Origin: an uncultured Actinomycetes bacterium | Lineage (GTDB): Bacteria > Actinomycetota > Thermoleophilia > Gaiellales > Gaiellaceae | DNA length: 64,000 bases | Assembly (NCBI GenBank): GCA_963794045.1 | Contig: CAWCCJ010000007.1 | Span: 177,654 to 241,653 of the forward strand | Direction: 5' to 3' | Notes under the pieces: generated by a model | What the model was told of the DNA's origin: nothing | The model's input: the letters and a program-made list of their open reading frames with translations, nothing else | The model's database searches: none | Shown here: positions 1-64,000 of the stretch, one piece after another | Layout of the letters: the number at the start of each line of letters is the position of its first letter | Numbering within the stretch: the first letter of the stretch is position 1 | Position numbers and translations under genes: made by a program

Positions 1-170
1 ACGAAGCACCCGTGTCGACGGAGCTGATCTATCGCAACATGGAGCAGCACAAGACCGGCTACGCCGCCGCCGTCCTACGGGTCGTCGAACGGCTCGAGGC
101 CTACGAGCGCGACGAGGACGCCGGTCGGGCAACTGTCCCTCGCGAGATCCTCGACCACTACGGGCCATGA
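1..170 (+). CDS. 3' end of an upstream ORF (partial; function unknown)
   Basis: The open frame ...EILDHYGP ends in TGA at 168-170. This stop overlaps the next gene's ATG (167) as ATGA, which suggests the same operon. Confidence 0.4.
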   Translation, partial: EAPVSTELIYRNMEQHKTGYAAAVLRVVERLEAYERDEDAGRATVPREILDHYGP

Positions 171-1120
171 CCGTCGCGGCGCGAGCGGCCGAGGACATGC
201 CCGGAGGATGGGCGCGTCACCTCGCGCCGCCGCGCCAGGTGATCGTCGAGTCGTCGTCCCGCTGCAACTTCCTCTGCCCGCTCTGCCTCTGGCCGAAGAA
301 CAAGCGCCACGGATACCTCGGCCCGGAGACGTTTGCGCGCTTCATCGATGGCGCCGCGGCGACGACGGAGCTGCTGTGCTTCTCGGGTCGCGGCGAGCCG
401 ACGCTCAACCCGATGCTCTTCGACGTGCTCCCTCTCGCCGTCGCGTCCGGTGTCCAGACCGATCTCGTCACGAACGGGTCGAACCTTCTCCGCGATTTCG
501 ACGCCGTTCTCGAGTCCGGGATCGACAACCTCGTCGTCTCGATCGACGCCGACAACGCCGAGGATTACGCCCGCTACCGGGTGAACGGCGTCTTCGACGA
601 GGTGGTGGCCGGGATGACGCTGATCGCGGAGGAGAAGCGCCGCCGCGGCCTCGAGAAGCCGGCCCTGCGTACCTGCTCGGTCATGTTCGCGTACAACGCC
701 GACAAGCTCGACGACCTCCGCGCGTTCTTCGGCACGCTCGGGTTCGAGTCGTTCATCTTCAAGTCGGCGCATCTCGGGCATGGACAGCTCTCGGAGGAAA
801 CGCACGTGCTGGCCGAGCGCTGGCTGCCGCGCGACCCTGCACTCGTCCGCCCGCTCCACCCGTCGAGCCCACCGCAATGCGAGTTCCTCAGCCGGGCACA
901 CCTCCTCTGGAACGGAGACGTGTGCCGCTGCGCGATCGACCACGAGCGCATGGTTGTCGGCAACGTCAACGACCGTGGCTTCGCCGAGATCTGGGCGGGG
1001 GACGAGAGCCGACGCGTCGTCCGGACGATCGCGCGCGGCGAATTCGACAAGTGCCAGGACTGTGCGCTCAACGGGGCGCGCTCCGTGCGGGAGACGCCGG
1101 ACGGGGTGTTGCTCATATGA
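167..1120 (+). CDS. radical SAM enzyme with Cys-rich SPASM/twitch-like C-terminus
   Basis: CNFLCPLC (CxxxCxxC) lies near the N-terminus, with GRGEPTLNP and a TNGS glycine-rich region. The C-terminus carries C..CRC....C..C cysteines. Confidence 0.85.
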   Translation: MTVAARAAEDMPGGWARHLAPPRQVIVESSSRCNFLCPLCLWPKNKRHGYLGPETFARFIDGAAATTELLCFSGRGEPTLNPMLFDVLPLAVASGVQTDLVTNGSNLLRDFDAVLESGIDNLVVSIDADNAEDYARYRVNGVFDEVVAGMTLIAEEKRRRGLEKPALRTCSVMFAYNADKLDDLRAFFGTLGFESFIFKSAHLGHGQLSEETHVLAERWLPRDPALVRPLHPSSPPQCEFLSRAHLLWNGDVCRCAIDHERMVVGNVNDRGFAEIWAGDESRRVVRTIARGEFDKCQDCALNGARSVRETPDGVLLI

Positions 1121-2454
1121 GTGCCGGCGCCGATCGACTGCGGATCGCGTACGTCGCCTACGGCCTCGTCACGCCGGCGAGGGCGCACAACCTGCAGACG
1201 GTGAGCACCGTCGACGCGCTTGCGGCCCGCGGCCACGACCTCCTCTTCGTGAACTCGCTGTTGCCCGCGGACCGGGCGACGGACGATGCGCGGAACCTTC
1301 CCGCGTGTGAGACCATCCTCATTCCGGCGGGCAGGCTCTTCGAGCTGCACCGGCGGCTGACGCCGCACGGCCGCTTCTGGTCGCTTTTCGCAGATCGCTC
1401 GCTCTACGCGGTCAGAGCCCTACGGCGCGTTCGGGTCGCGAGATCGGACGCGATCGTCACGCGTGACCTCGTCGTGTGCCTCTGGGCAAGCGCGCTTACG
1501 AGGAAACCGGTGGCGTACGAGCTGCACTCCCTCGAGCAGGTCGTGTTCGCGGCGAGCGACGAGTCCGACCTCTCCGACGCCGAGCTCGTCCGACGCATGC
1601 GCGAACTCGCGGTGACGGACTTCGCGGGTCACCAGGACGACCCGTCGATGCTCGGACGCCTCTACAAGTGGTTCCTCCGCCGTCTCGAGGACGCCGCGCT
1701 TCGGCGCGCGACCGTCGTCCTTCCGCTGACGGCGACGGCGGGCCGTCGGCTCGGAGCCGACCACCGCGTCGCTCGATGGCAGAAGGTGCCCAGCGGACAT
1801 GCGCTGCCGACTGCGCCGCGCGTCGACAGGGCGGAGCTTCGTCGGCGCCTCGGCGTGCCGCTCGACCGTCCGCTCGCCGTCTACGCCGGTCTGTCGCTGA
1901 ACGGGAAGGGCATCGAGTCGCTCTACGCCGTCGCCGCGCAACTCGCGTCGGACTGCGCGATCGTCGTGGTCGGGCCTGACGACGAGCAATGCGCCGCACT
2001 CGCAGCGCTGCGCGACGAGCGCGGTCTCGGCACGCGCCTCCTCTTCGTCCCACGGGTCGAGCACGACCGGGTCGCCGACTACTTGCGCGCATGCGACGTC
2101 GGGCTGCTCCTCTATCCGCGCTCGCGCGCGCTCGGCGAGTTCGCGTCGCCGCTGAAGCTCCTCGAGTACCTGGCGTCCGGACTCCCGGTTGTCGCAACCC
2201 GCCTGGAAAGCATCGAGGAGATCGTGGTCGACGGCGTCAACGGGCGCCTCGTAACCGCCGGTGACGCGGCCGCTGCCGCTGTTGCCGTGGACGGCCTGCT
2301 CGGCGACGAGCGACTGCTCGCGCGCCTGGCGGCCGGCGCACAGGCGACGGCGGAGCACTTCACCTACGACCGTCGCGCCGAGCGCATCGACACCGCGGTT
2401 CGCGACGCACTCGTCCGCAGACCCGAGGAAGCTGCGCTGTGCATCTCAACGTAA
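1117..2454 (+). CDS. glycosyltransferase family 1 (GT4-like)
   Basis: The in-frame ATG at 1117 overlaps the upstream stop (ATGA). The C-terminal motif SPLKLLEYLASGLPVVAT..VVDGVNG is typical of the GT1 E-x7-E region. Confidence 0.8.
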   Translation: MSAGADRLRIAYVAYGLVTPARAHNLQTVSTVDALAARGHDLLFVNSLLPADRATDDARNLPACETILIPAGRLFELHRRLTPHGRFWSLFADRSLYAVRALRRVRVARSDAIVTRDLVVCLWASALTRKPVAYELHSLEQVVFAASDESDLSDAELVRRMRELAVTDFAGHQDDPSMLGRLYKWFLRRLEDAALRRATVVLPLTATAGRRLGADHRVARWQKVPSGHALPTAPRVDRAELRRRLGVPLDRPLAVYAGLSLNGKGIESLYAVAAQLASDCAIVVVGPDDEQCAALAALRDERGLGTRLLFVPRVEHDRVADYLRACDVGLLLYPRSRALGEFASPLKLLEYLASGLPVVATRLESIEEIVVDGVNGRLVTAGDAAAAAVAVDGLLGDERLLARLAAGAQATAEHFTYDRRAERIDTAVRDALVRRPEEAALCIST

Positions 2455-3284
2455 CGACGACGTCCGGGTGCCGAGGCCGCTGCGTCTACTGTCCCCAGGA
2501 CCGGTACTGGGAGGCGATGCGCGAGCGGCCGCGCTTTCTGACCGCGGTCGAGTTCGATGCCCTCGTCCCGATGCTCGAGGGCACGCACTTCGACGTGCTG
2601 AGCTTCGGCGGCTTCTCCGAGCCGTTCGACAATCCCGAGATCGTCGAGTTGTTGACGCTGGCGGGCGGGCTCGAGTTCGCCGACGAGGTCGTCGTCTACA
2701 GCAACGGCGAGGCGATGACGCCGGAGACGATGCGCGCACTGGAACGCGTGCGGCTCGGAACCGTCGACGTCAGCTGTCACGGCTTCGACCCAGAGACCTA
2801 TCGTCGGACGCGGTCGTTCGTCGACCCGGCCGCTGTGCGTGAGAACGTGATCCACCTCCTCCGCCACCGCGAGAACATCGACAACCTCGTCATCTCCGTG
2901 ACCGGGCCGTTCGCGTCCGACGACAGCCTCCATGAGCTCGAGGAGCTCTGTGCGTCCGGCGGCGCGACGCTCTTCCGGCGCGACCTCCACAACCGCGCCG
3001 GCCTACTCCGCATCGGGCGCACCGAGCGGAAGAGCGGCGCCTTTCGCTGCGCGAAGTTCGACTTCGAGAAGCCGGTCCTCGTGCCGGGCGGCGACCTGAG
3101 CCTTTGCTGCCAGGACTTCGCGCTCCAGTCCGTGATCGGGAACCTGCACGACCGGCCGTTCGCGGAGCTCATGGCCTCGTCGCCGCTTCGCACCCACGTG
3201 CTCGAGGTCGCCGCGGGCCGCCGCACCGATTCCGCGTTGGCCTGCTACGACTGCGTCTTCTGCGTGCCGGCGGCGGCGTCGTGA
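2439..3284 (+). CDS. radical SAM enzyme with Cys-rich C-terminal (SPASM-like) domain
   Basis: CRGRCVYC motif at residues 11-18. The C-terminus has CC....GN....CYDCVFC. The GTG start overlaps the GT1 stop by 16 nt. Confidence 0.8.
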   Translation: MHLNVTTTSGCRGRCVYCPQDRYWEAMRERPRFLTAVEFDALVPMLEGTHFDVLSFGGFSEPFDNPEIVELLTLAGGLEFADEVVVYSNGEAMTPETMRALERVRLGTVDVSCHGFDPETYRRTRSFVDPAAVRENVIHLLRHRENIDNLVISVTGPFASDDSLHELEELCASGGATLFRRDLHNRAGLLRIGRTERKSGAFRCAKFDFEKPVLVPGGDLSLCCQDFALQSVIGNLHDRPFAELMASSPLRTHVLEVAAGRRTDSALACYDCVFCVPAAAS

Positions 3285-4642
3285 CGTTCGTTGCGCTCGC
3301 CGTCTTCACCTTCTGTCTCGTCGTCGGAGCACGGAACCTTGTGCGCGTTGCGAGCTCGATCAGATGGATCGCGGCCGAGTCGCAGGCTCCGCTGCCCGAG
3401 GTCGTCGGGCCCGCGCCGAGCTTCGTCGTGCTCGTCCCGCTCCTCCACGAGCGTTCGCTCGTCGAGCAACTCGTGAGGCGGATGGGCGTGCTCGAGTCGA
3501 CCGACTGCAGGATCGCCTTCATCACGACCGCCCGCGAGGGCAGCGGCGACGGCTCGACCGCGCAGCTGCTGGAGCGCGTGCTCGCGCGGGAGGCCAACCC
3601 ACGCTTCGTGCATCTCCACTGCGACACGGGCAACGACACGAGCAAGGCGGACCAGCTGAACTTCGCGCTCGCGCAGCTCGGGCTCGCAGGCTCGCGCGAC
3701 TCGAGCATCTTCGTCGGCGTGTACGACGCGGACTCGTCGCCGGATCCGCGGACGCTGAGGTACGTCGCCGTGCAGGCCCGGCGGAGACCGGAGCTGGCGG
3801 CGATCCAGCAGGTGCCGCTCTACTTCCAGAACCTCCGCGACGTGCGCAGCGTGCGCGGCCTCTACCTGATGGCGCGCCCGCTCCACAACGCGCTGTTCGC
3901 GCTGACGGTCGAGGTGCCGTCCATGCGCCGTCAACCACGTGTCTTCGCGTCGCCGAGTCGGTCGCCCCTGCGCGTCTTCGGCGGCTGGCTGTCGCACGGC
4001 CTCGGACACGGTCAGTTCTTCCGTCTGGATCTCGTCTCGGAGTTCGGCGGCTTCCAGCCCCCGAGTTGCGATACACAGTTCGGTCACGCTCTCGCTTTCT
4101 GCGGCGTGCCGATCCACGCCCATCCGATGCTCGACGTGGGGGAGACGCCCGAGTCGGTGCGCGTGCTGATCCGGCAGGGTGTCGTCTGGTTCAACTCGAT
4201 GAACACGTTTTGGCGGACGAAGCGCTTCGTCGAGCGGCGCCCCGACTATCACAGGGCGGCCGCATGGCCGATGACCCTCCGCCTCGTGCATGCAAACCTC
4301 GCGTGGGCCGTCTATCCGCTGCTCTTCCTCGCGGTGCTCGTCTGGTCAACCGTTGCGGGGCAATGGCTTCTCACCGCCTACGGACTCGTCGCGTGGGGCG
4401 TCTACGTCGCGCCCCTCGCATTGATCCTCCGCCGTCTCGACCTGTGGCAGGAGATCTGCGCCGGATTCGAGCCGATCCGGCGCGTCTCGTTCCTGACGAA
4501 GGCCGGGATTGTCCTGCTCTTCGGCGCCGAGAAGCTCGGTTCTTGCATCAGCCCGTTCCTCTGGGGCTTCTACGCGCTCCGCGGCCGCGCGCGCCGTGAA
4601 CCGATCACGCTCCACAAGACCGAGCGGAGCGTCGAGGGGTGA
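3281..4642 (+). CDS. membrane-embedded glycosyltransferase family 2-like (synthase-type)
   Basis: GTG at 3281 overlaps the upstream stop (GTGA). It has an N-terminal TM helix, FVVLVPLLHE and VYDADSSPD (D-x-D-like) motifs, and several C-terminal TM helices. Confidence 0.7.
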   Translation: MTFVALAVFTFCLVVGARNLVRVASSIRWIAAESQAPLPEVVGPAPSFVVLVPLLHERSLVEQLVRRMGVLESTDCRIAFITTAREGSGDGSTAQLLERVLAREANPRFVHLHCDTGNDTSKADQLNFALAQLGLAGSRDSSIFVGVYDADSSPDPRTLRYVAVQARRRPELAAIQQVPLYFQNLRDVRSVRGLYLMARPLHNALFALTVEVPSMRRQPRVFASPSRSPLRVFGGWLSHGLGHGQFFRLDLVSEFGGFQPPSCDTQFGHALAFCGVPIHAHPMLDVGETPESVRVLIRQGVVWFNSMNTFWRTKRFVERRPDYHRAAAWPMTLRLVHANLAWAVYPLLFLAVLVWSTVAGQWLLTAYGLVAWGVYVAPLALILRRLDLWQEICAGFEPIRRVSFLTKAGIVLLFGAEKLGSCISPFLWGFYALRGRARREPITLHKTERSVEG

Positions 4643-6351
4643 AGCGCTACCTCTTCGGTCCGGTCGACGAGGAGTACGCGACCGCCAACCTGCAGGCGGA
4701 GCGTGAACGCGGCGCATGCAAGGTCTTTGGATTCGACGGCGGCGACGTCGCCGTCGAGCGCCGCGACACCTGGGAGGACGTGCTCGCGAGGCTCCCCCGC
4801 GGGTGGCGACCCGACTTCGTCGCCCTCTTCCTGGCGTATCGCGCGATCTCTCCCTGTCTGTGGGAAGCCCCGGTGCCCGTCGTCGGCCTCGCCGCCGACT
4901 GGAGCGTACTCTGGCACTGCTACCGACACGCGGTGCCGCGGTGCGACGTCGTCTTCACCGACCCTCGCGGCGTGCGCGTGCTGCGCCGCGCCGGCGCCGA
5001 GAACGTCCGCCACGGCAACCTGTTCGGTTGCGCACGCGCGCTCCTCGACGGCGCACCCGAAGTGGAGCGCGACATCGACGTGCTCTACGTCGGCAGCCTG
5101 CATCCCGCGCACAAGCTCGATCGCCTCTCGAGGATCGGCCGAATCGTCCGCGCGTGCTCCGACGACTGGAACGTCGTCGTCCGGAACGACGTCGACCGCA
5201 CCGAGTACCGACGTCTCCTTCTCCGCTCGCGCATCGTCTTCAACCACGCCGTGCGCGGCGAGTGCAACCTCCGCACGTTCGAGGCCGTCGCCGGAGGCGC
5301 ATTGCTCTTCCAGGAGGATGAGAACGAGGAGGTGAGGCAGTACCTCGCGCCGGAGCGCGAGTACGTCTCCTACACGGCCGAGACGCTCGAGCCGCTACTA
5401 GAGCGCTATCTCGAGGACGAGCCCGAGCGGGCACGGATCGCGAGGGCCGCCCACGAGCGCGCGGCGTCGTTCTCCTTCGATGCGCTGTGGCGGGAGATCG
5501 TCGAGCAGGTGCCGGACAAGCGCGTCCGGGCGGGGGGCGGCCCGGTCTCGCTCCGCCATCGGTACTGGGAGGCTGTCAGCGCGAGCACCGGTCCGGGCTG
5601 CACGGGCGAGGTCGAGGGGGAGCTCCTCGCGGAGCTCGACGGGCTGCCGCACGACGCAGAGCGGCACACGATGGCGGCCGTCGTCGGTGCGAAGCAGGCG
5701 CAGCGGCGTGGGACGTTCGACCGTGCCTGTGTCGCCGCGCTCGAGCATCACCTCCGCCGCGCCGTCGACCTCGCCCCCGCGCGGGCGATCTTCAGGCTCA
5801 ACCTGGCCGAGGCGCTCTGGCGGCTCGGGAGGGACGACGAGGCGGCTGCGGAGTGCCGACGCGCAATCCGCGACTGTGTGCTCGACGGCGACGATCTCGA
5901 TGCCGGCCATTTCCCGCCGGCGTTCGACACGTTTCGCGTCGAGTGGGAGCGAGCCGGGTGGGCACATGCGGGGTCGCCGGAGGACGAGCGCCGAGCGAAG
6001 GAGTCGCTCGTCCGCTGGCGTATGCACGGGATCCTCGCCGCCGTCGGCGACGACCTCGACCACTACCGCGCAGCCGTCGAGCTCCGCGACGACCTCTGGG
6101 TGAGCCACGCCGGCCTCGGGCGGGCGCTCGTCCGCCACAACAGGCCCGCCGACGGAAAACGGCACCTGCGCCGCGCGGCACACCTGAACCCCTTCGACGC
6201 CGATCTCCTGCCCGATCTGATCGACGCGTGCCGCCGTGCTGGCGACGTGGACGGCGAGCAGGATGCGGCCGAGGAGCTTCGACTCCTTCGGAGAGCCGCC
6301 GACACTACGAGCGGTCGCGATGTCGCCTATGCGCAGGAGGTCGTCGCGTGA
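4639..6351 (+). CDS. CgeB/DUF3880-like glycosyltransferase domain with C-terminal TPR-like repeats
   Basis: GTGA overlap with the upstream gene. The segment DIDVLYVGS...NLRTFEAVAGGALLFQED..REYVSY matches the CgeB-type GT fold. The C-terminal half is helical-repeat and Ala/Arg-rich. Confidence 0.65.
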   Translation: MKRYLFGPVDEEYATANLQAERERGACKVFGFDGGDVAVERRDTWEDVLARLPRGWRPDFVALFLAYRAISPCLWEAPVPVVGLAADWSVLWHCYRHAVPRCDVVFTDPRGVRVLRRAGAENVRHGNLFGCARALLDGAPEVERDIDVLYVGSLHPAHKLDRLSRIGRIVRACSDDWNVVVRNDVDRTEYRRLLLRSRIVFNHAVRGECNLRTFEAVAGGALLFQEDENEEVRQYLAPEREYVSYTAETLEPLLERYLEDEPERARIARAAHERAASFSFDALWREIVEQVPDKRVRAGGGPVSLRHRYWEAVSASTGPGCTGEVEGELLAELDGLPHDAERHTMAAVVGAKQAQRRGTFDRACVAALEHHLRRAVDLAPARAIFRLNLAEALWRLGRDDEAAAECRRAIRDCVLDGDDLDAGHFPPAFDTFRVEWERAGWAHAGSPEDERRAKESLVRWRMHGILAAVGDDLDHYRAAVELRDDLWVSHAGLGRALVRHNRPADGKRHLRRAAHLNPFDADLLPDLIDACRRAGDVDGEQDAAEELRLLRRAADTTSGRDVAYAQEVVA

Positions 6352-8231
6352 CCACGTCGACGTTCGCGATCGGTACGGGCCGCTGCGGGACGCACCTGCT
6401 CGCCGAGCTGTTCGAACGCGATCCGGGAATCGTCGTCCGGCACGAGGCCGATCCCGAGGCCGATGCCTACGATCGCTATCGCGCGTGGAACGGCAGGTCG
6501 TTCGATTCGGCCGCTCTGGTCGCGAGGAAGCGGCGGGCAGTCGCGGCTGCCGCGGCGGCCGGAGCCAGCTATCTCGAGGCCAGCGCCTATCTCACACTCG
6601 CGGTGGCGCCGCTCTTCGGAGCAATGCGCTCCCGCTTCGTCGGCCTCGTCCGCGACCCGGCCGAGACGGTGGCCTCGTTCTGGGTCAAAGGCTGGTACGA
6701 CTCGGATCCGCACCCGTCGGAGCCGGTGCACGCGTTCAGCAGGCTCGAGCCAGCCGATCTCGAACGCTGGCGCTCGTTGACGCGGATCGGGAAGCTCGCC
6801 TGGTTCTGGCGCGCCTTGAACGAGCGGATGCTGGTCGAGCTCGAAGGTTTGCCCGACGACCAGACGATGCTCCTCCGCGTCGAGGACATCGACGTCGACG
6901 CATACCGCCGTGTCGCGACATTCATGGGCAGCGTCCCACGACTATCGCGGCTCCAGGTCGAGGCTGTGCTCGCGCGGAGGCCCGGAGCAGGGCCGACGCG
7001 GCGCGACCCGGCGACGTGGAGCACGCGCGAGCGTCGCGAGTTTCGGCACGAGGTCGGCGACCTTCCGGAGCGGCTCGGCTACTCGGTCGCGCGGGGGCCG
7101 ACGAGGGCTCGCCGCCCGCTTCGCCGACTCTTCCTCGTCGACGTGAGGCGGCGGGCGATCAACAACACGCCGTACGACGTGTACAAGCTCGCCGACTGCT
7201 TCGCGGGTGAGCCGCTCGACGTCGTCGACCTGCGGTTCTACGAGAACGTGGATCTACCGCCGAGCGAGACCGTTCACCTCTTCCTGGAGACGGCCGGGAC
7301 GTGGATGTGCTTCGACTGGGATCCGGCCCGGTTCCTGCGACGGCTCGACCAGCTGCTCGACCGCTATCCGCGCGTGACCGTCGTAGGCCCGCAGGCGCGG
7401 GCCCTCCGCGAGCTCGCGGGCCGCGACATCGCAGTTGTCGAGACGGTCGACTTCGCCGGCGCGGTCGCGCCGGGTCGAGAGCCGAAGGGTCCGATCTCCG
7501 GCGCCTGGCTCGAGGCCGCGCGCGACCGCCGTTACAACGGGCAGCTGCTCGAGGGCGGCGCGCTCCGACTCGGGCCGGCTTTTTCGATCTCGAACACGAT
7601 GAGCTGCCCGGTCGCGTGCGGCTTCTGCTACTACGGCCGGCCGGTGTACGGGCGCGGAACCGACTTCTCGCACACCCTCGCGGACATCGAGCAGGCACTG
7701 GGCCGCGGCCACCGGAACTTCTTCTTCATGGATCCAAACTTCCTGCGCGGCGCTCGCGATTTCGAAGCGCTCCGTCTCCTCCGTGCGCGTTGGGACGGCT
7801 TCGTGTACTACTGCCAGGTCTCCCCGAATTACCTCACCGAACAACGGCTCGAGCAGCTCGCGGCGAGCGGCTGTGCGGGGATGGTGATCGGCATCGAGAA
7901 CGAGCTGCAGATCGTTGCGAAGGGAACGCTCGACGATGCACGAGTGCGCGTCGAGAGAGTGCGGGCGCACGGGATGATCCCCACGCTCTTCTTCATGATC
8001 GACGGCCGAAGCGAGCTCGAGCCGCTCGTCGAGGAGTTCGAGGGGGTTCCTTTCCGGTACACGGTGCTGAACGACGCGTTCGCGGGCGACCGGTCGCTCC
8101 GCTCGATCGAGCGCGGGTTCGAGGAGAAGCGGCTGCGCGCCGAGGAATGCCGCGATCTGATCACGCGCCTCGAGCAGCGCCCCGATTTCCTCGGGCCTGT
8201 GCGGACCGGCGTCACGGCATACGCGCGTTGA
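6348..8231 (+). CDS. fusion protein: sulfotransferase-like N-domain plus radical SAM C-domain
   Basis: GTGA overlap with the upstream gene. The N-terminal GTGRCGTHLL resembles the PAPS 5'-PSB loop. The C-terminal half has CPVACGFC (CxxxCxxC) preceded by a Rossmann-like segment. There is no in-frame stop between the two halves. Confidence 0.7.
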   Translation: MTTSTFAIGTGRCGTHLLAELFERDPGIVVRHEADPEADAYDRYRAWNGRSFDSAALVARKRRAVAAAAAAGASYLEASAYLTLAVAPLFGAMRSRFVGLVRDPAETVASFWVKGWYDSDPHPSEPVHAFSRLEPADLERWRSLTRIGKLAWFWRALNERMLVELEGLPDDQTMLLRVEDIDVDAYRRVATFMGSVPRLSRLQVEAVLARRPGAGPTRRDPATWSTRERREFRHEVGDLPERLGYSVARGPTRARRPLRRLFLVDVRRRAINNTPYDVYKLADCFAGEPLDVVDLRFYENVDLPPSETVHLFLETAGTWMCFDWDPARFLRRLDQLLDRYPRVTVVGPQARALRELAGRDIAVVETVDFAGAVAPGREPKGPISGAWLEAARDRRYNGQLLEGGALRLGPAFSISNTMSCPVACGFCYYGRPVYGRGTDFSHTLADIEQALGRGHRNFFFMDPNFLRGARDFEALRLLRARWDGFVYYCQVSPNYLTEQRLEQLAASGCAGMVIGIENELQIVAKGTLDDARVRVERVRAHGMIPTLFFMIDGRSELEPLVEEFEGVPFRYTVLNDAFAGDRSLRSIERGFEEKRLRAEECRDLITRLEQRPDFLGPVRTGVTAYAR

Positions 8232-9562
8232 CTCCTGCGGTCGTCATCGGCGGCCTCGGGGTCAGCGGCCTCGGCTGCGCAGTCGAGCTAACGCAACGCG
8301 GTGTCGACTTCCTCGCGCTCGAAAAGGACGACCGACTCGGCGGACTCGCGCGCTCGGACACCGTCGACGGCTTCCGCTTCGACTACGGGCCGCATATCGT
8401 GCTCAGCGTCCCGCCGGGGCTGGACGAGCTGTTCGACGAGCTGCCCGGCCTCGACCTCCGTCCGCACCAGGGCCGCTCGTGCGTCGCGCTGCGCGACGTT
8501 CTCGCACGGGTCGTACCGGCTCCGTTCCAGCGCCACTTGAACTACCTCCCCCTCGCCGTCCGAGGGCGCCTCCTGCTCGAGCTCGCCGTGCGCAGCCGTA
8601 ACGGCGCGTATCCGGCAACGTACGGCGACGTCGTGCGTGCCCGCTGCGGGCCGACGGTGTTCGAGCTCTTCCTTCGCGGCTACGAGCGCAAGCGCCTGCG
8701 CTTCGACGTCGAGGACATCCCGCCCGACTGGACCGACCGCGTACCGAGCGCGTCGCTTCGCTCTGTTGCGCTCCCGCGTTGGGCCACATCGCGGCGCGAC
8801 GACGCCGGCGCGGAGACGCGTTTTGCGTACCCGCGGGCGGGCGGAATCGAGGCGCTCCCCCGTGCGCTCGCGCGACTCGTCGCAGCGGAAAGCATCCGGT
8901 GCGGAAGCGAGATCGTCGAGATCGACGCCGACGCGCACGAGGTTCGGCTTTCCAGCGGCGCGTCGATCGGCTACGAGGAGCTCGTCCTGAGCCTGCCGCT
9001 GCCCGAGATCGTGCGGCTGCTGCGCAAGCCCCCGGCAAGCGTCGTCGCGGCCTCGCGGGATCTCGTCTACACGTCCATCCACGTCGTGAGCTTCGGCCTC
9101 GAAGGAGCGGTCGAGACGCCGTGGACGTTCATGCGGTTCCCCGGTGACCGGGTGCCGTTCTATCGCGTCTCCGTCCCGTCGCTGTACGCGGACGACGGCG
9201 CACCGGCGGGCCACGCCGTCGTCGTCGCGGAGGTCAGCCACCACCCGACAAGGCACCGCGTCGATGCGGGCGCGGCGCTTCGCGGCGCACGCGACGGGCT
9301 ACGCGAGCTCGGCGTTCTGGGCCGCAGCGCCCACGTCGTCGTCGAGCGCGTCAACGACATCCGCTACGGCCATGTCGTCTACAACCACCGCACCCGCGCC
9401 GCGGTCAGCGACGTGCTCGACCACCTGGGCCGGCACTCCATCTCGACCTGCGGCAAGTACGGCCGGTGGCAGGACATGCTCATGACGGGCTCGATCCTCA
9501 ACGGGATGGACGTCGCGCGCCGGATCGATCAGAGGGCACGCAGCAGCTCCGCGACCGTGTGA
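8228..9562 (+). CDS. FAD/NAD(P)-binding oxidoreductase (UDP-galactopyranose mutase / HemY-like family)
   Basis: The TTG start overlaps the upstream stop (TTGA). It has an N-terminal dinucleotide fold (VVIGGLGVSGLGCA..LEKDDRLGG), FAYPRAGGIEALP, and a C-terminal CGKYGRWQDM motif. Confidence 0.75.
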   Translation: MTPAVVIGGLGVSGLGCAVELTQRGVDFLALEKDDRLGGLARSDTVDGFRFDYGPHIVLSVPPGLDELFDELPGLDLRPHQGRSCVALRDVLARVVPAPFQRHLNYLPLAVRGRLLLELAVRSRNGAYPATYGDVVRARCGPTVFELFLRGYERKRLRFDVEDIPPDWTDRVPSASLRSVALPRWATSRRDDAGAETRFAYPRAGGIEALPRALARLVAAESIRCGSEIVEIDADAHEVRLSSGASIGYEELVLSLPLPEIVRLLRKPPASVVAASRDLVYTSIHVVSFGLEGAVETPWTFMRFPGDRVPFYRVSVPSLYADDGAPAGHAVVVAEVSHHPTRHRVDAGAALRGARDGLRELGVLGRSAHVVVERVNDIRYGHVVYNHRTRAAVSDVLDHLGRHSISTCGKYGRWQDMLMTGSILNGMDVARRIDQRARSSSATV

Positions 9563-10500
9563 TCGAGCGGTGCGCGCACCTTCAGCATCGTCGTCGAGGC
9601 GAGCAGCGCCTCGAGGAAGCGCATCCTCGACCGAACGAACTCCCGCGTGTCGAGGCTCGGGACGAAAAACTCCTCCGATCTCGGGCCCAGCGCGATTGGC
9701 ACGAACCCAGTGCCGCGTATGCGATTCGAGATCTCGTCGTAGACGGCCGCGACTGCCCTAAACGCGTCGCGGCTCCTGATGTCGGGCGGTATTCGCGCTG
9801 CGGGCGCGCGCGGTCCCCGCTCGTCGAGCGCGAGCAGTACGAAGACGGAAACGGGAAGGTCCGGTCCGGCGACGTCGATGCCGAGCTCCGACGGGTCGAC
9901 CCGTCGTTTCGGCCTCGAGGCCGCACCGTCATCGAAGAACTTCGCCGCAAGCGCCTCCGAGTACATGCGCAGGCTACTGCCGCGCAGATTGAAGGACGGG
10001 TCGCCGTGGAGCAGCCGCGGCGCTCCGTCGCGGAGCCCGACGCGCACGCGGTTATTGGCGAAGAGCTGGAAGCCGTGCGTCAGGCAGAGGTCGAGCGACG
10101 TGATGGTCTTGCCCGACTCGGACGGGCCGAAGAGCACGATCGTCTTCCCATCGCGTACGACCGCAGAAGCGTGCACCAGGTACTCGCCGCGGCGCTGGCG
10201 GACGAGCTCCGACAGATAGAAGAGCCACATCGCGAGCACCGTGGTCTCCTCGATGTCGGGCCACGGCGCGGTGAACGTGCAGATGCCCGATTCGGGCAGA
10301 TACTCCGTCTGCCACGCCGTGTCGTCCACGTAGCGGAGTGTCGGGATCGTCTCCGCGGAGACGGTCGGAGTCACCGTAAAGCGATAGAAGGCGTCGCGGA
10401 ACGTCGTTTCGAGCATCCACTCGAGCCGCTCGAACGCCGCGGCGCACTCGGTCACGAACCCGACGGGGCAGGAGTCGATCGTCACTCGCGCCGTCTTCAC
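9529..10500 (-). CDS. HPr kinase-related P-loop kinase-like protein
   Basis: GPSESGKT Walker-A follows LVHASAVV.., as in HprK C-domain relatives. The GTG start overlaps the upstream stop (GTGA at 10497-10500). Confidence 0.7.
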   Translation of the reverse strand: MKTARVTIDSCPVGFVTECAAAFERLEWMLETTFRDAFYRFTVTPTVSAETIPTLRYVDDTAWQTEYLPESGICTFTAPWPDIEETTVLAMWLFYLSELVRQRRGEYLVHASAVVRDGKTIVLFGPSESGKTITSLDLCLTHGFQLFANNRVRVGLRDGAPRLLHGDPSFNLRGSSLRMYSEALAAKFFDDGAASRPKRRVDPSELGIDVAGPDLPVSVFVLLALDERGPRAPAARIPPDIRSRDAFRAVAAVYDEISNRIRGTGFVPIALGPRSEEFFVPSLDTREFVRSRMRFLEALLASTTMLKVRAPLDHTVAELLRAL

Positions 10501-11105
10501 GCCGTCCTCCTCAGCGCGAAGTCGAGAAAGGTGTACTGAAGCCCGAGCCACTCCACGGTCGTCTCCTCGCAGTCGTAGTCGATCGACCCGGTCGGGTGGA
10601 ATCCTGAAGCACGCGCCTGCATGAGCAGTGTCTCGATGCCGTTGCGAGTGAAGATGCGCACGGGAGCCCCGAACTTCGTGCGGTCGCCCGTGTCGATCGG
10701 CTCGCTCCAATAATCGGTGGAGACGACGACGTACCCGCCCGGCGCTATCACGCGGTGCATCTCGCGGAAGAAAGCGTCGGCGTCGACGCCGTGCTCGATG
10801 ACGCTCAGGCAGATCGCCGCGGGAAACCGCGAATCCGGGTACTCCGAGTGCAGGCCGTCGCCCTTGGTGTAGCGGACACGGCCGTCGTGCGTCATGAAGT
10901 CCGCCTGAAGCGCTGGGTTGATCACGTCGACCTCGAACCCCCAGTGTGCAAGCCACGTCGAGACATGCGAGTAGTCCGGAACGCCGCCGACATCGAGGAT
11001 GGGGCCGGGTGGATCGACGTTGTCGCGCAGGAACTCGCATGCGCGCAACGCGTCCCACGACTTCGCAGGTGGGCGGTCGTATGCGGGAAGCCCGGCGGCC
11101 TGCAC
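10497..11105 (-). CDS. class I SAM-dependent methyltransferase
   Basis: Motif I-like ILDVGGVPD and motif post-II/III (AAICLSVIEH ... IAPGGYVVVS). Confidence 0.8.
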   Translation of the reverse strand: MQAAGLPAYDRPPAKSWDALRACEFLRDNVDPPGPILDVGGVPDYSHVSTWLAHWGFEVDVINPALQADFMTHDGRVRYTKGDGLHSEYPDSRFPAAICLSVIEHGVDADAFFREMHRVIAPGGYVVVSTDYWSEPIDTGDRTKFGAPVRIFTRNGIETLLMQARASGFHPTGSIDYDCEETTVEWLGLQYTFLDFALRRTA

Positions 11106-11152
11106 GGTCGCCCGAGCACGTTCCCATTCGTCGGCCCGCTTGAGCGTGCCGT

Positions 11153-12022
11153 TTATCGCGCAGCCCGGTCGATGAGCGCGGTATGCCTCCTCGGAGGGGC
11201 GTCACGGCCGCCGCCGTACAACGGGAGCCGCGGTCGTTCGTCGTGCCAGCGCCGGTACGCCTCGACCCAGCTCGTCGACATCGTTTCGAAGCCTGCCTTG
11301 GCGCCATGGAAATGCCCGCAGAACCTGCACAGCAGCGAGAACTCCGCGACGAGCTCGTCCGGCGTGACCTCGCGAAGGGAGCCGACGCCACGACCGAATC
11401 CGAAGACGCGGTCGACGCTCGCACCCGCGCCACAGGGGTAGAAGCCGTAACGCGTCAGTGCCATACCGCACGCGAAGGGAATCGTGCAACCGCGCGAGAA
11501 GTCCGCGTCGGCGTACTCCGGCAGGTCCTGCGGTGCGACGTTGTAGGCGTCGAAATGATCCTGCCGCGGCGACTGCTTCTGCGTGTTCCACACGGAGACC
11601 CACTGCGGAAGACGCGCGAGCACGCCCGCGACCCGCGGCCCGTAGCCGTTCGAGATCAGCTTGACGACGACTTCCGGATTGCGCGTGCGGTAGCGGTCGA
11701 GCTCGTCGAGAATCTCGAAGAAGCGCGGGTGAAGCGTCGGCTCTCCTCCCAGCAGCGCGATCTTCCGCCATCGCCAATCGAGCTCCAGCGACTCCTCGAC
11801 GAAGCGTCTGACCTGCGCGAGCGTCATCGACTCGGCCGACACCGCCTGCCTGCTGGAGCGGTCGCAGTTGTAGCACCTGAGATTGCAGGCGGTCGTCAGC
11901 TCGAGCTCGATCTGGGACAGCATTCCGGCGAGCAGCGCGCGACGCTCGGGCTCAAAGCCGGCGAGAAGGCGATCTTGGTAGGACGGTTCCGACACGGCTC
12001 GCTCCGGGCGGGATTCGAGCAT
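11153..12022 (-). CDS. radical SAM enzyme with Cys-rich C-terminal domain
   Basis: The ATG at 12022 gives MLESRPE... It has a CNLRCYNC motif, GGEPTLHP, and C-terminal cysteines (CTIPFACG..YPCG...CRFCGHF). Confidence 0.8.
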   Translation of the reverse strand: MLESRPERAVSEPSYQDRLLAGFEPERRALLAGMLSQIELELTTACNLRCYNCDRSSRQAVSAESMTLAQVRRFVEESLELDWRWRKIALLGGEPTLHPRFFEILDELDRYRTRNPEVVVKLISNGYGPRVAGVLARLPQWVSVWNTQKQSPRQDHFDAYNVAPQDLPEYADADFSRGCTIPFACGMALTRYGFYPCGAGASVDRVFGFGRGVGSLREVTPDELVAEFSLLCRFCGHFHGAKAGFETMSTSWVEAYRRWHDERPRLPLYGGGRDAPPRRHTALIDRAAR

Positions 12023-12076
12023 AACACCGCTCCATGCGATGATTCGAACAGAGTGGCACCGGACGTCGAACACGTC

Positions 12077-13261
12077 GTGGGTCTCGCCGAGTCGGAGGGA
12101 CTGAGGCGGCGCGCTCGGTCGAGCGACGCCTTTGCGGTGGCACTGGCGCAGCGAGGCGCATCGCCGCGCTACGTCGCGCGTGCGCGGGGCGCGTACGTGT
12201 GGGACGTCGATGGCAACCGCTACGTCGACTACGTGCTCGGCTTCGGCAGCGTCTTGCTTGGTCATGCGGATGCGCAGGTCGACGCGGCGGTCGTCGAGCA
12301 GCTGGGTCTTGGTACATGCACGGCCCCGCTGCCGAGCCCACGGCAGGTAGAGCTCGCGGAGCTGTTGACGTCGATCCTGCCGAACGCCGAACGTGCGTTC
12401 CTCGTGCGGACGGGATCGGACGCGACCTCCGTCGCCGTTCGGCTCGCGCGCGTGCATACCGGCCGACCGAAAATTGCGCGTTGCGGTTACAACGGCTGGC
12501 ACGACTGGGCGTGCCCGCGGCCGGACGGGATTCCGCCGTCCGTTCTCGGCGAGACGTTCGTGTTCGACTACGGCGACGTCGCTGGGCTCGAGCACCTGTT
12601 CGATTCGCATCCGGAGCAGATCGCCGCCGTCCTGATGATGCCGTTCGAGCTCGACCAGGCCCCCGTCGGCTATCTGCACGACGTGCGGTCGATCGCTCGT
12701 CGTCACGGTGCGCTTTTCATCCTCGACGAGCTTCGCTCCGGCTTCCGCATCGCGCTCGGCGGCGCGCAGGAGCGCTTCGGCGTCTCCACGGACCTGTCCG
12801 TGTTCGGCAAGGCGATGGCCAACGGCTATCCGATCTCCGCCGTCGTCGGCCGTGCGGACGTGATGGAGTCGCTGGGACGCACGCTGGCATCGTCGACGTC
12901 GTTCGGGAACGCAGCCGAGATGGCCGCCGCGCTCGCGACGATCTCGATTCTCAGAGACACGGGCACCCTGGAACGCGTGTGGTCACTCGGCGAGATCCTG
13001 ACCGCTGGTGTTCGCGCGGTCGTGGAGATGGCGGGCATCCCGGCGGAGATCGTCGGCTACCCAGCGATGCCTTTTCTCCGCTTCGAGCGCAATGAGCGAT
13101 CGCTCGAAATCAAGCGTCGATTCTTCGACGCCGTGCTGGACGAGGGGATCTTCCTCCATGCCGACCACCAGTGGTTCCTCTCGGCCGCGCACACGGAGTC
13201 GGACGTCGAGCTCACCGTCGCTGCCTGCCGCCGCGCCGCCGAGGCCGCGATCGCCGGCTGA
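12077..13261 (+). CDS. class III PLP aminotransferase (glutamate-1-semialdehyde aminomutase-like)
   Basis: ARGAYVWDVDGNRYVDY, GSDATSVAVRLAR and the FGKAMANGYP PLP-lysine motif. The start (GTG 12077) is inferred and uncertain. Confidence 0.85.
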   Translation: MGLAESEGLRRRARSSDAFAVALAQRGASPRYVARARGAYVWDVDGNRYVDYVLGFGSVLLGHADAQVDAAVVEQLGLGTCTAPLPSPRQVELAELLTSILPNAERAFLVRTGSDATSVAVRLARVHTGRPKIARCGYNGWHDWACPRPDGIPPSVLGETFVFDYGDVAGLEHLFDSHPEQIAAVLMMPFELDQAPVGYLHDVRSIARRHGALFILDELRSGFRIALGGAQERFGVSTDLSVFGKAMANGYPISAVVGRADVMESLGRTLASSTSFGNAAEMAAALATISILRDTGTLERVWSLGEILTAGVRAVVEMAGIPAEIVGYPAMPFLRFERNERSLEIKRRFFDAVLDEGIFLHADHQWFLSAAHTESDVELTVAACRRAAEAAIAG

Positions 13262-13262
13262 C

Positions 13263-14252
13263 GTGCTCGCCGCGAAGAAGACGGCACCTGAGCGTGCGAC
13301 GCTCGTCGAGACCGAGCCACCGGCGCTCGGCGAGGGCGACGTCCTCGTGCGCGTCCGCGCCTGCGGCGTTTGCGCCTCCGACCTACCCGGCTGGACGGCG
13401 GAGACCGCGGCCGAGGAGACGCCCGGAAGGTGGAATCCCGGCAACCTGGGGCTGACGGGGCACGAGGTTGCAGGTGAGGTCGTCGACGCAGGCGACGCAT
13501 CACTCCACGCGCGCATCGGCCAGGGCGTCTGGATCGATCCGATCGTGGGCTGCGGCGTTTGCGACCGGTGTGCCGAGGGGCGCCAGACGCTCTGCGCCGA
13601 CGTCTCAGTGCTCTGTCAGGGCTTCGCGGAGTACGTCCGCGCCCCCGCGCGTCAATGCCGTCCGATCCCGCACGGGATTGACCACGCTACTGCGAGCCTG
13701 ATTTGTGACATGGTCGGTGCGCCGTATGCGGCTGTGCAGCGCGCCGGCGTGGGTCCGGGCGACACGGTGAGCGTCTGGGGACTCGGCCCGATCGGGCTCG
13801 GCCTGGTTCAGGCAGCGCGCATCGCCGGCGCCGACCGGATCGTCGGCTATGACCTCCTCGACTCGCGGCGACGCTTCGCCGAGCGGGTTGGCGCGACCGT
13901 CGCGCTCGACCCGGCGGCGTCGTCCACATCCGGCGCCGTCCGCCCAGAGGTCGTCCTCTGCTCCGTCGGCTCCGACGCGGCGCAGGCCGCCTACGAGACG
14001 CTCCGCCTCGATGGACGCATGGTTACCCTCGCGGGCTTTCCCGCTGTCAGGGGACATCGGCCGCGTTGGGTGACCGGCAGTTGGGGCTGTGACGCGCTCT
14101 ACTGGCCAGAGATCGTCGAGCACGTCGTTGACGGGCGGTTCGCGCTCGACGGCTACGTCACGCACAAGTTCCCGCTTGCGGAACTCGAGGAAGCATTCCG
14201 CGTCCGCCTGCACGAGCCTGAGACATCGCTCAAGGTGGTCGTCGTCGCGTGA
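13263..14252 (+). CDS. zinc-dependent medium-chain dehydrogenase/reductase
   Basis: GHEVAGEVV catalytic-Zn motif, GCGVCDRCAEGRQTLC structural-Zn motif, and GLGPIGLG Rossmann motif. The GTG start lies 2 nt after the upstream stop. Confidence 0.85.
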   Translation: MLAAKKTAPERATLVETEPPALGEGDVLVRVRACGVCASDLPGWTAETAAEETPGRWNPGNLGLTGHEVAGEVVDAGDASLHARIGQGVWIDPIVGCGVCDRCAEGRQTLCADVSVLCQGFAEYVRAPARQCRPIPHGIDHATASLICDMVGAPYAAVQRAGVGPGDTVSVWGLGPIGLGLVQAARIAGADRIVGYDLLDSRRRFAERVGATVALDPAASSTSGAVRPEVVLCSVGSDAAQAAYETLRLDGRMVTLAGFPAVRGHRPRWVTGSWGCDALYWPEIVEHVVDGRFALDGYVTHKFPLAELEEAFRVRLHEPETSLKVVVVA

Positions 14253-15031
14253 CGCGTGCTCGAGGACGGCAAAGCAGGGCATTCGCAACACGATGCGCCG
14301 GTCAAGAGAGAGGCGCCTGTTCGATAGCCGGCAAGAGATCGAGGCGGTCGCTGCAAGGGTCGGGCCGCTCAACGCACCGGTGGCCGTCTCCGGCGTAGCC
14401 ACCGGCCTCAGACCGCCGAGCCCTCGGGCTCGAGCAGCGCGACATCGACGAGCCGGTCGAGAGTAGAAGCCACGAGTTGTCTCAAAGGGAGCTGGCTGAC
14501 GCGACCACGACCAAGCCGAGGAGGGGGAGGACGGAGCTGAGCAGTGCGTCGGTACCGAGCCAACTAGGGCGAACGGGAACCAAGAAGTATGACCGTCGGT
14601 GCCAAAGAAGAGGAACAGCGCAGGCTGGTGGCCACTCGCGGCGCCGCAGATGCCGGAAGGACTGCTCCAACCGTGACGAGAGCAACCCCCGCGCATGCGA
14701 GAAGGAGGCGTCTCATGAGCGCACAGCTCGTACGGAGATACCTGCGCCCCACTTTCGAGCATGCACTGAAGGGGACAGGAACTACGCTTGCAGTCGCGGC
14801 GTTCGGGAGATAGATCCAAGCAGCGACTTGTCCAATGAGTTCGGCGCGACGAGCGGAGGGAATGTCAAGCGGGTTCGATTCCCGGGCCTTGGTTCGCTAC
14901 CGATCTAAAGCCACGAGGAACTGGCTCGAACGAAGACAGCACCGGGACAGCACCGACTCGCTCGTTACGCACGCGTCTCACGAACCGCTTGGCTCAACCA
15001 TGCGGCTCGCGCGCAGCCGCATGGATGTGAA

Positions 15032-15103
15032 TGGGCGCGGCTGGGATCGAACCAGCGACCCCTCGCGTGTGAAGCGAGTGCTCTCCCGCTGAGCTACGCG
15101 CCC
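15032..15103 (-). tRNA. tRNA-Val (anticodon CAC)
   Basis: The reverse complement GGGCGCGTAGCTCAGCGGGAGAGCACTCGCTTCACACGCGAGGGGTCGCTGGTTCGATCCCAGCCGCGCCCA folds as a cloverleaf. The anticodon loop is TTCACAC. No CCA is encoded. Confidence 0.9.
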
Positions 15104-15135
15104 GAGGACTGCAATTTAGCCGAACGTTCAAGGCA

Positions 15136-15963
15136 TCAGCTCGCGGTTACGAGCGCGACCCCGCCGAGCGCGAGCGCGACGCCGGCGAGCTGGAAGCCAC
15201 TCAGTCGCTCCCCGAGGAACAGGTAGGCGAGCAGGACGGTTACGATCGGGTAGAGCGACGCGAGGATCGTCGCGATCGAGATCATGCCGAGGCTCGCGGC
15301 GTACCCGAACAAGACGAGCGCGCTCGCGCCGCACACCCCGATCGCGACCACGGTCGCGAGCCCCCTCCGGCCGACGCGAAACGAGGAGCGCAGCGCCAGA
15401 GCGAGCACGAGGAGCAACAGGGACGAGGCTGCGCGGGCGCCGAAGACTGCCGAGATACTGCCGCCGTCGTTGGCACCGCGGGCGAGCAGGTAGAGGTAGA
15501 ACCCGAGCGCGACCGGGGAGGTGAACGCCCAGCCGAGTGCCCTGCGCCGGTCTCCGCCGCTCGCGTGCTCGCCGAGCGAGGCGAGGATTGCGCCGCCGAG
15601 CGCGACGAGCGCTCCGACGACCGCGAGCGACGTGGGCCGCTCGCCGCCCGCGACGGCCAGCGCGAAGGCGAGCACCGAACCGAGCGAGAGGAGCGGCGAG
15701 ACGATGCTCATCGTCCCGAGCGACATCGCCTTGTAGAACGTGTAGAGGCTTACGGCTCCGAAGGCGCCAGCAGCGAGGCCGAGGAGGAAGGCGCTCCCGT
15801 GGAAGCCGGCGATCACGACGACGAGCCCGAGTCCGGCGAAGCCGGCGCCGTGTGAGAGCACCGAGATGGTCGCGACCGGATGACGGCGGACGAGGCGGCC
15901 ACCAACGAAGTCGGTCATTCCCCAGACGAGGCTCGAGCCAAGGGCGAGGAGGACGGCCGGCAC
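15136..15963 (-). CDS. EamA/DMT family transporter
   Basis: About ten TM helices. The N-terminus LGSSLVWGMTDFVGG is typical of EamA repeats. Confidence 0.85.
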   Translation of the reverse strand: MPAVLLALGSSLVWGMTDFVGGRLVRRHPVATISVLSHGAGFAGLGLVVVIAGFHGSAFLLGLAAGAFGAVSLYTFYKAMSLGTMSIVSPLLSLGSVLAFALAVAGGERPTSLAVVGALVALGGAILASLGEHASGGDRRRALGWAFTSPVALGFYLYLLARGANDGGSISAVFGARAASSLLLLVLALALRSSFRVGRRGLATVVAIGVCGASALVLFGYAASLGMISIATILASLYPIVTVLLAYLFLGERLSGFQLAGVALALGGVALVTAS

Positions 15964-16066
15964 CCGCCGAGGCTATCCCTCTGTCAGGCGACTGACGGTG
16001 CTAGCTACGCGGCCGCGGACGTGCTTGAGTGAGGCCTCGTCCCTTCGAGCACGAACAGGAGTCGAA

Positions 16067-16528
16067 ATGAGGAGAACAGCCTGCGTCGCACTCCTCGTCG
16101 CGGCAGCGCTCGCGATCCCGGCGGCTGCGGCGGCCGCAGGTACCGACCCGACCGCACGGGCGGCGTTCGCCGGCCCCATTCAGGTGAACGGCGCGAAGGC
16201 GACCCTGAGGGTCCGCTACCGGTGCAGCTCCGGCCAGAACCTGTGGGTCTCGGCGAAGGAGACGGCACGCGGCTACTCCGCGACGAAGCTCATGAAGGAA
16301 GGCTCGAGCAGCACCGCCGCAGCATGGTGGGACAGCCACCGCAACCGCGTCGTCTGCGACGGCAAGTTCCATTCCACGACGTTCACGATCGACAAGGTCG
16401 AGAAGGGCAAGAAGGGCACCCTCGTCGACGGCAGCGCCTGGGTGCAGTTCTGCGTGACGAACGGCCACACCGAGGCGGACACCGTGCTCACGCTCTCGAA
16501 GAGCGGCTGGGTCAGGGTGAACGCCTGA
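16067..16528 (+). CDS. secreted hypothetical protein
   Basis: ATG at 16067 follows an AGGAG Shine-Dalgarno sequence. The signal peptide is MRRTACVALLVAAALAIPAAAAAA. No family was recognised. Confidence 0.6.
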   Translation: MRRTACVALLVAAALAIPAAAAAAGTDPTARAAFAGPIQVNGAKATLRVRYRCSSGQNLWVSAKETARGYSATKLMKEGSSSTAAAWWDSHRNRVVCDGKFHSTTFTIDKVEKGKKGTLVDGSAWVQFCVTNGHTEADTVLTLSKSGWVRVNA

Positions 16529-16628
16529 GGACGTGACAACGCCCCGCCGGTCACCCACACGCTCCGCGCCGAGCTTGACAGATCACGCGCCCACGGCCCG
16601 ATGGTCACGGTCTCGTAAGCACCGCCGC

Positions 16629-17546
16629 CTAATCCGCCGCCTCACGCTGCAGTCGCCGGAAGAGCGTCGCGTTGAGCGCAGCAGCCGTGACGATGACGTG
16701 TCCGAGAACGAACAGGCTGAAGAGAATCGCCGCCGCCGCGCCGAGTGTTCCGTACGTCGTCGCCCTGGCCGCGTGAATGCGCCCAAGCGCATACAGGTTG
16801 AAGAGATTCACCCCGACGATTCCCACTCCGTACACGAGCGCGCCGGGAGCAAGCCCGGTCCAGCGCGCGTCCGCGTGCGACAGGCCTAGTGAGATCCGAA
16901 GCCACACGAGCGCCGAAGCCGCTCCGTACAAGACGAGCGCCGGCGCCCCCCAACTGTCGGTGTGCGCGCGTACGGCCCCCGCAACGATCGTCAACGCGAG
17001 CTGCATCGCAACGCCGAGTGCGAACCGCCGCACCGCGCGCGGACTGACTTTCGCCGCAGCCGCCGATCGCTCCCACGCGAGGGCATGAACGATGGCGACA
17101 GCGCGGTAGAGGACGGACGTCGCATAGCCCAGAACGAGGAGCGAACCCAGCGCGACCCAGATTCCGGATCCTCGCTCTGCCGTCGCTGCGACCTCTGACG
17201 TGACGAGCCCGACGAAGCCCACGTCCTTGGCGATCTCGTGCGGCGACGAGCCGAACCACCTCACGGCGATACCGAGTGCCGCAACGAGCAGGACGGTGAG
17301 CGGCAGGAAGAAGACGAAGAGGCGATACGCCAAAGCACCCGCAAGAAGGCCGCTTCCGAGCTCTCTCTCGTACTCGATCTCGTCGATCAGCAGGTCGAGC
17401 AACGGGACCCGCGACCGCGTCGTCTCGAGGCGTGCCCGCATCGAGCCGAGGCGGAGCGCGGCACTCCTCGACTTCGCCACGATCCTGCTAGGCCGGTGCG
17501 GCTCGCGAGACGCCGCAGCAGCGGCCGTCGACCGCAGCCGGACCAT
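16629..17546 (-). CDS. YihY/BrkB family membrane protein
   Basis: GALAYRLFVFFLPLTVLLV signature and six TM helices. Confidence 0.8.
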   Translation of the reverse strand: MVRLRSTAAAAASREPHRPSRIVAKSRSAALRLGSMRARLETTRSRVPLLDLLIDEIEYERELGSGLLAGALAYRLFVFFLPLTVLLVAALGIAVRWFGSSPHEIAKDVGFVGLVTSEVAATAERGSGIWVALGSLLVLGYATSVLYRAVAIVHALAWERSAAAAKVSPRAVRRFALGVAMQLALTIVAGAVRAHTDSWGAPALVLYGAASALVWLRISLGLSHADARWTGLAPGALVYGVGIVGVNLFNLYALGRIHAARATTYGTLGAAAAILFSLFVLGHVIVTAAALNATLFRRLQREAAD

Positions 17547-17592
17547 GTCTGTCGCCCTTGATCAGCACTGCCGTGCGGACGGTATGGAGTGC

Positions 17593-17633
17593 CGCTCAGC
17601 ACGCGGTTCGAAGCGAATCAAGATTCCGTCAAG
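17593..17633 (-). promoter_or_regulatory. CTTGAC-N5-CTTGAT-N17-TGAGCG element facing the YihY-family gene
   Basis: Read on the minus strand, the tandem hexamers start 11 bp apart, and a TGA hexamer lies 17 nt after the TTGATT. Confidence 0.5.
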
Positions 17634-17650
17634 GTGGCCGTCCGTCGAGG

Positions 17651-17691
17651 CTTGACGCAACCTTGACGCCCGTCAGAGATGGTTGTGACGC
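17651..17691 (+). promoter_or_regulatory. CTTGAC-N5-CTTGAC-N17-TGACGC element facing the M20 peptidase-glsA genes
   Basis: GGCTTGACGCAACCTTGACGCC...TGACGC. It sits back to back with the 17593-17633 element. Confidence 0.5.
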
Positions 17692-17768
17692 TCGATCCGT
17701 AGCGTTTGATGCTGCTGCCCGATGCGGCATGGTCCGACAACGCTGGGACGAGACGGAAAGGATCCACG

Positions 17769-19154
17769 TTGACCGACACGCAGACATCACCTGCCTTCCC
17801 GGACGCGCCCGCAGCGGGTCGCGTTCGCTCGCTGATGCCGCAGCTCAAAGCCGATCTCGCGAGGCTGATCGCGATCCCGTCCGTCTCCGCTCCGAACTAC
17901 CCGGAGGCCACGCACACGCCGCTGCACGAAGCGTACGAAGCGGTAGCGGAGCTCTTCAGAGACACGGGAGTCACCATCCTCGACCCACTCGTCCTACCCG
18001 GGACGGCCCCGGTCCTCATGGGGGAGATCCCCGCCCCTCCCGGAAGGCCGACGGTGCTCCTCTACAGCCACTACGACGTCGTGCCGCCCGGAGACGAGTC
18101 GAAGTGGGAGTCGCCGCCGTTCGAGGCGGCCGAACGCGACGGAGCGATCTACGGCCGGGGATCGGCGGACACGAAGTCGAACATCCTGATGCACGTGGGA
18201 GCGCTGCGCGCGTGGGACGGCGCACCACCGGTGGGCATCAAGGTCGTGATCGAAGGAATGGAGGAAGTCGGGAGCGCGTTCAGCACCTTCCCGCCGGCGA
18301 GGCCCCAGCTCTTTGCCGCAGACGCAATGGTCATCGGCGACATGGGCAGCTTCCGTCCCGGGATACCGACGCTCACGGTCGCGTTGCGCGGTATGGCGAT
18401 GCTCACCGTCGAGGTGCGCACGCTCGCGGGACCGAAGCACAGCGGTCAGTTCGGAGGCGCCGCGCCGGATGCGCTACTCACTTTGCTTCGTGCGCTGGCG
18501 ACGCTTCATGACGACAACGGTGACGTGGCCGTCGCCGGGCTTCGGCGAGAGGAGTGGACGGGAGCCTCGTACAGCGACGACGAGTTCCGAGAGCTTGCGG
18601 AAGTTGCAGCTGGGGTCCCGCTCGTCGGTACCGGCGGGCTCGGCGAGCGCATCTGGACGGGACCGGCGATCACGGTGACGGGAATCGATGCGCTCCCGGT
18701 CGATCACGCCCTGAACGCAGTCGCCGCATACGCGCGGGCGAAAGTCAGCCTGCGCGTGCATCCGGAGCAGGATCCGCGCGAGGCCCAGGCGGCACTCGTC
18801 ACACACCTCGAGAAGCTGCGTCCGTACGGCGTGGACTTGACGGTCCACCCGGCGGAGACCGGGCAGGGATTCGCGGCGACCACCTCGGGACCTGCGTACG
18901 CCGCAGCGCGTGACGCGCTCGCAAGCGCCTGGCGCAGGGAGACGGTCACCTTCGCCTCGGGCGGATCGATCCCGCTCGTCAGCGCGCTTCAGCAGGCCGC
19001 ACCGGAAGCGGAGATGCTCCTGCTCGGGACGACCGACGGGTTCGCCAACATCCACGCGCCGAACGAGCGGGTCGTTCTCGACGAGTTCGAGAAGGCAACG
19101 CTTGCAGAGGCTGACTTCTTCGGCCGCTTCGCGGCGAGCGGCGGCGCCGGCTAA
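17769..19154 (+). CDS. M20 family dipeptidase / amidohydrolase
   Basis: HYDVVPPGDESKWESPPFE and GRGSADTKSN motifs. The TTG at 17769 follows a GGAAAGGA Shine-Dalgarno sequence. The ORF-track ATG at 17706 is the alternative start. Confidence 0.85.
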   Translation: MTDTQTSPAFPDAPAAGRVRSLMPQLKADLARLIAIPSVSAPNYPEATHTPLHEAYEAVAELFRDTGVTILDPLVLPGTAPVLMGEIPAPPGRPTVLLYSHYDVVPPGDESKWESPPFEAAERDGAIYGRGSADTKSNILMHVGALRAWDGAPPVGIKVVIEGMEEVGSAFSTFPPARPQLFAADAMVIGDMGSFRPGIPTLTVALRGMAMLTVEVRTLAGPKHSGQFGGAAPDALLTLLRALATLHDDNGDVAVAGLRREEWTGASYSDDEFRELAEVAAGVPLVGTGGLGERIWTGPAITVTGIDALPVDHALNAVAAYARAKVSLRVHPEQDPREAQAALVTHLEKLRPYGVDLTVHPAETGQGFAATTSGPAYAAARDALASAWRRETVTFASGGSIPLVSALQQAAPEAEMLLLGTTDGFANIHAPNERVVLDEFEKATLAEADFFGRFAASGGAG

Positions 19155-19163
19155 CCGCTGACT

Positions 19164-20147
19164 GTGAACGATCGTTTCGTCTCGACGGGCGACCTCCCTT
19201 CGCCGGATCTCGTTGCGCAACTGATCGCCGAGGCACACGATCGCTTCCGGGATGACACGTCCGGGGAGCGCTCGAGGACGTACCCGGCGTTGGCTCGCGC
19301 GTCGCCTGATCTTTTCGGCCTGTGCATCGCGGGAACTGACGGGCGCGTCATGTCGGCAGGTGACGACAGGATCGAGTTCTCGATGATGAGCGTCACCAAG
19401 CCGTTCGTCTTCGCACTCGTTTGCAACCGCCTTGGGGCGGAGGAGGTTCGGCGCCGCGTCGGAGTCAATCCGACCGGCCTGCCGTTCAACTCGATCCAAG
19501 CGCTCGAGCAGAGCGGCGACGGGAGGACCAACCCGATGGTGAATCCCGGCGCGATCGCGACGACGAGCCTCGCACCGGGAAGGACACCGACCGAGCAGTG
19601 GCAGTTCATCCACGACGGCCTCTCTCGGTTCGCCGGGCGGCCGCTCGCGATCGACGAGGAAGTCTTTGCGTCGGCGAGTGCGACGAACCAGCGCAACCAG
19701 GGGATCGCCCGTCTCCTCGTGGACGCCGGCCGCCTCTACACGGATCCGGACGCGGCCGTCGACCTCTATACGCGGCAGTGCTCGCTCACCGTGGACGTAA
19801 AAGACTTGGCCGTGATGGGGGCGACGCTCGCCGACGGGGGCACGAACCCCGTCACCGGCGTGCAGGTCATCGACCCGGTCAGCTGCCGCTACGCGCTCGC
19901 CGTCATGGCGAGCGCCGGTCTCTACGACACCTCCGGCGACTGGCTGTACGACGTCGGGCTGCCCGGCAAGAGCGGCATCAGCGGAGGCATCGTCACCGTC
20001 TCGCCGGGAAAAGGGAGCCTCGGCACGTTCGCGCCGTTGCTCGATCCTTCCGGCAACAGCGTCAAGGGGCAGCTGGCGGCGAGATTCCTCGCACGCCGGC
20101 TCGGGCTCGATCTCTTCGCGTCGGCGCCGTACGCACCGGCGGGCTGA
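19164..20147 (+). CDS. glsA: glutaminase A
   Basis: SVTKPF (catalytic Ser-x-x-Lys), NPMVNPGAI and LPGKSGISGG motifs of the glutaminase family. Confidence 0.9.
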   Translation: MNDRFVSTGDLPSPDLVAQLIAEAHDRFRDDTSGERSRTYPALARASPDLFGLCIAGTDGRVMSAGDDRIEFSMMSVTKPFVFALVCNRLGAEEVRRRVGVNPTGLPFNSIQALEQSGDGRTNPMVNPGAIATTSLAPGRTPTEQWQFIHDGLSRFAGRPLAIDEEVFASASATNQRNQGIARLLVDAGRLYTDPDAAVDLYTRQCSLTVDVKDLAVMGATLADGGTNPVTGVQVIDPVSCRYALAVMASAGLYDTSGDWLYDVGLPGKSGISGGIVTVSPGKGSLGTFAPLLDPSGNSVKGQLAARFLARRLGLDLFASAPYAPAG

Positions 20148-21062
20148 TCACGGGGCGCTCGACGCCTCCGCCGGGAGGTGGTTCCCCGCCGCCTCGGCGC
20201 CTTCCGGAAGAACGACGACAGGGACGGTCGCGGACGTGACGAGCGACTCCGAGACGGAGCCGAGGACGGCGGCGTGCACCGCGCCGATACCCCGGCCTGC
20301 GACGACGATCGCCCTGCCACCCTCACGCTCGGCAACCGAGATCAGGACCTCCGCCGGAACCCCCGGCTCGACGTGAACGGACACCGGCCGGTCCCCGACC
20401 ACCTCGAGAGCGGCGTCGAGGATCTCGCGCGTCAGCCGATCCAGCGCGTCGGGCTGCACGCTGAGTGACGGCGTGGTCGATCGCCCGAGGTACCGCACGA
20501 ACGACTTCGCCGAGCGCGGCGCATGCACCAAGGCCACGCGGCAGTCAAGGGTCCCCGCGAGATCCGCCGCCGTCCCGACTGCTGCGAGCGCATGCGCGGA
20601 GCCGTCCACCCCGCACACGATCGCCGGGTCAGGCCGTCCGGGTGTTCCCGTCAAAGCCGACGCGCCGCGGCGAACGATCACGAGCGGGCAGACCGCCTCC
20701 TGCACCAGCTTCCGCGGGACGCTCCCGAAGATCCCTGCGCCGAAGGACCTCGTGCCCTGAGCACCGACGACGAGCCACGCTCCGCGCTCGGTTCGCGCAA
20801 GCTCGAGGATGCGGTCGGCCGGAGACCCTTCGACCACATGGATCTCGGCAGACCGGTCCGCCTCCGTCCGCAGCCGGATCGCCGCCAGCACATCCTCCGC
20901 CTCCGCGACCGGCTCGTCGAACGCGTGCACCACGAGCAGCCGCGCACCGTAGGCCGCCGCGAGCTGCTGTGCGTTCTCGAGCACGAACGGCAGAGACTCG
21001 ATCGTGTCGACCCCGCAGATCACCGGTCCCGTCTTCTCCGAGCGAACGGCGGCGGCGTTCAT
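20148..21062 (-). CDS. universal stress protein (tandem Usp domains)
   Basis: ATG at 21062 (MNAAAV). Two repeats end in ..GSV..LV....CPLVIV / ..GSVSESLVTSATVPVVVL. Confidence 0.85.
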   Translation of the reverse strand: MNAAAVRSEKTGPVICGVDTIESLPFVLENAQQLAAAYGARLLVVHAFDEPVAEAEDVLAAIRLRTEADRSAEIHVVEGSPADRILELARTERGAWLVVGAQGTRSFGAGIFGSVPRKLVQEAVCPLVIVRRGASALTGTPGRPDPAIVCGVDGSAHALAAVGTAADLAGTLDCRVALVHAPRSAKSFVRYLGRSTTPSLSVQPDALDRLTREILDAALEVVGDRPVSVHVEPGVPAEVLISVAEREGGRAIVVAGRGIGAVHAAVLGSVSESLVTSATVPVVVLPEGAEAAGNHLPAEASSAP

Positions 21063-21064
21063 CG

Positions 21065-21661
21065 CTACGCAGCAGCCGTCGGCTCGGAATTGAACTCGCG
21101 GAGGTCGAACGCGAACCAGATCGCGGCGATCCCGCGGCCGAGCGCCGCGAATCCGACCCACACGACGAGCAGAATCGACCGACGGCCGAAGTCCCCCGCC
21201 GCCCAGAACCCAACACCTACCTGCAACAAGCCGAGGACGAAGAGGGGTGCCCAGGAGTCCTTCTCGTGCCGGGAGACGATCGCCTCGATCATCTCTCCTA
21301 CACCGATGACCACGAAGTAGAAGCTCATGACCGCGGCGAGGGCGGCGAAGGTGTGTCCGATCTGGAAGAACGCGACGACCCCGATGATGATGCACAGGGT
21401 CGCGAGAAGTAGGCGCCCGCCCGTGATCCAGCGGCTCCGAGCTCCTCCAAACGCGGTAATCGCTTCGCCGATACCGGCGACGAGCGCGAAGACCCCGAAG
21501 AGGATCGAGATCGACGACACGCTGCGCCAGTCGAAGCGGAGGATGGTGATCGCGAAGATGATCCACGCGATGCCGATGACGAGGAAGACCCACCAGAGGC
21601 GAGCCGCACCGGCGAACGAATCTGCGGCCTCCGCGTCGGTCGTAGCGATCGTCGTCGTCAT
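21065..21661 (-). CDS. HdeD/DUF308 family membrane protein
   Basis: Six TM helices with repeated G..L(I/V)..G(I/V)..I(I/V) DUF308-type segments. The gene ends 2 nt upstream of the Usp start. Confidence 0.75.
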   Translation of the reverse strand: MTTTIATTDAEAADSFAGAARLWWVFLVIGIAWIIFAITILRFDWRSVSSISILFGVFALVAGIGEAITAFGGARSRWITGGRLLLATLCIIIGVVAFFQIGHTFAALAAVMSFYFVVIGVGEMIEAIVSRHEKDSWAPLFVLGLLQVGVGFWAAGDFGRRSILLVVWVGFAALGRGIAAIWFAFDLREFNSEPTAAA

Positions 21662-21747
21662 CCGTCGACGCTCCTTCCCGTTAGAGGATCACTTCGAGTG
21701 CCCGCTGCGCGCGCCTTCGTCGGGCGTCGAATGACCGTAAGGCCGCG

Positions 21748-21788
21748 TACTCAGTTCGCGATCAGGGCTGACTCAAGCTTGCGTCAAG
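21748..21788 (-). promoter_or_regulatory. CTTGAC-N5-CTTGAG-N17-TGAGTA element facing the hdeD-usp genes
   Basis: Minus strand GGCTTGACGCAAGCTTGAGTC...TGAGTA, almost identical to the 17651 copy over the first 17 nt. Confidence 0.5.
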
Positions 21789-21802
21789 CCTCTTCGCGCT
21801 GA

Positions 21803-21843
21803 CTTGACCGAACCTTGATCGAGCGTGGAGGCCTGCCTGATCC
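21803..21843 (+). promoter_or_regulatory. CTTGAC-N5-CTTGAT-N17-TGATCC element facing the AbgT-SLC13 genes
   Basis: GACTTGACCGAACCTTGATCG...TGATCC, with the same geometry. Confidence 0.5.
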
Positions 21844-21917
21844 TCCAGCCATAGCGTCCCGAACCGAGCCGTCACGGGTGACGGGCCGGAACGCGAGCCT
21901 GGAGGGAGGAGACTCCG

Positions 21918-23600
21918 ATGAGCACGTCCACGGGCGCTGCGCCCGACGTCACCGGCCCGGAAGCGGACCATACGTTCATAGAGCGTCTGCTCGACAAGGT
22001 CGAGCGGGTCGGCAACAAGATGCCGCACCCGGCGATCCTCTTCGTCTGGCTCTGCGTTGGAGTCATCGTCCTCTCGCAGATCCTCGCGTTCGCCAACGTG
22101 AAGGCGACGTTCGAGGTCGTCAAACCGCCGCCGGTTCCGGCCGAGCAGGTCGAGTACGCCGGGTCGACGCAGAGCGTGGACGTTGCGTCGGCCGAGCCCG
22201 TGCCGCCGCAGGCGTACCACATGGTGACGGAGACGGCGAAGGTCAAAGGGTTACTGACCGGCGACGGAGTCACGTACCTCTTCACGTCGTTCGTCGCGAA
22301 TTTCCGCAACTTCGCCGCCGTGGCGATCATTCTGATCGTCATGATCGGCGTCGGCCTCGCAGAGGCGACCGGCCTGATCGCGGCGCTGATCCGAAAGCTC
22401 GTCGGCGTCTCGTCGCGAGGAACGCTGACGTTCATCATCGTGCTCCTGGGCGTCATCTCGAGCGTTGCGTCCGACGCCGGGTATCTCGTGCTGATCCCAC
22501 TGGGGGCTGCGGCGTTCAAGAGCGTCGGCCGAAACCCACTTGCGGGCATTGCCGCCGCGTTCGCCGGTGTTGCCGCCGGCTTCGGTGTGAACTTTCTGAT
22601 CACGCCGTTGGACGGCGTGCTGACCGAGATCACAAACGACGCGGCAGGAAACGACCGGAGCCAGCACATCGATCTCGCCGCGAACCTCTATTTCGGGATT
22701 GCTTCCACCGTCTTCGTCGCGATCATCCTCACGTTCGTAACGGCCAAGCTGGTCGAGAACCGCCTCGGCGACTACGACCCCGCGGATGCCGGCCCCGGTC
22801 CGCAGACGGCCGAGGAGACGCCCGAGGTCGAGCCCGCGGCGGAGGCCCGGGGTCTCCGCTACGCACTGTGGGGGACGCTTGTGACCGTCGGAGTAATTGC
22901 GCTTCTGACGGTGATCCCGGGCGCTCCGCTGCGGAACCCAGACACCGGAAAGGTGATCGGCGACTCGCCGTTCATGGACAGCCTGATCGTGATCATCACG
23001 ATCATCTTCTACGTCGCGGGCTACCTGTACGGGCGCGGCGCGGGGACGCTCAAGGGGAGCAAGGACGTCATCGCCACGATCGAGAAGTCGTGGGCGAGCC
23101 TCGCGAGTCTCCTGCTGCTCTTCCTGTTGATCGCGCAGTTCATCGCGTACTTCAACTTCAGCAACATCGCGGAGGTCGTCGCGGTGAAACTCGGCGACGT
23201 GCTCGAGCGAATGAATATCGGAGCCGTGTGGCTGCTCATCGGGTTCGTCATCGTGACGATCATCGTCGATCTGATCATCCCCGCAGCGATCGCGAAATGG
23301 GCGCTGCTCGCGCCCATCTTCATCCCGCTGTTCATCCGTCTCGGGGTCGCGCCGCAGACCGTGCTCGCCGCGTATCGCGTCGGCGACTCTCCTGTAAACG
23401 TGATCACACCGCTCATGGCGTACTTTCCGCTGATCGTCGTGTTCACGAAGCGCTACAAGCGCGACGCGGGTATCGGCACCGTCGTCTCGCTGATGCTCCC
23501 GTACGTCGCCATCCTGTCGATTACCTGGACGCTCTTCTTCGTCGCCTGGTACTTGATCGGGATTCCGCTCGGCCCAGGCTCGCCTGTGCACGTGCCCTGA
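21918..23600 (+). CDS. AbgT family (aminobenzoyl-glutamate/dipeptide-type) transporter
   Basis: The N-terminus FIERLLDKVERVGNKMPHPAILF is the AbgT signature. It is polytopic and preceded by a GGAGGAG Shine-Dalgarno sequence. Confidence 0.85.
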   Translation: MSTSTGAAPDVTGPEADHTFIERLLDKVERVGNKMPHPAILFVWLCVGVIVLSQILAFANVKATFEVVKPPPVPAEQVEYAGSTQSVDVASAEPVPPQAYHMVTETAKVKGLLTGDGVTYLFTSFVANFRNFAAVAIILIVMIGVGLAEATGLIAALIRKLVGVSSRGTLTFIIVLLGVISSVASDAGYLVLIPLGAAAFKSVGRNPLAGIAAAFAGVAAGFGVNFLITPLDGVLTEITNDAAGNDRSQHIDLAANLYFGIASTVFVAIILTFVTAKLVENRLGDYDPADAGPGPQTAEETPEVEPAAEARGLRYALWGTLVTVGVIALLTVIPGAPLRNPDTGKVIGDSPFMDSLIVIITIIFYVAGYLYGRGAGTLKGSKDVIATIEKSWASLASLLLLFLLIAQFIAYFNFSNIAEVVAVKLGDVLERMNIGAVWLLIGFVIVTIIVDLIIPAAIAKWALLAPIFIPLFIRLGVAPQTVLAAYRVGDSPVNVITPLMAYFPLIVVFTKRYKRDAGIGTVVSLMLPYVAILSITWTLFFVAWYLIGIPLGPGSPVHVP

Positions 23601-23634
23601 CGCAATCGCGTGACCTCGATCGAGGCCTGGAGAG

Positions 23635-25200
23635 ATGAGCGACTCGACGATCACGTTCCTCGTCCTGGGCATCGTCGTTGTCGTCTTCGCCCTCGACAAG
23701 CTGCCGATTGCGGTCGTGGCGATGGGGACGGCGCTCTCGCTCTGGGCAACGGGCGTCCTCGATCTGCAGCAGGCGCTCGGAGGCTTCGGCGACCCGACCG
23801 TCATCTTCATCGCCTCGCTCTTCGTTGTCAGCGAGGGTCTCGAAGCCTCTGGCGTCACGGCGTGGCTGGGTCAGCAGCTCGTCGCACGGGTGGGGGAGAG
23901 CAGGAAGCGGCTGATCGTCCTGACGATGGTGCTCGTGGCGGCGCTCACGGCGCTGATCAACGTGAACGGCGCGGTAGCGGCGCTCGTCCCGGTGGCCGCG
24001 GTCACGGCCATCCGCGTCGGCCGGTCGCCCGCGCAGCTGTTGATGCCGCTCGCCTTCGGAGCGCATGCGGGATCGCTCTTAGCGCTGACGGGAACGCCGG
24101 TGAACGTGATCGTGTCGGAGGCGGCGCAAGATGCCGGAGCAGGCCCGTTCGGATTCTTCTCGTTCGCGCTCGTCGGCATCCCGTTGCTCGCGGGCTCGAT
24201 CGCAATCGTCGTGTTCTTCGGTGGGCGGCTGCTTCCCGACCGTCGCGTGCGGAGGAGCACACCGAACTTCGCGATGCACGCGCGAACACTCGTCGCTCAA
24301 TACGACCTCGACCACGACCCGACGACGCTCCTGACGCGCCGGGCCGGCGTTGCCGAGATCGTCATTCCCCCGCGTTCGGAGCTCATCGGCGAGCGCGCAT
24401 TTCCCGGGATGGTGAGCGACCGGGGCGATCTCGTCGTCCTCGCGGTTCAGCGGCACGGCGACGATCAGAACGGCGGCGAGACGATGCTCGCCGGCGGCGA
24501 CACCCTGCTCCTGCAAGGCCCATGGGCTGCGCTCGAAGACCGGCTCGACGAGCCGGATGTCATCGCCGTCGACGAGCCGGCTCTCGTTCGCCGTCAAGCG
24601 GTCCCACTCGGGTTGGGAGCGTGGGAAGCGATTGCGCTGCTCGCGCTCATGGTCATCTTGCTCGCGACCGGCGCTGTGCCTGCGGTCGTCGCGGGTCTGC
24701 TGGCGGCAGGCGGGATGGTGATTGTCCGTGTTCTCTCGATCGACGAGGCGTACAACGGGATCTCGTGGACGACGGTGATTCTCGTCGCCGGGATGATTCC
24801 GCTCTCGACTGCGATGACCGAGTCGGGAGCGGCCAAGACCCTTGCGGACGGCCTCGTTCGCATCGTGGGGGACGCAGGCCCTCACCTTCTCCTCCTCGGC
24901 CTGTTCGTGCTCACCGCGGCGCTCGGGCAGCTGATCAGCAACATGGCGACTGCGCTGATTGTCATCCCGATCGCGCTCTCGGCGGCTTCCGACCTCTCGG
25001 TCTCGCCCCGTCCCGTACTGATGTGCGTCGCGGTTGCCGCAGCGGCGTCCTTTCTGACGCCCGTCGCGACGCCCGCGAATCTCATGGTCATGGGGCCGGC
25101 CGGATACCGCTTCGGCGACTACTGGAAGCTCGGCCTGCCGCTGCTCGCATTGTTCGGCGTCGTCAGCGTCCTGCTCGTGCCAGTCTTCTGGCCCTTCTGA
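23635..25200 (+). CDS. SLC13/DASS family permease with central TrkA-C domains
   Basis: The N- and C-terminal halves are polytopic. The central soluble segments (IVIPPRSELIGE...GDTLLLQG) resemble TrkA-C. Confidence 0.8.
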   Translation: MSDSTITFLVLGIVVVVFALDKLPIAVVAMGTALSLWATGVLDLQQALGGFGDPTVIFIASLFVVSEGLEASGVTAWLGQQLVARVGESRKRLIVLTMVLVAALTALINVNGAVAALVPVAAVTAIRVGRSPAQLLMPLAFGAHAGSLLALTGTPVNVIVSEAAQDAGAGPFGFFSFALVGIPLLAGSIAIVVFFGGRLLPDRRVRRSTPNFAMHARTLVAQYDLDHDPTTLLTRRAGVAEIVIPPRSELIGERAFPGMVSDRGDLVVLAVQRHGDDQNGGETMLAGGDTLLLQGPWAALEDRLDEPDVIAVDEPALVRRQAVPLGLGAWEAIALLALMVILLATGAVPAVVAGLLAAGGMVIVRVLSIDEAYNGISWTTVILVAGMIPLSTAMTESGAAKTLADGLVRIVGDAGPHLLLLGLFVLTAALGQLISNMATALIVIPIALSAASDLSVSPRPVLMCVAVAAAASFLTPVATPANLMVMGPAGYRFGDYWKLGLPLLALFGVVSVLLVPVFWPF

Positions 25201-25209
25201 TCTCTTGTA

Positions 25210-25884
25210 ATGGGCGGAGCGATCGGAGACGTGGTGCCGCTGGCCGTCGCGGTCGCCATCTTCCCGGTTCCGATCATCGCTGTCGTGCTGGTGCTCGGGT
25301 CGGCGCAGGGAACGAGGAAGGGCCTCGCATTCGTCCTCGCCTGGTCGATCGGCCTCGGGGCCGTTGGCGCTCTCGTCCTCCTCTTCTCCGGGAGTTTCGA
25401 GCCTCGCGAGGCGGGCGCTCCTGCGACGTGGCTGAACATCGTGCTCCTCGCACTTGGAGTGCTTCTCCTCGCCCTGGCCGTCAAGCAGTGGCGCAATCGT
25501 CCGCGTCCCGGTGACGAGCCCTCCATGCCGGGTTGGATGCGCTCGATCGACGCCTTGACGATTGCGAAGGCAGGAGCAACAGGCTTTGCGCTGACCGCGC
25601 TGAATCCGAAGAACGCGCTGCTCACAGTGGCGGCGGCGTTGGAGATCGCCGGGCGAGACCTTCCGCCGACTCAGCAGGCGGCAGTGCTCATCGGCTTCGT
25701 TCTGATCGGGTCGATCGGAGTCCTCGCGCCGCTCGTGCTCACGCTGCTGCTCGGCGACCGGTCGCACGACCTGCTCGAACGGCTGCGCGACTGGATGACG
25801 CGTTACAACGCGATTGTCATGGCGATGCTTTTCCTCGTCATCGGCGCGAAGCTGATCGGCGACTCGATCACGGGCTTCTCCTAG
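25210..25884 (+). CDS. GAP/DUF2910 (Sap-like) family membrane protein
   Basis: Six TM helices with an N-terminal IGDVVPLAVAVAIFPVPIIAVVL segment. The family call rests on recollection only. Confidence 0.6.
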   Translation: MGGAIGDVVPLAVAVAIFPVPIIAVVLVLGSAQGTRKGLAFVLAWSIGLGAVGALVLLFSGSFEPREAGAPATWLNIVLLALGVLLLALAVKQWRNRPRPGDEPSMPGWMRSIDALTIAKAGATGFALTALNPKNALLTVAAALEIAGRDLPPTQQAAVLIGFVLIGSIGVLAPLVLTLLLGDRSHDLLERLRDWMTRYNAIVMAMLFLVIGAKLIGDSITGFS

Positions 25885-25905
25885 GCATACCGCGACTCGC
25901 AGAAA

Positions 25906-26439
25906 TCAGTGAAACTCGTGCTTGAGCAGCACGAGCCCTGTGGCGAGCGCCACCAGGAATGCCGCCGCCGCCACGCTTCGCGCACCCGAGAGCCCGGCCC
26001 GGCGGTTTGCCGCGAAAGCGTAGGCACCGATGACGGTTACACCCGCGGCCTTCGCAGCGGTGAATCCTGCATCGAGCCCGATCGCGCCGAACACGCCAAG
26101 CATGAGAAGAAGGATCGGCGGGATCACTGCCACGAGCGATCCCAGGGCCAGAGCGATCGCCGACTGCAGTTCGGGCCAGGTCGGACGACGGCCCGTGCCG
26201 ATCATCGTTCCGAGGTAATCGGCGTACGCCTCGGCCAGCAGGACTGCCAACAGGGCGCCGAAGATCGTGGAAACGATGTCCGCGTCGGAGCGCTTTCCCT
26301 CGAGGGCGAGGATCACGGCGAGGACGATGATCTCCGCGTAGATCCCGTGCGTGGCCTGCTTCTCGCCGAACTGGGCCGTGAGCCACTGCCGCACAGGCTG
26401 CACGGACGGCGATTGCCCTGCCCCGAAGTCACGGGCCAT
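25906..26439 (-). CDS. hypothetical membrane protein
   Basis: Four or five TM helices with codon usage like its neighbours. No family was recognised. Confidence 0.55.
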   Translation of the reverse strand: MARDFGAGQSPSVQPVRQWLTAQFGEKQATHGIYAEIIVLAVILALEGKRSDADIVSTIFGALLAVLLAEAYADYLGTMIGTGRRPTWPELQSAIALALGSLVAVIPPILLLMLGVFGAIGLDAGFTAAKAAGVTVIGAYAFAANRRAGLSGARSVAAAAFLVALATGLVLLKHEFH

Positions 26440-27107
26440 TGCAGCAAGGATGCGGCACGCGTCGGTTGACGCGATCGCATTCCACGATGACTCCTGAACC
26501 GGCCCGGATGCGCGACACTTCGGCGATGCCCTCAGCGCTGGAAGCCATGGCAGCGAACCTCGAGCAGGCCCTCGAACACGTGAGCGTGCCGAGTTATGTC
26601 ATCGACCCTGCCGGTGTCGTCAGGTGGATGAACGCCGCTGCCATGCACCTCGTGGGCAACCAGACCGGGCGGCAGTTCACGGCGGTGGTCGCACCTGAGG
26701 ATACGCGCCGCGCTCGTGAGGTCTTCGCACGGAAGGTGGTGGGTAACACAAAGGTCACGGATGCGAGTTTCGTCGTCCTCGACTCGACGGGTGAATACGT
26801 CTCGGTCGAGATCAGTTCGGTACCGTTGCACCGCGGCGAGCATCTGATCGGCGTCTTCGGGCAGGTGTCCGACGTGCAGGAAGAGCCGGTCCCTCATCCG
26901 GAGTTGCGGCTGACCCCGAGGCAGGCCGAGGTCCTGCGTCTGCTCGAGTACGGCCGCACGACGACGCAGATCGCGGAGGAGCTGCACCTCAGTCGCGAGA
27001 CCGTTCGGAATCACGTGCGTCACCTCCTGCACGCGGTCGGCGCCTCGTCGCGCCTGGAAGCGGTCGCCCTCGCCCGCGGCGATCTGCCCGCTCTCCGCCG
27101 TACTTGA
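26439..27107 (+). CDS. PAS-domain LuxR-family transcriptional regulator
   Basis: A PAS-like core (SYVIDPAGVVRWMNAAA...) plus a C-terminal LuxR HTH (LTPRQAEVLRLLEYGRTTTQIAEELHLSRETVRNHV). The start is uncertain, with alternatives at 26487 and 26508. Confidence 0.75.
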   Translation: MQQGCGTRRLTRSHSTMTPEPARMRDTSAMPSALEAMAANLEQALEHVSVPSYVIDPAGVVRWMNAAAMHLVGNQTGRQFTAVVAPEDTRRAREVFARKVVGNTKVTDASFVVLDSTGEYVSVEISSVPLHRGEHLIGVFGQVSDVQEEPVPHPELRLTPRQAEVLRLLEYGRTTTQIAEELHLSRETVRNHVRHLLHAVGASSRLEAVALARGDLPALRRT

Positions 27108-27120
27108 CGCATCTGCGTCA
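27105..27120. promoter_or_regulatory. palindrome TGACGCA-N2-TGCGTCA
   Basis: Perfect 7-bp arms that start in the stop codon of the PAS-LuxR gene. The 2-nt spacer is too short for a terminator loop, so it is more likely a protein-binding site. Confidence 0.35.
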
Positions 27121-27188
27121 GCAAGGCCGCGATCCGCGGCGGCCACGATGGCGGTATAGAGAGTCTCGATCTCGATCTCGACCACGTC

Positions 27189-27467
27189 GTGATGTTCGAA
27201 TTGCCGGCGTTCGAGGACGTGGAAGCGTTCTGTGACCGGTTCCGGCCACGCTGGGAAGGATGGTCGCACGCCGACGAGCATGTCTGGCTCTTCGCCGTCC
27301 GCCTCAGAACCGCCGGCGACAACGTTGCGTGCCTGCTTCGAGAATCCCAAGAGCTGCTTGCCGAGCTCGGTCTGGCGAGCGTCCGATTTTGCCTCGACGG
27401 CAGAAGGTACGCCCTCGACGCAGCGCACACGTCTGGCGCTTGCGCGTCGACCTTGACCGAAGCTTGA
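27189..27467 (+). CDS. small hypothetical protein
   Basis: A 92-aa ORF with protein-like composition (MMFELPAFEDVEAFCDRFRPRWEGW...). No family was recognised. Confidence 0.35.
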   Translation: MMFELPAFEDVEAFCDRFRPRWEGWSHADEHVWLFAVRLRTAGDNVACLLRESQELLAELGLASVRFCLDGRRYALDAAHTSGACASTLTEA

Positions 27468-27492
27468 CGCATCGCCGACGGCCGCATGACCT
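27452..27492 (+). promoter_or_regulatory. CTTGAC-N5-CTTGAC-N17-TGACCT element facing the DUF1269-like-usp genes
   Basis: ACCTTGACCGAAGCTTGACGC...TGACCT, 40 nt upstream of the 27532 start. Confidence 0.5.
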
Positions 27493-27531
27493 GAGCGTCC
27501 TAGGGTCGCGGGCAAGGAGGCCATCGGTCGA

Positions 27532-28080
27532 TTGGACGTGTACGAGCTCGCACCGACGTACCCCGCGCCGCGCCAGATGCTTCTGGGCGTCTTCCAGTCA
27601 GCGGGGCGTGCCGAGGCAATCTGCAGCCTGCTTCGCGAGTCAGCACGTCAGCGACTGATCCGCGTCATCAGTCTGACGCAGATCAAGCGTGACGCGCGCG
27701 GCCGGCTCGAACTGCTCGAGGCGCGAAGCGGTCACCGTGGGGGTCGTGAGGTCGCGGGCTCCCTGCCGGCGATCTTTCGCATGCTCCTCGGGCCGAGTGA
27801 TCGCGTCTCCGTGAGCGCTCGCCTCTCCTCATTGGCCGACGCTCTCGAGCCTGACACATCGGCGATCGCTGCGCTCATCGAGCACAGCTGGGTCGACGAC
27901 GTCCGCGCGCTGATGGAGGAGGCCGGCGCCGAGGCGGTGACCGACGCGGTGCGGGCGGAGATCGCCGACGCGATGGCGTCGGGGCGGGACCTGGTGTTCA
28001 CGGCCGGGGCGACGGAGTGGGGTTCAGCGCCGCTGGAGCGCCTTATGCGAGGCGAGGCAAGCGGAGTGAAACGGGGATGA
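27532..28080 (+). CDS. DUF1269/DUF6325-like hypothetical protein
   Basis: AAGGAGG Shine-Dalgarno sequence upstream. The pattern ..IRVISL..IKRDARG.. and ..SAIAALIEHSWV..V...MEEAGA matches this family, and a paralog lies at 54925-55410. Confidence 0.6.
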   Translation: MDVYELAPTYPAPRQMLLGVFQSAGRAEAICSLLRESARQRLIRVISLTQIKRDARGRLELLEARSGHRGGREVAGSLPAIFRMLLGPSDRVSVSARLSSLADALEPDTSAIAALIEHSWVDDVRALMEEAGAEAVTDAVRAEIADAMASGRDLVFTAGATEWGSAPLERLMRGEASGVKRG

Positions 28081-28107
28081 CGAGATGACTGCCGCCGGCG
28101 CCTCGCT

Positions 28108-28950
28108 ATGAGGGACGCCGGAGTGATCCTCTGCGGCGTCGCCGATAGCGACACGGCCGGGCCGGTAATCGCCCTCGGCCGCCGCTTTGCCGTCGCCTAC
28201 GGCGCGCAGATCAGCGTCGTCCATGCATTCGACGAGCTTGCTGCCGACGCCGAGCAGACGATGGAATCGATCCGGGCCGACACCGCATCCGACGGGTGGA
28301 TCGAGATCCGGCTGGTCGAGGGGCCATCCGCCGACTGCCTGATCGAGATCGCAGAGAGCGAGCGGGCGGAGTGGATCGTCGTCGGCTCCCGCTCGCGCAG
28401 CACGAGCTCCGGAGCCGTTGGGAACGTTCTCCCGCAACTCGCGCGGAGAGCGCCGTGTCCGGTGGTCGTCGTACCACTCGCCGTCGGCAACGGAGTCTCC
28501 AGCCGTCTCGCCGGCCCGGCGTCGATCGTCTGCGGGATCGATGGGTCCGAGCATGCCCTCGCAGCCGCGAGACTCGCCGGTGAGGTCGGCAGTTGCTTCG
28601 GCCTGCGCGTGCTTCTCGTGCACGCGCTGACATCCTCGCCCACAGTCTCGGACGCTGTGGCACCCGACACCGAGCGAATCATGGCGCGGGCGACGGAGGC
28701 GGTGACGAATCCAGGAACCGAGGTGATCGTCGAGCGGGGGCGGCAAGATCACGTGCTCGCGGCGATCGCAGAGCGCGAGAACGCAAGGCTGATCGCGATT
28801 GCAGCCCACGGAACGAGCCGGCTCGAGGCCGCGCACATCGGCTCGGTCGCGAGCTTGCTCACCGCGTCGTCGCCAGTCCCTCTCATCCTCGTGTCGCAAC
28901 GGGCAGAGAGGAGGATCGTCGATCGGCGGACTGCTCCTTCAGCGCACTAG
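28108..28950 (+). CDS. universal stress protein (tandem Usp domains)
   Basis: Two Usp repeats (..WIVVGSRSRS..GNV..QLARRAPCPVVVV / ..LIAIAAHGTS..GSVASLLTASSPVPLILV). Confidence 0.85.
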   Translation: MRDAGVILCGVADSDTAGPVIALGRRFAVAYGAQISVVHAFDELAADAEQTMESIRADTASDGWIEIRLVEGPSADCLIEIAESERAEWIVVGSRSRSTSSGAVGNVLPQLARRAPCPVVVVPLAVGNGVSSRLAGPASIVCGIDGSEHALAAARLAGEVGSCFGLRVLLVHALTSSPTVSDAVAPDTERIMARATEAVTNPGTEVIVERGRQDHVLAAIAERENARLIAIAAHGTSRLEAAHIGSVASLLTASSPVPLILVSQRAERRIVDRRTAPSAH

Positions 28951-30461
28951 GAAAGCGGACAGATCCAGCGAACGATCGTCCCCGCGCCAGGGCGCGCGCG
29001 AACGCGGATCGAGGCGCCGCTCGCCGCAGCTCGCTCGCGCATGTTCGCGAGCCCCTTCCCTTCGACAACCTCACCGGGGACGAAGCCCACGCCCGAGTCC
29101 TGAACAAGCGCAACGACCCGTCGACTCTCCCGCCGGAACCGGATTCGCGCCACTGCGTCGGGACCGGCATGTTTCGATGCGTTCTGCAACGCCTCGACGA
29201 CGACGTAGTAGAGACCATGCTCAGCTGCTTCGTCGAACCGTCCGGGATCCCCGTCGATTGCGATCTCGAGCCGAGCAGTCACGGCCACGTCGCGCACCGC
29301 CCCGGCGACGCCGGCTTTCGCGAGCAGGCTCGGGTACCTGCCGGAAACGATGTCACGGAGATCGGCCGAGGCCGACGAGAGCAGCGCCGACAGTTCTTCC
29401 AGGAGCACGTCGCCGCCGGCGGGATCGTCGGGCGGTGGGTCACGCATGAGCGCCGTCACGAGTTGTGCACCCAGAAGCTGGCGCTGGATCGAGTCGTGGA
29501 GATCCCGCTCCATGCGCTTGCGCTCGGCCACAACCGCCCGCGCGCGTGCTTCCTCACGCTCGTCCTCACGGGCAGCAGCGTCCGTCGCAGCGGCGGCGAC
29601 GTGTCGGCCGACAAGGCGTGCGTACTCGCGCTCGCTCTCGCCCGCCTTCCGGAGCGGGCTGAAGGCGAGAACCAGCACCGGCACTGCGTCCGGCAGCGCA
29701 TTCGTCGGAAGACGGATGCAGAGGACGGACGCATCGGCTCCGCCGTCGATGCGCGCTCTCGCAGCCACGGGCTCGTCGTGGATCTCAAGTGCCGCGGCGA
29801 CAGCCGGGTGGATCGGCCCAAGTGTCAGCGGCAATGGCGTTCCTCGACCGCACGATGCCACGCACGTCGACGTACCTCCACGCACGAGGTGAATCTCGGC
29901 GACTGCCACGTCATCGTCCTCGACGACGGTTGCGACTGCCGTTTCCAGTACTTCGTCGAGCGGCAGGTGCAAGAGTCGCTCATCGAGGGAGTTGAGACAC
30001 CTCAGCCGGCGTTCGCCGATGACCCGCCTCGTCGTCTCGGTGGAGACGAGCAGCACGCCCTCTGGTGTGCCACGGTCGCCGAAAATCGGGCTGTAGGACC
30101 AGGAGAAAAATGCCTCCTCGAGCCCCCGACCCCGGTCGAAGACGAGGGGCGCATCCTCGGACCACGTCGACTCGCCACGAGCGAGGACGGTCTCGAGCAC
30201 CGGCCCGACGACGTCCCAGATCTCGGCGAGGACGACCCGAGCCGGCTGACCGAGGGCCGCAGGGTGCATGTCGCCGAGCGGCTTTCGCTCCGCGTCGTTG
30301 TACAGGAGGATGAGCTCCGGCCCCCAGTAGATCGCGAGCTGAGAGGACGAGTGCAGGATCATCGTCAGCGCCTGCCACAGCGCCTCGGGCCACTCGTCCA
30401 ACGGCCCGAGTGCCGTCGTGCTCCAGTCTCGAGCCGCGATCAACTGCGCAGTCTCGCTCAT
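28947..30461 (-). CDS. sensor histidine kinase (PAS/GAF sensory region, HisKA_3, HATPase_c)
   Basis: H-box ERKRMERDLHDSIQRQLLG (HisKA_3 type), N-box EALQNASKHAG and G-box DSGVGF. The start is taken at ATG 30461, with in-frame alternatives at 30515 and 30602. Confidence 0.8.
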   Translation of the reverse strand: MSETAQLIAARDWSTTALGPLDEWPEALWQALTMILHSSSQLAIYWGPELILLYNDAERKPLGDMHPAALGQPARVVLAEIWDVVGPVLETVLARGESTWSEDAPLVFDRGRGLEEAFFSWSYSPIFGDRGTPEGVLLVSTETTRRVIGERRLRCLNSLDERLLHLPLDEVLETAVATVVEDDDVAVAEIHLVRGGTSTCVASCGRGTPLPLTLGPIHPAVAAALEIHDEPVAARARIDGGADASVLCIRLPTNALPDAVPVLVLAFSPLRKAGESEREYARLVGRHVAAAATDAAAREDEREEARARAVVAERKRMERDLHDSIQRQLLGAQLVTALMRDPPPDDPAGGDVLLEELSALLSSASADLRDIVSGRYPSLLAKAGVAGAVRDVAVTARLEIAIDGDPGRFDEAAEHGLYYVVVEALQNASKHAGPDAVARIRFRRESRRVVALVQDSGVGFVPGEVVEGKGLANMRERAAASGASIRVRARPGAGTIVRWICPLS

Positions 30462-30579
30462 GCCGAGCGGCGACCTCGAACGCTGCTTTCGCCGCAGGCT
30501 TGGCACCGACTCCATGGAAGGCCTCCTCGAAGCCACTATGCGCCTTCGCCCGAGGCTCCGCAATCGCGCGGGCGGACGT

Positions 30580-31293
30580 CTAGTCCGGTGGCGTTTCGAC
30601 AATCCGGAAGCCGAACCCTCGAACGGTGCGGATGAAGCGAGGCCTCTGCGGATCGTCGCCGAGCTTGCGGCGCAGGTTCGACATGTGGACGTCGATCACG
30701 TGGTCGTCGCCGAACCAACTCGGCCCCCACACCTGCTCTAGCAACTGCTGTCGGCTGAGCGTCAGCCGCGGATTCCGCGCGAGTGTCTCCAGCAGGCCGA
30801 ACTCCAGTCCGCTGAGTGTGACGGCCTCGCCGGCGACCCGGACTTCACGGCGTCCGGTATCGATCTCCAGGTCACCAAGTTGGAGGACGTTCGGCGTCGA
30901 GCCCAGATACCGCGGCCGTCGCAGCATTGCCTGGACCCGTGCCATGAGCTCTGCCGTCCGGACGGGCTGCGGCATGAAGTCGTCCGCGCCGACCGAGAGG
31001 CTGAGCACGGCGTCGAGCTCTGACCTGCGCTCGCCCACGGCGACGATGTAGGCATTCGTCGTCGAACGAAGTCTCCGGCAGATGTCGATCGGGTCCGCGG
31101 TCGGCGCAGCGACGTCGAGGACGATGACGTCCACCACCGGCGCGTTTGCCACCGCGTCCTCGGGGTCGACCTCGGACTCGACCGCGAACCCGTGATCTGC
31201 CAGAACCACCCGCATCGCGTCGTCGATCGCTTGCCCGTCGCCGACGAGAAGAGCACGGTGTGAGTAACCGGTGGCGGCGCCCGTATCGATCAC
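30580..31293 (-). CDS. OmpR/PhoB-family response regulator with atypical receiver domain
   Basis: Winged-helix C-terminus (LSGLEFGLLETLARNP..VHMSNLRRKL..IRTVRGFGFR). The receiver has GDG instead of DD and MPQP instead of TKP. The GTG 31293 start is inferred. Confidence 0.8.
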   Translation of the reverse strand: MIDTGAATGYSHRALLVGDGQAIDDAMRVVLADHGFAVESEVDPEDAVANAPVVDVIVLDVAAPTADPIDICRRLRSTTNAYIVAVGERRSELDAVLSLSVGADDFMPQPVRTAELMARVQAMLRRPRYLGSTPNVLQLGDLEIDTGRREVRVAGEAVTLSGLEFGLLETLARNPRLTLSRQQLLEQVWGPSWFGDDHVIDVHMSNLRRKLGDDPQRPRFIRTVRGFGFRIVETPPD

Positions 31294-31417
31294 GTAGCGC
31301 CGATGGTAGGCAGGCCTCCCGCGTCGGGCCAGGTGGCGCTCACCGGACACCACCCCGTACGTGCCTGGACGGGCAACACGTGCGTGCACCCCCATGCGGC
31401 GGCGTATCGTCTGTCAG

Positions 31418-32083
31418 ATGGCCGTGCGCGTCGTGCTCGCGGAGGACGACCTCCTGATCCGTGAGGGTGTGCGGCGGCTGCTCGAGGGCGATGAAAGCGT
31501 CGAGGTGGTGGCGGCATATCCCGACGGTGATCACGTGCTCCGAAATCTCGCCGAGGACTCTCCCGATGTCGTCGTCACCGACATCCGCATGCCGCCGACG
31601 CGGGTCGATGAAGGGCTGCAACTTGCGCGCTCGCTCGGCGAGCAGGCGCCGGAAGTCGCAGTCATCGTCCTCAGCCAGGTGGCGAGCGCCGAATACGCGG
31701 CTCAGATTTTTGCGCCGGCGTCCGAGCGTCGCGCATATCTCTTGAAAGAGCGGGTGACGGACCCCTCGATTCTCGTGCGGGCGATAGCGGACGTCGCCGC
31801 CGGCGGGTCATACGTCGACCCCGAGATCGTCGTCTCGCTCGTTGCCGCTCGTCGCGAGGAGCCGTCGGCACTTGACGACCTCAGCGCGCGAGAGCGCGAG
31901 GTGCTCGCGCTCGTAGCCGAAGGGCTCAGCAATGCAGCGATCGCGCAACGTCTCCATCTCACGAAGCGGTCGGTCGAGGGACACATCAACGCGATCTTCA
32001 TGAAGCTGGGGCTCCCCGATGAGCACGCGGTCAGCCGACGCGTGGCAGCGGCGCTGCTCTTCCTGTCGGAGTCGAGGACATGA
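31418..32083 (+). CDS. NarL/FixJ (LuxR-type) response regulator
   Basis: Receiver motifs VVLAEDD...VVVTDIRMP plus a C-terminal LuxR HTH (LSAREREVLALVAEGLSNAAIAQRLHLTKRSVEGHI). Confidence 0.85.
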   Translation: MAVRVVLAEDDLLIREGVRRLLEGDESVEVVAAYPDGDHVLRNLAEDSPDVVVTDIRMPPTRVDEGLQLARSLGEQAPEVAVIVLSQVASAEYAAQIFAPASERRAYLLKERVTDPSILVRAIADVAAGGSYVDPEIVVSLVAARREEPSALDDLSAREREVLALVAEGLSNAAIAQRLHLTKRSVEGHINAIFMKLGLPDEHAVSRRVAAALLFLSESRT

Positions 32084-32101
32084 CACCTTGACTCGCGCCG
32101 A

Positions 32102-34018
32102 TCACGAGCTCGCCGAGAGCCCTATCTCTGCCGGCAGAAGGTCGGAGGACGGCTCACCACTGAGCTCGTTCCGCACGCGGCAGTCGAAGTAGACGTACGC
32201 GGTGGTGAGTGCAACGAACGGCATGGTCACCGCGTAGATCGCGCCCGCGACCACGTTCACGAGCCAGAACGGTGCGCTCGTCGCGAGGATCAGCAGGGCG
32301 CCGACGAGCGGCCCGAGCACGAGCACGAGCGCCCCGACGGCCACGATCAGCGAAGCAACCTTCAGCCAGTGGCGGTTGACGAGGCGGCGGCTGCGTCGGA
32401 GGCCGTCGAGGGCTCGGGCGTCCTCGATCTCGATGACAGGTACGACGAGCGCCCAGCGTCCGGCCACCCAAACAGCGATCGGGAGCAGGTAGAGCGAGCT
32501 CGCGAGTAGCGAGACGACGACTGCCGCGATGAGCAGCGCGCCGAACAGACGGCCTGCGTGCACCACGGTCAGCCGGTAGGCCTGGAGCGGCCCCACGCGG
32601 CGGCCCGCGTCGAGCTCGAGCAGCGCTCTCGCCGTCGCCGCCTGCACGAGTCCAAGCGCGAGCAGCGTGAGGGCCGTACCGAGCGCGAGCGCGACGAACG
32701 CGACGACCCCGCTGCTGCCGCGGCCGACCTGCACCCCGAGCATGCTCGTCGAGTGCAGGAGCAGTGCCTGGAGGAGTGAGACGAGCAGACCGATCGGCAC
32801 GAACAGGACCCCGAGGCCCACGAAGAGCGGGAGGCGTGCGACGTACATCCGCCCCGAGGCGGCGAGTATCTGCCCCCATGCCCGACGGTGCGCCAGGCGA
32901 AGCGGCGCCGTCGGGCGCCAGGCAGTGCGGGAGAGCAGGAACGCTGCGACGAGGAGGAGCCCGCCGACGATCAGGCTGAACGTAACGGGATCGTGTACGA
33001 GTTGCACGAGCGACCGAGAGGCGTGCGCGACGGCGCCGCAGAAGAAGCCCGTCGCCTCGTGCCCGAACACGCTCCCTCCGGGCACCGTGTAGCTGCGGCT
33101 GCGCCACCCCTCCGCCCATGCGAGCGGCTGCGTCCACTGAGCCTTGAGGTTCGGCCCGGTCGGCCCGTTGAAGAAGGCGGGCCGGAGCTCGCCCCAACGC
33201 CCCAGGAACGCTATCCACGGCTCCCGAGCGCGCGCTGACGCGGCGTCGCTCGGAATCGTCACCACTGCAGGGCGCAGGTCGACGGTCGGCCCCCGCGTGT
33301 CGTCGCAGCCGACGCCCTCCTCGGCCGAGCTGCCGAGGTAGAGCGCCTCCCCGTAGAAGTTCGCGTGCGAGCCCTCGGCAGGATGGACGACGGGGTGGGT
33401 GCCGTCGACACGCTCGAGCTTCGCGTCGTGCCATTCGGCGCGCTCGGCGCCCTCATGCTGGCTGTACCCGATCTCGACCGGTGGCCGCTGGAGCGCCGCC
33501 GCGACAGTCGGTGCATCGAAGACCAGCTGGATCATCTCCCAGTCGCCCTCGTGCAGGTTGTTCCAGTCGTTGAACACGTAGAAGAACCAGTACTGCAGCG
33601 CGAGTCGCCCCGCGTACGCAGGATCCGTTACGACGTGTGCGTACGCCGTCGGAGTGCGCTCGGCGCGGAGGTGCTGCTGCCAGTGCAGATAGTCGCAGCC
33701 CGGCTGGAGTGCGTTGCCCGGGAAGTCGAGGTGATAGCCGTAGAGACCGCGCCCGAGCTCGCTCGCCGGCGGGCCGATCTCGACGAGATCGTTCCCCCAC
33801 GGCCCCCGAAGCGCCACCGTCGGCTCGTCGAAGAGCAGGTCGACGTCGATCGGCACGTATCGCGCGTCGGGGCCGCAGCCCTCGCCGCCGGCGACGAGTC
33901 GGACGACCGGCGCGTACCGCGCTGCGAGAGCCCGCTCCTGTCCGAGGTCGGCACGAGCGGTGCCCGCGCAGGCGAGGAGCCCGGCGGCCGCTGCGACCAG
34001 AACGAGGAGCGCCCTCAT
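32102..34018 (-). CDS. secreted Vps62/DUF946-like domain fused to a polytopic membrane domain
   Basis: ATG at 34018 follows a GAGGA Shine-Dalgarno sequence. The signal peptide is MRALLVLVAAAAGLLACAG. The motif YWFFYVFNDWNNLHEGDWEMIQLVF is followed by six or more C-terminal TM helices. Confidence 0.7.
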   Translation of the reverse strand: MRALLVLVAAAAGLLACAGTARADLGQERALAARYAPVVRLVAGGEGCGPDARYVPIDVDLLFDEPTVALRGPWGNDLVEIGPPASELGRGLYGYHLDFPGNALQPGCDYLHWQQHLRAERTPTAYAHVVTDPAYAGRLALQYWFFYVFNDWNNLHEGDWEMIQLVFDAPTVAAALQRPPVEIGYSQHEGAERAEWHDAKLERVDGTHPVVHPAEGSHANFYGEALYLGSSAEEGVGCDDTRGPTVDLRPAVVTIPSDAASARAREPWIAFLGRWGELRPAFFNGPTGPNLKAQWTQPLAWAEGWRSRSYTVPGGSVFGHEATGFFCGAVAHASRSLVQLVHDPVTFSLIVGGLLLVAAFLLSRTAWRPTAPLRLAHRRAWGQILAASGRMYVARLPLFVGLGVLFVPIGLLVSLLQALLLHSTSMLGVQVGRGSSGVVAFVALALGTALTLLALGLVQAATARALLELDAGRRVGPLQAYRLTVVHAGRLFGALLIAAVVVSLLASSLYLLPIAVWVAGRWALVVPVIEIEDARALDGLRRSRRLVNRHWLKVASLIVAVGALVLVLGPLVGALLILATSAPFWLVNVVAGAIYAVTMPFVALTTAYVYFDCRVRNELSGEPSSDLLPAEIGLSASS

Positions 34019-34106
34019 CGGTAGATCCTCGGCGTGCCTCCGCCGAAGTGCAAGTCGGCGAGATCCGCGCCCTTGACGCCCGCTGCGAATCCTGAAAGCG
34101 TGCTCA

Positions 34107-34120
34107 TGTAAACGTTTACA
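34107..34120. promoter_or_regulatory. perfect 14-bp palindrome TGTAAACGTTTACA (LacI/cre-type operator)
   Basis: It fits the LacI-family consensus TGNAANCGNTTNCA. It lies 40 nt upstream of the GH6 start, and a LacI-family gene follows GH6. Confidence 0.6.
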
Positions 34121-34159
34121 CGCGGCTCTACCAGGGCCGCTCGACAAGGGGGTTCGCTG

Positions 34160-35467
34160 GTGCACAGCTTCATCCGTCGCCTCGCCGCGGCAGCCGTCAT
34201 CGCCCTTGCACTCGGCGCGGCGGCAACCGCCACCGCGGCGCCGCGCCCGCTACCGGTCGGCACTCGGTTCTTCGTCCCTGCGCCGGACACGGCCGCGGTT
34301 CAGCAGGAGCTCCAGCTCGTCCTGCACGGGAACCTCGCGGGCGCGGTAAACCTGGGGGCGCTTCTTGCGCGGGGCCACGCCGTCTGGCTCAACGGCGGCA
34401 CCGCGGTCTCGGCGCAGAAGACCGTTCGACAGACGATGACGGCCGCGGCGCTCGAGCGTCGCGTCCCCGTGTTCGTCATCTACGACGTCCCCTTCCGTGA
34501 CTGCGGTCAGTACTCCTCCGGCGGGGCGAGGTCGACCGCGGACTACCTTGCATACGTCGACGGCGTCGCGCGCGGCATCGGGAGCGGGACCGCGGTCGTC
34601 GTCGAGGAGCCCGACGGGCTCGGTCTCATTCCAGGTGAGGGGTGCACGCCGAGTGATGCGGACCTCGCCGCCGCCGGGCTCAGTCTCGACCAGGCGAACC
34701 AGGCCCGGTACGACCAGCTCACCGGAGCAGTGAGCCGGCTCGAGCAGAATCCGCACGCGAGCGTCTACCTCGACGCCACGCATCCGGGGTGGCTCAACGT
34801 CGGAGACGTGACGAAGCGGCTGCTCAAGGCCGGCGTGCAAGCCGCGCAGGGCTTCTACCTCAACGCGTCCAACTACCAGTACACCGCCAACGACGTCTTC
34901 TACGGGACGTGGATCTCCGACTGCATCGCGTTCGCCACGCAGCTTGGTGGCTCAGCGGACGCGTGCCCCAACCAGTACTGGGACGGCGGCCCCGCCACGA
35001 ACTGGGACGGCGACGCGCTCGACACCTACCAGGTGTGGCGCGATCAACCGTACAGCGGTGTTCATTCCGATCTGAAGTGGAACACCGTGGGGATCGACTC
35101 GCGCTGGGCGCAGATGCTCGGGAGCGTGGAGCCGACGACGCACTTCGTCGTCGACACGAGTCGTAACGGGCTCGGGCCATGGAACTGGGCGGCCGCCGGG
35201 TACGCAAATGCGGGCGTCGCGCAGGACTGGTGCAACCCTCCGGCTCGGGGTGCAGGCATCGGGCCGACGACGAGCACCGGCAACGCGCTCGTCGACGCGT
35301 ACCTCTGGATCAAGACACCAGGCGAGTCGGACGGCTCGTGCACGCGTGACGGCTCCGCCGGCACCGTTGATCCGGAGCGCGGCGTCGTCGACCCGGCCGC
35401 CGGCGCGTGGTTCCCGCAGCAGGCGCTCGAACTGGCGATGCTCGCATCGCCTTCGCTGCGCCCGTAA
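34160..35467 (+). CDS. glycoside hydrolase family 6 (cellulase-type)
   Basis: Signal peptide plus YDVPFRDCGQYSSGG and DAYLWIKTPGESDGSC, the GH6 catalytic-region motifs. Confidence 0.85.
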   Translation: MHSFIRRLAAAAVIALALGAAATATAAPRPLPVGTRFFVPAPDTAAVQQELQLVLHGNLAGAVNLGALLARGHAVWLNGGTAVSAQKTVRQTMTAAALERRVPVFVIYDVPFRDCGQYSSGGARSTADYLAYVDGVARGIGSGTAVVVEEPDGLGLIPGEGCTPSDADLAAAGLSLDQANQARYDQLTGAVSRLEQNPHASVYLDATHPGWLNVGDVTKRLLKAGVQAAQGFYLNASNYQYTANDVFYGTWISDCIAFATQLGGSADACPNQYWDGGPATNWDGDALDTYQVWRDQPYSGVHSDLKWNTVGIDSRWAQMLGSVEPTTHFVVDTSRNGLGPWNWAAAGYANAGVAQDWCNPPARGAGIGPTTSTGNALVDAYLWIKTPGESDGSCTRDGSAGTVDPERGVVDPAAGAWFPQQALELAMLASPSLRP

Positions 35468-35475
35468 CCGCGAGA

Positions 35476-36534
35476 ATGGGGACGGCGGCGGTGCCGCCGT
35501 CCCCAACGCCCCCGGAGGAGAAACCGATCGCGAACATCCGCGAGATCGCGAGGCTGAGCGGCGTCTCCGTCGCCACGGTGTCACGCGTCCTCAACGACTC
35601 GGCGAACGTGAGCGAGGATGTCCGCGAGCGCGTGCTCGGGCACGCGCGGCGGCTCGACTACGTGCCGAGCGCAGCAGCACGGACGCTCGTCGGCGGCCGG
35701 TCGCAGCTCATCGGCGTCGTCGTCAACACGGGCAGCGGCCACCCCGATCTCAAGCACCCGTTTTTCCAGGACGTGCTCGTCGCGCTGAAGGATGAGCTCG
35801 GCGCACACGATTACGACCTGCTGCTCGCCTCGAAGCAGTCGTTCCTGCGTAGCGCGCTCGAGCATCGCGTCGACGGCCTCGTGCTGATGGGCGTCGACCG
35901 GAACGCCGACGAGGTCGGGACGGTGCTGGAGCGGCAGATCCCGACGGTCTTCGTCGATCTGCAGCTGCGCGGCGAGCGCGCGGGCTACGTCACCTCGGAC
36001 AACGTCATGGGTGGACGGCTCGCTGTGGAGCACCTCGCGGCGCTCGGTCACACGCGCATCGCGACGATCACCGGACTCGCGCACACAACCCCTGGCGGCG
36101 ACCGGCTACGCGGCTACCGCGACGGATTGCGCGTGCACGGGCTCCCCGAGCGGCCGGAGTACGTGCGCGAGGGCGATTTCTATCCGGACAGCGGCTCGGT
36201 ACAGATGCAGGCGCTGCTCGCGTTGCCCGGGCCGCCGACTGCAGTGTTCGCGGCGAGCGACGACATGGCGATGGGCGCGCTTTCCGCGATCGCCCAAGCG
36301 AGGTTGTCGGTGCCGGGAGACGTCTCGCTCGTCGGCTTCGACGACGACGAGGTCGCACCGCTACTGCGGCCGCCGCTCACGACGGTGCGGCAGAACAAGC
36401 CGGCGCTCGGCGCTGCGGCGGGGGCGGCGCTGATACAGCTGATCGAGTCGGAGGACGCGACGCCGCCCGAGCTCGTCCTGCCGGTCGAGCTCGTCGTCCG
36501 CGAGTCGTCGGCGGCACCGGCAACTCCTGAGTAG
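35476..36534 (+). CDS. LacI family transcriptional regulator
   Basis: N-terminal HTH NIREIARLSGVSVATVSRVLN followed by a periplasmic-binding-fold sugar domain. Confidence 0.85.
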   Translation: MGTAAVPPSPTPPEEKPIANIREIARLSGVSVATVSRVLNDSANVSEDVRERVLGHARRLDYVPSAAARTLVGGRSQLIGVVVNTGSGHPDLKHPFFQDVLVALKDELGAHDYDLLLASKQSFLRSALEHRVDGLVLMGVDRNADEVGTVLERQIPTVFVDLQLRGERAGYVTSDNVMGGRLAVEHLAALGHTRIATITGLAHTTPGGDRLRGYRDGLRVHGLPERPEYVREGDFYPDSGSVQMQALLALPGPPTAVFAASDDMAMGALSAIAQARLSVPGDVSLVGFDDDEVAPLLRPPLTTVRQNKPALGAAAGAALIQLIESEDATPPELVLPVELVVRESSAAPATPE

Positions 36535-36573
36535 CCGTACGCGGGGCATTTGCGTCAGCCGGGCGCTTCTGCA

Positions 36574-36597
36574 ATACTGAACTCAATGGTTCAGTAT
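36574..36597. promoter_or_regulatory. inverted repeat ATACTGAAC-N6-GTTCAGTAT overlapping the ArsR-family start codon
   Basis: Perfect 9-bp arms. The spacer TCAATG contains the ATG at 36586. This is a candidate autoregulatory operator. Confidence 0.55.
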
Positions 36598-36879
36598 CTG
36601 ACCGTCGACCGCATGTTCAGCGCCCTCGCCGACCCTACGCGGCGCGCCGTCGTCGAGCGGCTCGGCAACGGGAGCGCGACGATCAGCGAGCTCGCCGAGC
36701 CGTTCGGCATCTCGCTGACCGGCATGAAGAAACACGTGCTCGTCCTGGAAGACGCCGGTCTCGTCACGACGACGAAACTCGGGCGAGCGCGGCACTGCGA
36801 ACTCGCGCCGCATGCACTCGACGGCATTCAGGCCTGGCTCCAACGACTCGACCGATTCGCGGAGGTGCTCAAGCAATGA
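36586..36879 (+). CDS. ArsR/SmtB family transcriptional regulator
   Basis: LADPTRRAVVERL...ISELAEPFGISLTGMKKHVLVLEDAGLV winged HTH. Confidence 0.85.
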   Translation: MVQYLTVDRMFSALADPTRRAVVERLGNGSATISELAEPFGISLTGMKKHVLVLEDAGLVTTTKLGRARHCELAPHALDGIQAWLQRLDRFAEVLKQ

Positions 36880-37313
36880 AGACCGAAGTGACGACACCGA
36901 ACGACCTGGAGATCCGGCTCGAGCGCGTCTTCGACGCGCCGCGCGAACGGGTCTTCGCGATCTGGACCGACCCCGAGCTGATCCCGAAGTGGTGGGGCGA
37001 CGGCACCGTTGTCGAGGAGATGGAGGTTCGGAACGGCGGCCGCTACCGATTCCGAACCGCGAACGGCGTGCTCGCGGGCGACTTCCACGAGGTGGTGCCG
37101 CCGGAGCGGATCGTGCAGACGTTCATGAATCACGTGCAGACGCTCGAGTTCGAGGATCTCGGCGACCGGACGAAGCTGACGCAGACGATGCGCTTCGAGT
37201 CGTCAGAGGCGCGCGATCAGACGATGCAGTACGGCGTCGAGGCGGGAGCGGAAGCCGGCTTCGAGCGGATCGACGCGGTCCTCGAGTCGATCGGAACGGC
37301 GGCGGCGAGCTAG
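36876..37313 (+). CDS. SRPBCC / AHSA1-like domain protein
   Basis: ATGA overlap with the ArsR gene. The segment RVFDAPRERVFAIWTDPELIPKWWG is typical of the AHSA1 family partner of ArsR regulators. Confidence 0.8.
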   Translation: MKTEVTTPNDLEIRLERVFDAPRERVFAIWTDPELIPKWWGDGTVVEEMEVRNGGRYRFRTANGVLAGDFHEVVPPERIVQTFMNHVQTLEFEDLGDRTKLTQTMRFESSEARDQTMQYGVEAGAEAGFERIDAVLESIGTAAAS

Positions 37314-37335
37314 CGGACGGGTTCCCTGCCCGCGG

Positions 37336-37752
37336 TCATTCGGTCTCGTGCTGGATGTCCGCGGGCAGGTGCACCCACGGGTGCTGCCGGTTCTCGTAGA
37401 TCGACCGCACCGGCGGCGGGAACGACGGATCGGCGAACGCGCCTACCGGGATCGCGACGACGTCGGGCGCATCCGGGTAGCCATAGAAGACCGTGGCCCC
37501 GCACTCGGGGCAGAAGCGGAAGTTCCGTTCGTCGCCGTCGTCGGAGACTCGCACGTACTCCTTGAAGCGGCCCTCGATCCGGACCTGCGCCTCGTCGAAT
37601 CGTGCCTGCACGCCGAAGACGCTGCCTGTCCGCTGCTGACAGGCGAGGCAGTGGCAGATCGACACGCGGACCGGGTCGCCGTCGGCGACGAGCCGCAGCT
37701 GGCCGCAGCTGCACGAAGCCTCGCGTTGCACGCCGCGATCGTACGCAATCAA
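37336..37752 (-). CDS. GFA (glutathione-dependent formaldehyde-activating) family protein
   Basis: Cys motifs CSCG...CHCLACQ...FCPECG. The TTG 37752 start is inferred. Confidence 0.7.
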   Translation of the reverse strand: MIAYDRGVQREASCSCGQLRLVADGDPVRVSICHCLACQQRTGSVFGVQARFDEAQVRIEGRFKEYVRVSDDGDERNFRFCPECGATVFYGYPDAPDVVAIPVGAFADPSFPPPVRSIYENRQHPWVHLPADIQHETE

Positions 37753-38070
37753 CGATTCATCGCGAGCGGCTGTTCGGAACGAGCCGCTTACGCGCGCCGT
37801 CCAGGCCGCAGCCTCGCGATTCCCGCAGCGGTGCACGCGACCAGCACGAGCGCGGGGATGAGCAGGAGATACACCTCCATCGCCAGCGCGACGAAGAACA
37901 CGTAGATCGCGAAGGCCAGGCACACGAAGGGGACGAGCAGCGGCCGGAGCCGCGGTGCAGGTTCGGTCGTCAGAGTTGTCATGGCCGCAGGATCGTGCGC
38001 CACGCAGCGCGTGAAATCGGGGCATGGCCACAGATCGCCGTCGGCTTTCTACTGACTAGGCTGCCCCCGG

Positions 38071-38826
38071 ATGGAGAGCCGTCACGTCGTCGTCACGGGA
38101 GCGGGTCGCGGCATCGGCAAGGCGATTGCGCTCCGTCTCGCGCGCGACGGCGCGTGTCTCAGCATCTTCGCACGTGAAGAAACCACGCTTCGAGCGACGG
38201 CGGACGAGATCGGAGGCGCGTTCATCCGCGGAGTCGACATTCGCGACGCGCGACAGGTGGACGACGCGTTCGCGGCTGCAGCAGCGAAGAACGGCCCCAT
38301 TGACGCACTCGTTGCGAACAGCGGCATCGGCGGGCCGAACGAGTCGGGACCGGGCGACCGTTTCGACGACCTCGTCGCGACGAACCTCGTCGGCACGTAC
38401 CGCTGCATTCGCGCCGCGCAGCGTTCGCTCGCCGCCGGGCCCGACCGCCGGGACATCGTCGTGATCTCGTCGATCCTCGCGCGCATCGCCGTGCCGGGGT
38501 ACACCGGGTACAGCGCCTCGAAGGCCGGCCTCCTCGGGCTCGTTCGCTCGCTCGCAGCCGAGCTCGCCGGCGAGAACGTCCAGGTGAACGCGATTTGCCC
38601 CGGCTGGGTCGACACGGACATGGCCTGGCAGGGCATCGGCCTGATGGCCGAGGGGATGGGCATCAGCACGGAGGCCGCGTACGACAGGGCAATGCAGGAG
38701 GTGCCGCTCCGTCGCATGTCCCAGCCGGCCGACATCGCCGGAACGGTCGCGTGGCTACTCTCGCCCGACTCCCGCGGGGTCACCGGGCAGGCGATCGATC
38801 AGAACGGCGGCGCGTTCGTTGCCTGA
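38071..38826 (+). CDS. SDR family oxidoreductase (FabG-like)
   Basis: TGAGRGIGKA cofactor motif, NSGIGG, and the YSASKAG catalytic Y-x3-K. Confidence 0.9.
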   Translation: MESRHVVVTGAGRGIGKAIALRLARDGACLSIFAREETTLRATADEIGGAFIRGVDIRDARQVDDAFAAAAAKNGPIDALVANSGIGGPNESGPGDRFDDLVATNLVGTYRCIRAAQRSLAAGPDRRDIVVISSILARIAVPGYTGYSASKAGLLGLVRSLAAELAGENVQVNAICPGWVDTDMAWQGIGLMAEGMGISTEAAYDRAMQEVPLRRMSQPADIAGTVAWLLSPDSRGVTGQAIDQNGGAFVA

Positions 38827-39969
38827 GCGGCGCGCGAGCGCGAGCCCGGTGGCGCAGAGAGCTCCCGAGAGCACGAACGGCATCCAGTCGCCGGTCGCGC
38901 GAGCGAGCGCGCCTCCGGCGGCAGGCCCGATCACCGCACCGACCGCCCAGGCCGCGTTCATGAATCCGAACGCCATCCCCTGCGCGAGCCGCGACCGTTC
39001 CGCACCGTCTGCGATGAGCGCGAATGCCGGCGTGAAGAGAATCCCGTAGGCGAGCGACCCCACGACGACGAGGGGCACATACACCAGCGGGCGCGCGTCG
39101 AACGCGAGGAGAAGAGAGACGACTGCACCTGCTGCCAGTGAGATCCGGACAGGCAGCAGGCGGCCCCGTCGATCGGAGAGACGGCCGATCAACGGCGCCT
39201 GCAGGGACTCGAGCGCCGCGCTGACGAGGAACACGCCGCCGATCGCCGCTGCTCCCCAACCCGCCGCTGCGAGGTGCAACGGGGCAAGGACGCCGAGCAC
39301 GCCGAAGAGGAGCGAGGCAACGGCCATCAGCGCGAGACCCGCGATGTAGAGCCGGCTCCGGAACGCACGGACGATCGCCTGCGGCGACGGTCGCTCGCCG
39401 GGCGGCGCGTCTCCGAGTCGCAGCGTCCAGATGCCGAGGACGACCGCGAGGCCGGCGAGCGCGCAGAAGACCGGCGTGCGCCCGACGAGCGCCGCGAGCG
39501 CGCCGATCACCGGGCCGAAGAGCGCCCCGAAGATCGCCGCGCCCATTGCGCTCCCGAGAAGCTGGCCGCGCCGGTCTCGCGGGGCCGCCGCGAGGAGCCA
39601 GGCGAACGCTCCCGCCCACGTGAACGCGCTGCCCATCCCCTGCACGAACCGCGCGGCCACGAGCGTCCAGAACGACCCGGCGAGCGCGAAGCCGACGCTC
39701 GCGAGGCCCATCCCCGTCAGCCCGACGAGGACCGCGCGCCGTGCGCCGAGCCGCACCGCCGCGAGGCCGCCGGGGAGGCCGCCCACCAGGGCGCCGGCTG
39801 CATACGCCGCGACGAGCATGCCGGCCCGTGTCTTCGAGAGCCCGAACTCGTCGGCGAAGCGCGGCAGGAGCGGCGTCAGCGCCGCGTAGAGCATCGTGTC
39901 GACGGCGACGAGCGTCGCGACGAGGGGCAAAAGGCGTCGCATTTCCGAGACGCTATCTACGCTCTTCAT
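38755..39969 (-). CDS. MFS transporter
   Basis: Twelve TM helices with loop motifs of the GRLSDRRGRR type. Confidence 0.85.
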   Translation of the reverse strand: MKSVDSVSEMRRLLPLVATLVAVDTMLYAALTPLLPRFADEFGLSKTRAGMLVAAYAAGALVGGLPGGLAAVRLGARRAVLVGLTGMGLASVGFALAGSFWTLVAARFVQGMGSAFTWAGAFAWLLAAAPRDRRGQLLGSAMGAAIFGALFGPVIGALAALVGRTPVFCALAGLAVVLGIWTLRLGDAPPGERPSPQAIVRAFRSRLYIAGLALMAVASLLFGVLGVLAPLHLAAAGWGAAAIGGVFLVSAALESLQAPLIGRLSDRRGRLLPVRISLAAGAVVSLLLAFDARPLVYVPLVVVGSLAYGILFTPAFALIADGAERSRLAQGMAFGFMNAAWAVGAVIGPAAGGALARATGDWMPFVLSGALCATGLALARRSGNERAAVLIDRLPGDPAGVGRE

Positions 39970-39995
39970 GTGACGATCGACCGCGGCGGCGCCGT

Positions 39996-40536
39996 ATGAG
40001 CGACGTGAATGCCGTCACGTCGTCGGTCGACTCGCCGCCGCTCTTCGGCGGCCGGCCCGCCTTTGCCGAAGTCGCGGCCGAGCAACTGGACGCGGTCTAT
40101 CGCTACCTCGTGTATCTGACGGGCGACCGCTCCGCGGCCGAGGACTTGACCGCCGAGACATTCGAGAAGGCCTTCCGCTCCTGGCGGCGGTTCGACCCGC
40201 GCCGTGGATCGCCGCGCACGTGGCTCTGCCGCATCGCCCGGAGCGTCGCCGTCGACTGGTACCGGGCAGAGACACGGCGCCGGAAGCGGGAGGACACCTA
40301 TGCGCGCGAGATCCCGCTACTCGACGAGCTCGGCGAGGGGCTGCCCGGCCCGCTCGAGGCCGCGCTTCGCGAGCTGTCGCCCGCAGAGCGCGAAGTCGTC
40401 GCGCTGCGCGTGCTGCTCGAGCTGGACGGACCCGAGTGCCGCGCGCGTGCTCGGCATCAGCCAGACCGCCGTCTCCACACGGCTCAGCCGTGCACTCCGG
40501 AGGCTCGAAGAGAGGATGAACGATGTCGACGAATGA
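39996..40536 (+). pseudogene. ECF sigma-70 family factor, apparent frameshift in region 4
   Basis: Region 2 (AEDLTAETFEKAFRSWRRF...WLCRIARSVAVDWYR) is in one frame. Region 4 (AARVLGISQTAVSTRLSRALRRL) continues in another frame after the gccgcgcgcg run near 40436-40446. Confidence 0.7.
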
Positions 40537-41536
40537 CCTGAGCATCGAGACGCTGCTGCGCGCGCACGCGCCGCACGCGCCCGAGCATCTGCGCGCACGC
40601 GTGCTGGCGCTGCAGCCGCCGGCGACACGGCCGCGCTTCGCTTTGCCGTCGCGCCGTCTCGCGCTCGTCGTGATCCCCGCGGCGGCCGCGCTCGCGCTCG
40701 TCGCGGCGGTGATCAACGGCGCCGTGCGCTCCGGTGCGCGGCAGCCGTTGTCGGCGGCCGTCACCACCACCGCCGACAGCGCGAAGTCGAAGTCCTTCGC
40801 GACCGGAGAGTCGAGCAGTGGCGCGCTCCGTCAGGCAGCGACGCCGAGCATCGCCTCGTCGCGGCTCGCACACACGGATGCATCGCTCGAGCTCCGCGTC
40901 GACGACTCGGACGCGCTGTCGCAGGCGACGACTCGCGCGACGCAGATCGCAAACTCGCTCGGCGGCTACGCGAAGTCCGTCAACTACGACACGCTGGCGG
41001 CGGGGCAGGGGCGATCGGTTATCGAGCTGCGCATCCCCGCGCAGAACGTCAAGGCGGCACTCGCACGGCTTGCCGGGCTCGGGACGATCGTCTCGCAGCA
41101 GCTGTCGGTGACCGACCTGCAGGATCGCTTCGCGACGGAGTCCGCACAGATCGCGCAGCTCCGCCGCCGCGTTGCCGCGCTGCGTGCCGCGTTGGGCTCG
41201 CCGACGCTCCAGGACGCCCAGCGCGTCCTGCTTCAGATCAGGCTCGCGGAGGCGAAGCGCGCGCTCGCCCAACGGCTGCACGCACGAAAGGGCACGGTAG
41301 AGGCCGCGGCGAACGCGACGGTCTCGCTCGTCATCGGCACGAAGGAGGCCGTCGCGCCCGTCCCGCGCGAGCGTGGCCGCATCGGTCGCATGCTCCACTC
41401 GGCGGTCGGCTTCCTCGCGCTCGAGGGAATCGTCGTCCTCTACGCGCTGATCGTCATCAGCCCGTTCGCGCTAGCCGCCTTCCTGCTCTGGCTGTGGCGC
41501 CGGCGGTCGGTCGACCGCCTCTTCAGCCGGATCTGA
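40523..41536 (+). CDS. DUF4349 domain membrane protein (putative anti-sigma partner)
   Basis: An N-terminal TM helix, a central DUF4349-like coiled-coil region (LELRVDDSDAL...LQDRF..E.AQIAQLRRR) and two C-terminal TM helices. It overlaps the reconstructed sigma stop. Confidence 0.75.
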   Translation: MSTNDLSIETLLRAHAPHAPEHLRARVLALQPPATRPRFALPSRRLALVVIPAAAALALVAAVINGAVRSGARQPLSAAVTTTADSAKSKSFATGESSSGALRQAATPSIASSRLAHTDASLELRVDDSDALSQATTRATQIANSLGGYAKSVNYDTLAAGQGRSVIELRIPAQNVKAALARLAGLGTIVSQQLSVTDLQDRFATESAQIAQLRRRVAALRAALGSPTLQDAQRVLLQIRLAEAKRALAQRLHARKGTVEAAANATVSLVIGTKEAVAPVPRERGRIGRMLHSAVGFLALEGIVVLYALIVISPFALAAFLLWLWRRRSVDRLFSRI

Positions 41537-41549
41537 TGGAATACCGGCC

Positions 41550-41855
41550 ATGCTCGCCGGGCTCAGCACGGGACATATGGTCGGCCTGGCCGTCGTCGCC
41601 GCGATCTTCATCGCCTTCGCGCTTGCCTCCTCGTTCCTCGCGCCGCGGCACTGGCCGGACTTCCCCGGCGAGCACGGGCTGAGCGTCTTCATGATCGCCT
41701 GCATCGTGATGTTCGCCGCGATGCTGACGGCGGTCGCGGTGTTCGACGTCGAAGAGCCGGAAAAGGAGACACCGAAGCAGCAGCAGAAGACGTCGAGCCT
41801 GCCGAATCAGCAGAGCCGGCTCGCGCGCGTCTCCCTGCCGACGCTCGGCGCCTGA
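41550..41855 (+). CDS. small membrane protein (hypothetical)
   Basis: Two TM helices followed by a polar tail. No family was recognised. Confidence 0.45.
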   Translation: MLAGLSTGHMVGLAVVAAIFIAFALASSFLAPRHWPDFPGEHGLSVFMIACIVMFAAMLTAVAVFDVEEPEKETPKQQQKTSSLPNQQSRLARVSLPTLGA

Positions 41856-41935
41856 GGCTCCCCCGAAAAAGGGCCGTTCAGATCCTCCCGACACAGAGGG
41901 ATCTTGCGCGCGCTGCGATACCCTGTCGCGCACCC

Positions 41936-42026
41936 GGAGAAGTGGCCGAGTGGCTGAAGGCGGCGCCCTGCTAAGGCGTTAGGTGGCTGAATGGCTGCCT
42001 CGAGGGTTCGAATCCCTCCTTCTCCG
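41936..42026 (+). tRNA. tRNA-Ser (anticodon GCU)
   Basis: GGAGAAGTGGCCGAGTGG... with anticodon loop CTGCTAA, a long variable arm and the T-arm GGGTTCGAATCCC. Confidence 0.9.
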
Positions 42027-42660
42027 TCACGAGAGCCCCGCTTCGGCGGGGCTCTCTCTTTTCGGGCACCGGGCGAAGGTGGGCGATGCAGAGCGTCGGC
42101 TCGACGAACGGGTCGAGGCGGTCGACCTCCCGGCCCGCCGCGGAGGCCTCGAGCGCGCCGTCGATGATCCCGCGGTGCAGGCTGCAGATCACGTGTGGCG
42201 CACCTTCGGCAAGTGCGTAGAAGGGACACCGCCGCATCTCGATCCGTTGGCCCGTCTCTTCTGCATCGAAGCCCTCTCGGTCGAGGAGCTCCGCTACAGA
42301 GGAGCCCGGGCTCGCCTCGTGCAGGTGGCGGCCCCAGCGGGCACCGCTCTCGTAGACACGCCCTTCGGCGGCAGAGTCGCGAGCCAGCGTCTCGGTGAGC
42401 ATCATCGCGAGCAGCCGGTACTCGTCCCGGCCTGCGACGACGCCTTCTGCGGTCAGTCGGAACACGACGGCGGGCCGTCCGCGACTCGCCCGCCGCTCGG
42501 GCGCCGAGCGGAGAAGACTCGCTCCCTCGAGCCGGCTCAGGTGCCAGCGAACCGTGTTCGGATGCAGCCCGACGAGCGCCGCCACCTGTGCGGTGTCGAG
42601 CCCGTCCGCGCTCTCCCGGATCGCGCCGAGGATCGCGGTTCGCTGCTGCTCGCCGTCCAT
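41971..42660 (-). CDS. winged-HTH (ArsR-like) transcriptional regulator
   Basis: MDGEQQRTAILGAIRE..LDTAQVAALVGLHPNTVRWHLSRLEGASLL. The 3' end is doubtful because the ORF runs antisense through the terminator and tRNA-Ser(GCU). Confidence 0.65.
   Translation of the reverse strand: MDGEQQRTAILGAIRESADGLDTAQVAALVGLHPNTVRWHLSRLEGASLLRSAPERRASRGRPAVVFRLTAEGVVAGRDEYRLLAMMLTETLARDSAAEGRVYESGARWGRHLHEASPGSSVAELLDREGFDAEETGQRIEMRRCPFYALAEGAPHVICSLHRGIIDGALEASAAGREVDRLDPFVEPTLCIAHLRPVPEKREPRRSGALVTEKEGFEPSRQPFSHLTP
42031..42064 (+). terminator. rho-independent terminator after tRNA-Ser(GCU)
   Basis: GAGAGCCCCGC-TTCG-GCGGGGCTCTC hairpin followed by TCTTTTC. Confidence 0.7.
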
Positions 42661-42793
42661 GGATCGAGCATGCACGCCCTTTTGCACGAGAAGACTCGTA
42701 GAAAACCCTGATCGTGGAGCAGGGAAAACCCAGATTTGGCCGGCGCCATTTCTTCCTACGTTCGTTGGAGAAAACCAGACGACCGGAGGAGCA

Positions 42794-43954
42794 ATGAGCT
42801 CGTACAGCGCAGGTGGCCACGAATCCGACAACAGTGTCCTTCTCAAGCTCTTCGCCCTCTTCGCGGGGATCACCGTGCCCGTCGTGATGATCGTCGGGCT
42901 GTTTCTCGCGATCTCGGCGCACAACGCCCGGGATGACGCGCGCCACGCCGCGGCGACAGCCGCCAAGACGTCTGCTCCTTCAATGCCGGGAATGGCGATG
43001 CCCGCAGCAAGCTCAGCCGCTCACGGCGCGGTCGCCACGCCAAGCTTCGCCGGCGTCGCCCCCGAGAACGCAGACGCTCTGGCGATGAGCCATGCGGCGT
43101 TCCCGGCGACGCTCCCTGCCGCCCCCCCAGGCGCAGTCGCGAACGTCCGCCTCGACATCAGCCATTCGACGGTCTCCATCGCTCCGGGGATCAAGTACGA
43201 GGCCTGGGCGTTCGGGAGCACTGCGCCCGGCGCCGTGATCCACGTGCGCGTGGGGCAGACGGTGCGGGTGACGCTGCACAACGCGTCGCCGATGCCGCAC
43301 TCGGTCGACTTCCACGCCGCCGAGATAGCTCCGAACGTCGCGTTCTCCGACGTGCTGCCGGGGAAGAACAAGACGTTCTCCTTCGTCGCGAAGGTGCCGG
43401 GTGTGTTCATGTATCACTGCGGGACCGCCCCCGCCTTCATGCACATCGCCAACGGCATGTACGGCGCGATCGTCGTCGAGCCCGCGAACATGCCGAAGGC
43501 CGACCGCGAGTACGTCCTCGTCGGCAGCGAGTGGTACCTGAACAAGGCCGGCCTCGGCTCGCCGGCGAGCCTCGACCTGACGAAGGCCGAGCAGATGACG
43601 CCGGACTGGGTCACCTGGAACGGGTACGCGGGGCAGTACAAGACGCACCCGCTCACTGCAAATCCCGGGCAGATCGTCCGCTTCTGGGTTGTCGACGCAG
43701 GCCCGAGCCTCAATACGGAGTTCCATGTCGTCGGGACCGTGCTGTCCCGCGCCTGGATCAACGCGGATCTCGTCGATGCGCCGCAGCACGACATCCAGAC
43801 GGCGGTTGTGCCGGCCGGTGGCGGCGGCGTGTTCGACGTGAAGATAGACAAACCCGGGATCTACCCGTTCGTGTCGCACAGCTTCGCGAGCGTGCAGATG
43901 GGCCAGGTCGGCCTCCTCAACGTCGGTCACGTGCCGGGCACGATGAGCCACTGA
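42794..43954 (+). CDS. nirK: copper-containing nitrite reductase (NirK-like), N-terminally membrane-anchored
   Basis: GGAGGA Shine-Dalgarno sequence. It has PHSVDFHAAE (T1/T2 Cu His and catalytic Asp), YHCGTAPAFMHIANGM (His-Cys...His...Met) and one N-terminal TM helix. Confidence 0.8.
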   Translation: MSSYSAGGHESDNSVLLKLFALFAGITVPVVMIVGLFLAISAHNARDDARHAAATAAKTSAPSMPGMAMPAASSAAHGAVATPSFAGVAPENADALAMSHAAFPATLPAAPPGAVANVRLDISHSTVSIAPGIKYEAWAFGSTAPGAVIHVRVGQTVRVTLHNASPMPHSVDFHAAEIAPNVAFSDVLPGKNKTFSFVAKVPGVFMYHCGTAPAFMHIANGMYGAIVVEPANMPKADREYVLVGSEWYLNKAGLGSPASLDLTKAEQMTPDWVTWNGYAGQYKTHPLTANPGQIVRFWVVDAGPSLNTEFHVVGTVLSRAWINADLVDAPQHDIQTAVVPAGGGGVFDVKIDKPGIYPFVSHSFASVQMGQVGLLNVGHVPGTMSH

Positions 43955-43973
43955 TTCTGCGGGTCGCCGAAAA

Positions 43974-44014
43974 GGGAGAAGCCCCGCCGGAGCGGGGCTT
44001 CTCCCTTCTGATTT
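43974..44014. terminator. bidirectional rho-independent terminator (nirK / tRNA-Ser GGA)
   Basis: GGGAGAAGCCCCGC-CGGA-GCGGGGCTTCTCCC hairpin flanked by an A-run upstream and a T-run downstream. Confidence 0.7.
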
Positions 44015-44036
44015 CAAGCGCTCGAACACAGCGAGC

Positions 44037-44125
44037 GGAGAGGGCGGGATTTGAACCCGCGACGCACCTTTCAGCACGTACGCGATTTCCAGTCGCGCTC
44101 CTTAGACCACTCGGACACCTCTCCG
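44037..44125 (-). tRNA. tRNA-Ser (anticodon GGA)
   Basis: The reverse complement is GGAGAGGTGTCCGAGTGGTCTAAGGAGCGCGACTGGAAATCGCG... with a long variable arm and the T-arm GGGTTCAAATCCC. Confidence 0.9.
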
Positions 44126-44179
44126 AGCGACGCGCAGGGTACCGCCTCACGTGTCGCTCCTCGCTACCATCGGGCCGCC

Positions 44180-44268
44180 GGAGGGGTGGCAGAGCGGTCG
44201 AATGCGGCGGTCTCGAAAACCGTTATCCGTCGTTAGGCGGATCGAGGGTTCAAATCCCTCCCCCTCCG
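44180..44268 (+). tRNA. tRNA-Ser (anticodon CGA)
   Basis: GGAGGGGTGGCAGAGCGGTCGAATGCGGCGGTCTCGAAAACCGT... with a long variable arm and the T-arm GAGGGTTCAAATCCCTC. Confidence 0.9.
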
Positions 44269-44270
44269 CT
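44210..44270 (+). repeat. attL-like copy of a 61-nt direct repeat (3' part of tRNA-Ser CGA)
   Basis: Matches 53737-53797 at 60 of 61 positions (G44232 versus A53759). The repeat starts in the anticodon loop. Confidence 0.8.
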
Positions 44271-44475
44271 AAATCTAAGAAGGTGCAGGGCTTCCTCCGG
44301 AGCTCCCTCAGTGTGGCAGCCGGATGAAAGTGTCGTGGCCAGATCTGCAAACGCCCCGCAAACATGGGCCGTCCCGACCGCGAGCCACGCAACACACGCA
44401 CCGTCGCGAAGGGGTCGGGTCGGAGGCGCAGAGCACTCGTGGCCGGTCGCGTCGCACCGGGTTCAAGGGATAAGC

Positions 44476-45294
44476 ATGAGCCGGAGCTGCTCGGGGTCTG
44501 AGACGAGAGGAGGCGCCGGGGGTCGCGGTCGCGTGTTTCCGGTCGGGTATGCCACAGCGCGGAGCGAGCGTGATGAATTTCGTACGCCGGGCGTATACGT
44601 GCTGGCAGGGGCGTCGGAGGATCCCAAATTCGAGGCGCGCGTTTACGTCGGCGAGGCAGACGACCCGCGGAGCCGGCTTGACAACCACAGCGCCAATAAG
44701 GACTTCTGGAACCGCGTCGTCCTCTTCACGAGTGTTGGCCAGAGCCTCAACAAGGCGACGGTGCGCTACCTAGAAGCGCGGCTACTCCAACTGGCGTCTG
44801 CCGCCGGACGCGCGCTTCTCGACAACGGGAACGCGCCATCGCTTCCGCCTTTATCGGAGCCTGATCGAGTGGACGCAGGGTCATTCCTCGGCGACATGCT
44901 CGTGATCTACCCACTCCTGGGCCTAAACGTCTCCGAGCCCGTGGAATCGCTCCTGCCGACTGCTCTCCGGCTCTATCTCAACGGCCCAGAGGCATCGGCA
45001 GAGGGCGCGCAGGCTGAAGACGGGTTCGTCGTCTTCGCGGGCGCAACGGCGCGAACCGCGATGGTCGACTCAATGCCGGATTGGGCTGCGGGCATTCGGC
45101 AGGCTCTAGTTCAGTTGGGCGTATTCGTCCCCGACGTGAATCCGGCACGGTTGCGCCTCACGCAAGACCATGTCTTCAACTCCCCCTCGGCCGCTGCAGC
45201 CGTTCTCCTCGGGCGATCGGCAGCCGGGCCGGTCGAGTGGAAGGACGCTTCCGAAGAAACCCTTAAGAGTCTCCGAGAAAAAGCGATCCTGTAG
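44476..45294 (+). CDS. GIY-YIG nuclease domain / DUF4357 protein
   Basis: GVYVLAG...VYVGEADDPRSRLDNH...FWNRVVLF (GIY-YIG) plus a C-terminal FNSPSAAAAVLLGRSAAGPVEWK (DUF4357-like). Confidence 0.7.
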   Translation: MSRSCSGSETRGGAGGRGRVFPVGYATARSERDEFRTPGVYVLAGASEDPKFEARVYVGEADDPRSRLDNHSANKDFWNRVVLFTSVGQSLNKATVRYLEARLLQLASAAGRALLDNGNAPSLPPLSEPDRVDAGSFLGDMLVIYPLLGLNVSEPVESLLPTALRLYLNGPEASAEGAQAEDGFVVFAGATARTAMVDSMPDWAAGIRQALVQLGVFVPDVNPARLRLTQDHVFNSPSAAAAVLLGRSAAGPVEWKDASEETLKSLREKAIL

Positions 45295-45337
45295 CGCAGA
45301 AGCCGCCACGAGCCGCGCTGCCTCGTTCAAGCGCCCG

Positions 45338-46502
45338 TCAGCGCGTCGGCGCGAGCTCGCGCGCCGCGGTGAGCGACTCGCCGGTGACGGCGTCGAAGAA
45401 GTGCAGCCGCGACGTGTCGACGTGGAGGCGCGTCTGCTGACCCTCGCGCGCGACAGCGCCCCGCTCGACGCGGGCGATGAACGGTGCTGCCGTGATGGTG
45501 CGTCTGCTCGTCTGCCGCCTCGAGCGCCTCCTCGCCGACGATCTCCACCAGCTCCGCCGCCGTCACGGGGGGCGCGTCGACGGCGAAATGGAGGTACACC
45601 TCGGCGCCCATGTCTTCCTTGATGTCGACCGTGACGTCGAGGGGCGCGCCCTCCCCGGGCGGTGCGTGATGTCCTCGGGGCGGATGCCGAGCGGCGACCG
45701 CGGCCGCGCGCCTCGAGCCCGCGGCGGGCACGGGCAGCTCGTGCGGCCCGAAGCGCACGACGAGGCCGCCGCCGCGCTCGACGAGCTCGGCCTCGACGAG
45801 GTTCATCGCCGGCGAGCCGATGAAGCCCGCGACGAAGAGGTTCGCCGGCGCGGTCGTAGAGAACCTGCGGCCGGTCGACCTGCTGGAGGAAGCCCGCCGC
45901 GCATCACGCAGACGCGGTCGCCGAGCGTCATCGCCTCGCTCTGGTCGTGCGTGACGTAGATCGTCGTCACGCCGAGGTCGCGCTGGATCCGGGCGATCTC
46001 GGCCCGCATCTGGACGCGCAGCTTCGCGTCGAGATTCGAGAGCGGCTCGTCCATGAGGAAGGCCTGCGGCTCGCGGACGATCGCACGGCCCATCGCGACG
46101 CGCTGCCGCTGGCCGCCGGAGAGGTGGCGCGGCCGCTTCGTCAGCACCTCGCGTGAGGCCGAGGATCCGCGCCGCGGCCTCGACGCGGCGCCGGATCTCG
46201 CCCTGTCGATCGCCGCGCATCTTCAGCCCGAAGCCCATGTTGTCGTAGACGTTCATGTGCGGGTAGAGCGCGTAGTTCTGGAAGATCATCGCCATGTCGC
46301 GCGCCTTCGGCGGCAGGTCGTTGACGACCTCGCCGCCGACGCGGACCGTGCCGCCGGTGATCTCCTCGAGACCCGCGATCATCCGTAGCGCGCTCGTCTT
46401 GCCGCACCCGGACGGCCCGACGAAGACGACGAACTCGCCGTCGGCGATCTCGAGGTCGAGCTCGTGGACGGCGCGCGTGCCGTCGGCGTAGACCTTCGTC
46501 AA
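45338..46502 (-). pseudogene. sugar ABC transporter ATPase (MalK/UgpC-like), multiple frameshifts
   Basis: Walker A (GPSGCGKTS) is in one frame. [16 protein letters not shown], Walker B and the H-loop are in a second frame (45803-46147). The C-terminal regulatory domain is spread over two more frames. Confidence 0.75.
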
Positions 46503-46600
46503 GCCGCTCGAGCTCGATGGCCGCCACGGGCCGGAACCCTAGACGGCCCGCCGCGGGTTTGCAACGACAGGCCGACCGACCACATAGAGTCCTGCCGCAC

Positions 46601-47537
46601 ATGGCAGCGGTGGCGGCCGCACGGGGAAGCCGGACGCGATCGGCTCCGGTACGTCACGGAGCGTCGCGGGTTCCTCGCGACGCTCCTCATCTCCCCTGCC
46701 GTTCTCTTCATCGCCGCGCTCGTCGGCGTCGCCGCTCGTGCTCGCCGCGTACCTCAGCTTCACCGACGCGCAGGCCGGCTCGCTCACCGGCAGGTGGGTC
46801 GGCCTCGCCAACTTCCGCAGCGCGCTGCACGACCCGATCTTCCGCGGCGCGCTCTGGCACACGTTCCTGTTCACGCGTGATCTCCCAGTCGTCGTCGATC
46901 GTCTGCGCCGGCCTGCTCGCTCACGCGCTCGTGCGCACGTTCCGCGGGCGCTGGCTGCTCCGCTTCTCTGATCCTCCTGCCCTGGGCGGCGCCGATCGCG
47001 CTGACCGCATCGGCTTCCTCTGGTTCTACGACCCGCAGGCGTCCATCTTCAACTGGTTCCTGATCAAGCTGCACATCGTCGACGCCGCTGAACAAGCCGA
47101 ACTGGCTCGGCACGCCGAAGGTGCGATGGCGTCGATCATCACCGTGCAGGCATGGCGGACGATCCCGTTCGCGACGGTGATCTTCATCGCCGGAATCTCT
47201 TCGATCCCGCAGGAGGTCGACGACGCCGCCGCGATCGACGGCGCGACGGGGTTGCGCAAGTTCTGGTACGTCTCGCTGCCGCTGCAGCTGCCGATTGCGC
47301 TCGTCGCGGTTCTCTTCGGAATCGTGTTCACGGCGACCGACATGGTCGTGCCGTACATCCTCACGAACGGCGGCCCGTTCAACTCGACGCAGATGATCAC
47401 GACGTGGGCCTTCCACGACGGGCATCAACTCGGGGAACATCGGCGAGGGCGCGGCGATCTCGCTCTTCCTCCTGCCCGTACTGGCGGTCGTCGCGATCGG
47501 GATGCTCTTCTTCGCGCGCAGGGCGGAGGTGACGTAG
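46601..47537 (+). pseudogene. ABC sugar permease 1 (MalF/UgpA-like), multiple frameshifts
   Basis: The TM segments and the EAA loop (IPQEVDDAAAIDGATGLRKFWYVSLP) are recoverable only by joining three or more frames. Confidence 0.65.
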
Positions 47538-47540
47538 CTC

Positions 47541-48367
47541 GTGGCGCTGCGCCGTCACCTGTTCACGTACGGCATCGCAATGCCCTTCGCGATCGTGCTC
47601 GCGTTCCCGTTCTTCTGGATGGCGGTCACGTCGTTCAAGCCCGAAGCCGAGGTCTACGACCCGACGAAGGCGTGGCGCTTCCACCCGACCCTCGCCAGCT
47701 ACCGGTTCCTCTTCCAGCACACCGATTACGTCCGCTGGATCGCGCAACTCGTGCTTCGTCGGGCTGCTCGTGGTCGCGATCACGCTCGTGGTCGCGCTGC
47801 CGGCCGGCTACGCGCTCGCGCGCCTTTCGGGCCGCGTCGGGCCGGAGCATGGGCGTCGCCATCTTCCTCACCTACCTCGTGCCGCCGACGCTGCTCTTCC
47901 TGCCGCTGTCGCGCGTCGTCGCCCAGTACCTGCACCTGAGCGATCGGCTCTGGGCGCTCGTGATCGTCTATCCGTCGTTCACGATCCCGTTTGCGATCTG
48001 GCTGCTGATGGGCTTCTTCAAGACGATTCCGCAGGAGCTCGAGGACGCCGCCCTGATCGACGGCTGCTCGCGGCTCGGCTCGCTCGTGCGCGTCGTGTTC
48101 CCCATCTCGGTTCCGGGGATCCTGACGGTCGTCATCTTCACGTTCTCCCTCGTGATCAACGAGTTCGTCTACGCGATCACGTTCATCTCCAGCGCCGCGA
48201 ACCGAACGCTCACGGTCGGCGTGCCGACCGACCTCATCCGCGGCGATCTCTTCAACTGGCCCGGGATCATGGCCGCGATCCTGATCCCGAGCATCCCACT
48301 GGCCCTGATCTACAACGCGTTCCTCAACCGGTTCATCGCCGGGTTCACAGGCGGGGCATTCCGCTAG
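47541..48367 (+). pseudogene. ABC sugar permease 2 (MalG/UgpE-like), frameshifted
   Basis: The N-terminus (47541 frame) and the C-terminus with the EAA loop (IPQELEDAALIDGCSRLGSLVRVVFP) are in one frame. The central part needs another frame between about 47750 and 47850. Confidence 0.65.
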
Positions 48368-48386
48368 AAGGAAGGAGGCAAGTCAC

Positions 48387-49758
48387 GTGTCAGTGGATGA
48401 CAGGAAGATCAGCAGACGCGACCTGCTGAAGAAGGGAGCAGCCGGAGCGGCCGCTCTCGGGGTGTCGGGCGCGGCCGCGCCGTTCTCCTTCGCCGGTCCG
48501 ATGAAGTTCAAGAACAAGCACCTGAAGGGCGATCTCTCGATCATCCAGTGGGTTCACTTCGTGCCGGCCTACGACGACTGGTTCGACAACACCTGGGTGA
48601 AGCAGTGGGGCGAGAAGAACGACGTCCAGGTCAACGGTCGAGCACATCAACAACACGCTGCTCGACACGCGCGCAGCCGCCGAGGTCGCTGCGCAGAGCG
48701 GGTCACGACCTCTTCATGAACCTCCACCCGATGGCCGCGTACGAGGACCAGGTGATCAACCACGCGAACATCGTCAAGGAGATCCAGAAGAAGGTCGGCC
48801 CGTACAGCCAGCTCGGGAAGCTGAGCACGTACAACCCGAAGACGAAGAAGTACTTCGCCGTCTCCGACAACTACGTGCCGGACCCCGTCGTCTGGCGGCA
48901 AGCGATCTCTGGAACGGTGTCGGCGAGGCTCCGTACACCTGGGATCACGTCCGCAAGGCGGCTCCGAAGCTGAAGGCCGCCGGCCATCCGATCGGGATCG
49001 GGCAGTCGCAGGAGCTCGACTCGAACATGGCGCTGCTCGCGTTCATGATGTGCTTCGGCGCGTTCGTGCAGGGCGCCAACAACCGCCCCACGCTGAACAC
49101 GAAGAAGACCGTCCAGGCCGTGAAGTTCATGGTCAACATGTACAAGAGCGGCGAGGACCCGGCGATCTTCGGCTGGAACCCCGCGTCGAACAACAACTAT
49201 CTGTACTCCGGTACGGCGTCGATGATCCTCAACGCGATCTCGGCGACGCGCACGCCGGAGGACCAGAACCTGCCGTTCTCGGATCAGCTGCAGATCTGGC
49301 CGATCCCGATCGGGCCACACGGCCGGTTCGGCCTCGAGCACGTCATGGGCTGCTACAGCATCTGGAAGTTCGCGCAGAACAAGGAGAACGCGTCGCAGTT
49401 CCTCATCGACCTCTGCGTGAACTACAAGCAGGCGACGCTCGCGTCGAAGCTCTACAACTTCCCGAGCTTCCCGGGTGCGTTCCCGTTCAGACAGATCCGC
49501 AAGGCCGCCGCGGCCGACGCCCACAAGCCTCGCGGCAAGTACACCATCCTGACGACGATCGCCGAAAAGTACACGCACAACATCGGCTACCCGGGCACCT
49601 ACAACGCTGCCATGGACGAGGTCTTCACGAAGTACCTCATCCCGCAGATGTTCGCCCAGGTGTCGCAGGGCAAGCTGAGCGCGGAGGACTCCGTCAGGCA
49701 GACGGCGTCGGCCGTGAACCAGATCTACGCGAAGTGGAAGGGCGCAGGCAAGATCTAG
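48387..49758 (+). pseudogene. ABC sugar-binding protein with Tat signal, frameshifted
   Basis: The Tat motif SRRDLLKKGAAGAAALG is present. The protein is split over ORFs 48387-48719, 48548-48973 and 49027-49758. Confidence 0.7.
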
Positions 49759-49761
49759 GCG

Positions 49762-50616
49762 CTAGACGACGACGACCGACTTGCCGCCGCGCTGGTTCTG
49801 CCACGCGGCGGCAACGGCGTTCAGCTCGAACGTCTGGTAGTCCAGCCTGATCCGCCCCGCGGCGAGGTGGTCGAGCAGCTCGAGGTAGGCGCGGTCGCGC
49901 TCTTCCTTCGAGAGCGCGAAGTTCGAGTGCCCCATGACGACGAGCTCCTTGCCGCGCACGTCGGTCGACCGGAGCGGCGCCTGGGGGCCGGCCGACTGGC
50001 CGAGGTGGACGACCCGCGCGTGCGGCTGCGCGTACTGCAGCGCGTCGGCGAGCGGCGCGCCCCAGACCGGGTCGATGCAGACCGTGAAGCCCTCGTCGCC
50101 GAACTCCGCGGGGATCCGGTCGAGGTCCTTGCTGCCGACGGCGACGACCGTCGCGGCGCCGAGCAGCTCGGCCGCCTGGGCGGCGAGCCTGCCGACGCTG
50201 CCGGTGCCTCCGAGGACGAGCACCCTGTCGCCCGGGCCGACCTTCGCCTTCCACGCCACCGGCACCCACGCGGCGATGCCGGCGATCCCGGCGGCGACGG
50301 CGAGCGCAGGGTCGGCGCCGTCGGGGAGGCGGAGCGCCAGCTCGGCGGGCACGTCGACGCGCTCGGCCATGAATCCGTCGCGGCCGATCCCGCGACCCTC
50401 GCCGAAGAGGTAGACGAGCGCGCCGTCGCCGTCGCGCGCGACGGCCTCGCAGCCCGGCACGTACGGGAGCGGCGGGTGCCCGCCGTAGAACGTGCCGTTG
50501 GCGACGGCCAGGTCGAGTGGGTTGAGCGCGACGGCCACGATCGGCAGCCCTGCCACGTCCTCGATCTCGACGGGCGCCGGCGGCGACTTCAGCTCGGTGA
50601 CATGCGCTGCTCGCAC
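49762..50616 (-). CDS. quinone oxidoreductase-type MDR (zinc-binding dehydrogenase family)
   Basis: An intact 284-aa ORF with a GGTGSVGRLAAQAA Rossmann motif. Confidence 0.8.
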   Translation of the reverse strand: MRAAHVTELKSPPAPVEIEDVAGLPIVAVALNPLDLAVANGTFYGGHPPLPYVPGCEAVARDGDGALVYLFGEGRGIGRDGFMAERVDVPAELALRLPDGADPALAVAAGIAGIAAWVPVAWKAKVGPGDRVLVLGGTGSVGRLAAQAAELLGAATVVAVGSKDLDRIPAEFGDEGFTVCIDPVWGAPLADALQYAQPHARVVHLGQSAGPQAPLRSTDVRGKELVVMGHSNFALSKEERDRAYLELLDHLAAGRIRLDYQTFELNAVAAAWQNQRGGKSVVVV

Positions 50617-51098
50617 GCTGCGACGATAAACGCGCCAGCGTCTGGGGCAGCACTAGGGTTGCGCGGTGCCCCCCGAGGCCTGGACACCTGCCAACCGATC
50701 CTCGCCGATTTCCGGTCGACGCCCGGCACCCAAGAGAACCGGACGCCCTGAAGAGCCTTCTTATGGGCTAGGCGGACAAGCGTACGGCTAGGCAAAACGC
50801 TCGGTTTGGGTTCCCCTCGCGCGCGCGAGGACGCGGGGTTACGCGACCACGTGGATGAAAGCCACCGAGCGCGATCGTGGCGTTAGAGAGCCTCTGAGCG
50901 CTTCGCGGAGCGATCTCTTGTGACCAACCGAATCTGTTAAGAGCGCCTCGGCGACCGCTTTCGTTCCGTCGTTGCCTGCAGCTGCGCTCGGTCTCCGCTC
51001 AAGTCCGCCAATGACCGCTTGGTGAGCTGCATCACTGGCGCGCAACTCGTGATTGGACGCATCGCGCGGGTGGGTGCCGTTCCGCTTGCAGCCGGTAT

Positions 51099-51587
51099 CT
51101 AGAACGGAATGTAGTTCGGGTTGTCTGGGTCGTACGTTGAAAGCCGCTTGCGGATACGCCCGTAGTCGAGAGCGGATCGCTCCACGCCAAAGTTGCCGAC
51201 GAGTTTCTTGAAGTCATCCGGCTCGGCGTTGTTGATTTCGTAGTTGCTGAACCTGTGTATCTCCCATCCCTGGCGACGCAGTGAGCGTTCGATACGCAGA
51301 TTCCGCGTGTACCGCTCCTCGCTGACGTTGTAGCGGCGTTTCACTTCATCAAACGTCGCCTAGTGGCTCGGGCCATCGATTTCGATGACGCACTTACGGC
51401 GGCTTGCGAACAGGACGAAATCCACTCGCTGTTCAAGCGGGGCGCGCCGGTAATGAGGCGGCTCACCGCTTCCAAGCATCCGCGCGACCGTCCGACGATT
51501 GATCCCGAGCCGGTCAGCGATCTCTCGCTGCGAGAGCCCATCCGCCGCCAACGCCCGCGCCCACTCCAACGCGCTCCGCACCTCCAC
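51099..51587 (-). pseudogene. HTH plus DUF559/Vsr-like endonuclease domain interrupted by an in-frame TAG
   Basis: The reading ...VDFVLFASRRKCVIEIDGPSH-TAG-ATFDEVKRRY...RSLRRQGWEIHRF stays in a single frame. The N-terminus GLSQREIADRLGINRRTVARML is transposase/resolvase-like. Confidence 0.6.
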
Positions 51588-51640
51588 ACCTCTCGCTCGA
51601 CATCGCCGACCAGTCGAGCCTCAAAGACGAGGCAGACAGC

Positions 51641-52381
51641 TCAGCGACGCCGCACGTGGTGCACCTTTCGACTGCCGATCCTGGCGCAGTATTGGGCTGC
51701 CGACATCAACAACGCCAGTTCGTCACCGACAGCTCGCGCAGCAGTTCGCGACCGAGGCGCATCAGAGCAGTCGTGAGCGGGACGACCGCACCCTCGCCCA
51801 GGGTCGGCAAGCTGCTTGCGAACGATCACGCGGCCGCACGTCCGCGTCTCGGACAGGGCTGGCCCGCGCAGAGGTGACGCGCTCACGGTCGCCAACCAAT
51901 GGCCGATGGTCGGAGCGATCCTCTTGTGTACGCGAGCCGCATGCGCACGCCAGGACGCCCTTTGGCGGGTGGCCGCTACCGATCCCCTCGGCCGCGTGCG
52001 CCTGATCGACCGGCGCGCGAGGTAGAGCATCTCTGGCGCCAAGTCAGTCGCAACTAATGATCGAACATGACGCGACACCCGTCTGGTCACTAGACCCGTT
52101 CCTGCTCCAAGCTCGAGAACATCATCCTTCTGACGCGGCCGCGCTGCTGCAACCAGCGCGTCGGCGATTGGCGTGTACCCCGGCGCGATCAGCTCAGCGT
52201 AGGCTGCGGCGCGTCGTATCCCATTCCCACTCGGGCCTGCCCACAGCACCGCGCTCACCAATCGAGAATCCTGCGCCGCCAACGAGGTAACCCCGACGAC
52301 CGAACCACAGGTCAGACAGCGCCGAAACAACCTGTATCGGTGCATGCGGTCCGCGCCACTCGGTAGGGTCGCCGCAACCAA
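51641..52381 (-). pseudogene. class I SAM methyltransferase fragment
   Basis: Only the N-terminal part is protein-like (DDVLELGAGTGLVTRRVS..LVATDLAPEML). The rest of the ORF is low-complexity Arg/Ala. Confidence 0.35.
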
Positions 52382-52916
52382 ATGGCAGCCACCGGACGCA
52401 GGCGGGCTGCGAATATCCGCCCAGCCGAGTCCCGTCTAACGATCTTCGAGAAAGAAGACGTCGGCGCGGCTCGGTTTCACTGCCTCGGCTCGGGGCGCCT
52501 GAAACGCGAATACGTCCGCCAGCAGTTCGAGCGTCGCCTCGTCGTGCGTTGCACGCTCGGCGTCCCGCTGGGCCTGCGCCAACTGCCACCGGCGGAGCAA
52601 GCGGTCGTCAACGTTGCTCATCCCGGCGATTATCGGCTCGTTTTCCCAGCTTCTGAAGGGCGTCTTGGCTTGCTGCTGGGAACAAGGAGGCACGGTAGAG
52701 AAACCGACTTGACGGAGGCGCTAGCTTCCGCCGCGGCTCGAATCCGGATTAGGTTCGACCAGGCCGATGCACCTCGGTCTTGCCCCGGCTGTCTGAAACC
52801 CAGGGCGCAAAGAAACGATCCACCCCGACCGGGAGCTGATGCGGAATCGACTGCCCAACAGGCAACCGCACGGTGTCCCGATGGTTCTTTTCTGCTCCGA
52901 AGGGAATCGTCGGCTC

Positions 52917-53186
52917 ATGTTTGCGCGGATCGAATCGTTTCGGGCGGGGCCGGACGATATGGACGAGCTCCTATCGGCGCAGCATCGGGCTGTCGGTGTC
53001 GTTCGCACCCTGCCCGGAAACATGGGCGGCTATGTCCTTGTGAATCGTGACGTCGGTCGATTGCTGAGCGTCACGTTCTGGCGGTCAATCGACGAACGAC
53101 AGGCTGCCGAAGACGAATTCGCTGCCGCGCCGGTCGCAGGCGAGGTGGACGAATACGACATCGCCATGCAGGAATCGCTCGGCTAA
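52917..53186 (+). CDS. small ABM (antibiotic biosynthesis monooxygenase)-like protein
   Basis: MFARIESFRAGPDDMDELL...GGYVLVNRDVGRLLSVTFWRSIDERQAAE has a ferredoxin-like ABM pattern. The call is weak. Confidence 0.4.
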   Translation: MFARIESFRAGPDDMDELLSAQHRAVGVVRTLPGNMGGYVLVNRDVGRLLSVTFWRSIDERQAAEDEFAAAPVAGEVDEYDIAMQESLG

Positions 53187-53736
53187 GGCTAGACCAAGGC
53201 GCGGTCGGCCGCAGCAAAAGCATCGCTGTTAGAGCGCGTAGTCATCACGGAGTTGCGTCTCGTCCGCGTTTGGCGCGGGGATCATCCTCCTCGGCAAGTT
53301 CGCCTGATTCGTCGATCTTCTCGACAACCCAATAGCGCGAGCTGCTCATATCGACGACGCTTTCGATCTCGTCGGTGAGGACCTCGGCGTACGCGAACGA
53401 ACGCGGCCAGCATCGCCTCACCTCCAGGACGCTACGTCGCATCCTGTGAGCAAGACAGGAGGGTGTCCATCATCCATCGCACCACGATCGCTTTCACCCT
53501 CCCGCAAGCGGGCGTCGACAGATAGGGAACGCACACTGCACGACGGAGCTGCGTCGCGCCCTTGCTGCGATGGAGGCCCGCTTCCAAGCACGGGCCAAGC
53601 ACCCCCGCTCCGAAACAGATCTTCCCACCCCGCTCCGCGGCGCTTCGTTTTTCCTCAAGCGACGTCGCTTGAGCAAACTGTCGCGCGAAATGTCGCGCAG
53701 CAGCCGGGAACGGCTCAACCACGCCGTTCCGGCCTT

Positions 53737-53797
53737 GTCTCGAAAACCGTTATCCGTCATTAGGCGGATCGAGGGTTCAAATCCCTCCCCCTCCGCT
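53737..53797 (+). repeat. attR-like copy of the 61-nt direct repeat (orphan 3' part of tRNA-Ser CGA)
   Basis: Runs from the anticodon loop to the acceptor end, with no matching 5' half upstream. A strong terminator follows immediately. Confidence 0.8.
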
Positions 53798-53806
53798 CAA
53801 TGAGCG

Positions 53807-53840
53807 AAAACCCGTGCAGGCGCACGGGTTTTCTTGTTTT
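53807..53840 (+). terminator. rho-independent terminator after the orphan tRNA-Ser 3' fragment
   Basis: AAAACCCGTGC-AGGC-GCACGGG hairpin followed by TTTTCTTGTTTT. Confidence 0.7.
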
Positions 53841-53849
53841 AGACGGCTG

Positions 53850-54845
53850 CCGCGTCTTCCGCCCAAGGCGCACTGCAGGACGTTTTTCTGCTCTCGGCGT
53901 GCAGGCGGAGCCGGTCATCTTCGGCGACTTCGGGCTGGAGACGGTGCGTGAGCAGCTCCTCGCCTTGCATGGCGTCTCGTCTGGGTGAACCCGATCGAGC
54001 AGGGGCTGGATCGCTGGAAGCTCGACCCACTGCTGCGCGAGGTGGCGTGCGCGGGCGTCTGGGTCGAGCGCGCACCCGGACCTGATCATGCGCATGGCAA
54101 CCAAGCGCGTCCTCTACGACACGCGCGAGATGAGCTGGGGCACGGACACCCGTCTCTATCTCTCCGTCGACGAGTTGCGAGACGGCCTCGCGTCGCGTCT
54201 CGACGACTCCGCCGCGCGCGTGCTCAAACCGCAGCGCGGGATGGGCGGGCAGGGGTCTGGAAGGTCGAACTCTCCGAAGCAGGCGACGACCAACTTCTGC
54301 GGGTTCAGCACGCGACGCGTGAGGCACCGATCGAGACGATCCACCTCGGCGAGTTCGCCGATCGTGCGCTTCTTACTCGAGGACGGCGGTCTGATGGTCG
54401 AGCAGCCCTTCCAGGAGCGGATCGCCGAGGGAATGATCCGCGTCTACCTCACCCACGACGAAGTCGTCGGTTTCGCGCATCAGTATCCCGCCGGGCTCCG
54501 TCCCGCATCCGCCGGAGAACCGCCGCCCGGGAAGCGGTTCGAGGTCGCGAGTGCCGAGCAGTTCCGGTCGCTGCGCGAGCGGGTCGAGTCTGAATGGGTG
54601 CCGGAGCTGCAGCGCGGCTCGACCTCGACGGGGAGTCCTTGCCGGTCGTCTGGGACATCGACTTCCTCTATGGGCCGAAAACCGACGGCGACGCGGAGAG
54701 CTACGTCCTCTGCGAGATCAACGCCAGCTCCACGTTCGCCTTCCCCGAACACGCGATGCCCGGCGTCGCCGCAGCCGCTCTCAACGGATCGGAGCGAAGG
54801 CCTATCTCAGCGATGCTCGATGCGGGCGCCGAGCCGGGAACGTGA
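53850..54845 (+). pseudogene. Cj0069-family (ATP-grasp-like) protein, multiple frameshifts
   Basis: Conserved blocks (VNPIEQGLDRWKLDPLLREV; RMATKRVLYDTREMSWGTDT; GVWKVELS; GMIRVYLTHDEVVGFAHQ; LPVVWDIDFLYGPK..YVLCEINASS) lie in three alternating frames. Confidence 0.55.
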
Positions 54846-54924
54846 TGGCCGAAGCGGAGACCTCGAGAGGTCGGATGCCGCTCGCCGAGGCTGAGGACCG
54901 CCTCCGGCGGGACCCGCTCGCTCG

Positions 54925-55410
54925 TCAGCTCGACACCGCCTGCGCGTGCGATCGCATCGTGCAGCGGCCGGAGCCACGTGTGCTCGAGGAGGACGACGGC
55001 GGCAGAGGTGTCGTTCCAAGTGCCTGCGTGATCCGGAAGAGGTCGTCGTCGTCGAAGATGTGACCGTCTGCCATCTCCGCGGCACCGGCGATCGCGCCGC
55101 GGTCGAACCCGTCCGGCCCCTCTGACAGGAAGCCCGCGAGGCCGCCGAAGTACGAGCCGAGTGACGTCGCCTGCTCCCAGTCGAGATCGCTCCCGGTCGT
55201 CACCATCACGTTTCCCGTCGCGTCCTTGCGCACGAGCATCAGATCGAGGACGCGGACGATTCCCTTCCGCTGAGGTCCTCGAGCTCGGGCAGGATCTCGC
55301 CTCTGAACTCGATTGCCCGGGAAGGCGAGCGCGAGCATCTGGATCGGGCAGAGATCCTCGGCCGGTTCGTCCACGCTGGATAGCGAACAGCCTCCGAGGC
55401 CGCCGACCAT
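54925..55410 (-). pseudogene. DUF6325/DUF1269-like protein, three or more frameshifts
   Basis: AFPGN, then EFRGEILPELEDL (other frame), then GIVRVLDLMLVRKDATGNV. The C-terminal SAAVVLLEHTWLRPLHDAIARAGG is again in another frame. Confidence 0.55.
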
Positions 55411-55434
55411 CGCCCGATCGGGATGAATTCTCCG

Positions 55435-55730
55435 TTAGTCGTGGATGCGCGCGAGCAGCTCGTGCCGCCGCACGACCTTCGTCCGCGTGCCCGCGAGCCG
55501 GACGTCGTAGCCCGCCTCCTTGAGGAACAGGACCTTGTCGCCCGGCGCGACGCCTTCGGCGTCGGGCCGACCGCGGTCACGATCCCGCTCTGGCATTGCG
55601 TCTCCGCGCTCGCCGGCAGGATCAGGCCCGCGCGCGTCTCCGCCTCCTCATCCGACGGCTCGACGACGATGAAGTCGTCGAGCGGCTCGAGCGTGAACGG
55701 ATCGGACGCGGATCCTCCGCACGCTTTCAC
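55435..55730 (-). pseudogene. GroES-like co-chaperonin, single-nt frameshift
   Basis: LEPLDDFIVVEPSDEEAETRAGLILP..GIVTAVGP continues as DAEGVAPGDKVLFLKEAGYDV..ELLARIHD in the next frame. The length of 296 nt is not a multiple of 3. Confidence 0.6.
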
Positions 55731-55742
55731 GATACTCCGGTC

Positions 55743-56816
55743 ATGCCGTCGCCGTTCGTCGAGCTCGAGGTGGGGGATCGGGTCGTGAAAGTCACGAATC
55801 CGGACAAGGTCTATTTCCCGGCGCGCGGCGAGACGAAGCGGGATCTCGTCGAGTACTTCATCGCCGTCGGCGACGGCATCGTGCGGGCTTTGCACGAGCG
55901 TCCGTGTCAACTGAAGCGCCAGCCGGAAGGCGTCGGCGGCGAGGTGATCTGGCAGAAGCGCGTGCCGCAGAAGCGGCCCGACTGGATCGAGACTGCACGG
56001 GTGACGTTCCCCTCGGGGCGGCATGCGGACGAGCTGTGCGTGACCGAAGTCGCGCACGTCGTCTGGGCCGCAAATCTCGCGACGCTCGAGTTCGGCGCGT
56101 GGCCGTCGCGCCGTCGCGATCCGGAGAAGCCCGACGAGCTGCGCATCGACATCGACCCGCAGCCCGGCACCGGATTCTCCGAGGCGAAGCGCGTCGCAGC
56201 CATCGTCCACGAGGTGCTGGACGAGATCGGCTTCGTCGGCTGGCCGAAGACGAGCGGCAACCGTGGGATCCACGTGTACTGCCGCATCGAGCCGAACTGG
56301 GAATTCCGCGTCGTGCGCCGAGCAGCCCTCGCCTTTGCGCGTGAGATCGAGCGCCGCGATCGGACGCTCGTCACGACCGCGTGGTGGAAGGAGGAGCGAG
56401 GGGAGCGCGTCTTCGTCGACTACAACCAGAATGCGCGCGACCGGACGATCCTCTCCGCGTACTCGGTGCGCGGCCGGCCGGATGCAACGGTCTCGGCGCC
56501 GATCACGTGGGACGAGCTTCCCGAGGTCGAGACCGAGGACTTCACCATCGCCTCGATGCCCCCGCGCTTTGCGAGCCTCGGCGACCTGCACCGAGGGATC
56601 GACGAGGCCGTCTGCGACCTTCGCGTGCTGCTCGAGTGGGTCGAGCGCGAGGAATCCGAAGGTGTCGGCGAGGCGCCGTACCCGCCGAACTTCCCGAAGA
56701 TGCCGGGCGAGCCGCCGCGCGTGCAGCCCTCGCGCGCTAAGAAGAAATGGAGCAGTTGCTCGACCGAGAGGTCGTCGGGCCGACGCGGCGGCCGCACTTC
56801 GCGCCACGTGCACTGA
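55743..56816 (+). CDS. LigD-type primase-polymerase (NHEJ polymerase domain)
   Basis: VTNPDKVYFP, KTSGNRGIHVYCRI and VFVDYNQNARDRTILSAYSVR motifs. The last 25 or so codons overlap the convergent ligase ORF. Confidence 0.8.
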   Translation: MPSPFVELEVGDRVVKVTNPDKVYFPARGETKRDLVEYFIAVGDGIVRALHERPCQLKRQPEGVGGEVIWQKRVPQKRPDWIETARVTFPSGRHADELCVTEVAHVVWAANLATLEFGAWPSRRRDPEKPDELRIDIDPQPGTGFSEAKRVAAIVHEVLDEIGFVGWPKTSGNRGIHVYCRIEPNWEFRVVRRAALAFAREIERRDRTLVTTAWWKEERGERVFVDYNQNARDRTILSAYSVRGRPDATVSAPITWDELPEVETEDFTIASMPPRFASLGDLHRGIDEAVCDLRVLLEWVEREESEGVGEAPYPPNFPKMPGEPPRVQPSRAKKKWSSCSTERSSGRRGGRTSRHVH

Positions 56817-57759
56817 TCCGGCTCCTTGTCCGGGCGGAAGCGGACGAGCTTCGTCCCGTGCCGGAAGCGAAACTTCTCGAGCTTGTCGAAGCGCACTTCG
56901 ACGACGAGCTTCGGCTCGAGCGCCTGCTCCTCGAGCTCGCCCGTGCCCCAGCGATTCGGCTCGGAGAACCGCCGGTCGTTCTTCGTGTCGACAAGCGGAA
57001 GAACGAGCCCGGCGATCTCGTCGTGGCGCTTCGCACCGACCGCCGCGGAGCCGACGTAGTCGAGATGGCCGTCGTCGTTGTACAGCCCGAGGAGAAGCGT
57101 CGCGATCGTCCGTTTGGGGCCTTTCTTGAACCGCACGCCGGCGACGACGCAATCGGCCGTCTTGTACGGCTTGATCTTCACGACGCCGTCACGTGAGCCC
57201 GGCAGATACGGCAGGCCGAGCCGCTTTGCGATAACACCGTCGAAGCCTGCGGCCTGCAGCGTCTGCAGCCAGTCGCGCGCCTGGGCCGGGTCGTCGCTGA
57301 CCGGAGAGAGGTTGAATCCCTTCGCGACCTTCTCCAGCTCCTGGCGGCGCTTCTCGATCGGCTGCTCGTGGGTCGGCTTGCCCTTCCAGAGCAGGAGGTC
57401 GAAGGCGACGAACGTCGCCGGGATCTCGGCCGAGAGCTTGCGCACCCGGCTCTCTGCCGGATGGAGCCGCATCTGCATCGCGTCGAAGTCGAGCTTGCCC
57501 TCGCGGGAGATCACGATCTCGCCGTCGAGGGCCGAGTGGGGCGGCAGGAGCTCTCCGACCTCGCGAAGCTCCGGGAAATAGCGCAGCAGGGGCCGGCCGT
57601 TCCGCGACCAGAGCGCGAGCTCGCCGCCGTCGTTCTCGAGAATCCCCGGAACCCGTCCCATTTCGGCTCGTAGCGCCAGCCGCCCTGCTCCGGCACCTCC
57701 GAGACGAGCTCGGCCTCCATCGGCGGGAAGGGGACGTTCGATCCTGGCGAGTCGGGCAT
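56420..57759 (-). pseudogene. ATP-dependent DNA ligase (LigC/LigD ligase domain), frameshift after motif I
   Basis: Motif I (EPKWDGFRG) is in ORF 57511-57759. The rest (ILENDGGELALWSRNGRP...) is in ORF 56420-57661. The junction is a G4 run. The 3' 320 nt is probably non-native read-through. Confidence 0.7.
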
Positions 57760-57785
57760 GGCCGTGCGAGCCTATCCACCATGAA

Positions 57786-58235
57786 GTGGGCCGTCGTCAC
57801 TCGTACTCCTCGCTGCCGGCCGCGGGTTGCGGCGGTGGAGGGAAGACGGACTCGCAGCCGGCGTTGCTCACGGACGTCCGTACCAAGGGCGACTCCGTCC
57901 GCTTCGAGTTTCGGGGCGAGCCGAGGGACGTGAAGGCCCGCTACGTCGCGAGGCGCGATCTCGTCGAGTGCGGCTCGGGGGCGCCCGTCGCGCTGAAGGG
58001 CAGCGCCTACGCGGTTGTCCATTTCACCCCGGCGCAGACCGCCTCGATCGCCGACGACGGGACGGTGACGCCCACCTACACAGGGCCGAGAAGGCTCTCG
58101 GGCGAAGGCCCCGTGCTCGAGGTCGCGAAGCTCTGCGACTTCGAGGCGGACGTCGGCTGGGCGATCGGGGTCGACGGCCGTTTGCCGATGGACGTTTCCA
58201 CCGACGCCGGGACGGTCACGATCACCTTCGGATGA
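57786..58235 (+). CDS. putative lipoprotein (signal-peptide region disturbed)
   Basis: The lipobox-like AAGC sits in the ORF frame. The MKWAVV start (57781) and the hydrophobic LVLLAAG core are in two other frames. Confidence 0.5.
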   Translation: MGRRHSYSSLPAAGCGGGGKTDSQPALLTDVRTKGDSVRFEFRGEPRDVKARYVARRDLVECGSGAPVALKGSAYAVVHFTPAQTASIADDGTVTPTYTGPRRLSGEGPVLEVAKLCDFEADVGWAIGVDGRLPMDVSTDAGTVTITFG

Positions 58236-58996
58236 CCGAACTGGACGGCATGTGGAACGTCAGGCGGGTGAGCGGCGCATTGCCGCCCCTCGTCGGCGTC
58301 CGCAAGCGCATCGACGGGGCGGCCGGCGAGACGATCGTCGTCGGCGGGCGCGGCATTCCGTTCGACGTGCGCGGACTGGAGCTTCGCTACCAGGCGCCGC
58401 TCGCGTTTCTCGTCGACGTCCTGGAGCCGGACAACGGGGGCTTCCACGGGCGCGCGACCGCGTTCGGGCGCACCTACGGAGAATTCGAGCTGAGGAGAGT
58501 TGGGATGGCGGACCTGCAGTCGCAGTTGATCAAGCACATCGACGAGGCGCACGCGCTCGAGCAGACCGTTTCGCGGATGCTGGACGGCCTCATCGCAAGC
58601 GCAGACGATCCCGAGGTGATCGACCGGCTCGAGCATCACAAGCTCGAGACGCAGCAGCACGAGTCGACGATGCGGCGCCGCCTCGAGGCGCACGGTGCGC
58701 AGCCGTCGATGGTGCGGCAGGCCGCCGGCATGCTCGAGGCGATGCTCAAGATGCCGCTCGACCTGATGCGCGGCGAGAAGTCGGGGCGCACGGCGCGCGA
58801 CGCGTATACGACCGAGCATCTCGAGATCGCGAGCTACGAGCTCCTTCGCCGGGTGGCCGAGCGTGCCGGCGACGAGGAGACCGCGGCCGCGTGCCGCGAC
58901 ATCCTCGAGCAGGAGCGGGCGATGGCGACCTACATCGAGGAGAACTGGGACCGGTTCGCCGAGCTGTCGCTGCGGGAGCAGGGCGTCCCCGTCTGA
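58232..58996 (+). CDS. hypothetical N-segment in frame with a DUF892 (YciE/YciF ferritin-like) domain
   Basis: ATGA overlap with the upstream gene. The DUF892 part starts at ATG 58505 behind an AGGAGA Shine-Dalgarno sequence (MADLQSQLIKHIDEAHALEQ...). No stop separates the two parts. Confidence 0.6.
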   Translation: MTELDGMWNVRRVSGALPPLVGVRKRIDGAAGETIVVGGRGIPFDVRGLELRYQAPLAFLVDVLEPDNGGFHGRATAFGRTYGEFELRRVGMADLQSQLIKHIDEAHALEQTVSRMLDGLIASADDPEVIDRLEHHKLETQQHESTMRRRLEAHGAQPSMVRQAAGMLEAMLKMPLDLMRGEKSGRTARDAYTTEHLEIASYELLRRVAERAGDEETAAACRDILEQERAMATYIEENWDRFAELSLREQGVPV

Positions 58997-59058
58997 GGAA
59001 CGAAAACGGGGCGGCTCGCGCCGCCCCGTGGCTCGCTTACCTCCTCGTCCGGCCGGCT

Positions 59059-59319
59059 CTACTTCAGCCAGGGAGCGAGGAAGTTCTCGATCTCGCGGCA
59101 GCCGCGCGGGCGCTCGAGCCGAGCGCGCACGATCTTGTCCTCGACGACGACGAGCGTCGGCATCGTGCCGATCTGGAAGCGCTCGACGAGGTCGGGCCGC
59201 TCCGCCTCGTCGACGCGGTAGAGCTTGAATGTGCCGTGATTCCTCCGGCGCTGCAGCACCTGCGCGAGGAATCCTTCGACGCGGCGACACGAGCCGGACA
59301 CGGGCGAGTAGAAGAACAC
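59059..59319 (-). CDS. thioredoxin-fold protein (no CxxC)
   Basis: FFYSPVSGSCRRVEG....GTMPTLVVVED follows a thioredoxin-like pattern. The 5' end is uncertain. Confidence 0.6.
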   Translation of the reverse strand: MFFYSPVSGSCRRVEGFLAQVLQRRRNHGTFKLYRVDEAERPDLVERFQIGTMPTLVVVEDKIVRARLERPRGCREIENFLAPWLK

Positions 59320-59508
59320 GAGTCCAGGCTGCTGGGCGTTGGAAGCCGCGGTGGATATGGTCTACCTCCTTGGTGCGGGGGCGCCTTCGCGGGGTGAAGG
59401 CTGGACATTTCTTTCCCCGAGCCGCGGTGCCACCTAACCAACCTTTGCTCAGGAACCGCCAAGATTCAGCGCAACCGGAGGAGCTTTCGTTCCGTCTAGA
59501 TTCGTGAG

Positions 59509-60741
59509 ATGAGGCGAGTCGTGGTGACGGGGCTCGGCGCGGTGACGCCGATCGGGAACGATGCGCGGACGACGTGGCAGTCCGCGGTCGCCGGGCGGAG
59601 CGGCATCGACTTCATCCGCTCCTACGAGCCGAACGGCCAGGCGGTGCGGATCGCGGCCGAGGTGAAGGACTTCGACCCGAGCGGTGTCGTCTCGCACAAG
59701 GAGGCCCGGAAGCTCGACCGCAACGTGCTGCTCGCCGTCGCCGCCGGCAAGGAGGCGGTTGAGGATGCAGGGCTCGACGGCGTCTACGAGCCGAGCCGGG
59801 TCGGCATCCTCTTCGGCACGGCGATCGGCGGTTTCCTCGGGATCATGGAGCAGGCCGAGATACTGCGCGAGCGCGGCCCCGATCGCGTCGCACCGACCTT
59901 CATCCCGAGCGTCCTCCCCGACGCGGCGAGCGGTCAGCTCGCGATCTCGCTGGGGTTCCGCGGCCCGAACTATGCGCCGGTCTCGGCGTGCGCGACCGGT
60001 TCACACGCCATCGGGGAAGCCGCGGAGATCATCCGCCGCGGCGACGCAGACGCGGTGCTCGCGGGCGGCGCCGAGGCGTGCGTCCACCCGTTGATCTTCG
60101 CCGGCTTCAGCGCGATGCGCGGCCTCGTCTCCGAAGAGGAGCATCCGCCGCGCGCGTCGCGGCCGTTCGACGCGACGCGCGCAGGGTTCGTGATCGGCGA
60201 AGGCGCATGCGTCCTCGTTCTCGAGGAGCTCGACGCTGCGCGCGCCCGCGGTGCGACCGTGTACGGCGAGATCCTCTCCTACGGAGCCTCGAACGATGCG
60301 CACCACATGGCACAACCCGATCCCGATTCGGTCGGCGTGATCGAGATGATGCGGCGCGCCCTCGAGCGCGCCGAGATCTCACGAGAGCGTGTCGGCTACA
60401 TCAACGCCCACGGGACGTCGACGCCGCTCGGCGATGCAGCAGAGACGCGAGCGATCAAGGACGTCTTCGGCGACCACGCGTACGACCTCGCGGTCTCGTC
60501 GACGAAGTCGGTGACCGGGCATTGCTTCGGCGCAGCAGGCGCGATCGAGGCGATGATGTGCGTGCTCGCGATTCACCACGGCATCCTGCCGCCGACGATG
60601 AACTACGAGCATCCGGACCCCGAGTGCGATCTCGACTACGTGCCGAACGAGGCTCGCGAGGCGCGCATCGATGTTGCCCTGTCGAATGCAATGGGCCTCG
60701 GCGGCCACAACGGCTGCGTGCTAGTCGGCCGCGTGGACTGA
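59509..60741 (+). CDS. fabF: beta-ketoacyl-ACP synthase II
   Basis: VVVTGLGAVTPIG, the active-site Cys in SACATGSHAIGEA, NAHGTSTPLGD and GHCFGAAG. Confidence 0.9.
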   Translation: MRRVVVTGLGAVTPIGNDARTTWQSAVAGRSGIDFIRSYEPNGQAVRIAAEVKDFDPSGVVSHKEARKLDRNVLLAVAAGKEAVEDAGLDGVYEPSRVGILFGTAIGGFLGIMEQAEILRERGPDRVAPTFIPSVLPDAASGQLAISLGFRGPNYAPVSACATGSHAIGEAAEIIRRGDADAVLAGGAEACVHPLIFAGFSAMRGLVSEEEHPPRASRPFDATRAGFVIGEGACVLVLEELDAARARGATVYGEILSYGASNDAHHMAQPDPDSVGVIEMMRRALERAEISRERVGYINAHGTSTPLGDAAETRAIKDVFGDHAYDLAVSSTKSVTGHCFGAAGAIEAMMCVLAIHHGILPPTMNYEHPDPECDLDYVPNEAREARIDVALSNAMGLGGHNGCVLVGRVD

Positions 60742-60831
60742 ATTGGTCGCAGCGCCGGAATCCGCTCGCGCGGATTCCGGCGCGCGCAAAACCCCTGAAG
60801 CCGGCCGCACGCGGCCGGGCATTTCGTGCCG

Positions 60832-61479
60832 TCAGCCGGCGACGAGATCGGGCGTCAGTTCGGCGAGTGAGCGGACGATGACGTCCGCGTGCGCGAGCGA
60901 CTCCTCGTCCGGCGGATACGACGGGTTCGGGATCGCGATCACGCGCATACCGGCGGTCTTCGCGGAGCGGATGCCGCCGTGCGAGTCCTCGATCGCCGCG
61001 CAGCGGCCCGGGTCGGCGTCGAGCCGTCGGGCCGCCTCGAGGTAGACGTCGGGAGCGGGCTTCCCGCGTTCGACCTCTTCCGAGGAGACGGTGGCTTGGA
61101 AGTACTGCGCGAGGCCGGCGACGTCGAGCACCGTGTCGATCAGCGGACGGTTCGAGGACGATGCGACGGCGAGCGGGTAACGGCCGGCGAGCCGTCGAAC
61201 CGCATCGGGCGCGCCGTCGATCAGCGGCAAGTGGTCGCGGTAGGCAGCGAGCATCCGCCGTACGACCTCGGCGTTGATTGCTTCCGGGTCGTCCGGCACG
61301 GAGGCGGTCTCGTGCAGGTAGCGCGACCACTCGGTCGAGCTCATGCCCATCATCGCGCGCTGCACCTCGGCGTCGTAGCGGCCGCCTCGCTCGGCGACGT
61401 AGCGCTCGCGGACCTCGTCCCAGACTTCCTCGGATTGGATCAGCACGCCGTCCATGTCGAAGACGATCGCGTCGATCAC
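60832..61479 (-). CDS. HAD-IA family hydrolase (phosphatase-like)
   Basis: AIVFDMDGVL motif I, AVASSS motif II and KPAPDVY..IEDSHGGIRSAKTAGM motifs III/IV. The GTG start overlaps the upstream stop (GTGA). Confidence 0.8.
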   Translation of the reverse strand: MIDAIVFDMDGVLIQSEEVWDEVRERYVAERGGRYDAEVQRAMMGMSSTEWSRYLHETASVPDDPEAINAEVVRRMLAAYRDHLPLIDGAPDAVRRLAGRYPLAVASSSNRPLIDTVLDVAGLAQYFQATVSSEEVERGKPAPDVYLEAARRLDADPGRCAAIEDSHGGIRSAKTAGMRVIAIPNPSYPPDEESLAHADVIVRSLAELTPDLVAG

Positions 61480-61959
61480 AACGAGTGGTAGCTGCGGTCG
61501 CGGTACATCAATGCGCTCGGCGCCGGCCCGCGCTCGACCGCATCGACGTGCGCGATGAAGAACGTGTGGTCGCCGGCATCGTGCTCGGAGAGGGTCGTCG
61601 CCTCGATCCAGCCCGAGCGCGCCGGCGATGCGCGGGGCGTGGTGGCCCTCGATCCGATCGACGCCGTCCCAGTGGATGATCGGCGGGTGCCCGGCGGCGA
61701 AGCGGCGGGCAAGATCCTCCTGCCCGTCGCCGAGGACGCTCACGGTGAAGGTGCCGGCTGCGCGGAGGAGCTCGTAGATCGACGCCTGCTTCCCGATCGA
61801 GATCCCGACGAGCGGCGGCTCGAGCGAGAGCGAGACGAGCGACGAGATCGTGACGCCCATCTTGTCGCGCTCGTGGTCGACCGCGAGCACGGCAACGGGA
61901 TGCGGCACGAACCGCATCAGGCCGCGCAGGTCCTCGCCCTCGACCATGCGCGCGATCAT
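61476..61959 (-). pseudogene. flavin reductase family protein, single frameshift
   Basis: The N-terminal part (LMRFVPHPVAVLAV..MGVTISSL) is in the ORF 60832-61959 frame. The C-terminal WIEATTLSEHDAGDHTFFIAHV is in ORF 61476-61712. The junction is near 61620. Confidence 0.65.
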
Positions 61960-61980
61960 AGGGTTGCGTGCACGCGGTAG

Positions 61981-62065
61981 CGGCGGGGGTGGGATTCGAA
62001 CCCACGGGGGCGTAAGCCCCAGCGACTTTCAAGGCCGCCCCGTTCGACCGCTCCGGCACCCCGCC
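61981..62065 (-). tRNA. tRNA-Ser (anticodon UGA)
   Basis: The reverse complement is GGCGGGGTGCCGGAGCGGTCGAACGGGGCGGCCTTGAAAGTCGC... with a variable arm and the T-arm GTGGGTTCGAATCCCAC. Confidence 0.85.
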
Positions 62066-62085
62066 GCGCGGCCGAATAGTACGGG

Positions 62086-63282
62086 TCAGTCGCGCGAGAT
62101 CTGCGCGGGCGCGCCGTACTGCTGCAGCACGTCCGGCACGCCGCCCTGGAAGTTCTCGAGTATCGCGAGCACCGCGCGGTCGGTCACCGCCGTCCCGTTC
62201 AGCGTGTGCACCGGCTCGAGATTCTTGCCGTCGCGGTAGCGGATGCCGAGCCGGCGCGCCTGGAAGTCGGTCGTGTTGGACGTCGATGTCAGCTCGCGGT
62301 AGCGCTGCTGGTGTGCGAACCAGCCCTCGCAGTCGTACTTCTTCGCCGCCGGCGCGCCGAGGTCGCCTGCCGCGACGTTGACGACGCGGTACGGCAGCTC
62401 GAGCGACTGCAGGATCCGCTCCTCGACCGCGAGCAGACGCTCGTGCTCGTCCGCAGACGTGCTCGGCTCGCAGTAGACGAACATCTCGACCTTGTTGAAC
62501 TGGTGGACACGGAACATGCCGCGCGTGTCCTTGCCGGCGGCGCCCGCCTCGCGGCGGAAGTTCGTCGAGTACCCGGCGTAGCGAAGCGGCAGCTCGTCGA
62601 GGATCTCGCCCATGTGCAGGCCGGCGAGCGCGACCTCCGAGGTGCCGGTCAGATAGAGCTCGTCCTCCGGGAGCGCGTAGATATTGGAGCGTTCGGTGGG
62701 GAAGAAACCCGTGCCGTACATCGCCTCCTCGCGCACGAGCACCGGCGGCAGGACCGGCAGGAAGCCCTCGGCGCGCACGGTCTCGATCGCGTGGCGGTAC
62801 ACGGCGAGCGCGAGGAGCGCCGTGTCGCCGATCATGTAGCCGAACCGGGCCCCGGAGAGGCGCGCCGCGCGCTCCATGTCGAAGCGGCCGATCTCGGTGT
62901 GCTCCTTGGGGTCATCGAGCTTGGCGGGCTCCCCCCAGCGCCGGATCTCCTCGGCGTCCTCGTCGGTGTCGCCGTCGGGCGCTGCGTCGTCGGGCGGGTT
63001 CGGAAGCTGCGCGAGCGCGGCGTCGCGCGCTGACTCAGCGTCCGCGAGCTCGGCCTCCGCACGCTGTAACTCGTCCTTCACGCCGCGCAGCTCCTCCAGC
63101 TGCTCCGGCGTCGGCTTGCCTTTCAGCTTCGTCTTCGCGCGCAGGTCGTCGACGCGCGGAACGACGGCGCGCCAGCGCTCGTCCGCAGCAAGCCAGACGT
63201 CGAATGCCTCGGCGGCTCCCTTGCGCGCGAGCATGCGACGGTACTCGTCCGGATTTGCGCGGGCGGCGCGTGCGTCGATCAC
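62086..63282 (-). CDS. serS: seryl-tRNA synthetase
   Basis: The GTG at 63282 gives VIDARAARANPDEY... Class-II motifs are present (FRREAGAAGKDTRGMFRVHQFNKVE; TLNGTAVTDRAVLAILENFQ). Confidence 0.9.
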   Translation of the reverse strand: MIDARAARANPDEYRRMLARKGAAEAFDVWLAADERWRAVVPRVDDLRAKTKLKGKPTPEQLEELRGVKDELQRAEAELADAESARDAALAQLPNPPDDAAPDGDTDEDAEEIRRWGEPAKLDDPKEHTEIGRFDMERAARLSGARFGYMIGDTALLALAVYRHAIETVRAEGFLPVLPPVLVREEAMYGTGFFPTERSNIYALPEDELYLTGTSEVALAGLHMGEILDELPLRYAGYSTNFRREAGAAGKDTRGMFRVHQFNKVEMFVYCEPSTSADEHERLLAVEERILQSLELPYRVVNVAAGDLGAPAAKKYDCEGWFAHQQRYRELTSTSNTTDFQARRLGIRYRDGKNLEPVHTLNGTAVTDRAVLAILENFQGGVPDVLQQYGAPAQISRD

Positions 63283-64000
63283 GTGCGTGAGTCTAGGTAT
63301 GCCTCGAGGAGGTCGGCGACGCCCTCGTGCTCGACGTCCGCCACGACGAGGTCGGCTCGGTCGAGGATCTCGCGGTGCGGCGTTCGCGACGGCGACGCGG
63401 TACCCCGCCCAGTCGAGGAGCTCGCGGTCGTTCTCGCCGTCGCCGCACGCCACCGTCTCGCCCGGCGCGAAGCCGAGGAGCTCGGCGACGAATGCGAGGC
63501 CTGCGCCTTTGCTCACGTCGGGATGCGCGAACTCGAGGAAGTAGGGCAGCGACTTCGAGACGAAGAGCCGGCCGGCGAAGCGCGGCTTCAGCTCGGCCTC
63601 GAGCACGTCGAGCTCTGCCGGGTCGCCGACGGCGACGAGCTTCGTCGGGTCGTCATGGAGCCACCGGCGGAGCGGGCCGACGGCATGGATCTCGAGGTTC
63701 TGGAAGTCCGCGTAGGCGCGCGCCTCGGGCGTCACCTCGGCGACATAGAGGAGGTCGTCGACATAGCAGTTGATGTGAAAGCCCGCCCCGACGACCGCGT
63801 CGATCGCCTCGAGCGCAGTCTCGCGCGGGATCGGGACGTGCCGCAGGAACTCGCCGGTCACCGGGTCCGCGACGACTGCTCCCTGGTAGCAGATGACGGG
63901 ATCGTCGAGCCCCGCTTCCTCGAGGTAGGGCCGCACGGCGCGGAACATCCGGCCGGTGACGACGATCACGTGGACGCCCTCAGCGCGGGTCCGGCCGATC
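63279..64000 (-). pseudogene. Cof-type HAD phosphatase (5' end beyond the window), C-terminal frameshift
   Basis: VIVVTGRMF...CGDGENDRELL... The tail EILDRADLVVADVEHEGVADLLEAYLDSRT-TGA is in another frame from about 63365. Its stop overlaps the serS GTG (GTGA). Confidence 0.7.

What the first reader, a model, noticed from the sequence alone, without database searches (positions are those of the whole stretch)
1..9562. Translationally coupled operon combining three radical-SAM domains, three glycosyltransferases, a sulfotransferase-like domain and a UGM/HemY-like flavoenzyme
Eight consecutive plus-strand ORFs are joined by overlapping stop/start codons: ATGA at 167 and 1117, a 16-nt overlap at 2439, GTGA at 3281, 4639 and 6348, and TTGA at 8228. 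This implies one co-translated unit that continues upstream of the window. The content is rSAM/SPASM-like, GT1, rSAM, membrane GT2 (synthase-like), CgeB-like GT with TPR, sulfotransferase-like fused to rSAM, and an FAD enzyme of the UDP-galactopyranose mutase/HemY fold. There is no Wzx/Wzy, no priming phosphotransferase, no ABC exporter and no recognisable peptide precursor. It therefore does not look like a standard Wzy-type or ABC-type polysaccharide locus or a standard RiPP locus. A synthase-type GT2 together with several radical-SAM tailoring enzymes and sulfation suggests a heavily modified, possibly sulfated, glycan or glycoconjugate made by an undescribed route.
Basis: partly seen in the sequence, partly recalled or inferred. 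Interest (0 to 1): 0.85.

Follow-up and report, generated by a model that had tools for sequence, protein, structure and literature searches.

The report
Radical-SAM-rich glycan synthase gene cluster
A rare, conserved 12-gene cluster from an uncultured soil actinobacterium (Gaiellaceae-like) pairs a hyaluronan/cellulose-synthase-like membrane enzyme with four radical-SAM enzymes, a sulfotransferase, a methyltransferase and a sugar-ring mutase, so it probably makes a heavily modified sugar polymer by a route not yet described.

Summary
All seven complete plus-strand genes sit at the stated coordinates, are supported by third-codon-position GC (GC3) and are joined by the stated stop/start overlaps (7 of 7 junctions, against 3 of 21 same-strand pairs elsewhere in the window). 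The domain calls hold. The GT2 and sulfotransferase calls fall below Pfam thresholds but are confirmed by fold and motifs: g4 resembles hyaluronan/cellulose synthase, and g6 is a sulfotransferase domain joined to a TsrM/AprD4-like radical SAM (rSAM). g7 is closest to eukaryote-type UDP-galactopyranose mutase (UGM).

The unit is larger than reported:
- The cut upstream gene is an MTAP-like (methylthioadenosine phosphorylase-like) nucleoside phosphorylase.
- A convergent minus-strand trio is co-conserved: a fourth rSAM, a methyltransferase and a P-loop protein (9529-12022).

The gene set recurs in about ten divergent soil and peat contigs, including a Gaiellaceae MAG with the same layout. Every locus that spans the relevant region keeps a core of three rSAMs, the phosphorylase and the membrane GT2. 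The signature rSAM family has only 12 representatives among 1.84 billion proteins. I found no precursor peptide, peptide-recognition domain, Wzx/Wzy, ABC exporter or matching literature.

Best reading (about 0.5): synthase-dependent assembly and export of a radically tailored, methylated, sulfated glycan containing a furanose sugar. The product is unknown. I rate it a new variant of a known kind, with moderate-to-high interest.

The parts
1..170 (+). g0: 3' end of an MTAP-like nucleoside phosphorylase gene (PNP_UDP_1 family). It is the first gene of the operon and is cut by the window edge.
   Evidence: The full 273-aa gene was recovered on contigs that carry the identical g1 (L001 1428-2249). 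Pfam PNP_UDP_1 scores 92.8 bits. The best NCBIfam match is MTAP, TIGR01694, at 154.5 bits, below its cut-off of 274.85. The gene overlaps g1 by ATGA. One such gene is seen in every related locus whose held sequence spans that part of the cluster.
167..1120 (+). g1: compact radical SAM enzyme (317 aa) with a C-terminal auxiliary-cluster domain of twitch/SPASM type.
   Evidence: Pfam Radical_SAM 37.4 bits and SPASM 41.8 bits. C33/C37/C40 are invariant, as are C238, C255, C296 and C299, in 8 loci. The nearest solved relatives are PqqE, BlsE and the auxiliary-cluster region of BtrN. Only 32 residues precede the cluster motif, which leaves no room for a peptide-recognition (RRE) domain.
1117..2454 (+). 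g2: GT-B glycosyltransferase (Pfam Glycos_transf_1, the CAZy GT4 type).
   Evidence: Pfam Glycos_transf_1 74 bits and Glyco_trans_1_4 73.3 bits. It matches no NCBIfam equivalog above cut-off. It is seen in L005, L006, L010, L012, L020 and L022, and a Glycos_transf_1 gene sits at the edge of L008.
2439..3284 (+). g3: compact radical SAM enzyme (281 aa) with a Cys-rich, SPASM-like C-terminus.
   Evidence: Pfam Radical_SAM 57.9 bits and SPASM 22.3 bits. C11/C15/C18 are invariant, as are eight further Cys: C113, C171, C204, C223, C224, C269, C272 and C275. It is part of the universal core.
3281..4642 (+). g4: membrane-embedded GT2 with a cellulose/hyaluronan-synthase-like fold (one N-terminal and about four C-terminal transmembrane helices).
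   Evidence: The AF2 model has pLDDT 92.6 and pTM 0.91. The best Foldseek PDB matches are Chlorella virus hyaluronan synthase, PcManGT and BcsA, at E about 1e-11 with TMq 0.5-0.62 over about 480 columns. Invariant residues in 23 homologues are K122, D124 and Q125 (KADQLN), D149 and D151 (YDADS), D264, and Q299 with W303 (QGVVW). Pfam is below GA and there is no PDB hit at sequence level. It is part of the universal core.
4639..6351 (+). g5: CgeB-type GT-B half-domain (Glyco_trans_1_2) followed by TPR repeats.
   Evidence: Pfam Glyco_trans_1_2 59.4 bits and TPR_16 37 bits. PDB gives only weak TPR-level matches. It is present in type-A loci and absent from L008 and L022.
6348..7085 (+). g6, N-terminal domain: sulfotransferase fold.
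   Evidence: Foldseek matches tyrosylprotein sulfotransferases, SULT7A1, and the CurM and SgdX2 sulfotransferases at E 1.6e-5 to 3e-4. Invariant motifs in 7 homologues are GTGRCGTH (5'-phosphosulfate-loop-like), R..RxPxxTVxS (3'-phosphate-motif-like) and H32-E33. Pfam Sulfotransfer_3 is below GA. This domain is a separate gene in L005, L006, L011, L012 and L013.
7098..8231 (+). g6, C-terminal part: Rossmann-like domain plus radical SAM core (class-B-like, AprD4/TsrM type).
   Evidence: Foldseek matches TsrM at 2.1e-11, AprD4 at 3.4e-11 and MgmA at 2.5e-8. phmmer against PDB finds AprD4 at 2.4e-4. C170/C174/C177 of alignment A1 are invariant in 19 homologues, as is an LETAGTWMCFDW motif. The linker, residues 247-255, has low pLDDT. 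It is part of the universal core. The family has only 12 representatives at E<=1e-30 among 1.84 billion proteins.
8228..9562 (+). g7: FAD enzyme of the eukaryote-type UDP-galactopyranose mutase family.
   Evidence: PDB phmmer finds T. cruzi UGM at 1.3e-31 and A. fumigatus UGM at about 1e-27, over residues 1-339. The alignment keeps GGL.RS, D.G.H, PFQ, F.R.Y, FP..GG and PFYR. Pfam Amino_oxidase 70.9 bits. The protoporphyrinogen oxidase and CrtI matches cover mainly the FAD-binding N-terminus.
9529..10500 (-). g8: P-loop protein, weakly related to HPr kinase and ScmC. It is convergent with g7 and overlaps it by 34 nt.
   Evidence: The motif G-x-x-E-x-G-K-T, preceded by HASAV, is invariant in 6 homologues. 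NCBIfam HprK_rel_B scores E 2e-4. Precomputed Pfam ScmC hits on homologues are weak or faint and were not reproduced for this alignment set. The start is GTG at 10500, which overlaps the g9 stop as GTGA. It is co-conserved with g9 and g10 in L005, L010, L011, L012, L013 and L020.
10497..11105 (-). g9: class I SAM-dependent methyltransferase.
   Evidence: Pfam Methyltransf_11 35.5 bits and Methyltransf_23 29.7 bits. It shares 54-70% identity with counterparts in six related loci.
11153..12022 (-). g10: fourth radical SAM enzyme (289 aa) with one probable auxiliary cluster.
   Evidence: Pfam Radical_SAM 46.6 bits. C46/C50/C53 are invariant, as are C179, C185, C197, C232 and C235, in 7 loci. The start at 12022 is supported by alignment from residue 1 of the L010 homologue.
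12155..14252 (+). Possible accessory pair, divergent from g10: a class-III aminotransferase (to 13261) and a Zn-dependent alcohol dehydrogenase (13263-14252). Whether they belong to the cluster is uncertain.
   Evidence: Pfam Aminotran_3 160 bits, ADH_N 76.2 bits and ADH_zinc_N 45.4 bits. NCBIfam matches are HemL/GntE-like and IolM-like, all below cut-off. The aminotransferase is conserved next to the cluster in the two closest relatives L010 and L020, and the dehydrogenase in L020; L010 ends inside the aminotransferase. More distant loci instead carry a DegT aminotransferase next to an extra rSAM.

Best explanation
This is a dedicated glycan (or glycoconjugate) biosynthesis cluster of the synthase-dependent kind, with unusually heavy radical-SAM (rSAM) tailoring. 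It has 12 genes in two convergent, translationally coupled units: g0-g7 on the plus strand and g10-g9-g8 on the minus strand.

Proposed flow (all inferred unless marked):
1. Cytoplasmic enzymes prepare unusual sugar units. The UGM-like flavoenzyme g7 contracts an NDP-pyranose to a furanose. The compact rSAMs that carry auxiliary clusters (g1, g3, g10) abstract sugar C-H hydrogens, giving oxidation to keto-sugars, epimerisation or C-C/C-O rearrangement, in the manner of BtrN and BlsE. The AprD4/TsrM-like rSAM g6b carries out a dehydration/deoxygenation or a methylation.
2. The GT4 enzyme g2 and the CgeB-like/TPR protein g5 add sugars.
3. The hyaluronan/cellulose-synthase-like membrane GT2 g4 elongates the chain and passes it across the membrane. 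This would explain why no Wzx/Wzy or ABC exporter is present.
4. The methyltransferase g9, the sulfotransferase domain g6a and possibly the P-loop kinase-like g8 decorate the product.
5. The MTAP-like phosphorylase g0 removes 5'-deoxyadenosine, the inhibitory by-product of the four rSAMs.

Shown here: gene structure, folds and motifs, co-conservation and rarity. Not shown: every substrate, the order of the steps, and whether the product is a polymer.
For: Structure and coupling.

Folds and motifs:
- g4 has a full-length synthase-like fold including its transmembrane helices, and keeps the KAxxLN, DxD and catalytic Asp residues and the Q...W of QxxRW.
- g7 resembles UGM at E 1e-31 with active-site motifs retained.
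- g6 combines a sulfotransferase fold and motifs with an AprD4/TsrM-like rSAM. Gene fusion in the Gaiellaceae-type lineage, against adjacent separate genes elsewhere, argues for functional coupling.
- g1, g3 and g10 are short (281-317 aa), have conserved auxiliary-cluster Cys and no RRE. g1 matches the sugar-acting BlsE and BtrN as well as PqqE.

Sugar-metabolism genes in variant loci:
- DegT aminotransferases sit next to an extra rSAM in L005, L011, L012 and L013.
- UDP-glucose/GDP-mannose dehydrogenase-family genes occur in L006 and L012.
- L022 carries an NDP-sugar nucleotidyltransferase, a 4,6-dehydratase-type gene and an epimerase/reductase.

By-product handling:
- A PHP-family protein most similar to 3',5'-bisphosphate nucleotidase (which would clear PAP, 3'-phosphoadenosine 5'-phosphate) sits in type-B loci. 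This fits PAPS-dependent sulfation.
- 5'-deoxyadenosine inhibits rSAM enzymes and is cleaved by MTA phosphorylases (PMC6079011, PMC8102628; found).

Conservation: the core of g1, g3, g6b, the phosphorylase and g4 is present in every locus that spans the relevant region, at 45-80% identity, despite rearrangement.

No exporter, flippase, polymerase or priming transferase is seen in the cluster or its flanks.
Against: - No product or activity is known for any of these proteins or for close homologues.
- g4's QxxRW motif lacks the Arg, and its TED motif reads CDT. Its fold is also shared by the archaeal mannosyltransferase PcManGT, ranked second, so polymerisation is not established.
- g4, g6a and g6b are below Pfam gathering scores.
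- There is no documented precedent for rSAM tailoring of a synthase-made polysaccharide.
- The top sulfotransferase fold matches are protein tyrosine sulfotransferases. TPR and HprK-like modules are typical of protein-directed enzymes.
- The phosphorylase is conserved as tightly as the catalytic core, which may mean it acts in the pathway rather than clearing a by-product.
Confidence: 0.5

Rival explanations
1. The cluster makes a non-polymeric, secreted pseudo-oligosaccharide or nucleoside-type secondary metabolite (aminoglycoside-like logic). rSAM dehydrogenase, dehydratase or epimerase steps on sugars or cyclitols would be followed by transamination, glycosylation by the GT4, methylation and sulfation. 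g4 would add one sugar at the membrane or act in export or self-resistance.
For: - g6b's best solved relatives include AprD4, the paromamine 1,2-diol dehydratase.
- g1 matches BlsE and the BtrN auxiliary-cluster region. Its four conserved C-terminal Cys are spaced C-x16-C...C-x2-C, close to what I recall for BtrN.
- Extra-rSAM + DegT modules in relatives parallel BtrN + BtrS. The Zn-ADH + aminotransferase pair beside the window cluster parallels NeoA + aminotransferase. Both parallels rest on my own knowledge of butirosin and neomycin biosynthesis.
- GT4 enzymes are used in 2-deoxystreptamine pathways.
Against: - No sugar-phosphate cyclase (2-deoxy-scyllo-inosose synthase), deacetylase, resistance methyltransferase or phosphotransferase was recognised.
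- The membrane synthase-like GT2 belongs to the invariant core, which is atypical for aminoglycoside or nucleoside clusters.
- CgeB/TPR and UGM-like genes fit envelope glycans better.
Confidence: 0.17
2. The cluster builds a membrane glycolipid head group by hopanoid-like logic. One rSAM would add the 5'-deoxyadenosyl radical to a lipid or other alkene (as HpnH and MqnE do). The MTAP-like enzyme would remove adenine by phosphorolysis (as HpnG and MqnB do). The membrane GT2 would glycosylate the resulting polyol (as HpnI does). The class-B-like rSAM would rearrange the sugar (as HpnJ or calditol synthase does).
For: - The invariant core is three rSAMs, a PNP-family phosphorylase and a membrane GT2. 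In composition this mirrors HpnH/HpnG/HpnI/HpnJ (my own knowledge of bacteriohopanepolyol biosynthesis).
- The phosphorylase is retained in every locus that spans that region, even when the cluster is rearranged, with a divergent copy (34-35% identity) in L005 and L011.
- Type-B loci add two more nucleotide-handling enzymes: a PHP phosphatase and a uridine-kinase-like P-loop kinase.
Against: - NCBIfam holds a model for HpnG, and to my recollection also for HpnH, HpnI and HpnJ. The only match to any of these was a 22.5-bit partial hit of g0 to HpnG (cut-off 187.1). g1, g3, g4 and g6 gave no Hpn match.
- No squalene/hopene cyclase or other lipid-synthesis gene lies in the cluster or its flanks.
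- The UGM-like, GT4, DegT and NDP-sugar genes point to nucleotide-sugar chemistry.
Confidence: 0.13
3. The cluster modifies a ribosomal peptide or a protein (RiPP-like, or a protein glycosylation/sulfation system). SPASM rSAMs would cross-link or epimerise it, a TPST-like enzyme would sulfate Tyr, an HprK-like kinase would phosphorylate Ser, and the TPR-GT would glycosylate it.
For: - SPASM domains are found mostly in peptide maturases, and g1 and g3 hit many such families weakly.
- The best sulfotransferase fold matches are tyrosylprotein sulfotransferases.
- g8 is weakly related to HprK and ScmC, components of a presumed peptide-modification cassette.
- TPR repeats are typical of protein binding.
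Against: - No conserved small ORF lies in or beside the cluster in any locus, and the cluster has almost no intergenic space.
- No PqqD/RRE domain or protein, peptidase or typical RiPP exporter is present in the window-type loci.
- The segments N-terminal to the rSAM motif are 10-45 residues, too short for an RRE.
- UGM-like, DegT, UDP-sugar dehydrogenase and NDP-sugar genes, and a synthase-fold GT2, are unexplained by a peptide product.
Confidence: 0.08
4. The genes are merely neighbours without a shared pathway.
For: None specific. The overlaps alone are common in high-GC genomes.
Against: The same gene families stay together across about ten loci at 45-80% identity despite rearrangements, strand changes, one gene fusion and different flanking genes.
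Confidence: 0.02

Closest known systems
Synthase-dependent exopolysaccharide systems (hyaluronan synthase, BcsA cellulose synthase, PgaC/IcaA, NodC-type GT2)
   Same: g4 has the same membrane-embedded GT-A-plus-transmembrane-helix fold (Foldseek E about 1e-11, TMq up to 0.62) and most of the signature residues. As in those systems, there is no Wzx/Wzy or ABC exporter.
   Different: - Sequence identity is only 11-16%, and Pfam is below threshold.
- QxxRW is degenerate (QGVVW).
- There is no c-di-GMP PilZ domain, BcsB-like partner or periplasmic/outer-membrane TPR porin.
- No known synthase system carries four to six rSAM enzymes.
Nod-factor (lipo-chitooligosaccharide) pathway: NodC with NodH sulfotransferase and NodS methyltransferase
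   Same: The logic is the same: a synthase-fold GT2 makes a short glycan that cytoplasmic sulfotransferase and methyltransferase enzymes decorate (own knowledge).
   Different: There are no NodA or NodB homologues and no homology beyond fold level. The rSAMs, the UGM-like enzyme and the phosphorylase have no counterpart.
Sugar-acting radical SAM enzymes of aminoglycoside and nucleoside antibiotic pathways (BtrN, AprD4, BlsE)
   Same: These are the nearest solved relatives of g1 (BlsE, and the BtrN auxiliary-cluster region) and g6b (AprD4). They share the compact size, the auxiliary clusters and the absence of an RRE. rSAM + aminotransferase modules occur in relatives.
   Different: The similarity is remote (E 1e-4 to 1e-6 at sequence level). 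The cluster lacks cyclitol synthase and other aminoglycoside hallmarks, and has a membrane synthase-like GT2 at its core.
Bacteriohopanepolyol side-chain genes (HpnG, HpnH, HpnI, HpnJ)
   Same: The composition is the same: a PNP-family phosphorylase, rSAMs, a membrane GT2 and a class-B-like rSAM.
   Different: No NCBIfam Hpn model is matched above noise, and there are no lipid-synthesis genes nearby.
Sulfated bacterial exopolysaccharide loci (for example synechan xss of Synechocystis, PMC8205485) and the uncharacterised sulfotransferase-GT-anSME-like rSAM genes near the C. jejuni HS:19 capsule locus (PMC8743553)
   Same: A sulfotransferase is encoded together with glycosyltransferases. In C. 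jejuni HS:19, a SPASM-type rSAM and a second rSAM + methyltransferase pair also lie beside capsule genes.
   Different: To my recollection of PMC8205485, which I did not read here, synechan uses a Wzx/Wzy route without rSAMs. The C. jejuni genes are only annotated, belong to an ABC-type capsule context and show no shared gene order with this cluster.

Membership tests
Radical SAM superfamily (PF04055) | A CxxxCxxC motif that binds the [4Fe-4S] cluster | tested here: met
   g1 C33/C37/C40, g3 C11/C15/C18 and g10 C46/C50/C53 are invariant in 7-8 loci. The g6b motif is invariant in 19 homologues.
Radical SAM superfamily (PF04055) | Score at or above the Pfam gathering threshold (29.5 bits) | tested here: inconclusive
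   g1 scores 37.4, g3 57.9 and g10 46.6, so these pass. g6 scores 24.9 and fails. The g6 model nevertheless matches the TsrM and AprD4 structures at E about 2e-11.
SPASM/twitch auxiliary-cluster domain (PF13186) | A C-terminal Cys-rich domain at or above the gathering threshold, with conserved Cys ligands | tested here: met
   g1 scores 41.8 and g3 22.3 against GA 21.5. The conserved C-terminal Cys number 4 in g1 (twitch-like), 6-8 in g3 and 5 in g10. The full seven-Cys SPASM pattern is not evident in g1 or g10.
RiPP radical-SAM maturase systems | A precursor peptide gene in or next to the cluster | tested here: not met
   No conserved small ORF was found in the intergenic space of 10 loci, and the cluster has almost no intergenic space. 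A precursor encoded elsewhere cannot be excluded.
RiPP radical-SAM maturase systems | An RRE/PqqD-like peptide-recognition domain, fused or stand-alone | tested here: not met
   No PqqD or RRE family hit was found in any cluster protein. The segments N-terminal to the motif are 10-45 residues long.
Processive membrane GT2 synthases (cellulose, hyaluronan, chitin and PNAG synthase type) | A GT-A domain fused to a transmembrane helix bundle of cellulose-synthase-like architecture | tested here: met
   The AF2 model has pLDDT 92.6. The Foldseek top matches are CvHAS, PcManGT and BcsA.
Processive membrane GT2 synthases (cellulose, hyaluronan, chitin and PNAG synthase type) | The signature motifs D, DxD, (T)ED and Q(Q/R)xRW | tested here: inconclusive
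   KADQLN, YDADS, the D264 of CDT, and Q299...W303 are invariant. The Arg of QxxRW is absent (QGVVW), and TED reads CDT. The motif definitions come from my own knowledge.
Processive membrane GT2 synthases (cellulose, hyaluronan, chitin and PNAG synthase type) | Processive polymerisation coupled to translocation | not testable with these tools
   This needs in vitro or in vivo assays. The same fold occurs in PcManGT, an archaeal mannosyltransferase that is not a polymer synthase (rank 2).
PAPS-dependent sulfotransferases | Sulfotransferase fold with a 5'-phosphosulfate-binding loop and a 3'-phosphate-binding motif | tested here: met
   Foldseek matches TPST1/2, SULT7A1, and the CurM and SgdX2 sulfotransferases. 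GTGRCGTH and R..RxPxxTVxS are invariant. The Pfam and PDB sequence searches fall below threshold.
UDP-galactopyranose mutase (eukaryote-type clade) | FAD Rossmann fold plus UGM-specific motifs, including the two substrate-binding Arg | tested here: met
   Solved T. cruzi and A. fumigatus UGMs match at E 1.3e-31 and about 1e-27. The FxRxY and PFYR arginines and the D.G.H histidine align. The residue roles are recalled from the literature, and the C-terminal third is not aligned. The bacterial-type UGM equivalog TIGR00031 is not matched (16.7 bits against a cut-off of 303.75).
Wzx/Wzy-dependent or ABC-dependent polysaccharide loci | A flippase and polymerase or an ABC exporter, a chain-length regulator and a priming phosphoglycosyl transferase | tested here: not met
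   None was found among the cluster genes or in the flanks of the window and L020. One distant variant, L022, has an adjacent ABC transporter.
Hopanoid side-chain cluster (HpnG/H/I/J) | Matches to the NCBIfam Hpn models | tested here: not met
   The only match is a 22.5-bit partial hit of g0 to HpnG (cut-off 187.1). g1, g3, g4 and g6 gave none.
S-methyl-5'-thioadenosine phosphorylase (MTAP) | Equivalog-level match to TIGR01694 | tested here: not met
   The score is 154.5 bits over the full length, against a cut-off of 274.85. The protein is therefore MTAP-like, but its specificity is not established.
Anti-phage defence systems (PADLOC) | A match to a defence-system protein model beyond the generic rSAM core | tested here: not met
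   The only hits are pVip matches to the N-terminal cluster-binding segments of g1 and g10. The other five proteins gave none.

The most novel reading that the evidence does not exclude
The cluster encodes carbohydrate chemistry that has not been described before. The sulfotransferase and the AprD4-like rSAM are always adjacent in the type-A loci and are fused in this lineage. They may act as one catalytic couple: sulfation would install a leaving group, and the radical enzyme would expel it to deoxygenate or rearrange a sugar. This would parallel the 'activating' sulfotransferases CurM and SgdX2, but with radical rather than polar chemistry. In addition, or instead, the invariant MTAP-like enzyme may be a true pathway step that removes adenine from a radical-adenosylated intermediate. 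Either way the product would be a synthase-exported glycan remodelled by four to six radical enzymes.
Probability: 0.12. Interest if true: 0.85.

Novelty: new variant of a known kind. Interest (0 to 1): 0.6.

Why it matters
Radical SAM enzymes are known to tailor small-molecule sugars (aminoglycosides and nucleoside antibiotics) and peptides. I know of no polysaccharide pathway built around a hyaluronan/cellulose-synthase-like enzyme that carries four to six of them, and the literature searches found none.

If the reading is right, the cluster would add several things:
- A new branch of bacterial glycan chemistry, possibly including C-H functionalised, deoxygenated, furanose-containing and sulfated units. 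To my knowledge, sulfated bacterial polysaccharides with a characterised pathway are rare outside cyanobacteria.
- A natural sulfotransferase-rSAM fusion to study.
- A concrete biosynthetic trait for the uncultured soil Gaiellales, which are abundant but poorly understood.

The extreme rarity and sharp boundaries of the signature families make them clean targets for enzymology.

Tried and rejected
- Sequence searches of the PDB gave nothing useful for g4, for the sulfotransferase-domain profile, for the g8 profile or for g10. They gave only TPR noise for g5.
- A Pfam scan of the g8 alignment did not reproduce the precomputed ScmC hint, so g8 is reported only as a P-loop protein weakly related to HprK.
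- PADLOC returned only generic viperin-core hits, so the defence reading is rejected.
- The genome-collection scan with g6 found one relative (L005). The metagenome scan with the g6b profile found six loci, mostly short. Most synteny evidence therefore came from exact-protein look-ups.
- The nearest outgroups of g4, at 30% identity, sit in unrelated, uninformative contexts.
- The small-ORF screen was noisy in lower-GC loci because my GC3-based gene caller failed there. Every cross-locus hit lay inside a known gene in another frame.
- Five literature searches found no described counterpart. One query was rejected for syntax.
- An Rfam scan found only tRNAs, with no riboswitch near the cluster.
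- HemY (protoporphyrinogen oxidase) and CrtI readings of g7 were considered and rejected. They score 36-50 bits, mainly on the FAD-binding N-terminus, against 113 bits over 339 residues for UGM.
- The source organism of the window could not be named directly. The Gaiellaceae label comes from the closest annotated relative.

Full report
OBSERVATION. The junctions are exactly as reported: ATGA at 167 and 1117, a 16-nt overlap at 2439-2454, GTGA at 3281, 4639 and 6348, and TTGA at 8228. Third-codon-position GC (GC3) is 0.85-0.95 in those frames and changes frame at each junction. An independent GC3-based caller returned identical coordinates. All 6 complete junctions overlap (7 with the cut gene), against 3 of 21 same-strand pairs elsewhere in the window (p about 3e-4). 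The unusual 16-nt overlap is real: a shorter g3 would lose the invariant CxxxCxxC motif.

EXTENT. The unit is larger than 1-9562.
- Upstream. Contigs that carry the identical g1 show the cut first gene to be a 273-aa PNP_UDP_1 protein. It is preceded by a divergent SRPBCC gene, so the operon starts there.
- Downstream. A convergent minus-strand unit overlaps the end of g7 by 34 nt. It comprises g10 (a fourth radical SAM enzyme, or rSAM, 11153-12022), g9 (a methyltransferase, 10497-11105) and g8 (a P-loop protein, 9529-10500, whose start overlaps the g9 stop as GTGA).
- Co-conservation of the trio. It is placed identically in L010 and L020. In L005 and L011 it lies on the same strand as the rest of the cluster. 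In L012 and L013 it is rearranged but still adjacent.
- Uncertain members. A class-III aminotransferase and a Zn-dependent dehydrogenase at 12155-14252 neighbour the cluster only in the closest relatives, so their membership is uncertain.

PROTEINS.
- g0 is MTAP-like (methylthioadenosine phosphorylase-like): 154.5 bits over its full length, below the equivalog cut-off.
- g1, g3 and g10 are compact rSAMs of 281-317 aa. Each has an invariant cluster motif and 4-8 further invariant Cys, which implies auxiliary clusters. g1's nearest solved relatives are PqqE, BlsE and the auxiliary-cluster region of BtrN.
- g2 is a GT4-type GT-B glycosyltransferase.
- g4 had only sub-threshold GT2 hits and no PDB sequence hit. 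A 23-sequence alignment gave an AlphaFold2 model with pLDDT 92.6. That model matches Chlorella virus hyaluronan synthase, PcManGT and BcsA over its whole length, membrane helices included. KADQLN, YDADS, D264 and Q299...W303 are invariant, but the Arg of QxxRW is missing.
- g5 is a CgeB-type half GT-B domain followed by TPR repeats.
- g6 is a two-domain protein. Its model (pLDDT 80, with a disordered linker at residues 247-255) matches sulfotransferases in the N-terminal domain. It matches the class-B-type rSAMs TsrM, AprD4 and MgmA in the C-terminal two-thirds. The motifs resembling the PAPS-binding loops (GTGRCGTH; R..RxPxxTVxS) are invariant, as is the rSAM CxxxCxxC.
- g7 matches the solved eukaryote-type UDP-galactopyranose mutases (UGM) at 1e-31 and retains UGM motifs. 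The HemY and CrtI matches are weaker and cover mainly the FAD-binding N-terminus.
- g8 has an invariant Walker-A-like GxxExGKT motif preceded by HASAV, and a weak match to HprK-related kinase B.

CONSERVATION AND DISTRIBUTION.
- Rarity. The word-indexed search of 5.8 billion proteins found 26 relatives of g6 and 32 of g4. Identity drops sharply from about 46% to 30% for g4. An exhaustive HMM search of 1.84 billion representatives with the g6b profile found 12 hits at E<=1e-30, only four of them full length. Below those come two weaker hits (102 and 90 bits), then generic class-B rSAMs at under 80 bits.
- Type A loci. These are the window, L010, L020, L005, L006, L011, L012 and L013. They share g0-g10, with rearrangements. 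L005, L006, L011, L012 and L013 carry extra modules: an additional rSAM (next to a DegT aminotransferase in L005, L011, L012 and L013), and in L006 and L012 a UDP-sugar dehydrogenase. These loci therefore reach five or six rSAMs.
- Type B loci. L008 and L022 keep g1, g3, g6b, the phosphorylase and g4 at 45-58% identity. They add a PHP phosphatase most similar to 3',5'-bisphosphate nucleotidase and a uridine-kinase-like P-loop kinase. L022 also carries GT4, a sulfotransferase fused to a pyruvate-kinase-barrel domain, a UGM-like gene and NDP-sugar synthesis genes.
- Core. The invariant core is therefore three rSAMs, the phosphorylase and the membrane GT2.
- The g6 fusion. It occurs only in the Gaiellaceae-type lineage (six protein clusters at 61-100% identity). 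In L005, L006, L011, L012 and L013 the two halves are separate adjacent genes.
- Taxonomy and habitat. L020 is an NCBI MAG labelled Gaiellaceae bacterium, with the same layout and the same flanking genes as the window. Where the sample names say, the other loci come from forest, grassland and farmland soil; the peat origin of L006/L007 is my reading of the JGI sample, not stated in the output. One MAG is labelled only 'uncultured proteobacterium'.

MECHANISM (inferred). The most economical reading is a synthase-dependent glycan pathway.
- Nucleotide sugars are remodelled in the cytoplasm by the UGM-like mutase, which makes a furanose.
- The auxiliary-cluster rSAMs perform BtrN/BlsE-type C-H abstraction, leading to keto-sugars, epimers or decarboxylated or rearranged sugars. 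In relatives the extra rSAM is paired with a DegT aminotransferase, which mirrors the BtrN/BtrS logic known from butirosin (own knowledge).
- GT4 and the CgeB/TPR protein add sugars.
- The synthase-fold GT2 elongates and exports the product. This accounts for the missing Wzx/Wzy and ABC machinery.
- The methyltransferase, the sulfotransferase and perhaps the P-loop protein decorate the product.
- The MTAP-like enzyme clears 5'-deoxyadenosine, an inhibitor of rSAM enzymes that MTA phosphorylases cleave (PMC6079011, PMC8102628).
- The PHP phosphatase of type-B loci would likewise clear 3'-phosphoadenosine 5'-phosphate, the sulfotransferase by-product.
I put this at about 0.5. The folds, motifs and co-conservation are shown here; every substrate and the polymeric nature of the product are not.

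RIVALS.
1. A small pseudo-oligosaccharide or nucleoside-type metabolite (0.17). The AprD4, BtrN and BlsE affinities favour it. The invariant membrane synthase-like GT2 and the lack of cyclitol or resistance genes count against it.
2. A glycolipid head-group pathway with radical adenosylation and phosphorolytic adenine removal, as in HpnH/G/I/J (0.13). The composition of the core and the tight retention of the phosphorylase favour it. The absence of any Hpn-model match or lipid gene counts against it.
3. Peptide or protein modification (0.08). The SPASM domains, the TPST-like fold hits, the HprK-like protein and the TPR repeats favour it. Against it: no conserved small ORF, no RRE/PqqD, very short rSAM N-termini and abundant sugar-nucleotide genes.
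4. Chance adjacency is excluded by co-conservation through rearrangements.

COMPARISON AND NOVELTY. Every part belongs to a known superfamily, and the overall kind, a synthase-type glycan cluster with tailoring enzymes, is known. The new features are these:
- The combination and number of rSAMs.
- The sulfotransferase-rSAM pairing and fusion.
- A eukaryote-type UGM in this context.
- A phosphorylase inside the invariant core.
- Very small, sharply bounded protein families.
No literature counterpart was found. The nearest is a purely annotated sulfotransferase-GT-anSME-like grouping beside the C. jejuni HS:19 capsule locus (PMC8743553). I rate the finding a new variant of a known kind, with interest 0.6. 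It is a well-defined, rare and enzymologically attractive cluster, but its product is unknown and uncharacterised clusters in MAGs are common. The most novel reading not excluded is sulfate-activated radical sugar chemistry and/or an adenosylation/de-adenination step (probability about 0.12, interest about 0.85 if true).

Noticed in passing
window 12155-14252 (+); compare L011 1027-3370, L012 2645-4656, L013 406-2460, L005 5739-8184: Gaiellaceae-type loci have a Zn-dependent dehydrogenase plus a class-III aminotransferase beside the cluster. Other lineages have an extra rSAM next to a DegT aminotransferase. This may be a non-orthologous replacement of an 'oxidise, then transaminate' module, reminiscent of NeoA versus BtrN.
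   Followed up: partly
L022 14791-16695 (protein P0026); L012 10001-11563 and L013 7514-9073: The sulfotransferase has different fusion partners in different lineages. In L022 it is fused to a pyruvate-kinase barrel domain. In L012 and L013 it carries an unassigned C-terminal extension of about 250 aa. In the window it is fused to the class-B-like rSAM.
   Followed up: no
L008 11919-13345 and L022 8539-10007: Type-B loci insert two genes between the phosphorylase and the membrane GT2: a PHP-family phosphatase (best match 3',5'-nucleoside bisphosphate phosphatase, 152.5 bits, below cut-off) and a uridine-kinase-like P-loop kinase. With the MTAP-like gene, that makes three nucleoside/nucleotide-handling enzymes in a row.
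   Followed up: partly
L005 4278-5726: The g4 homologue of the MFD01248 MAG is split across frames (4278-4739 and 4743-5726, with tblastn pieces in different frames). This is probably an assembly frameshift rather than a true pseudogene.
   Followed up: no
window 9529-9562: g7 (+) and g8 (-) converge and overlap by 34 nt at their 3' ends, leaving no room for a terminator between the two units. L010 and L020 have the same arrangement.
   Followed up: partly
window about 41900-56400: Three tRNA-Ser genes (41935-42028, 44035-44124, 44180-44269) precede a stretch with G+C dips to 0.63-0.64 and few confidently callable genes. Among the few called genes here, by my reading of their translations, are what look like sugar ABC-transporter fragments and a DNA-ligase-like ORF. 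ARAGORN also reports a dubious permuted 'tmRNA*' at 44178-44955 that Rfam does not support. This may be an integrated island or a degraded region.
   Followed up: no
L008 16973-19828: A 951-aa protein with many CarboxypepD_reg/Big_1 repeats and a PDZ-like hit is encoded inside the type-B cluster. It may be a surface or secreted partner of the product.
   Followed up: no
L005 13523-14344 and L011 8445-9266: In these two loci the cluster's phosphorylase is a divergent copy (34-35% identity to g0) placed after g7 instead of at the head of the operon. The function is retained even though both the gene and its position changed.
   Followed up: partly

Follow-up and report, generated by a model that had tools for sequence, protein, structure and literature searches.

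Several described systems place direct repeats where a promoter would otherwise carry its -35 element. Pho boxes, bound by PhoB in E. coli and by PhoP in B. subtilis, Streptomyces and M. tuberculosis, are 11-bp direct repeats that replace the -35 element and leave about 10 bp between the proximal repeat and the -10 element; in B. subtilis, a PhoP core site consists of four TT(A/T/C)ACA repeats that span roughly -60 to -20, and the site of cyanobacterial SphR is CTTAACCT in three copies. In the DosR/DevR dormancy regulon, Usp genes are preceded by a palindromic box of the GGGACnnnnGTCCC type, and the regulators are a NarL-type protein and a HisKA_3 kinase. The comparison with Pho boxes draws in part on PMC11825685. 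GlnR, an orphan atypical regulator, occupies four 5-nt sites separated by 6-nt gaps, bound head-to-tail around -35, and its four sites are not all equally needed (PMC10235972). [quoted passage not shown]

The locus described here, a stretch of 64 kb (the window), resembles the GlnR system in having an OmpR/PhoB-family regulator predicted to act without Asp phosphorylation, an 11-bp period and an array of sites around a -35 that is weak in the GlnR promoter (PMC10235972) and absent here, as well as in being actinobacterial with apparently nitrogen-related targets. It differs in its box (CTTGAC here, gTnAc-n6-GaAAc for GlnR), in that no glnA, amtB or nas was seen among the targets here, and in that the window protein is probably co-operonic with a HisKA_3 kinase. 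Identity with the GlnR regulon was rejected on account of the box and because the closest solved structures to the window protein are RegX3 and MtrA (E 1e-39 to 1e-37), while 8hig/8hih, labelled 'OmpR family regulator' and taken by us to be GlnR, match at E 1e-22 to 1e-19. The repeat sequences of PhoP and SphR are close to TTGAC, but the window protein has no working phospho-pocket, and a Pho regulon was rejected on two counts: the NCBIfam PhoB score is 146 bits against a cut-off of 296, with all other PhoB/PhoP equivalog scores also below theirs, and the downstream genes encode BrkB, M20, glutaminase, AbgT, DUF308 and Usp proteins, not pstS, phoA or phoD.

The SARP geometry is approached closely, with the proximal pair of repeats predicted to centre near -28.5 and the core of the last repeat ending 10 bp from the -10 element, but four repeats are present rather than two, and the targets are stress and transport genes rather than antibiotic clusters. 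A SARP was rejected since Pfam finds only Response_reg and Trans_reg_C in the window protein, which thus has a receiver and no BTAD. Like atypical regulators of the JadR1/GlnR type, the protein has an OmpR-type DNA-binding domain that is intact and a receiver pocket that is degenerate; unlike them, its clade derives from a canonical Thermoleophilia/Rubrobacteria OmpR subfamily, with its own box and regulon. A DosR/DevR regulon was also rejected: a kinase and a NarL regulator are present, but no palindromic box lies near the Usp genes, and one-mismatch matches elsewhere number 3 against 4.6 expected.

Architecture of the five promoters

The pattern CTTGAN-N5-CTTGA matches exactly five times in the window, where 100 dinucleotide-preserving shuffles predict 0.01, and all five are intergenic and directed toward a gene, at the positions and on the strands originally given (Table 1). 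The signal is the tandem arrangement, since lone CTTGAC hexamers are not enriched (27 against 21.8 expected). Scored with a 56-column PWM, the five sites reach 51–55 bits; the next-best position in the window stands at -7 and the best of 30 random Markov windows at 4.5, so the original observation that other intergenic regions lack the tandem form holds. Outside the motif columns the five sequences are unlike one another, and they are therefore not duplicated DNA.

The original prediction described two hexamers followed by a TGA exactly 17 nt past the second TTGAnn; both elements are real, the spacing being exact in 5/5 sites, but the description missed that each site holds four head-to-tail (C)TTGA(C) repeats in exact 11-bp steps and a TAnnGT hexamer further down. 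The TGAnnn is the fourth of these repeats (R4). The distal repeats R1 and R2 are strong and near-perfect, and the proximal R3 and R4 are degenerate, retaining just a GA or TGA core. The TAnnGT hexamer, a canonical actinobacterial -10 element, starts 49 bp after the start of R1 and is separated from the end of the R4 core by 10 bp in 5/5 sites. The five promoters have no -35 element at usable spacing, and no sigma-70 -35/-10 consensus pair was found in 17400-28000. This architecture, which we regard as established, falls within the tandem direct-repeat type of OmpR/PhoB sites (at least two repeats with a period of ~10–11 bp) and, with start positions predicted from sequence, follows the PhoB/SARP/GlnR mode, in which the proximal repeat lies ~8–10 bp before the -10 element in promoters without a functional -35.

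Table 1. Predicted promoter units, with their repeats, and the genes around them in the window
Feature	Coordinates	Strand	R1	R2	R3	R4	-10	Predicted start (near)	Description
Unit A	17578..17633	-	17633-17628 CTTGAC	17622-17617 CTTGAT	17611-17606 TCGAAC	17600-17595 GCTGAG	17584-17579 TACCGT	17572	Drives BrkB/YihY-like gene; PWM 51.1 bits
Unit B	17651..17706	+	17651-17656 CTTGAC	17662-17667 CTTGAC	17673-17678 TCAGAG	17684-17689 TGTGAC	17700-17705 TAGCGT	17712	Drives M20 peptidase and glutaminase; PWM 52.9 bits
Unit C	21733..21788	-	21788-21783	21777-21772 CTTGAG	21766-21761 CCTGAT	21755-21750 ACTGAG	21739-21734 TACGGT	21727	Drives DUF308 (HdeD-like) and tandem Usp; PWM 54.4 bits
Unit D	21803..21858	+	21803-21808	21814-21819 CTTGAT	21825-21830 GTGGAG	21836-21841 CCTGAT	21852-21857 TAGCGT	21864	Drives AbgT, CitMHS/DASS, SfLAP; PWM 51.8 bits
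Unit E	27452..27507	+	27452-27457	27463-27468 CTTGAC	27474-27479 GCCGAC	27485-27490 CATGAC	27501-27506 TAGGGT	27513	Drives DUF1269-like protein and tandem Usp; PWM 55.2 bits
BrkB/YihY-like membrane protein	16629..17546	-							No Pfam match of its own; orthologues match PF03631
M20 amidohydrolase operon	17769..20147	+							With glutaminase (19164-20147)
DUF308/HdeD-like operon	20148..21661	-							DUF308/HdeD-like (21065-21661), tandem-Usp protein (20148-21062)
AbgT operon	21918..25884	+							AbgT transporter, CitMHS/Na-sulfate-symporter-type transporter, SfLAP membrane protein
PAS-LuxR (GerE) one-component regulator	26439..27107	+							Adjoins unit E; rival or accessory regulator
DUF1269-like operon	27532..28950	+							182-aa protein (sub-threshold DUF1269 similarity), tandem-Usp protein (28108-28950)
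PAS-HisKA_3 histidine kinase	28947..30602	-							Just downstream of the atypical regulator, co-oriented
Atypical OmpR-family response regulator	30580..31353	-							Receiver and Trans_reg_C; candidate CTTGA-box binder
Canonical NarL/GerE-type response regulator	31361..32083	+							Divergent from the atypical regulator

Conservation of the box and the candidate regulator

The same box grammar stands upstream of orthologous genes (BrkB/YihY, M20-AbgT-CitMHS, glutaminase, DUF308 and DUF1269-like with Usp) in six related metagenomic loci, L041, L042, L044, L045 and L034 among them. Because these loci were fetched through orthologues of the atypical regulator, the observation that the regulator is always adjacent is partly circular. 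Column conservation was counted over 21 sites, from the window and five related loci, and the 11-bp four-repeat register is present in all of them. Positions that no search had forced are also kept: the spacer AA in 19/21 and 16/21 sites, the R3 GA in 19/21 and 21/21, the R4 TGA in 15/21, 18/21 and 21/21, and the -10 T-A-n-n-n-T in 20/21, 21/21 and 21/21; almost every site keeps exactly the same distance, in base pairs, from the box to the -10 element. The motif also occurs, at 36–42 bits, in two held-out loci (L167 and L168). The conservation of the architecture is established, and so is its linkage to the OmpR regulator family, which can be seen from scans made with the pattern only. Such a scan of all GTDB representative genomes gave 40 loci, and in 24 of them an OmpR-family regulator is encoded no more than 8 kb away; where the locus comes from the window's own or a related actinobacterial class, that regulator is 42–49% identical to the window protein. 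In metagenomes, a homologous OmpR-type regulator was found in 56/120 pattern-only loci, and neither scan brought up regulators of the LuxR type. Short pattern-only metagenome contigs (L059, L077, L081, L097, L115, L126, L128 and L143) carry homologues of the target genes, the motif-first contigs of the window's clade being too short to reveal a nearby regulator. The original assignment of the 11-bp repeats to an OmpR/PhoB-family regulator is supported, among other things, by these scans.

A linked winged-helix regulator with a Trans_reg_C domain does accompany the boxes, and it is the sole OmpR-type regulator gene in the window. It shares with its orthologues (54–70% identity) a degenerate receiver that keeps the phospho-acceptor Asp but has neither the acidic DD pocket nor the conserved Thr and Lys; where canonical receivers read VVDDE, MLTAR and TKPF, this group reads LVGD(G), VAVGER and PQPV (alignment A1). 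Such loss of conserved receiver residues is what defines an atypical response regulator. Since the residues needed for phosphotransfer are gone, activity is probably set by the amount of the protein, by a ligand or by some other modification. As the original prediction had proposed, this protein is the best candidate binder of the CTTGA boxes, on the strength of its conserved neighbourhood, of the motif in front of orthologous targets and of the motif-only scans. The PWM scan of the window found no CTTGA box ahead of the gene for the regulator itself and so gives no sign of autoregulation.

Proposed mechanism and competing readings

With a probability of roughly 0.65, we read the five promoters as boxes that would be bound by the atypical regulator as a tetramer, activating housekeeping-sigma promoters that lack a -35 element and so serving a small conserved regulon. 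Each site would be an activator-dependent promoter with a good -10 element (TAnnGT) and four boxes in place of the -35. Both the -10 element and every coordinate relative to +1 are predictions from sequence; a start put 7 nt after the -10 element would centre the boxes at about -59, -48, -37 and -26, and the 11-bp spacing sets all four on one face of the helix. The winged-helix domain could bind as two tandem head-to-tail dimers, the strong distal pair nucleating binding and cooperativity filling the weak proximal pair, which would cover the -35/spacer region from about -39 to -18. The bound protein may then touch sigma region 4 and the beta flap, substituting for -35 recognition in the manner demonstrated for PhoB, GlnR, M. 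tuberculosis PhoP and the SARP AfsR. We infer that the 30580-31353 protein itself is the binder, that it activates rather than represses, and that transcription starts near the positions listed.

Bound to the same boxes, the same protein could instead repress: its tetramer would sit over the -35/spacer region and block RNA polymerase until a signal releases it. The proximal boxes do overlap the region that polymerase must occupy, and atypical regulators such as JadR1 can repress. We nevertheless find repression unlikely, since promoters without a -35 at usable spacing are typical of activator dependence, the base-pair-fixed distance between box and -10 is what polymerase contact would lead one to expect, and the geometry equals that of published activation complexes (GlnR and the SARP afs box), which counts for activation. 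Of comparable standing, and if anything slightly more credible, is binding by a canonical, kinase-controlled OmpR paralogue encoded outside the window, with the atypical regulator as bystander or competitor. In Thermoleophilia and Solirubrobacterales one commonly finds canonical paralogues that are ~50% identical and share the recognition helix, and in related lineages these are linked to the same box grammar; since they appear to use the same box, a paralogue elsewhere in the genome could be the true or an additional binder. Against this, the window holds no canonical OmpR-type gene, it is the atypical clade that is embedded in the target cluster in 8/8 contigs examined, and the boxes of the canonical systems drive other genes (SHOCT, ferric-reductase-like and copper proteins).

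Binding by a GerE/LuxR-type protein, whether the NarL-type or the PAS-LuxR regulator, seems improbable. Both genes belong to the cluster and turn up again in several related loci (PAS-LuxR in L042 and the P0013 contig), and the TTGAC core resembles a -35 hexamer, GerE helix-turn-helix domains being related to sigma region 4. Yet GerE-type dimers typically bind inverted repeats, whereas here four direct repeats follow one another at 11-bp intervals; in L045 and the P0009 contig, boxes or targets occur with an orthologue of the atypical regulator and no adjacent kinase, NarL or PAS-LuxR gene; and a GerE-type regulator (E<1e-6) occurs in 0/40 of the GTDB pattern-only loci. The promoter anatomy originally implied, in which an unusual holoenzyme or alternative sigma factor would read the second TTGAnn as its -35 and TGAnnn as its -10, we consider very improbable, even though all five sites share the exact 17-nt spacing and TTGAC is the -35 consensus. 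TGAnnn carries G in place of the near-invariant -10 adenine and has no T at position 6, its T and G vary in relatives, it stands in 11-bp register with the other repeats, and many related promoters have a full CTTGA at that position. The canonical TAnnnT is conserved 11 nt further downstream, and this anatomy would leave R1 and the R3 GA core unexplained. An ECF or alternative sigma factor is likewise unsupported, given a housekeeping-type -10 and four phased repeats; no sigma-factor gene is present among the 35 window ORFs scanned. What stands of the original interpretation is the OmpR-type site and its candidate regulator, not the promoter anatomy or the sigma alternative.

The regulon and its setting

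Under the activator reading, the output would be a regulon of the BrkB/YihY, M20-glutaminase, AbgT-CitMHS-SfLAP, DUF308-Usp and DUF1269-like-Usp genes, for which a nitrogen/acid-stress label is plausible from gene content (glutaminase, M20 with AbgT, DUF308/HdeD-like and Usp). The PAS-HisKA_3 kinase and the atypical regulator form a probable operon, an arrangement that recurs in L041, L042, L044 and L168, and the NarL-type regulator is the likely true partner of the kinase; together these two may control transcription of the atypical regulator in a two-tier cascade. This suggests how a phosphorylation-dead regulator can nest inside a canonical two-component locus. More tentatively, and with rather less than even odds, the four-site CTTGA code could be ancestral to an undescribed OmpR subfamily of Actinomycetota (Rubrobacteria, Thermoleophilia), Chloroflexota, Spirochaetota and Bacillota. 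The window's clade would then be a phosphorylation-dead offshoot that kept the code and was rewired as a second tier under PAS-HisKA_3/NarL, controlling an acid- or nitrogen-stress regulon of glutaminase, Abg-like (M20 and AbgT), HdeD-like and Usp genes in uncultured soil Thermoleophilia-like bacteria.

We know of no regulator characterised in this actinobacterial clade, and for this group of uncultured soil bacteria the locus offers a cis-regulatory code that can be tested, together with a predicted regulon of five operons. It would add to GlnR a second natural case in which an atypical OmpR-type regulator uses four phased sites in place of the -35. Because the design principle is textbook for the OmpR family, the result mainly fills in the map rather than changing it, and the CTTGA-box promoters are most likely a sound, if unsurprising, further instance of a regulatory design that is already well known. 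The box can also serve as a search key, the pattern-only scan having recovered homologous regulators in several phyla. Two gene starts are worth recording: that of the M20 amidohydrolase was set at TTG 17769, after GGAAAGGA, and the real start of the NarL-type regulator is probably near 31418.

Tandem box and promoter anatomy

Direct reading of the window found five tandem CTTGA copies (units A to E) at the positions where the original prediction had placed them, with back-to-back pairs in two divergent intergenic regions, as it had also described. When both strands of the 64 kb were searched for CTTGAN-N5-CTTGA, we obtained 5 matches against 0.01 expected, and none of the dinucleotide-preserving shuffles reached that count. 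Allowing one mismatch added two matches, one being the third repeat of unit C, in register, and the other an unrelated match at 59224. Since single CTTGAC hexamers are not enriched in the window (27 found, 21.8 expected), the non-random feature is the tandem arrangement. All five sites are intergenic and each is oriented toward a gene. The pattern is genuine and well conserved; what needs correction is the promoter anatomy.

When the five sites were aligned on the first repeat (R1, CTTGAC, offset 0), the 11-bp period was seen to run on beyond the second (R2, CTTGA(C/T/G), +11) through a degenerate third (R3, nCnGAn, +22) and a fourth (R4, nnTGAs, +33), followed at +49 by TACCGT, TAGCGT, TACGGT, TAGCGT and TAGGGT. 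These +49 hexamers fit the actinobacterial housekeeping -10 (TAnnnT) in all five window sites, so the alternative sigma factor that had been offered as a second explanation can be dropped. The TGA-initiated hexamer noted previously is present, but it is the core of R4 and not a -10: a sigma-70-type -10 is ruled out there because G stands at the near-invariant A position. No -35-like hexamer lies 16–19 bp upstream of TAnnGT, and ordinary sigma-70 promoters were rejected by a consensus scan of 17400-28000, which returned 0 consensus -35/-10 pairs. If transcription starts 7 nt after the -10, the repeats would begin at -61, -50, -39 and -28, the R3–R4 pair would be centred near -28.5, and the predicted 5′ leaders of 19–66 nt would end at good ribosome-binding sites. 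The R4 core stops 10 bp short of the -10.

Other origins for the pattern were considered and set aside. Duplicated DNA does not account for the five sites, as the sites show no conservation in their flanks or non-motif columns, and because back-to-back units stand 5–23 bp apart across loci, they are two independent units and not a palindromic composite operator. Rfam matches in the window are five tRNAs only, none at the sites, and 18 related loci have no Rfam match 3′ of the motif. A DosR-type box, which Usp genes together with a HisKA_3/NarL pair might suggest, is not present. A matrix scan of the window found no weaker extra sites ahead of any of the regulatory genes (OmpR-type, kinase, NarL, PAS-LuxR), and no box accompanies the radical-SAM/SPASM, GH6/LacI-type, multicopper oxidase and tRNA genes in the rest of the window. 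Past the -10 and ahead of the start codon, the predicted AbgT-operon 5′ leader has an imperfect hairpin without Rfam match (19-nt arms, 74% complementary, 2-nt loop).

Positions of promoter units, genes and retrieved sites (window positions unless a retrieved locus, L, is named; target genes identified from Pfam)
Feature	Position	Strand	Description
Unit A	17578-17633	−	BrkB/YihY-like membrane protein
Unit B	17651-17706	+	M20 amidohydrolase, glutaminase
Unit C	21733-21788	−	DUF308 (HdeD-like) protein, tandem Usp
Unit D	21803-21858	+	AbgT, CitMHS/DASS transporter, SfLAP
Unit E	27452-27507	+	DUF1269-like protein (sub-threshold match), tandem Usp
Hairpin	21857-21896
PAS-LuxR protein	26439-27107		near the sites
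PAS-HisKA_3 kinase	28947-30602	−	near the sites
OmpR-family response regulator	30580-31353	−	directly upstream of the kinase, same strand
NarL-type regulator	31361-32083		canonical; divergent from the OmpR-type gene
NarL/OmpR-type gap	31294-31420; L041 9891-10000; L042 6554-6677; L044 3729-3812
Radical-SAM/SPASM pair	2-3284
GH6 cellulase	34112-36534		with LacI-type regulator
Multicopper oxidase	42356-43954
tRNA genes (5)	15032, 41936, 44036, 44180, 61981
baeRF gene	L044 8713-9813; P0009 contig 8477-9604		3′ of BrkB or CitMHS
Box-like match	L044 8679-8734		weak, 20.5 bits
Canonical-regulator boxes (examples)	L008 6967-7021; L033 3713-3767; L020 6688-6742; L054 1002-1056
Pseudomonas boxes	L003 1851-1905; L024 1419-1473		GTTGA at R4
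Streptomyces feoA/feoB promoters	L007 4006-4060; L040 7577-7631
11-bp-unit arrays	L011 4415-4701; L048; L095; L112; L070

The OmpR-type regulator as candidate binder

Winged-helix OmpR/PhoB proteins, unlike GerE/LuxR dimers, bind to four direct repeats spaced at an 11-bp period. As an independent test, the DNA pattern alone was searched in one genome per GTDB species, which gave at least 40 loci. Among the 40 listed, an OmpR-family regulator lies within 8 kb in 24 and a GerE-type homologue in none; in random 8-kb stretches, an OmpR-type gene would turn up just a few times per hundred. Identity to the window protein is 42–49% for the regulators of Thermoleophilia, Rubrobacteraceae, Tessaracoccus and Ktedonobacterales, and R4 is a full CTTGA in 25 of the 40 loci, the two bases before TGA, which the search did not force, being CT. 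In the metagenome scan, where most contigs span 1–5 kb, an OmpR-type regulator occurs in 56 of the 120 listed loci, and many promoters carry a full CTTGA at all four repeats. Together the two scans (24/40 and 56/120) indicate that the box tracks this regulator subfamily, and they, with the four direct repeats at their 11-bp period, support the OmpR-family box that had been the lead idea.

The sole OmpR-type protein in the 64-kb window is the atypical regulator encoded just upstream of the kinase. It keeps the phospho-acceptor Asp, its acidic pocket reads LVGDG in place of VVDDE, and the conserved Thr and Lys are replaced by Gly (VAVGER) and Gln (PQPV). Judged by these residues, its receiver cannot be phosphorylated normally, and the protein is probably controlled through its level or a ligand. 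No NCBIfam equivalog matched it at cut-off. A protein search recovered an orthologue group at 54–70% identity with the same degenerate receiver, and at the next step down canonical paralogues at ∼50% identity, labelled Thermoleophilaceae or Solirubrobacteraceae; the labelled sequence neighbours are Thermoleophilaceae, Solirubrobacteraceae and 'Actinobacteria bacterium AC_21'. The window clade branches off the box-linked subfamily: its recognition helix is unchanged (DDHVIDVHISNLRRKL vs DDHVVDVHIANLRKKL), its receiver is dead and its target set differs. A canonical paralogue encoded elsewhere in the genome could be the binder instead, which we consider improbable. The atypical regulator itself sits inside the same gene set (Usp with a small protein, M20-AbgT-CitMHS, glutaminase, BrkB and DUF308) in 8/8 orthologue-bearing contigs examined, though the neighbourhood argument is partly circular since the regulator served as the query that retrieved these loci. 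Many of the contigs also carry the kinase and NarL regulator, and some carry PAS-LuxR; in L045 and the contig of orthologue P0009, regulator and targets are present and the adjoining kinase/NarL regulator is absent.

In one orthologue (P0003, L045 6209-7021), Glu replaces the phospho-acceptor Asp (IVLELSLP), which fits a receiver no longer reliant on phosphorylation. In the window, L041, L042 and L044, the divergent NarL/OmpR-type gap lacks a CTTGA box. It shares conserved sequence blocks (GATACG, GCACG...GGTG and, ahead of the OmpR-type gene, TAnnnT) and is a candidate site of NarL control over the atypical regulator.

Conservation, proposed mechanism and targets

The same box grammar stands upstream of orthologous genes in four related loci and L034, often as back-to-back pairs. 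Counted over 21 sites, in columns that the search did not force, conservation extends to the AA of the R1–R2 spacer (19/21, 16/21), GA of R3 (19/21, 21/21), TGA of R4 (15/21, 18/21, 21/21), a C at the second base ahead of the -10 (18/21) and three positions within the -10, T, A and T (20/21, 21/21, 21/21). Two loci outside matrix construction, L167 and L168, have sites at 36–42 bits, L168 with a back-to-back pair; the top matrix score in random 64-kb sequence is 4.5 bits. The pattern-only metagenome scan also returned short contigs that encode homologues of these targets (L059, L077, L081, L097, L115, L126, L128 and L143).

The geometry read here from sequence is that of structurally solved activators with the same fold, GlnR and AfsR. 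GlnR, an orphan, phosphorylation-independent OmpR-type regulator, occupies four 5-nt sites, 6 nt apart, head-to-tail around the -35, three of the four being essential, and contacts sigma region 4, the beta flap and the alpha subunits (PMC10235972). The SARP AfsR acts by "sigma adaptation" on a pair of 11-bp repeats whose centre is at -29.5, with 8 bp between the 3′ one and the -10 (PMC10936776), as compared with 10 bp and about -28.5 for R3–R4. On the strength of this likeness, we propose that the strong distal pair (R1–R2) would nucleate binding, that the weak proximal pair (R3–R4) would be filled by cooperative extension, and that the bound protein would take over -35 recognition. The regulator-kinase operon is divergent from the NarL regulator, an arrangement that suggests a cascade, as we infer.

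M20 amidohydrolase with an AbgT transporter follows the logic of E. coli abgABT. Glutaminase, M20 with AbgT, the DUF308/HdeD-like protein and Usp would fit an acid- or nitrogen-stress response. The bacterial eRF1-like (baeRF) gene of two related clusters may also belong to the regulon.

For the OmpR/PhoB family, this design is a textbook one. The contribution is a box that is now defined, a likewise defined regulon in a lineage not studied before, a clade of atypical regulators, and a cross-phylum CTTGAC/CTTGA direct-repeat box of which a limited search of the open-access literature found no relevant description.

The box beyond the clade

The CTTGA-box grammar also stands beside canonical OmpR-type two-component regulators in Rubrobacteraceae, Thermoleophilia, Ktedonobacterales, Spirochaetaceae and Clostridia (among GTDB loci L001-L040 and metagenome loci L047-L166). 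R1 and R2 are present there, the spacing to TAnnnT is fixed, and CTTGA is often complete at R4 and sometimes at R3. Genes 3′ of these boxes encode small SHOCT-domain membrane proteins (32 loci), ferric-reductase-like membrane proteins (25), multicopper oxidase, cupredoxin, Met/His-rich secreted proteins and DUF305; together they may form a regulon for metal or envelope stress.

Tandem arrays of 11-bp units with CTTGA (such as CTTGACTAAAC xN and CTTGATATAAT xN), on low-GC or planctomycete contigs, are satellite-like, matched by construction and probably unrelated to the regulator box. The Streptomyces feoA/feoB promoters read CTTGACC-AA-CTTGAC and then a conserved GGATGAAAAG...TTAGGCT; as regulator-box sites they are probably chance or unrelated, and may belong to another regulator with a similar distal half only. 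In two Pseudomonas species, the box lies upstream of a MipA/OmpV-like outer-membrane protein, and in L024 an OmpR-type regulator is encoded ∼2 kb away.

Follow-up and report, generated by a model that had tools for sequence, protein, structure and literature searches.

The question raised by this locus is whether the 3' part of tRNA-Ser(CGA), which is found a second time 9.5 kb downstream of the intact gene, marks the former insertion of a mobile element, and what the DNA between the two copies represents. In the present study, the locus was analysed within a 64-kb stretch of DNA (the window) from a soil actinobacterium of the family Gaiellaceae. The intact tRNA-Ser(CGA) was identified by both ARAGORN and Rfam on the + strand at 44180-44269 (or 44268). 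A second copy of the 61 nt at 44210-44270, with 1 mismatch, is present at 53737-53797, as the original prediction had it, and the repeat can be lengthened to 65 nt with 2 mismatches (44210-44274 and 53737-53801). The proximal identity block (attL, +) begins at tRNA position 31, reaches the 3' end and takes in 5 nt beyond it, and the distal block (attR, +), a displaced 3' fragment found by sequence match, lies on the same strand in direct orientation. The distal copy had been said to lack a tRNA 5' half; indeed, neither ARAGORN nor Rfam calls a tRNA there, and the 40 nt upstream are unrelated to the 5' half. No third copy of the repeat was found in the window, in which there are otherwise only T-arm similarities of 20-25 nt to other tRNA-Ser genes, and a near-identity of 61 nt cannot have arisen by chance in 64 kb. 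The identity begins in the anticodon stem; attP sites of this class are among those listed for tDNA islands (PMC4383910). One variable-loop position is A in the distal copy and G in all 80 metagenome loci carrying tRNA-Ser(CGA) that made up our comparison set; hence, it is the dead copy that has mutated. On the island side, immediately in front of the distal repeat, there is a near-perfect hairpin with a 10-bp stem (53704-53732, +), which may be the remnant of an attP arm; one related locus (L098) has 9 nt in common with it.

The insertion had also been thought to separate the tRNA from its terminator. An intrinsic-terminator-like hairpin with a T-run (53806-53840, +) does follow the distal copy; its 12-bp-stem hairpin (53806-53833, plus 7) starts 5 nt past the repeat and is homologous to the hairpin located 3' of this tRNA in several relatives. 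No terminator-like site was found after the intact tRNA in the window sequence, and the neighbouring tRNA-Ser(GCT) has its own terminator (42031-42056). However, some relatives carry a similar hairpin 3' of an intact copy, which makes this argument weaker than it was stated. The distal fragment might instead be a duplication or chimeric join made during assembly, as the source is probably a metagenome-assembled contig and many metagenome contigs break at tRNA-Ser(CGA), but such an origin is extremely improbable. The two copies are not identical (1-2 differences) and lie in wholly unlike flanks, the architecture of a tRNA plus a fragment is seen again in other samples, in at least six independent contigs, and an independent short-read contig (L001) matches the interior with 99.9% identity over 49567-50736.

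Relatives bear on how such a repeat is formed. About 65 of the 80 loci carry an identical 90-nt tRNA-Ser(CGA) gene, and the full 5' half is missing in about 10 more. All repeats in the relatives begin at tRNA positions 31-35, as in the window, and a boundary at position 31 (+/-4 nt) is found in at least 15 independent fragments. In one locus (L070; contig Ga0308175_100000039), a perfect 58-nt repeat pair, 5.3 kb apart, is accompanied by a PF00589 tyrosine integrase of 420 aa, 170 nt from the tRNA, and by an HTH_3 (Xre-type) gene. The flank past its distal repeat is the same as the flank past the intact tRNA in L111, which provides the empty site, and a second integrase, 56% identical to the first, is present in L065. 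The L070 element resembles that of the window in the use of the same tRNA in the same orientation, in a repeat that runs to the 3' end (from position 33 in L070 and 31 in the window) and in the same conserved neighbourhood (left flank - GCT - CGA ... GGA - right flank), but it keeps its integrase, its Xre-type gene and perfect repeats, and the two interiors have no sequence in common. Repeat pairs without an integrase occur at this tRNA in at least five relatives: 59 nt and 3.7 kb apart in L101, where the distal repeat is followed by the native neighbour tRNA-Ser(GGA), 58 nt and 2.5 kb apart in L108, 60 nt and 1.3 kb apart in L081, and 56 nt and 0.74 kb apart in L085/L083. These att-flanked segments (0.7-3.7 kb) are relics of the same kind at the same site, although they are shorter than that of the window, differ in content and have no ABC/oxidoreductase module. 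About ten further loci carry orphan tRNA-Ser(CGA) fragments. tRNA-Ser(CGA) is a recurrent integration hotspot in Gaiellaceae, and the 80 loci, together with the direct orientation of the repeat, bear out the proposed attL/attR signature. It is strongly supported that the two copies are the end-scars of a mobile element once inserted in tRNA-Ser(CGA).

Between the scars, Pfam was searched at E<=0.1 in all three + frames of 44262-53810 and in the three - frames of about 44262-45330 and 50590-53810; on the middle - strand, the reading frames of the ATPase and the quinone oxidoreductase were covered. No integrase (PF00589), recombinase, excisionase or transposase domain was found in the frames scanned, nor any transfer (FtsK/Tra), replication or excision gene, in agreement with the expectation for this search. 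tblastn with the two integrases of L070 and L065 gave nothing below E 0.1 in the window. Since no integrase remnant is left, the responsible integrase family cannot be tied to the window copy; the segment is immobile, as had been predicted, and its excision would no longer be possible. A prophage was rejected, because phage structural, packaging and lysis domains were absent from all + frames and from the - frames at both ends, and an ICE or actinomycete AICE was rejected for want of transfer, replication and excision genes in the frames scanned. The 59-nt att pattern had no match among 2.9 M viral contigs, and no plasmid similarity was found for 50640-53840.

Pfam showed that the predicted gene content between the repeats was broadly right. 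Next to attL, an ORF of 272 aa (P0001; 44476-45294, +) with low GC3 belongs to the DUF4357 family (PF14267), the sole significant profile for this protein and for its full-length homologue P0004. The ORF is 5'-truncated, lacking about 40 conserved N-terminal residues of the family. Thus, the DUF4357 half of the proposed GIY-YIG/DUF4357 assignment holds, but Pfam detects no GIY-YIG domain in this ORF and NCBIfam gave no match; a GVYVL...IYVGE...R...E pattern can be read by eye in the DUF4357 alignment. This nuclease-like gene next to attL, together with the lack of an integrase in the frames scanned, could favour a tRNA duplication made without an integrase, for example by illegitimate recombination or a homing-type event through the DUF4357/GIY-YIG-like protein. 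We consider such an origin hardly credible, as the boundary at tRNA position 31 is common to at least ten independent fragments, one complete pair is integrase-associated, and the DUF4357 gene is truncated, with no GIY-YIG domain detected in it. Homing is not known to create direct repeats of its target. At the other end, a lower-GC stretch without a steady coding frame (50650-53703) contains an IS21-like HTH stub with a DUF559-like fragment (51099-51620, -; stop at 51360-51362), a SAM-methyltransferase stub (~51983-52120, -) and an ABM-like fragment (~52917-53099, +). About 45 residues of N-terminal HTH match NF033546 (E 1.3e-6; 28 bits, where the cutoff is 160). IS21 consists of an IstA transposase (about 300-400 aa with a DDE domain) and IstB; a full IS21 insertion sequence was rejected, as only the N-terminal HTH is left and neither the DDE domain nor IstB gave a match in the frames scanned.

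pSAM2 and SLP1 are integrative (and conjugative) elements of actinomycetes that integrate into tRNA 3' ends, and they resemble the present case in the high-GC actinobacterial host, the use of the 3' part of a tRNA and identity segments of about 50-60 nt. Unlike them, the window segment has no replication, transfer (FtsK/Tra-like), excisionase or integrase gene in the frames scanned. The tDNA-integrated genomic islands defined by Islander are tyrosine-integrase islands in tRNA and tmRNA genes, in which the canonical start of the identity block is anticodon-centred or in the T-stem (PMC4383910). As in these islands, one end of the window segment has an intact, regenerated tRNA and the other a displaced 3' fragment in direct orientation, the identity block starts in the anticodon stem-loop region, and the site is reused in related genomes. 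It differs in having no integrase gene, so that it would fail Islander's filter, and in an interior made mostly of a conserved chromosomal module and gene fragments instead of a recognisable phage, ICE or plasmid set.

The scars lie inside a larger, hypervariable locus. The conserved left flank ends at ~41766 and the conserved right flank starts at 55436, and in relatives the two are bridged solely by three tRNA-Ser genes. Hence, the variable region is about 42030-55436 (about 13.4 kb) rather than the 44180-53840 originally given for the island. The content at 44.3-55.4 kb is found in none of the many relatives whose tRNA-Ser cluster adjoins both flanks. ARAGORN and Rfam place tRNA-Ser(GCT) at 41935-42028 (+), at the left edge of the variable locus, and tRNA-Ser(GGA) at 44035-44124 (-), divergent from tRNA-Ser(CGA) and 55 nt from it. 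In relatives, tRNA-Ser(GGA) is usually downstream of CGA on the same strand; the three genes are ordered and oriented in at least five different ways, and the divergent GGA(-)/CGA(+) arrangement of the window is seen in none of the 80 loci. A two-gene cassette (42070-43960) of an ArsR-like regulator (-) and a NirK-like multicopper protein (+, 42794-43954), without window-specific indels, separates tRNA-Ser(GCT) from tRNA-Ser(GGA), which are convergent. It is kept as a unit in 31 Gaiellaceae/Thermoleophilia genomes, where it never adjoins a tRNA-Ser, and a genome scan through the NirK neighbour gave no tRNA context for the insertion. On the right, a Cj0069/DUF6815-family gene (53894-54806, +) is 5'-truncated, starting at codon ~37, and carries 7 window-unique 1-nt indels (6 deletions and 1 insertion); a truncated gene just right of attR means that the junctions have been disturbed. 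The predicted empty site, with the tRNA followed by the terminator at 53807 and the Cj0069-like gene, gave 0 exact matches among the genomes searched, which included none of the same species, and the Cj0069/DUF6815 gene itself is missing from the tRNA-Ser locus in relatives. Apparently frame-broken ORF remnants without a Pfam match (54925-55430, -) form the last stretch before the right flank.

The largest part of the interior was originally taken for island cargo. It is not typical foreign cargo: the ABC operon and the quinone oxidoreductase are a conserved 5-gene chromosomal module of Gaiellaceae (45347-50634). The module consists of a MalK-type ABC ATPase (45327-46502, -) with a broken frame and 7 window-unique indels, two ABC permease genes (46600-48367, +) with broken frames and 10 such indels, a sugar-binding protein (SBP) gene (48387-49758, +) with three frameshifting insertions at 48635, 48699 and 48899, and, as its last gene, an intact quinone-oxidoreductase-like gene of 284 aa (49762-50616, -). 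It is found in four other genomic contexts with the same gene order and 81-89% aa identity. As 5.3 of the 9.5 kb is conserved chromosomal and not recognisable mobile-element DNA, the interior may not be cargo. It is possible, though rather doubtful, that the att scar is real while the greater part of the sequence between the repeats was never cargo, the module being resident or recombined-in Gaiellaceae DNA that came into place when the tRNA-Ser cluster was later rearranged, for instance by inversions or transpositions that broke at tRNA genes. The module is collinear with and 83-88% nt identical to chromosomal copies (L153-L157) whose neighbours differ, more than 100 protein clusters match its SBP at 81-89% identity, and its GC3 of about 0.95 is that of host genes; the many tRNA-Ser arrangements, with that of the window unique, and the truncated genes at both inner and outer junctions also fit. 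However, the module is near tRNA-Ser(CGA) in 0 of 80 contexts, and its usual neighbours (BBE oxidase, Paa genes and peptidase C15) are missing from the window, so a simple local rearrangement does not account for where it lies. The module could equally well have been captured by an element or acquired by homologous transfer from a related donor.

Overall, we consider it likely that a tyrosine-integrase element inserted in tRNA-Ser(CGA), later lost its integration module by deletion and had its interior remodelled into a mosaic. The attP of such an element would have recombined with the segment of the tRNA from the anticodon stem to the 3' end, by which the tRNA was presumably regenerated at one end (attL) and the original 3' fragment displaced to the other (attR). 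Subsequent deletion would have removed the integration module, and remodelling would have left the truncated DUF4357 gene, a copy of the sugar-ABC/oxidoreductase module, the IS21 stub, and the DUF559 and methyltransferase fragments. With its integrase lost and a patchwork of DNA between the scars, the att-flanked segment is counted as an ordinary relic, of a well-understood genomic class.

The sugar ABC operon is frameshift-riddled in the sequence as given, as the original prediction had noted, but the pattern makes consensus error a real possibility. There are 20 window-unique frameshifting indels at 45485-48899, of which 18 insert 1-2 nt, for the most part away from homopolymers, and they end abruptly at 48899 inside the SBP gene, whose last 860 nt are clean (0 indels against about 5 expected). 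Window-unique substitutions are not elevated in the ABC region (1.3-5%, against 6-7% in the intact oxidoreductase). As the insertions are mostly non-homopolymeric and come without extra substitutions, they may be assembly errors. The chances appear evenly balanced that the frameshifts in the ABC, Cj0069 and GroES-like genes are consensus or polishing errors of the metagenome assembly, which would leave the operon intact and functional and the region less decayed. Conserved flank genes also have window-specific 1-nt indels (40431, 55564, 57644 and 61612), and related contigs of this type come from long-read MAG assemblies. Against this, the indel density is very uneven, with none in the NirK cassette, LigD-pol, 59.5-60.7 kb and the oxidoreductase, and the opposite bias of the Cj0069 gene is odd for a single error process. 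Two 5'-truncated genes, the methyltransferase stub and the in-frame stop, which is apparently read through in another sample, are structural damage beyond indel error. Furthermore, the protein collection holds no protein from the SBP region of the window, yet the neighbouring DUF4357 protein is present, which would fit if the depositor's annotation had taken the SBP gene for a pseudogene. It is a very improbable speculation that the 18 insertions, crowded into 3.4 kb of the ABC genes, are real and were left where double-strand breaks had repeatedly been mended by mutagenic, LigD-dependent end joining; genes for LigD polymerase and ligase are present about 2 kb to the right. If true, a redundant copy of a core operon would here be decaying through indels only, with a bias towards insertions.

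The feature under study is bounded by a tRNA gene and by a displaced piece of the same gene. The intact tRNA-Ser(CGA) was found on the + strand at 44180-44269 by both ARAGORN and Rfam, and its 3' part (44210-44270) recurs at 53737-53797 over 61 nt with one mismatch, just as the original prediction had stated; when a second mismatch is allowed, the match grows to 65 nt. There is no third copy within the window. Neither ARAGORN nor Rfam called a tRNA on the distal copy, the 40 nt upstream of it show no likeness to a tRNA 5' half, and a 12-bp hairpin with a T-run behind it (53806-53840) sits five bases past the repeat, in agreement with the earlier description of a copy without its 5' half that is followed by a strong terminator. 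It had also been proposed that the intact gene lacks a terminator, and indeed no terminator-like site follows it in the window; a terminator is present at 42031-42056 for the neighbouring tRNA-Ser(GCT). A permuted "tmRNA*" placed by ARAGORN at 44178-44955 was rejected as a false call, being anchored on tRNA-Ser(CGA) and having no Rfam tmRNA match. In addition, a near-perfect hairpin (53704-53732) directly adjoins the distal repeat on the island side, and at the equivalent position three metagenome loci (L041, L086 and L088) share a different motif, GGCTTGA[GA]CAAGC...; it is possible that these are attP-arm remnants of element subfamilies.

Related loci gave comparative evidence for integration. 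A metagenome scan with the 59-nt 3' part of the tRNA gave at least 120 matches, and 80 loci were compared. About 65 of the 80 carry a full 90-nt gene identical to that of the window, about 10 lack the tRNA 5' half, and a few contigs begin within the gene. At the position in the variable loop where the distal copy of the window has A, all 80 loci have G, which indicates that the dead copy has mutated. Fragments without the 5' half, resembling that of the window, were seen at about 10 loci, L041 carries two tRNA fragments in tandem, and at least five loci among the 80 hold complete pairs of an intact gene and a downstream repeat, namely L070 (58 nt, 5.3 kb), L101 (59 nt, 3.7 kb), L108 (58 nt, 2.5 kb), L081 (60 nt, 1.3 kb) and L085/L083 (56 nt, 0.74 kb). 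The repeats all begin at tRNA position 31-35, in the anticodon stem, which is one attP class catalogued for tDNA islands (PMC4383910). L070 encodes a 420-aa tyrosine integrase (PF00589, E 3.5e-21) on the opposite strand, 170 nt from the tRNA, as well as an Xre-type HTH gene, and a second integrase, 56% identical to it, was found in L065. Furthermore, the sequence past the distal repeat of L070 is the sequence past the intact tRNA in L111, so that the two form an occupied/empty pair, and past the distal repeat of L101 comes tRNA-Ser(GGA), the native neighbour. The L070 element itself (oriented positions 891-6328, 5.3 kb) has perfect 58-nt tRNA-Ser(CGA) repeats at its ends, with L111 as the empty site. 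With these pairs, the integrase of L070 and the L070/L111 comparison, the proposal that the scar in the window is the attL/attR of a tyrosine-integrase element now unable to move is well supported. Within the L101 and L108 pairs, no integrase match was obtained with the longest ORFs, and no ORF of at least 180 aa lies between the repeats of L081 or L085/L083; thus, integrase-less relics appear to be common at this site.

The window has a G+C of about 68-70%, and its genuine genes have a GC3 of about 0.9-1.0. Between the repeats we found a DUF4357-family ORF (44476-45294) identical to a database protein (P0001), genes for a MalK-type ATPase, two permeases and a sugar-binding protein (SBP), all with broken reading frames, and an intact quinone-oxidoreductase-like gene of 284 aa. 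The segment also includes 3 kb of lower GC in which no coding frame is steady; this part contains an HTH plus a DUF559-like ORF interrupted by an in-frame stop, together with a methyltransferase stub and an ABM-like fragment. Because the DUF4357 ORF lacks the conserved N-terminal residues (about 40) of a family of roughly 288 aa, it is a truncated gene too. No integrase, recombinase, excisionase or transposase gave a Pfam match at E<=0.1 in the frames scanned, which were all three + strand frames over 44262-53810, three - strand frames over about 44262-45330 and 50590-53810, and, in the middle stretch of the - strand, the ATPase and oxidoreductase reading frames. The predicted absence of an integrase between the repeats therefore held on a PF00589-type profile check, within these frames and at this threshold. 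Searches with the integrases of the relatives against the window (tblastn), with the low-GC 3.2 kb against plasmids and with the 59-nt att pattern against viral contigs were also without a match. The DUF4357 protein was considered as a mobility enzyme and rejected, since the gene is truncated and the relatives directly support an integrase-based explanation; record look-ups for this protein and for the truncated 110-aa SBP product found neither. The HTH (51430-51620, - strand) lies upstream of the DUF559-like fragment. It has a weak likeness to the N-terminal ~45 residues of IS21 IstA (NF033546, E 1.3e-6, including the motif GEPPHYRR) and is probably an insertion-sequence stub. In a Logan contig of sample ERR15964294 the DUF559-like ORF was called at 108 aa, a length that requires readthrough of the window stop at 51360-51362, so this stop may be strain-polymorphic. 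Overall, the feature fits the class of tDNA islands except for the missing integrase, and is a degenerate member rather than a new kind.

The original prediction had listed a frame-broken ABC operon and an intact oxidoreductase as cargo. In the sequence as given these genes are in the stated condition; the block that they form is a conserved chromosomal module of Gaiellaceae rather than typical foreign cargo. More than 100 protein clusters, several of them labelled Gaiellaceae, match the SBP at 81-89% identity, and the five-gene order of the window (45347-50634), ATPase(-), permease, permease, SBP and oxidoreductase(-), is repeated in the same orientation at 83-88% nucleotide identity in four other contexts (L153, L154/L156, L155 and L157). 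The neighbours differ among these contexts and are clearly chromosomal, the usual ones being peptidase C15/SnoaL or Paa genes, and the GC3 of the module equals that of host genes. The interior of the island is a mosaic, the largest part of which is a conserved host-family operon. The copy may have come from a related genome, either carried in by the element or brought by later recombination, or resident DNA may have been moved between the att sites through rearrangement.

When the module was aligned to three relatives, 20 window-unique frameshifting indels were found, all within 45485-48899 (45485, 45662, 45724, 45850, 45893, 46153, 46504, 46635, 46729, 46897, 46968, 47009, 47081, 47123, 47413, 47745, 47839, 48635, 48699 and 48899). 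Of these, 18 are insertions of 1-2 nt, mostly without homopolymer extension, and the following 1.7 kb (SBP C-terminus and oxidoreductase) has none. Among the sites that the relatives conserve, window-unique substitutions are not raised in the indel-dense part (1.3-5%, versus 6-7% in the intact oxidoreductase). Natural decay would be expected to add substitutions, to favour deletions and to affect the whole of the dead SBP; hence, the pattern looks partly technical. We consider assembly error and real decay about equally probable. Assembly error is favoured by window-specific 1-nt indels in conserved flank genes (40431, 55564, 57644 and 61612). Against it, indels of this kind are absent from the NirK cassette, the LigD polymerase and other blocks, and the Cj0069 gene is biased the other way, with 6 deletions and 1 insertion. 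The truncations, stubs and in-frame stop also cannot stem from indel errors, and the contig of another sample appears to read through that stop to give 108 aa. An independent short-read contig, which spans no indel site, is 99.9% identical over 49567-50736, and the identical oxidoreductase was also found in ERR11593394 and ERR15964294. Outside the island, the window-specific indels at 40431, 41524, 55564 (GroES-like gene, 55438-55740), 57644 (ATP-dependent ligase) and 61612, four of 1 nt and one of 5 nt, lie in conserved genes that 5-24 relatives keep intact; these indels represent either a background of assembly error or scattered pseudogenes.

A blastn comparison of the 80 loci with the window places the end of the conserved left flank at about 41766 and the start of the right flank at 55436. 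In the relatives both flanks adjoin a cluster of three tRNA-Ser genes (GCT, CGA and GGA): they are joined by little else in L037 and L064, L036 has a tight GCT-CGA-GGA cluster against the right flank, and in L085, L070, L069, L055 and others unrelated DNA of 2-12 kb is inserted downstream of CGA. Protein-level similarity to 44.3-53.7 kb or 53.84-55.43 kb of the window is absent from all 80 loci, and tblastx of 42030-55440 gave tRNA matches only (an unfiltered run was set aside as noise from linked high-GC matches). Considering these results and the flank limits, the whole of about 42030-55436 is locus-specific, and the variable region is larger than the island first proposed. An exact metagenome pattern search for the predicted empty site (tRNA, the 53807 terminator and the Cj0069-like gene) found no match. 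The Cj0069/DUF6815 gene, on which this site was based, carries damage of its own: intact homologues align only from 53894 (codon ~37) on, and seven unique 1-nt indels lie in 53976-54784.

Among the 80 loci (L033-L112), at least five different orders and orientations of the three tRNA-Ser genes are seen between the conserved flanks. The arrangement of the window, GCT(+), cassette, GGA(-), CGA(+), island, fragment, 1.6 kb and right flank, is unique in this comparison, with its divergent GGA(-)/CGA(+) pair. The pattern is suggestive of repeated inversions whose break points lie at tRNA genes, possibly mediated by integrases. The cassette just left of the tRNAs (42070-43960), an ArsR-like regulator and a NirK-like multicopper protein 70-85% identical to Gaiellaceae/Thermoleophilia MAG proteins, is a two-gene unit kept in 31 genomes of these groups. 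Only in the window is it placed between two convergent tRNA-Ser genes; a genome-collection scan found no tRNA-Ser near the NirK-like gene in any of the 31 relatives and gave no empty site, and no att-like repeat was seen around the cassette.

Elsewhere in the window, convergent ORFs for a LigD polymerase (+) and an ATP-dependent ligase (-) overlap by about 400 nt (56420-56816), both extending well beyond the end of the GC3 coding signal and of homology to relatives. Three stretches of up to 3.4 kb (14273-15148, 16528-17830 and 25959-29378) have no clear GC3 coding frame, with tRNA-Val (15032-15103) as the only Rfam match; these may represent further segments of foreign or degraded DNA.

Overall, the integrase-less, tRNA-flanked island is real and was correctly recognised; it is one of many relics at a hotspot, within a larger shuffled tRNA-Ser locus. 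It is a textbook relic of tRNA-targeted integration and adds no new mechanism; of the side observations, only the shuffling of the tRNA cluster and the odd, insertion-only pattern of frameshifts perhaps deserve a further look. Dense frameshifts in a metagenome-assembled genome call for a read check before a pseudogene label is given. The L070/L111 comparison provides one occupied/empty pair for a small integrative element in uncultured Gaiellaceae. In this uncultured soil family, elements have made heavy use of tRNA-Ser(CGA) as an integration hotspot, and the three-tRNA-Ser locus is a hotspot of rearrangement.
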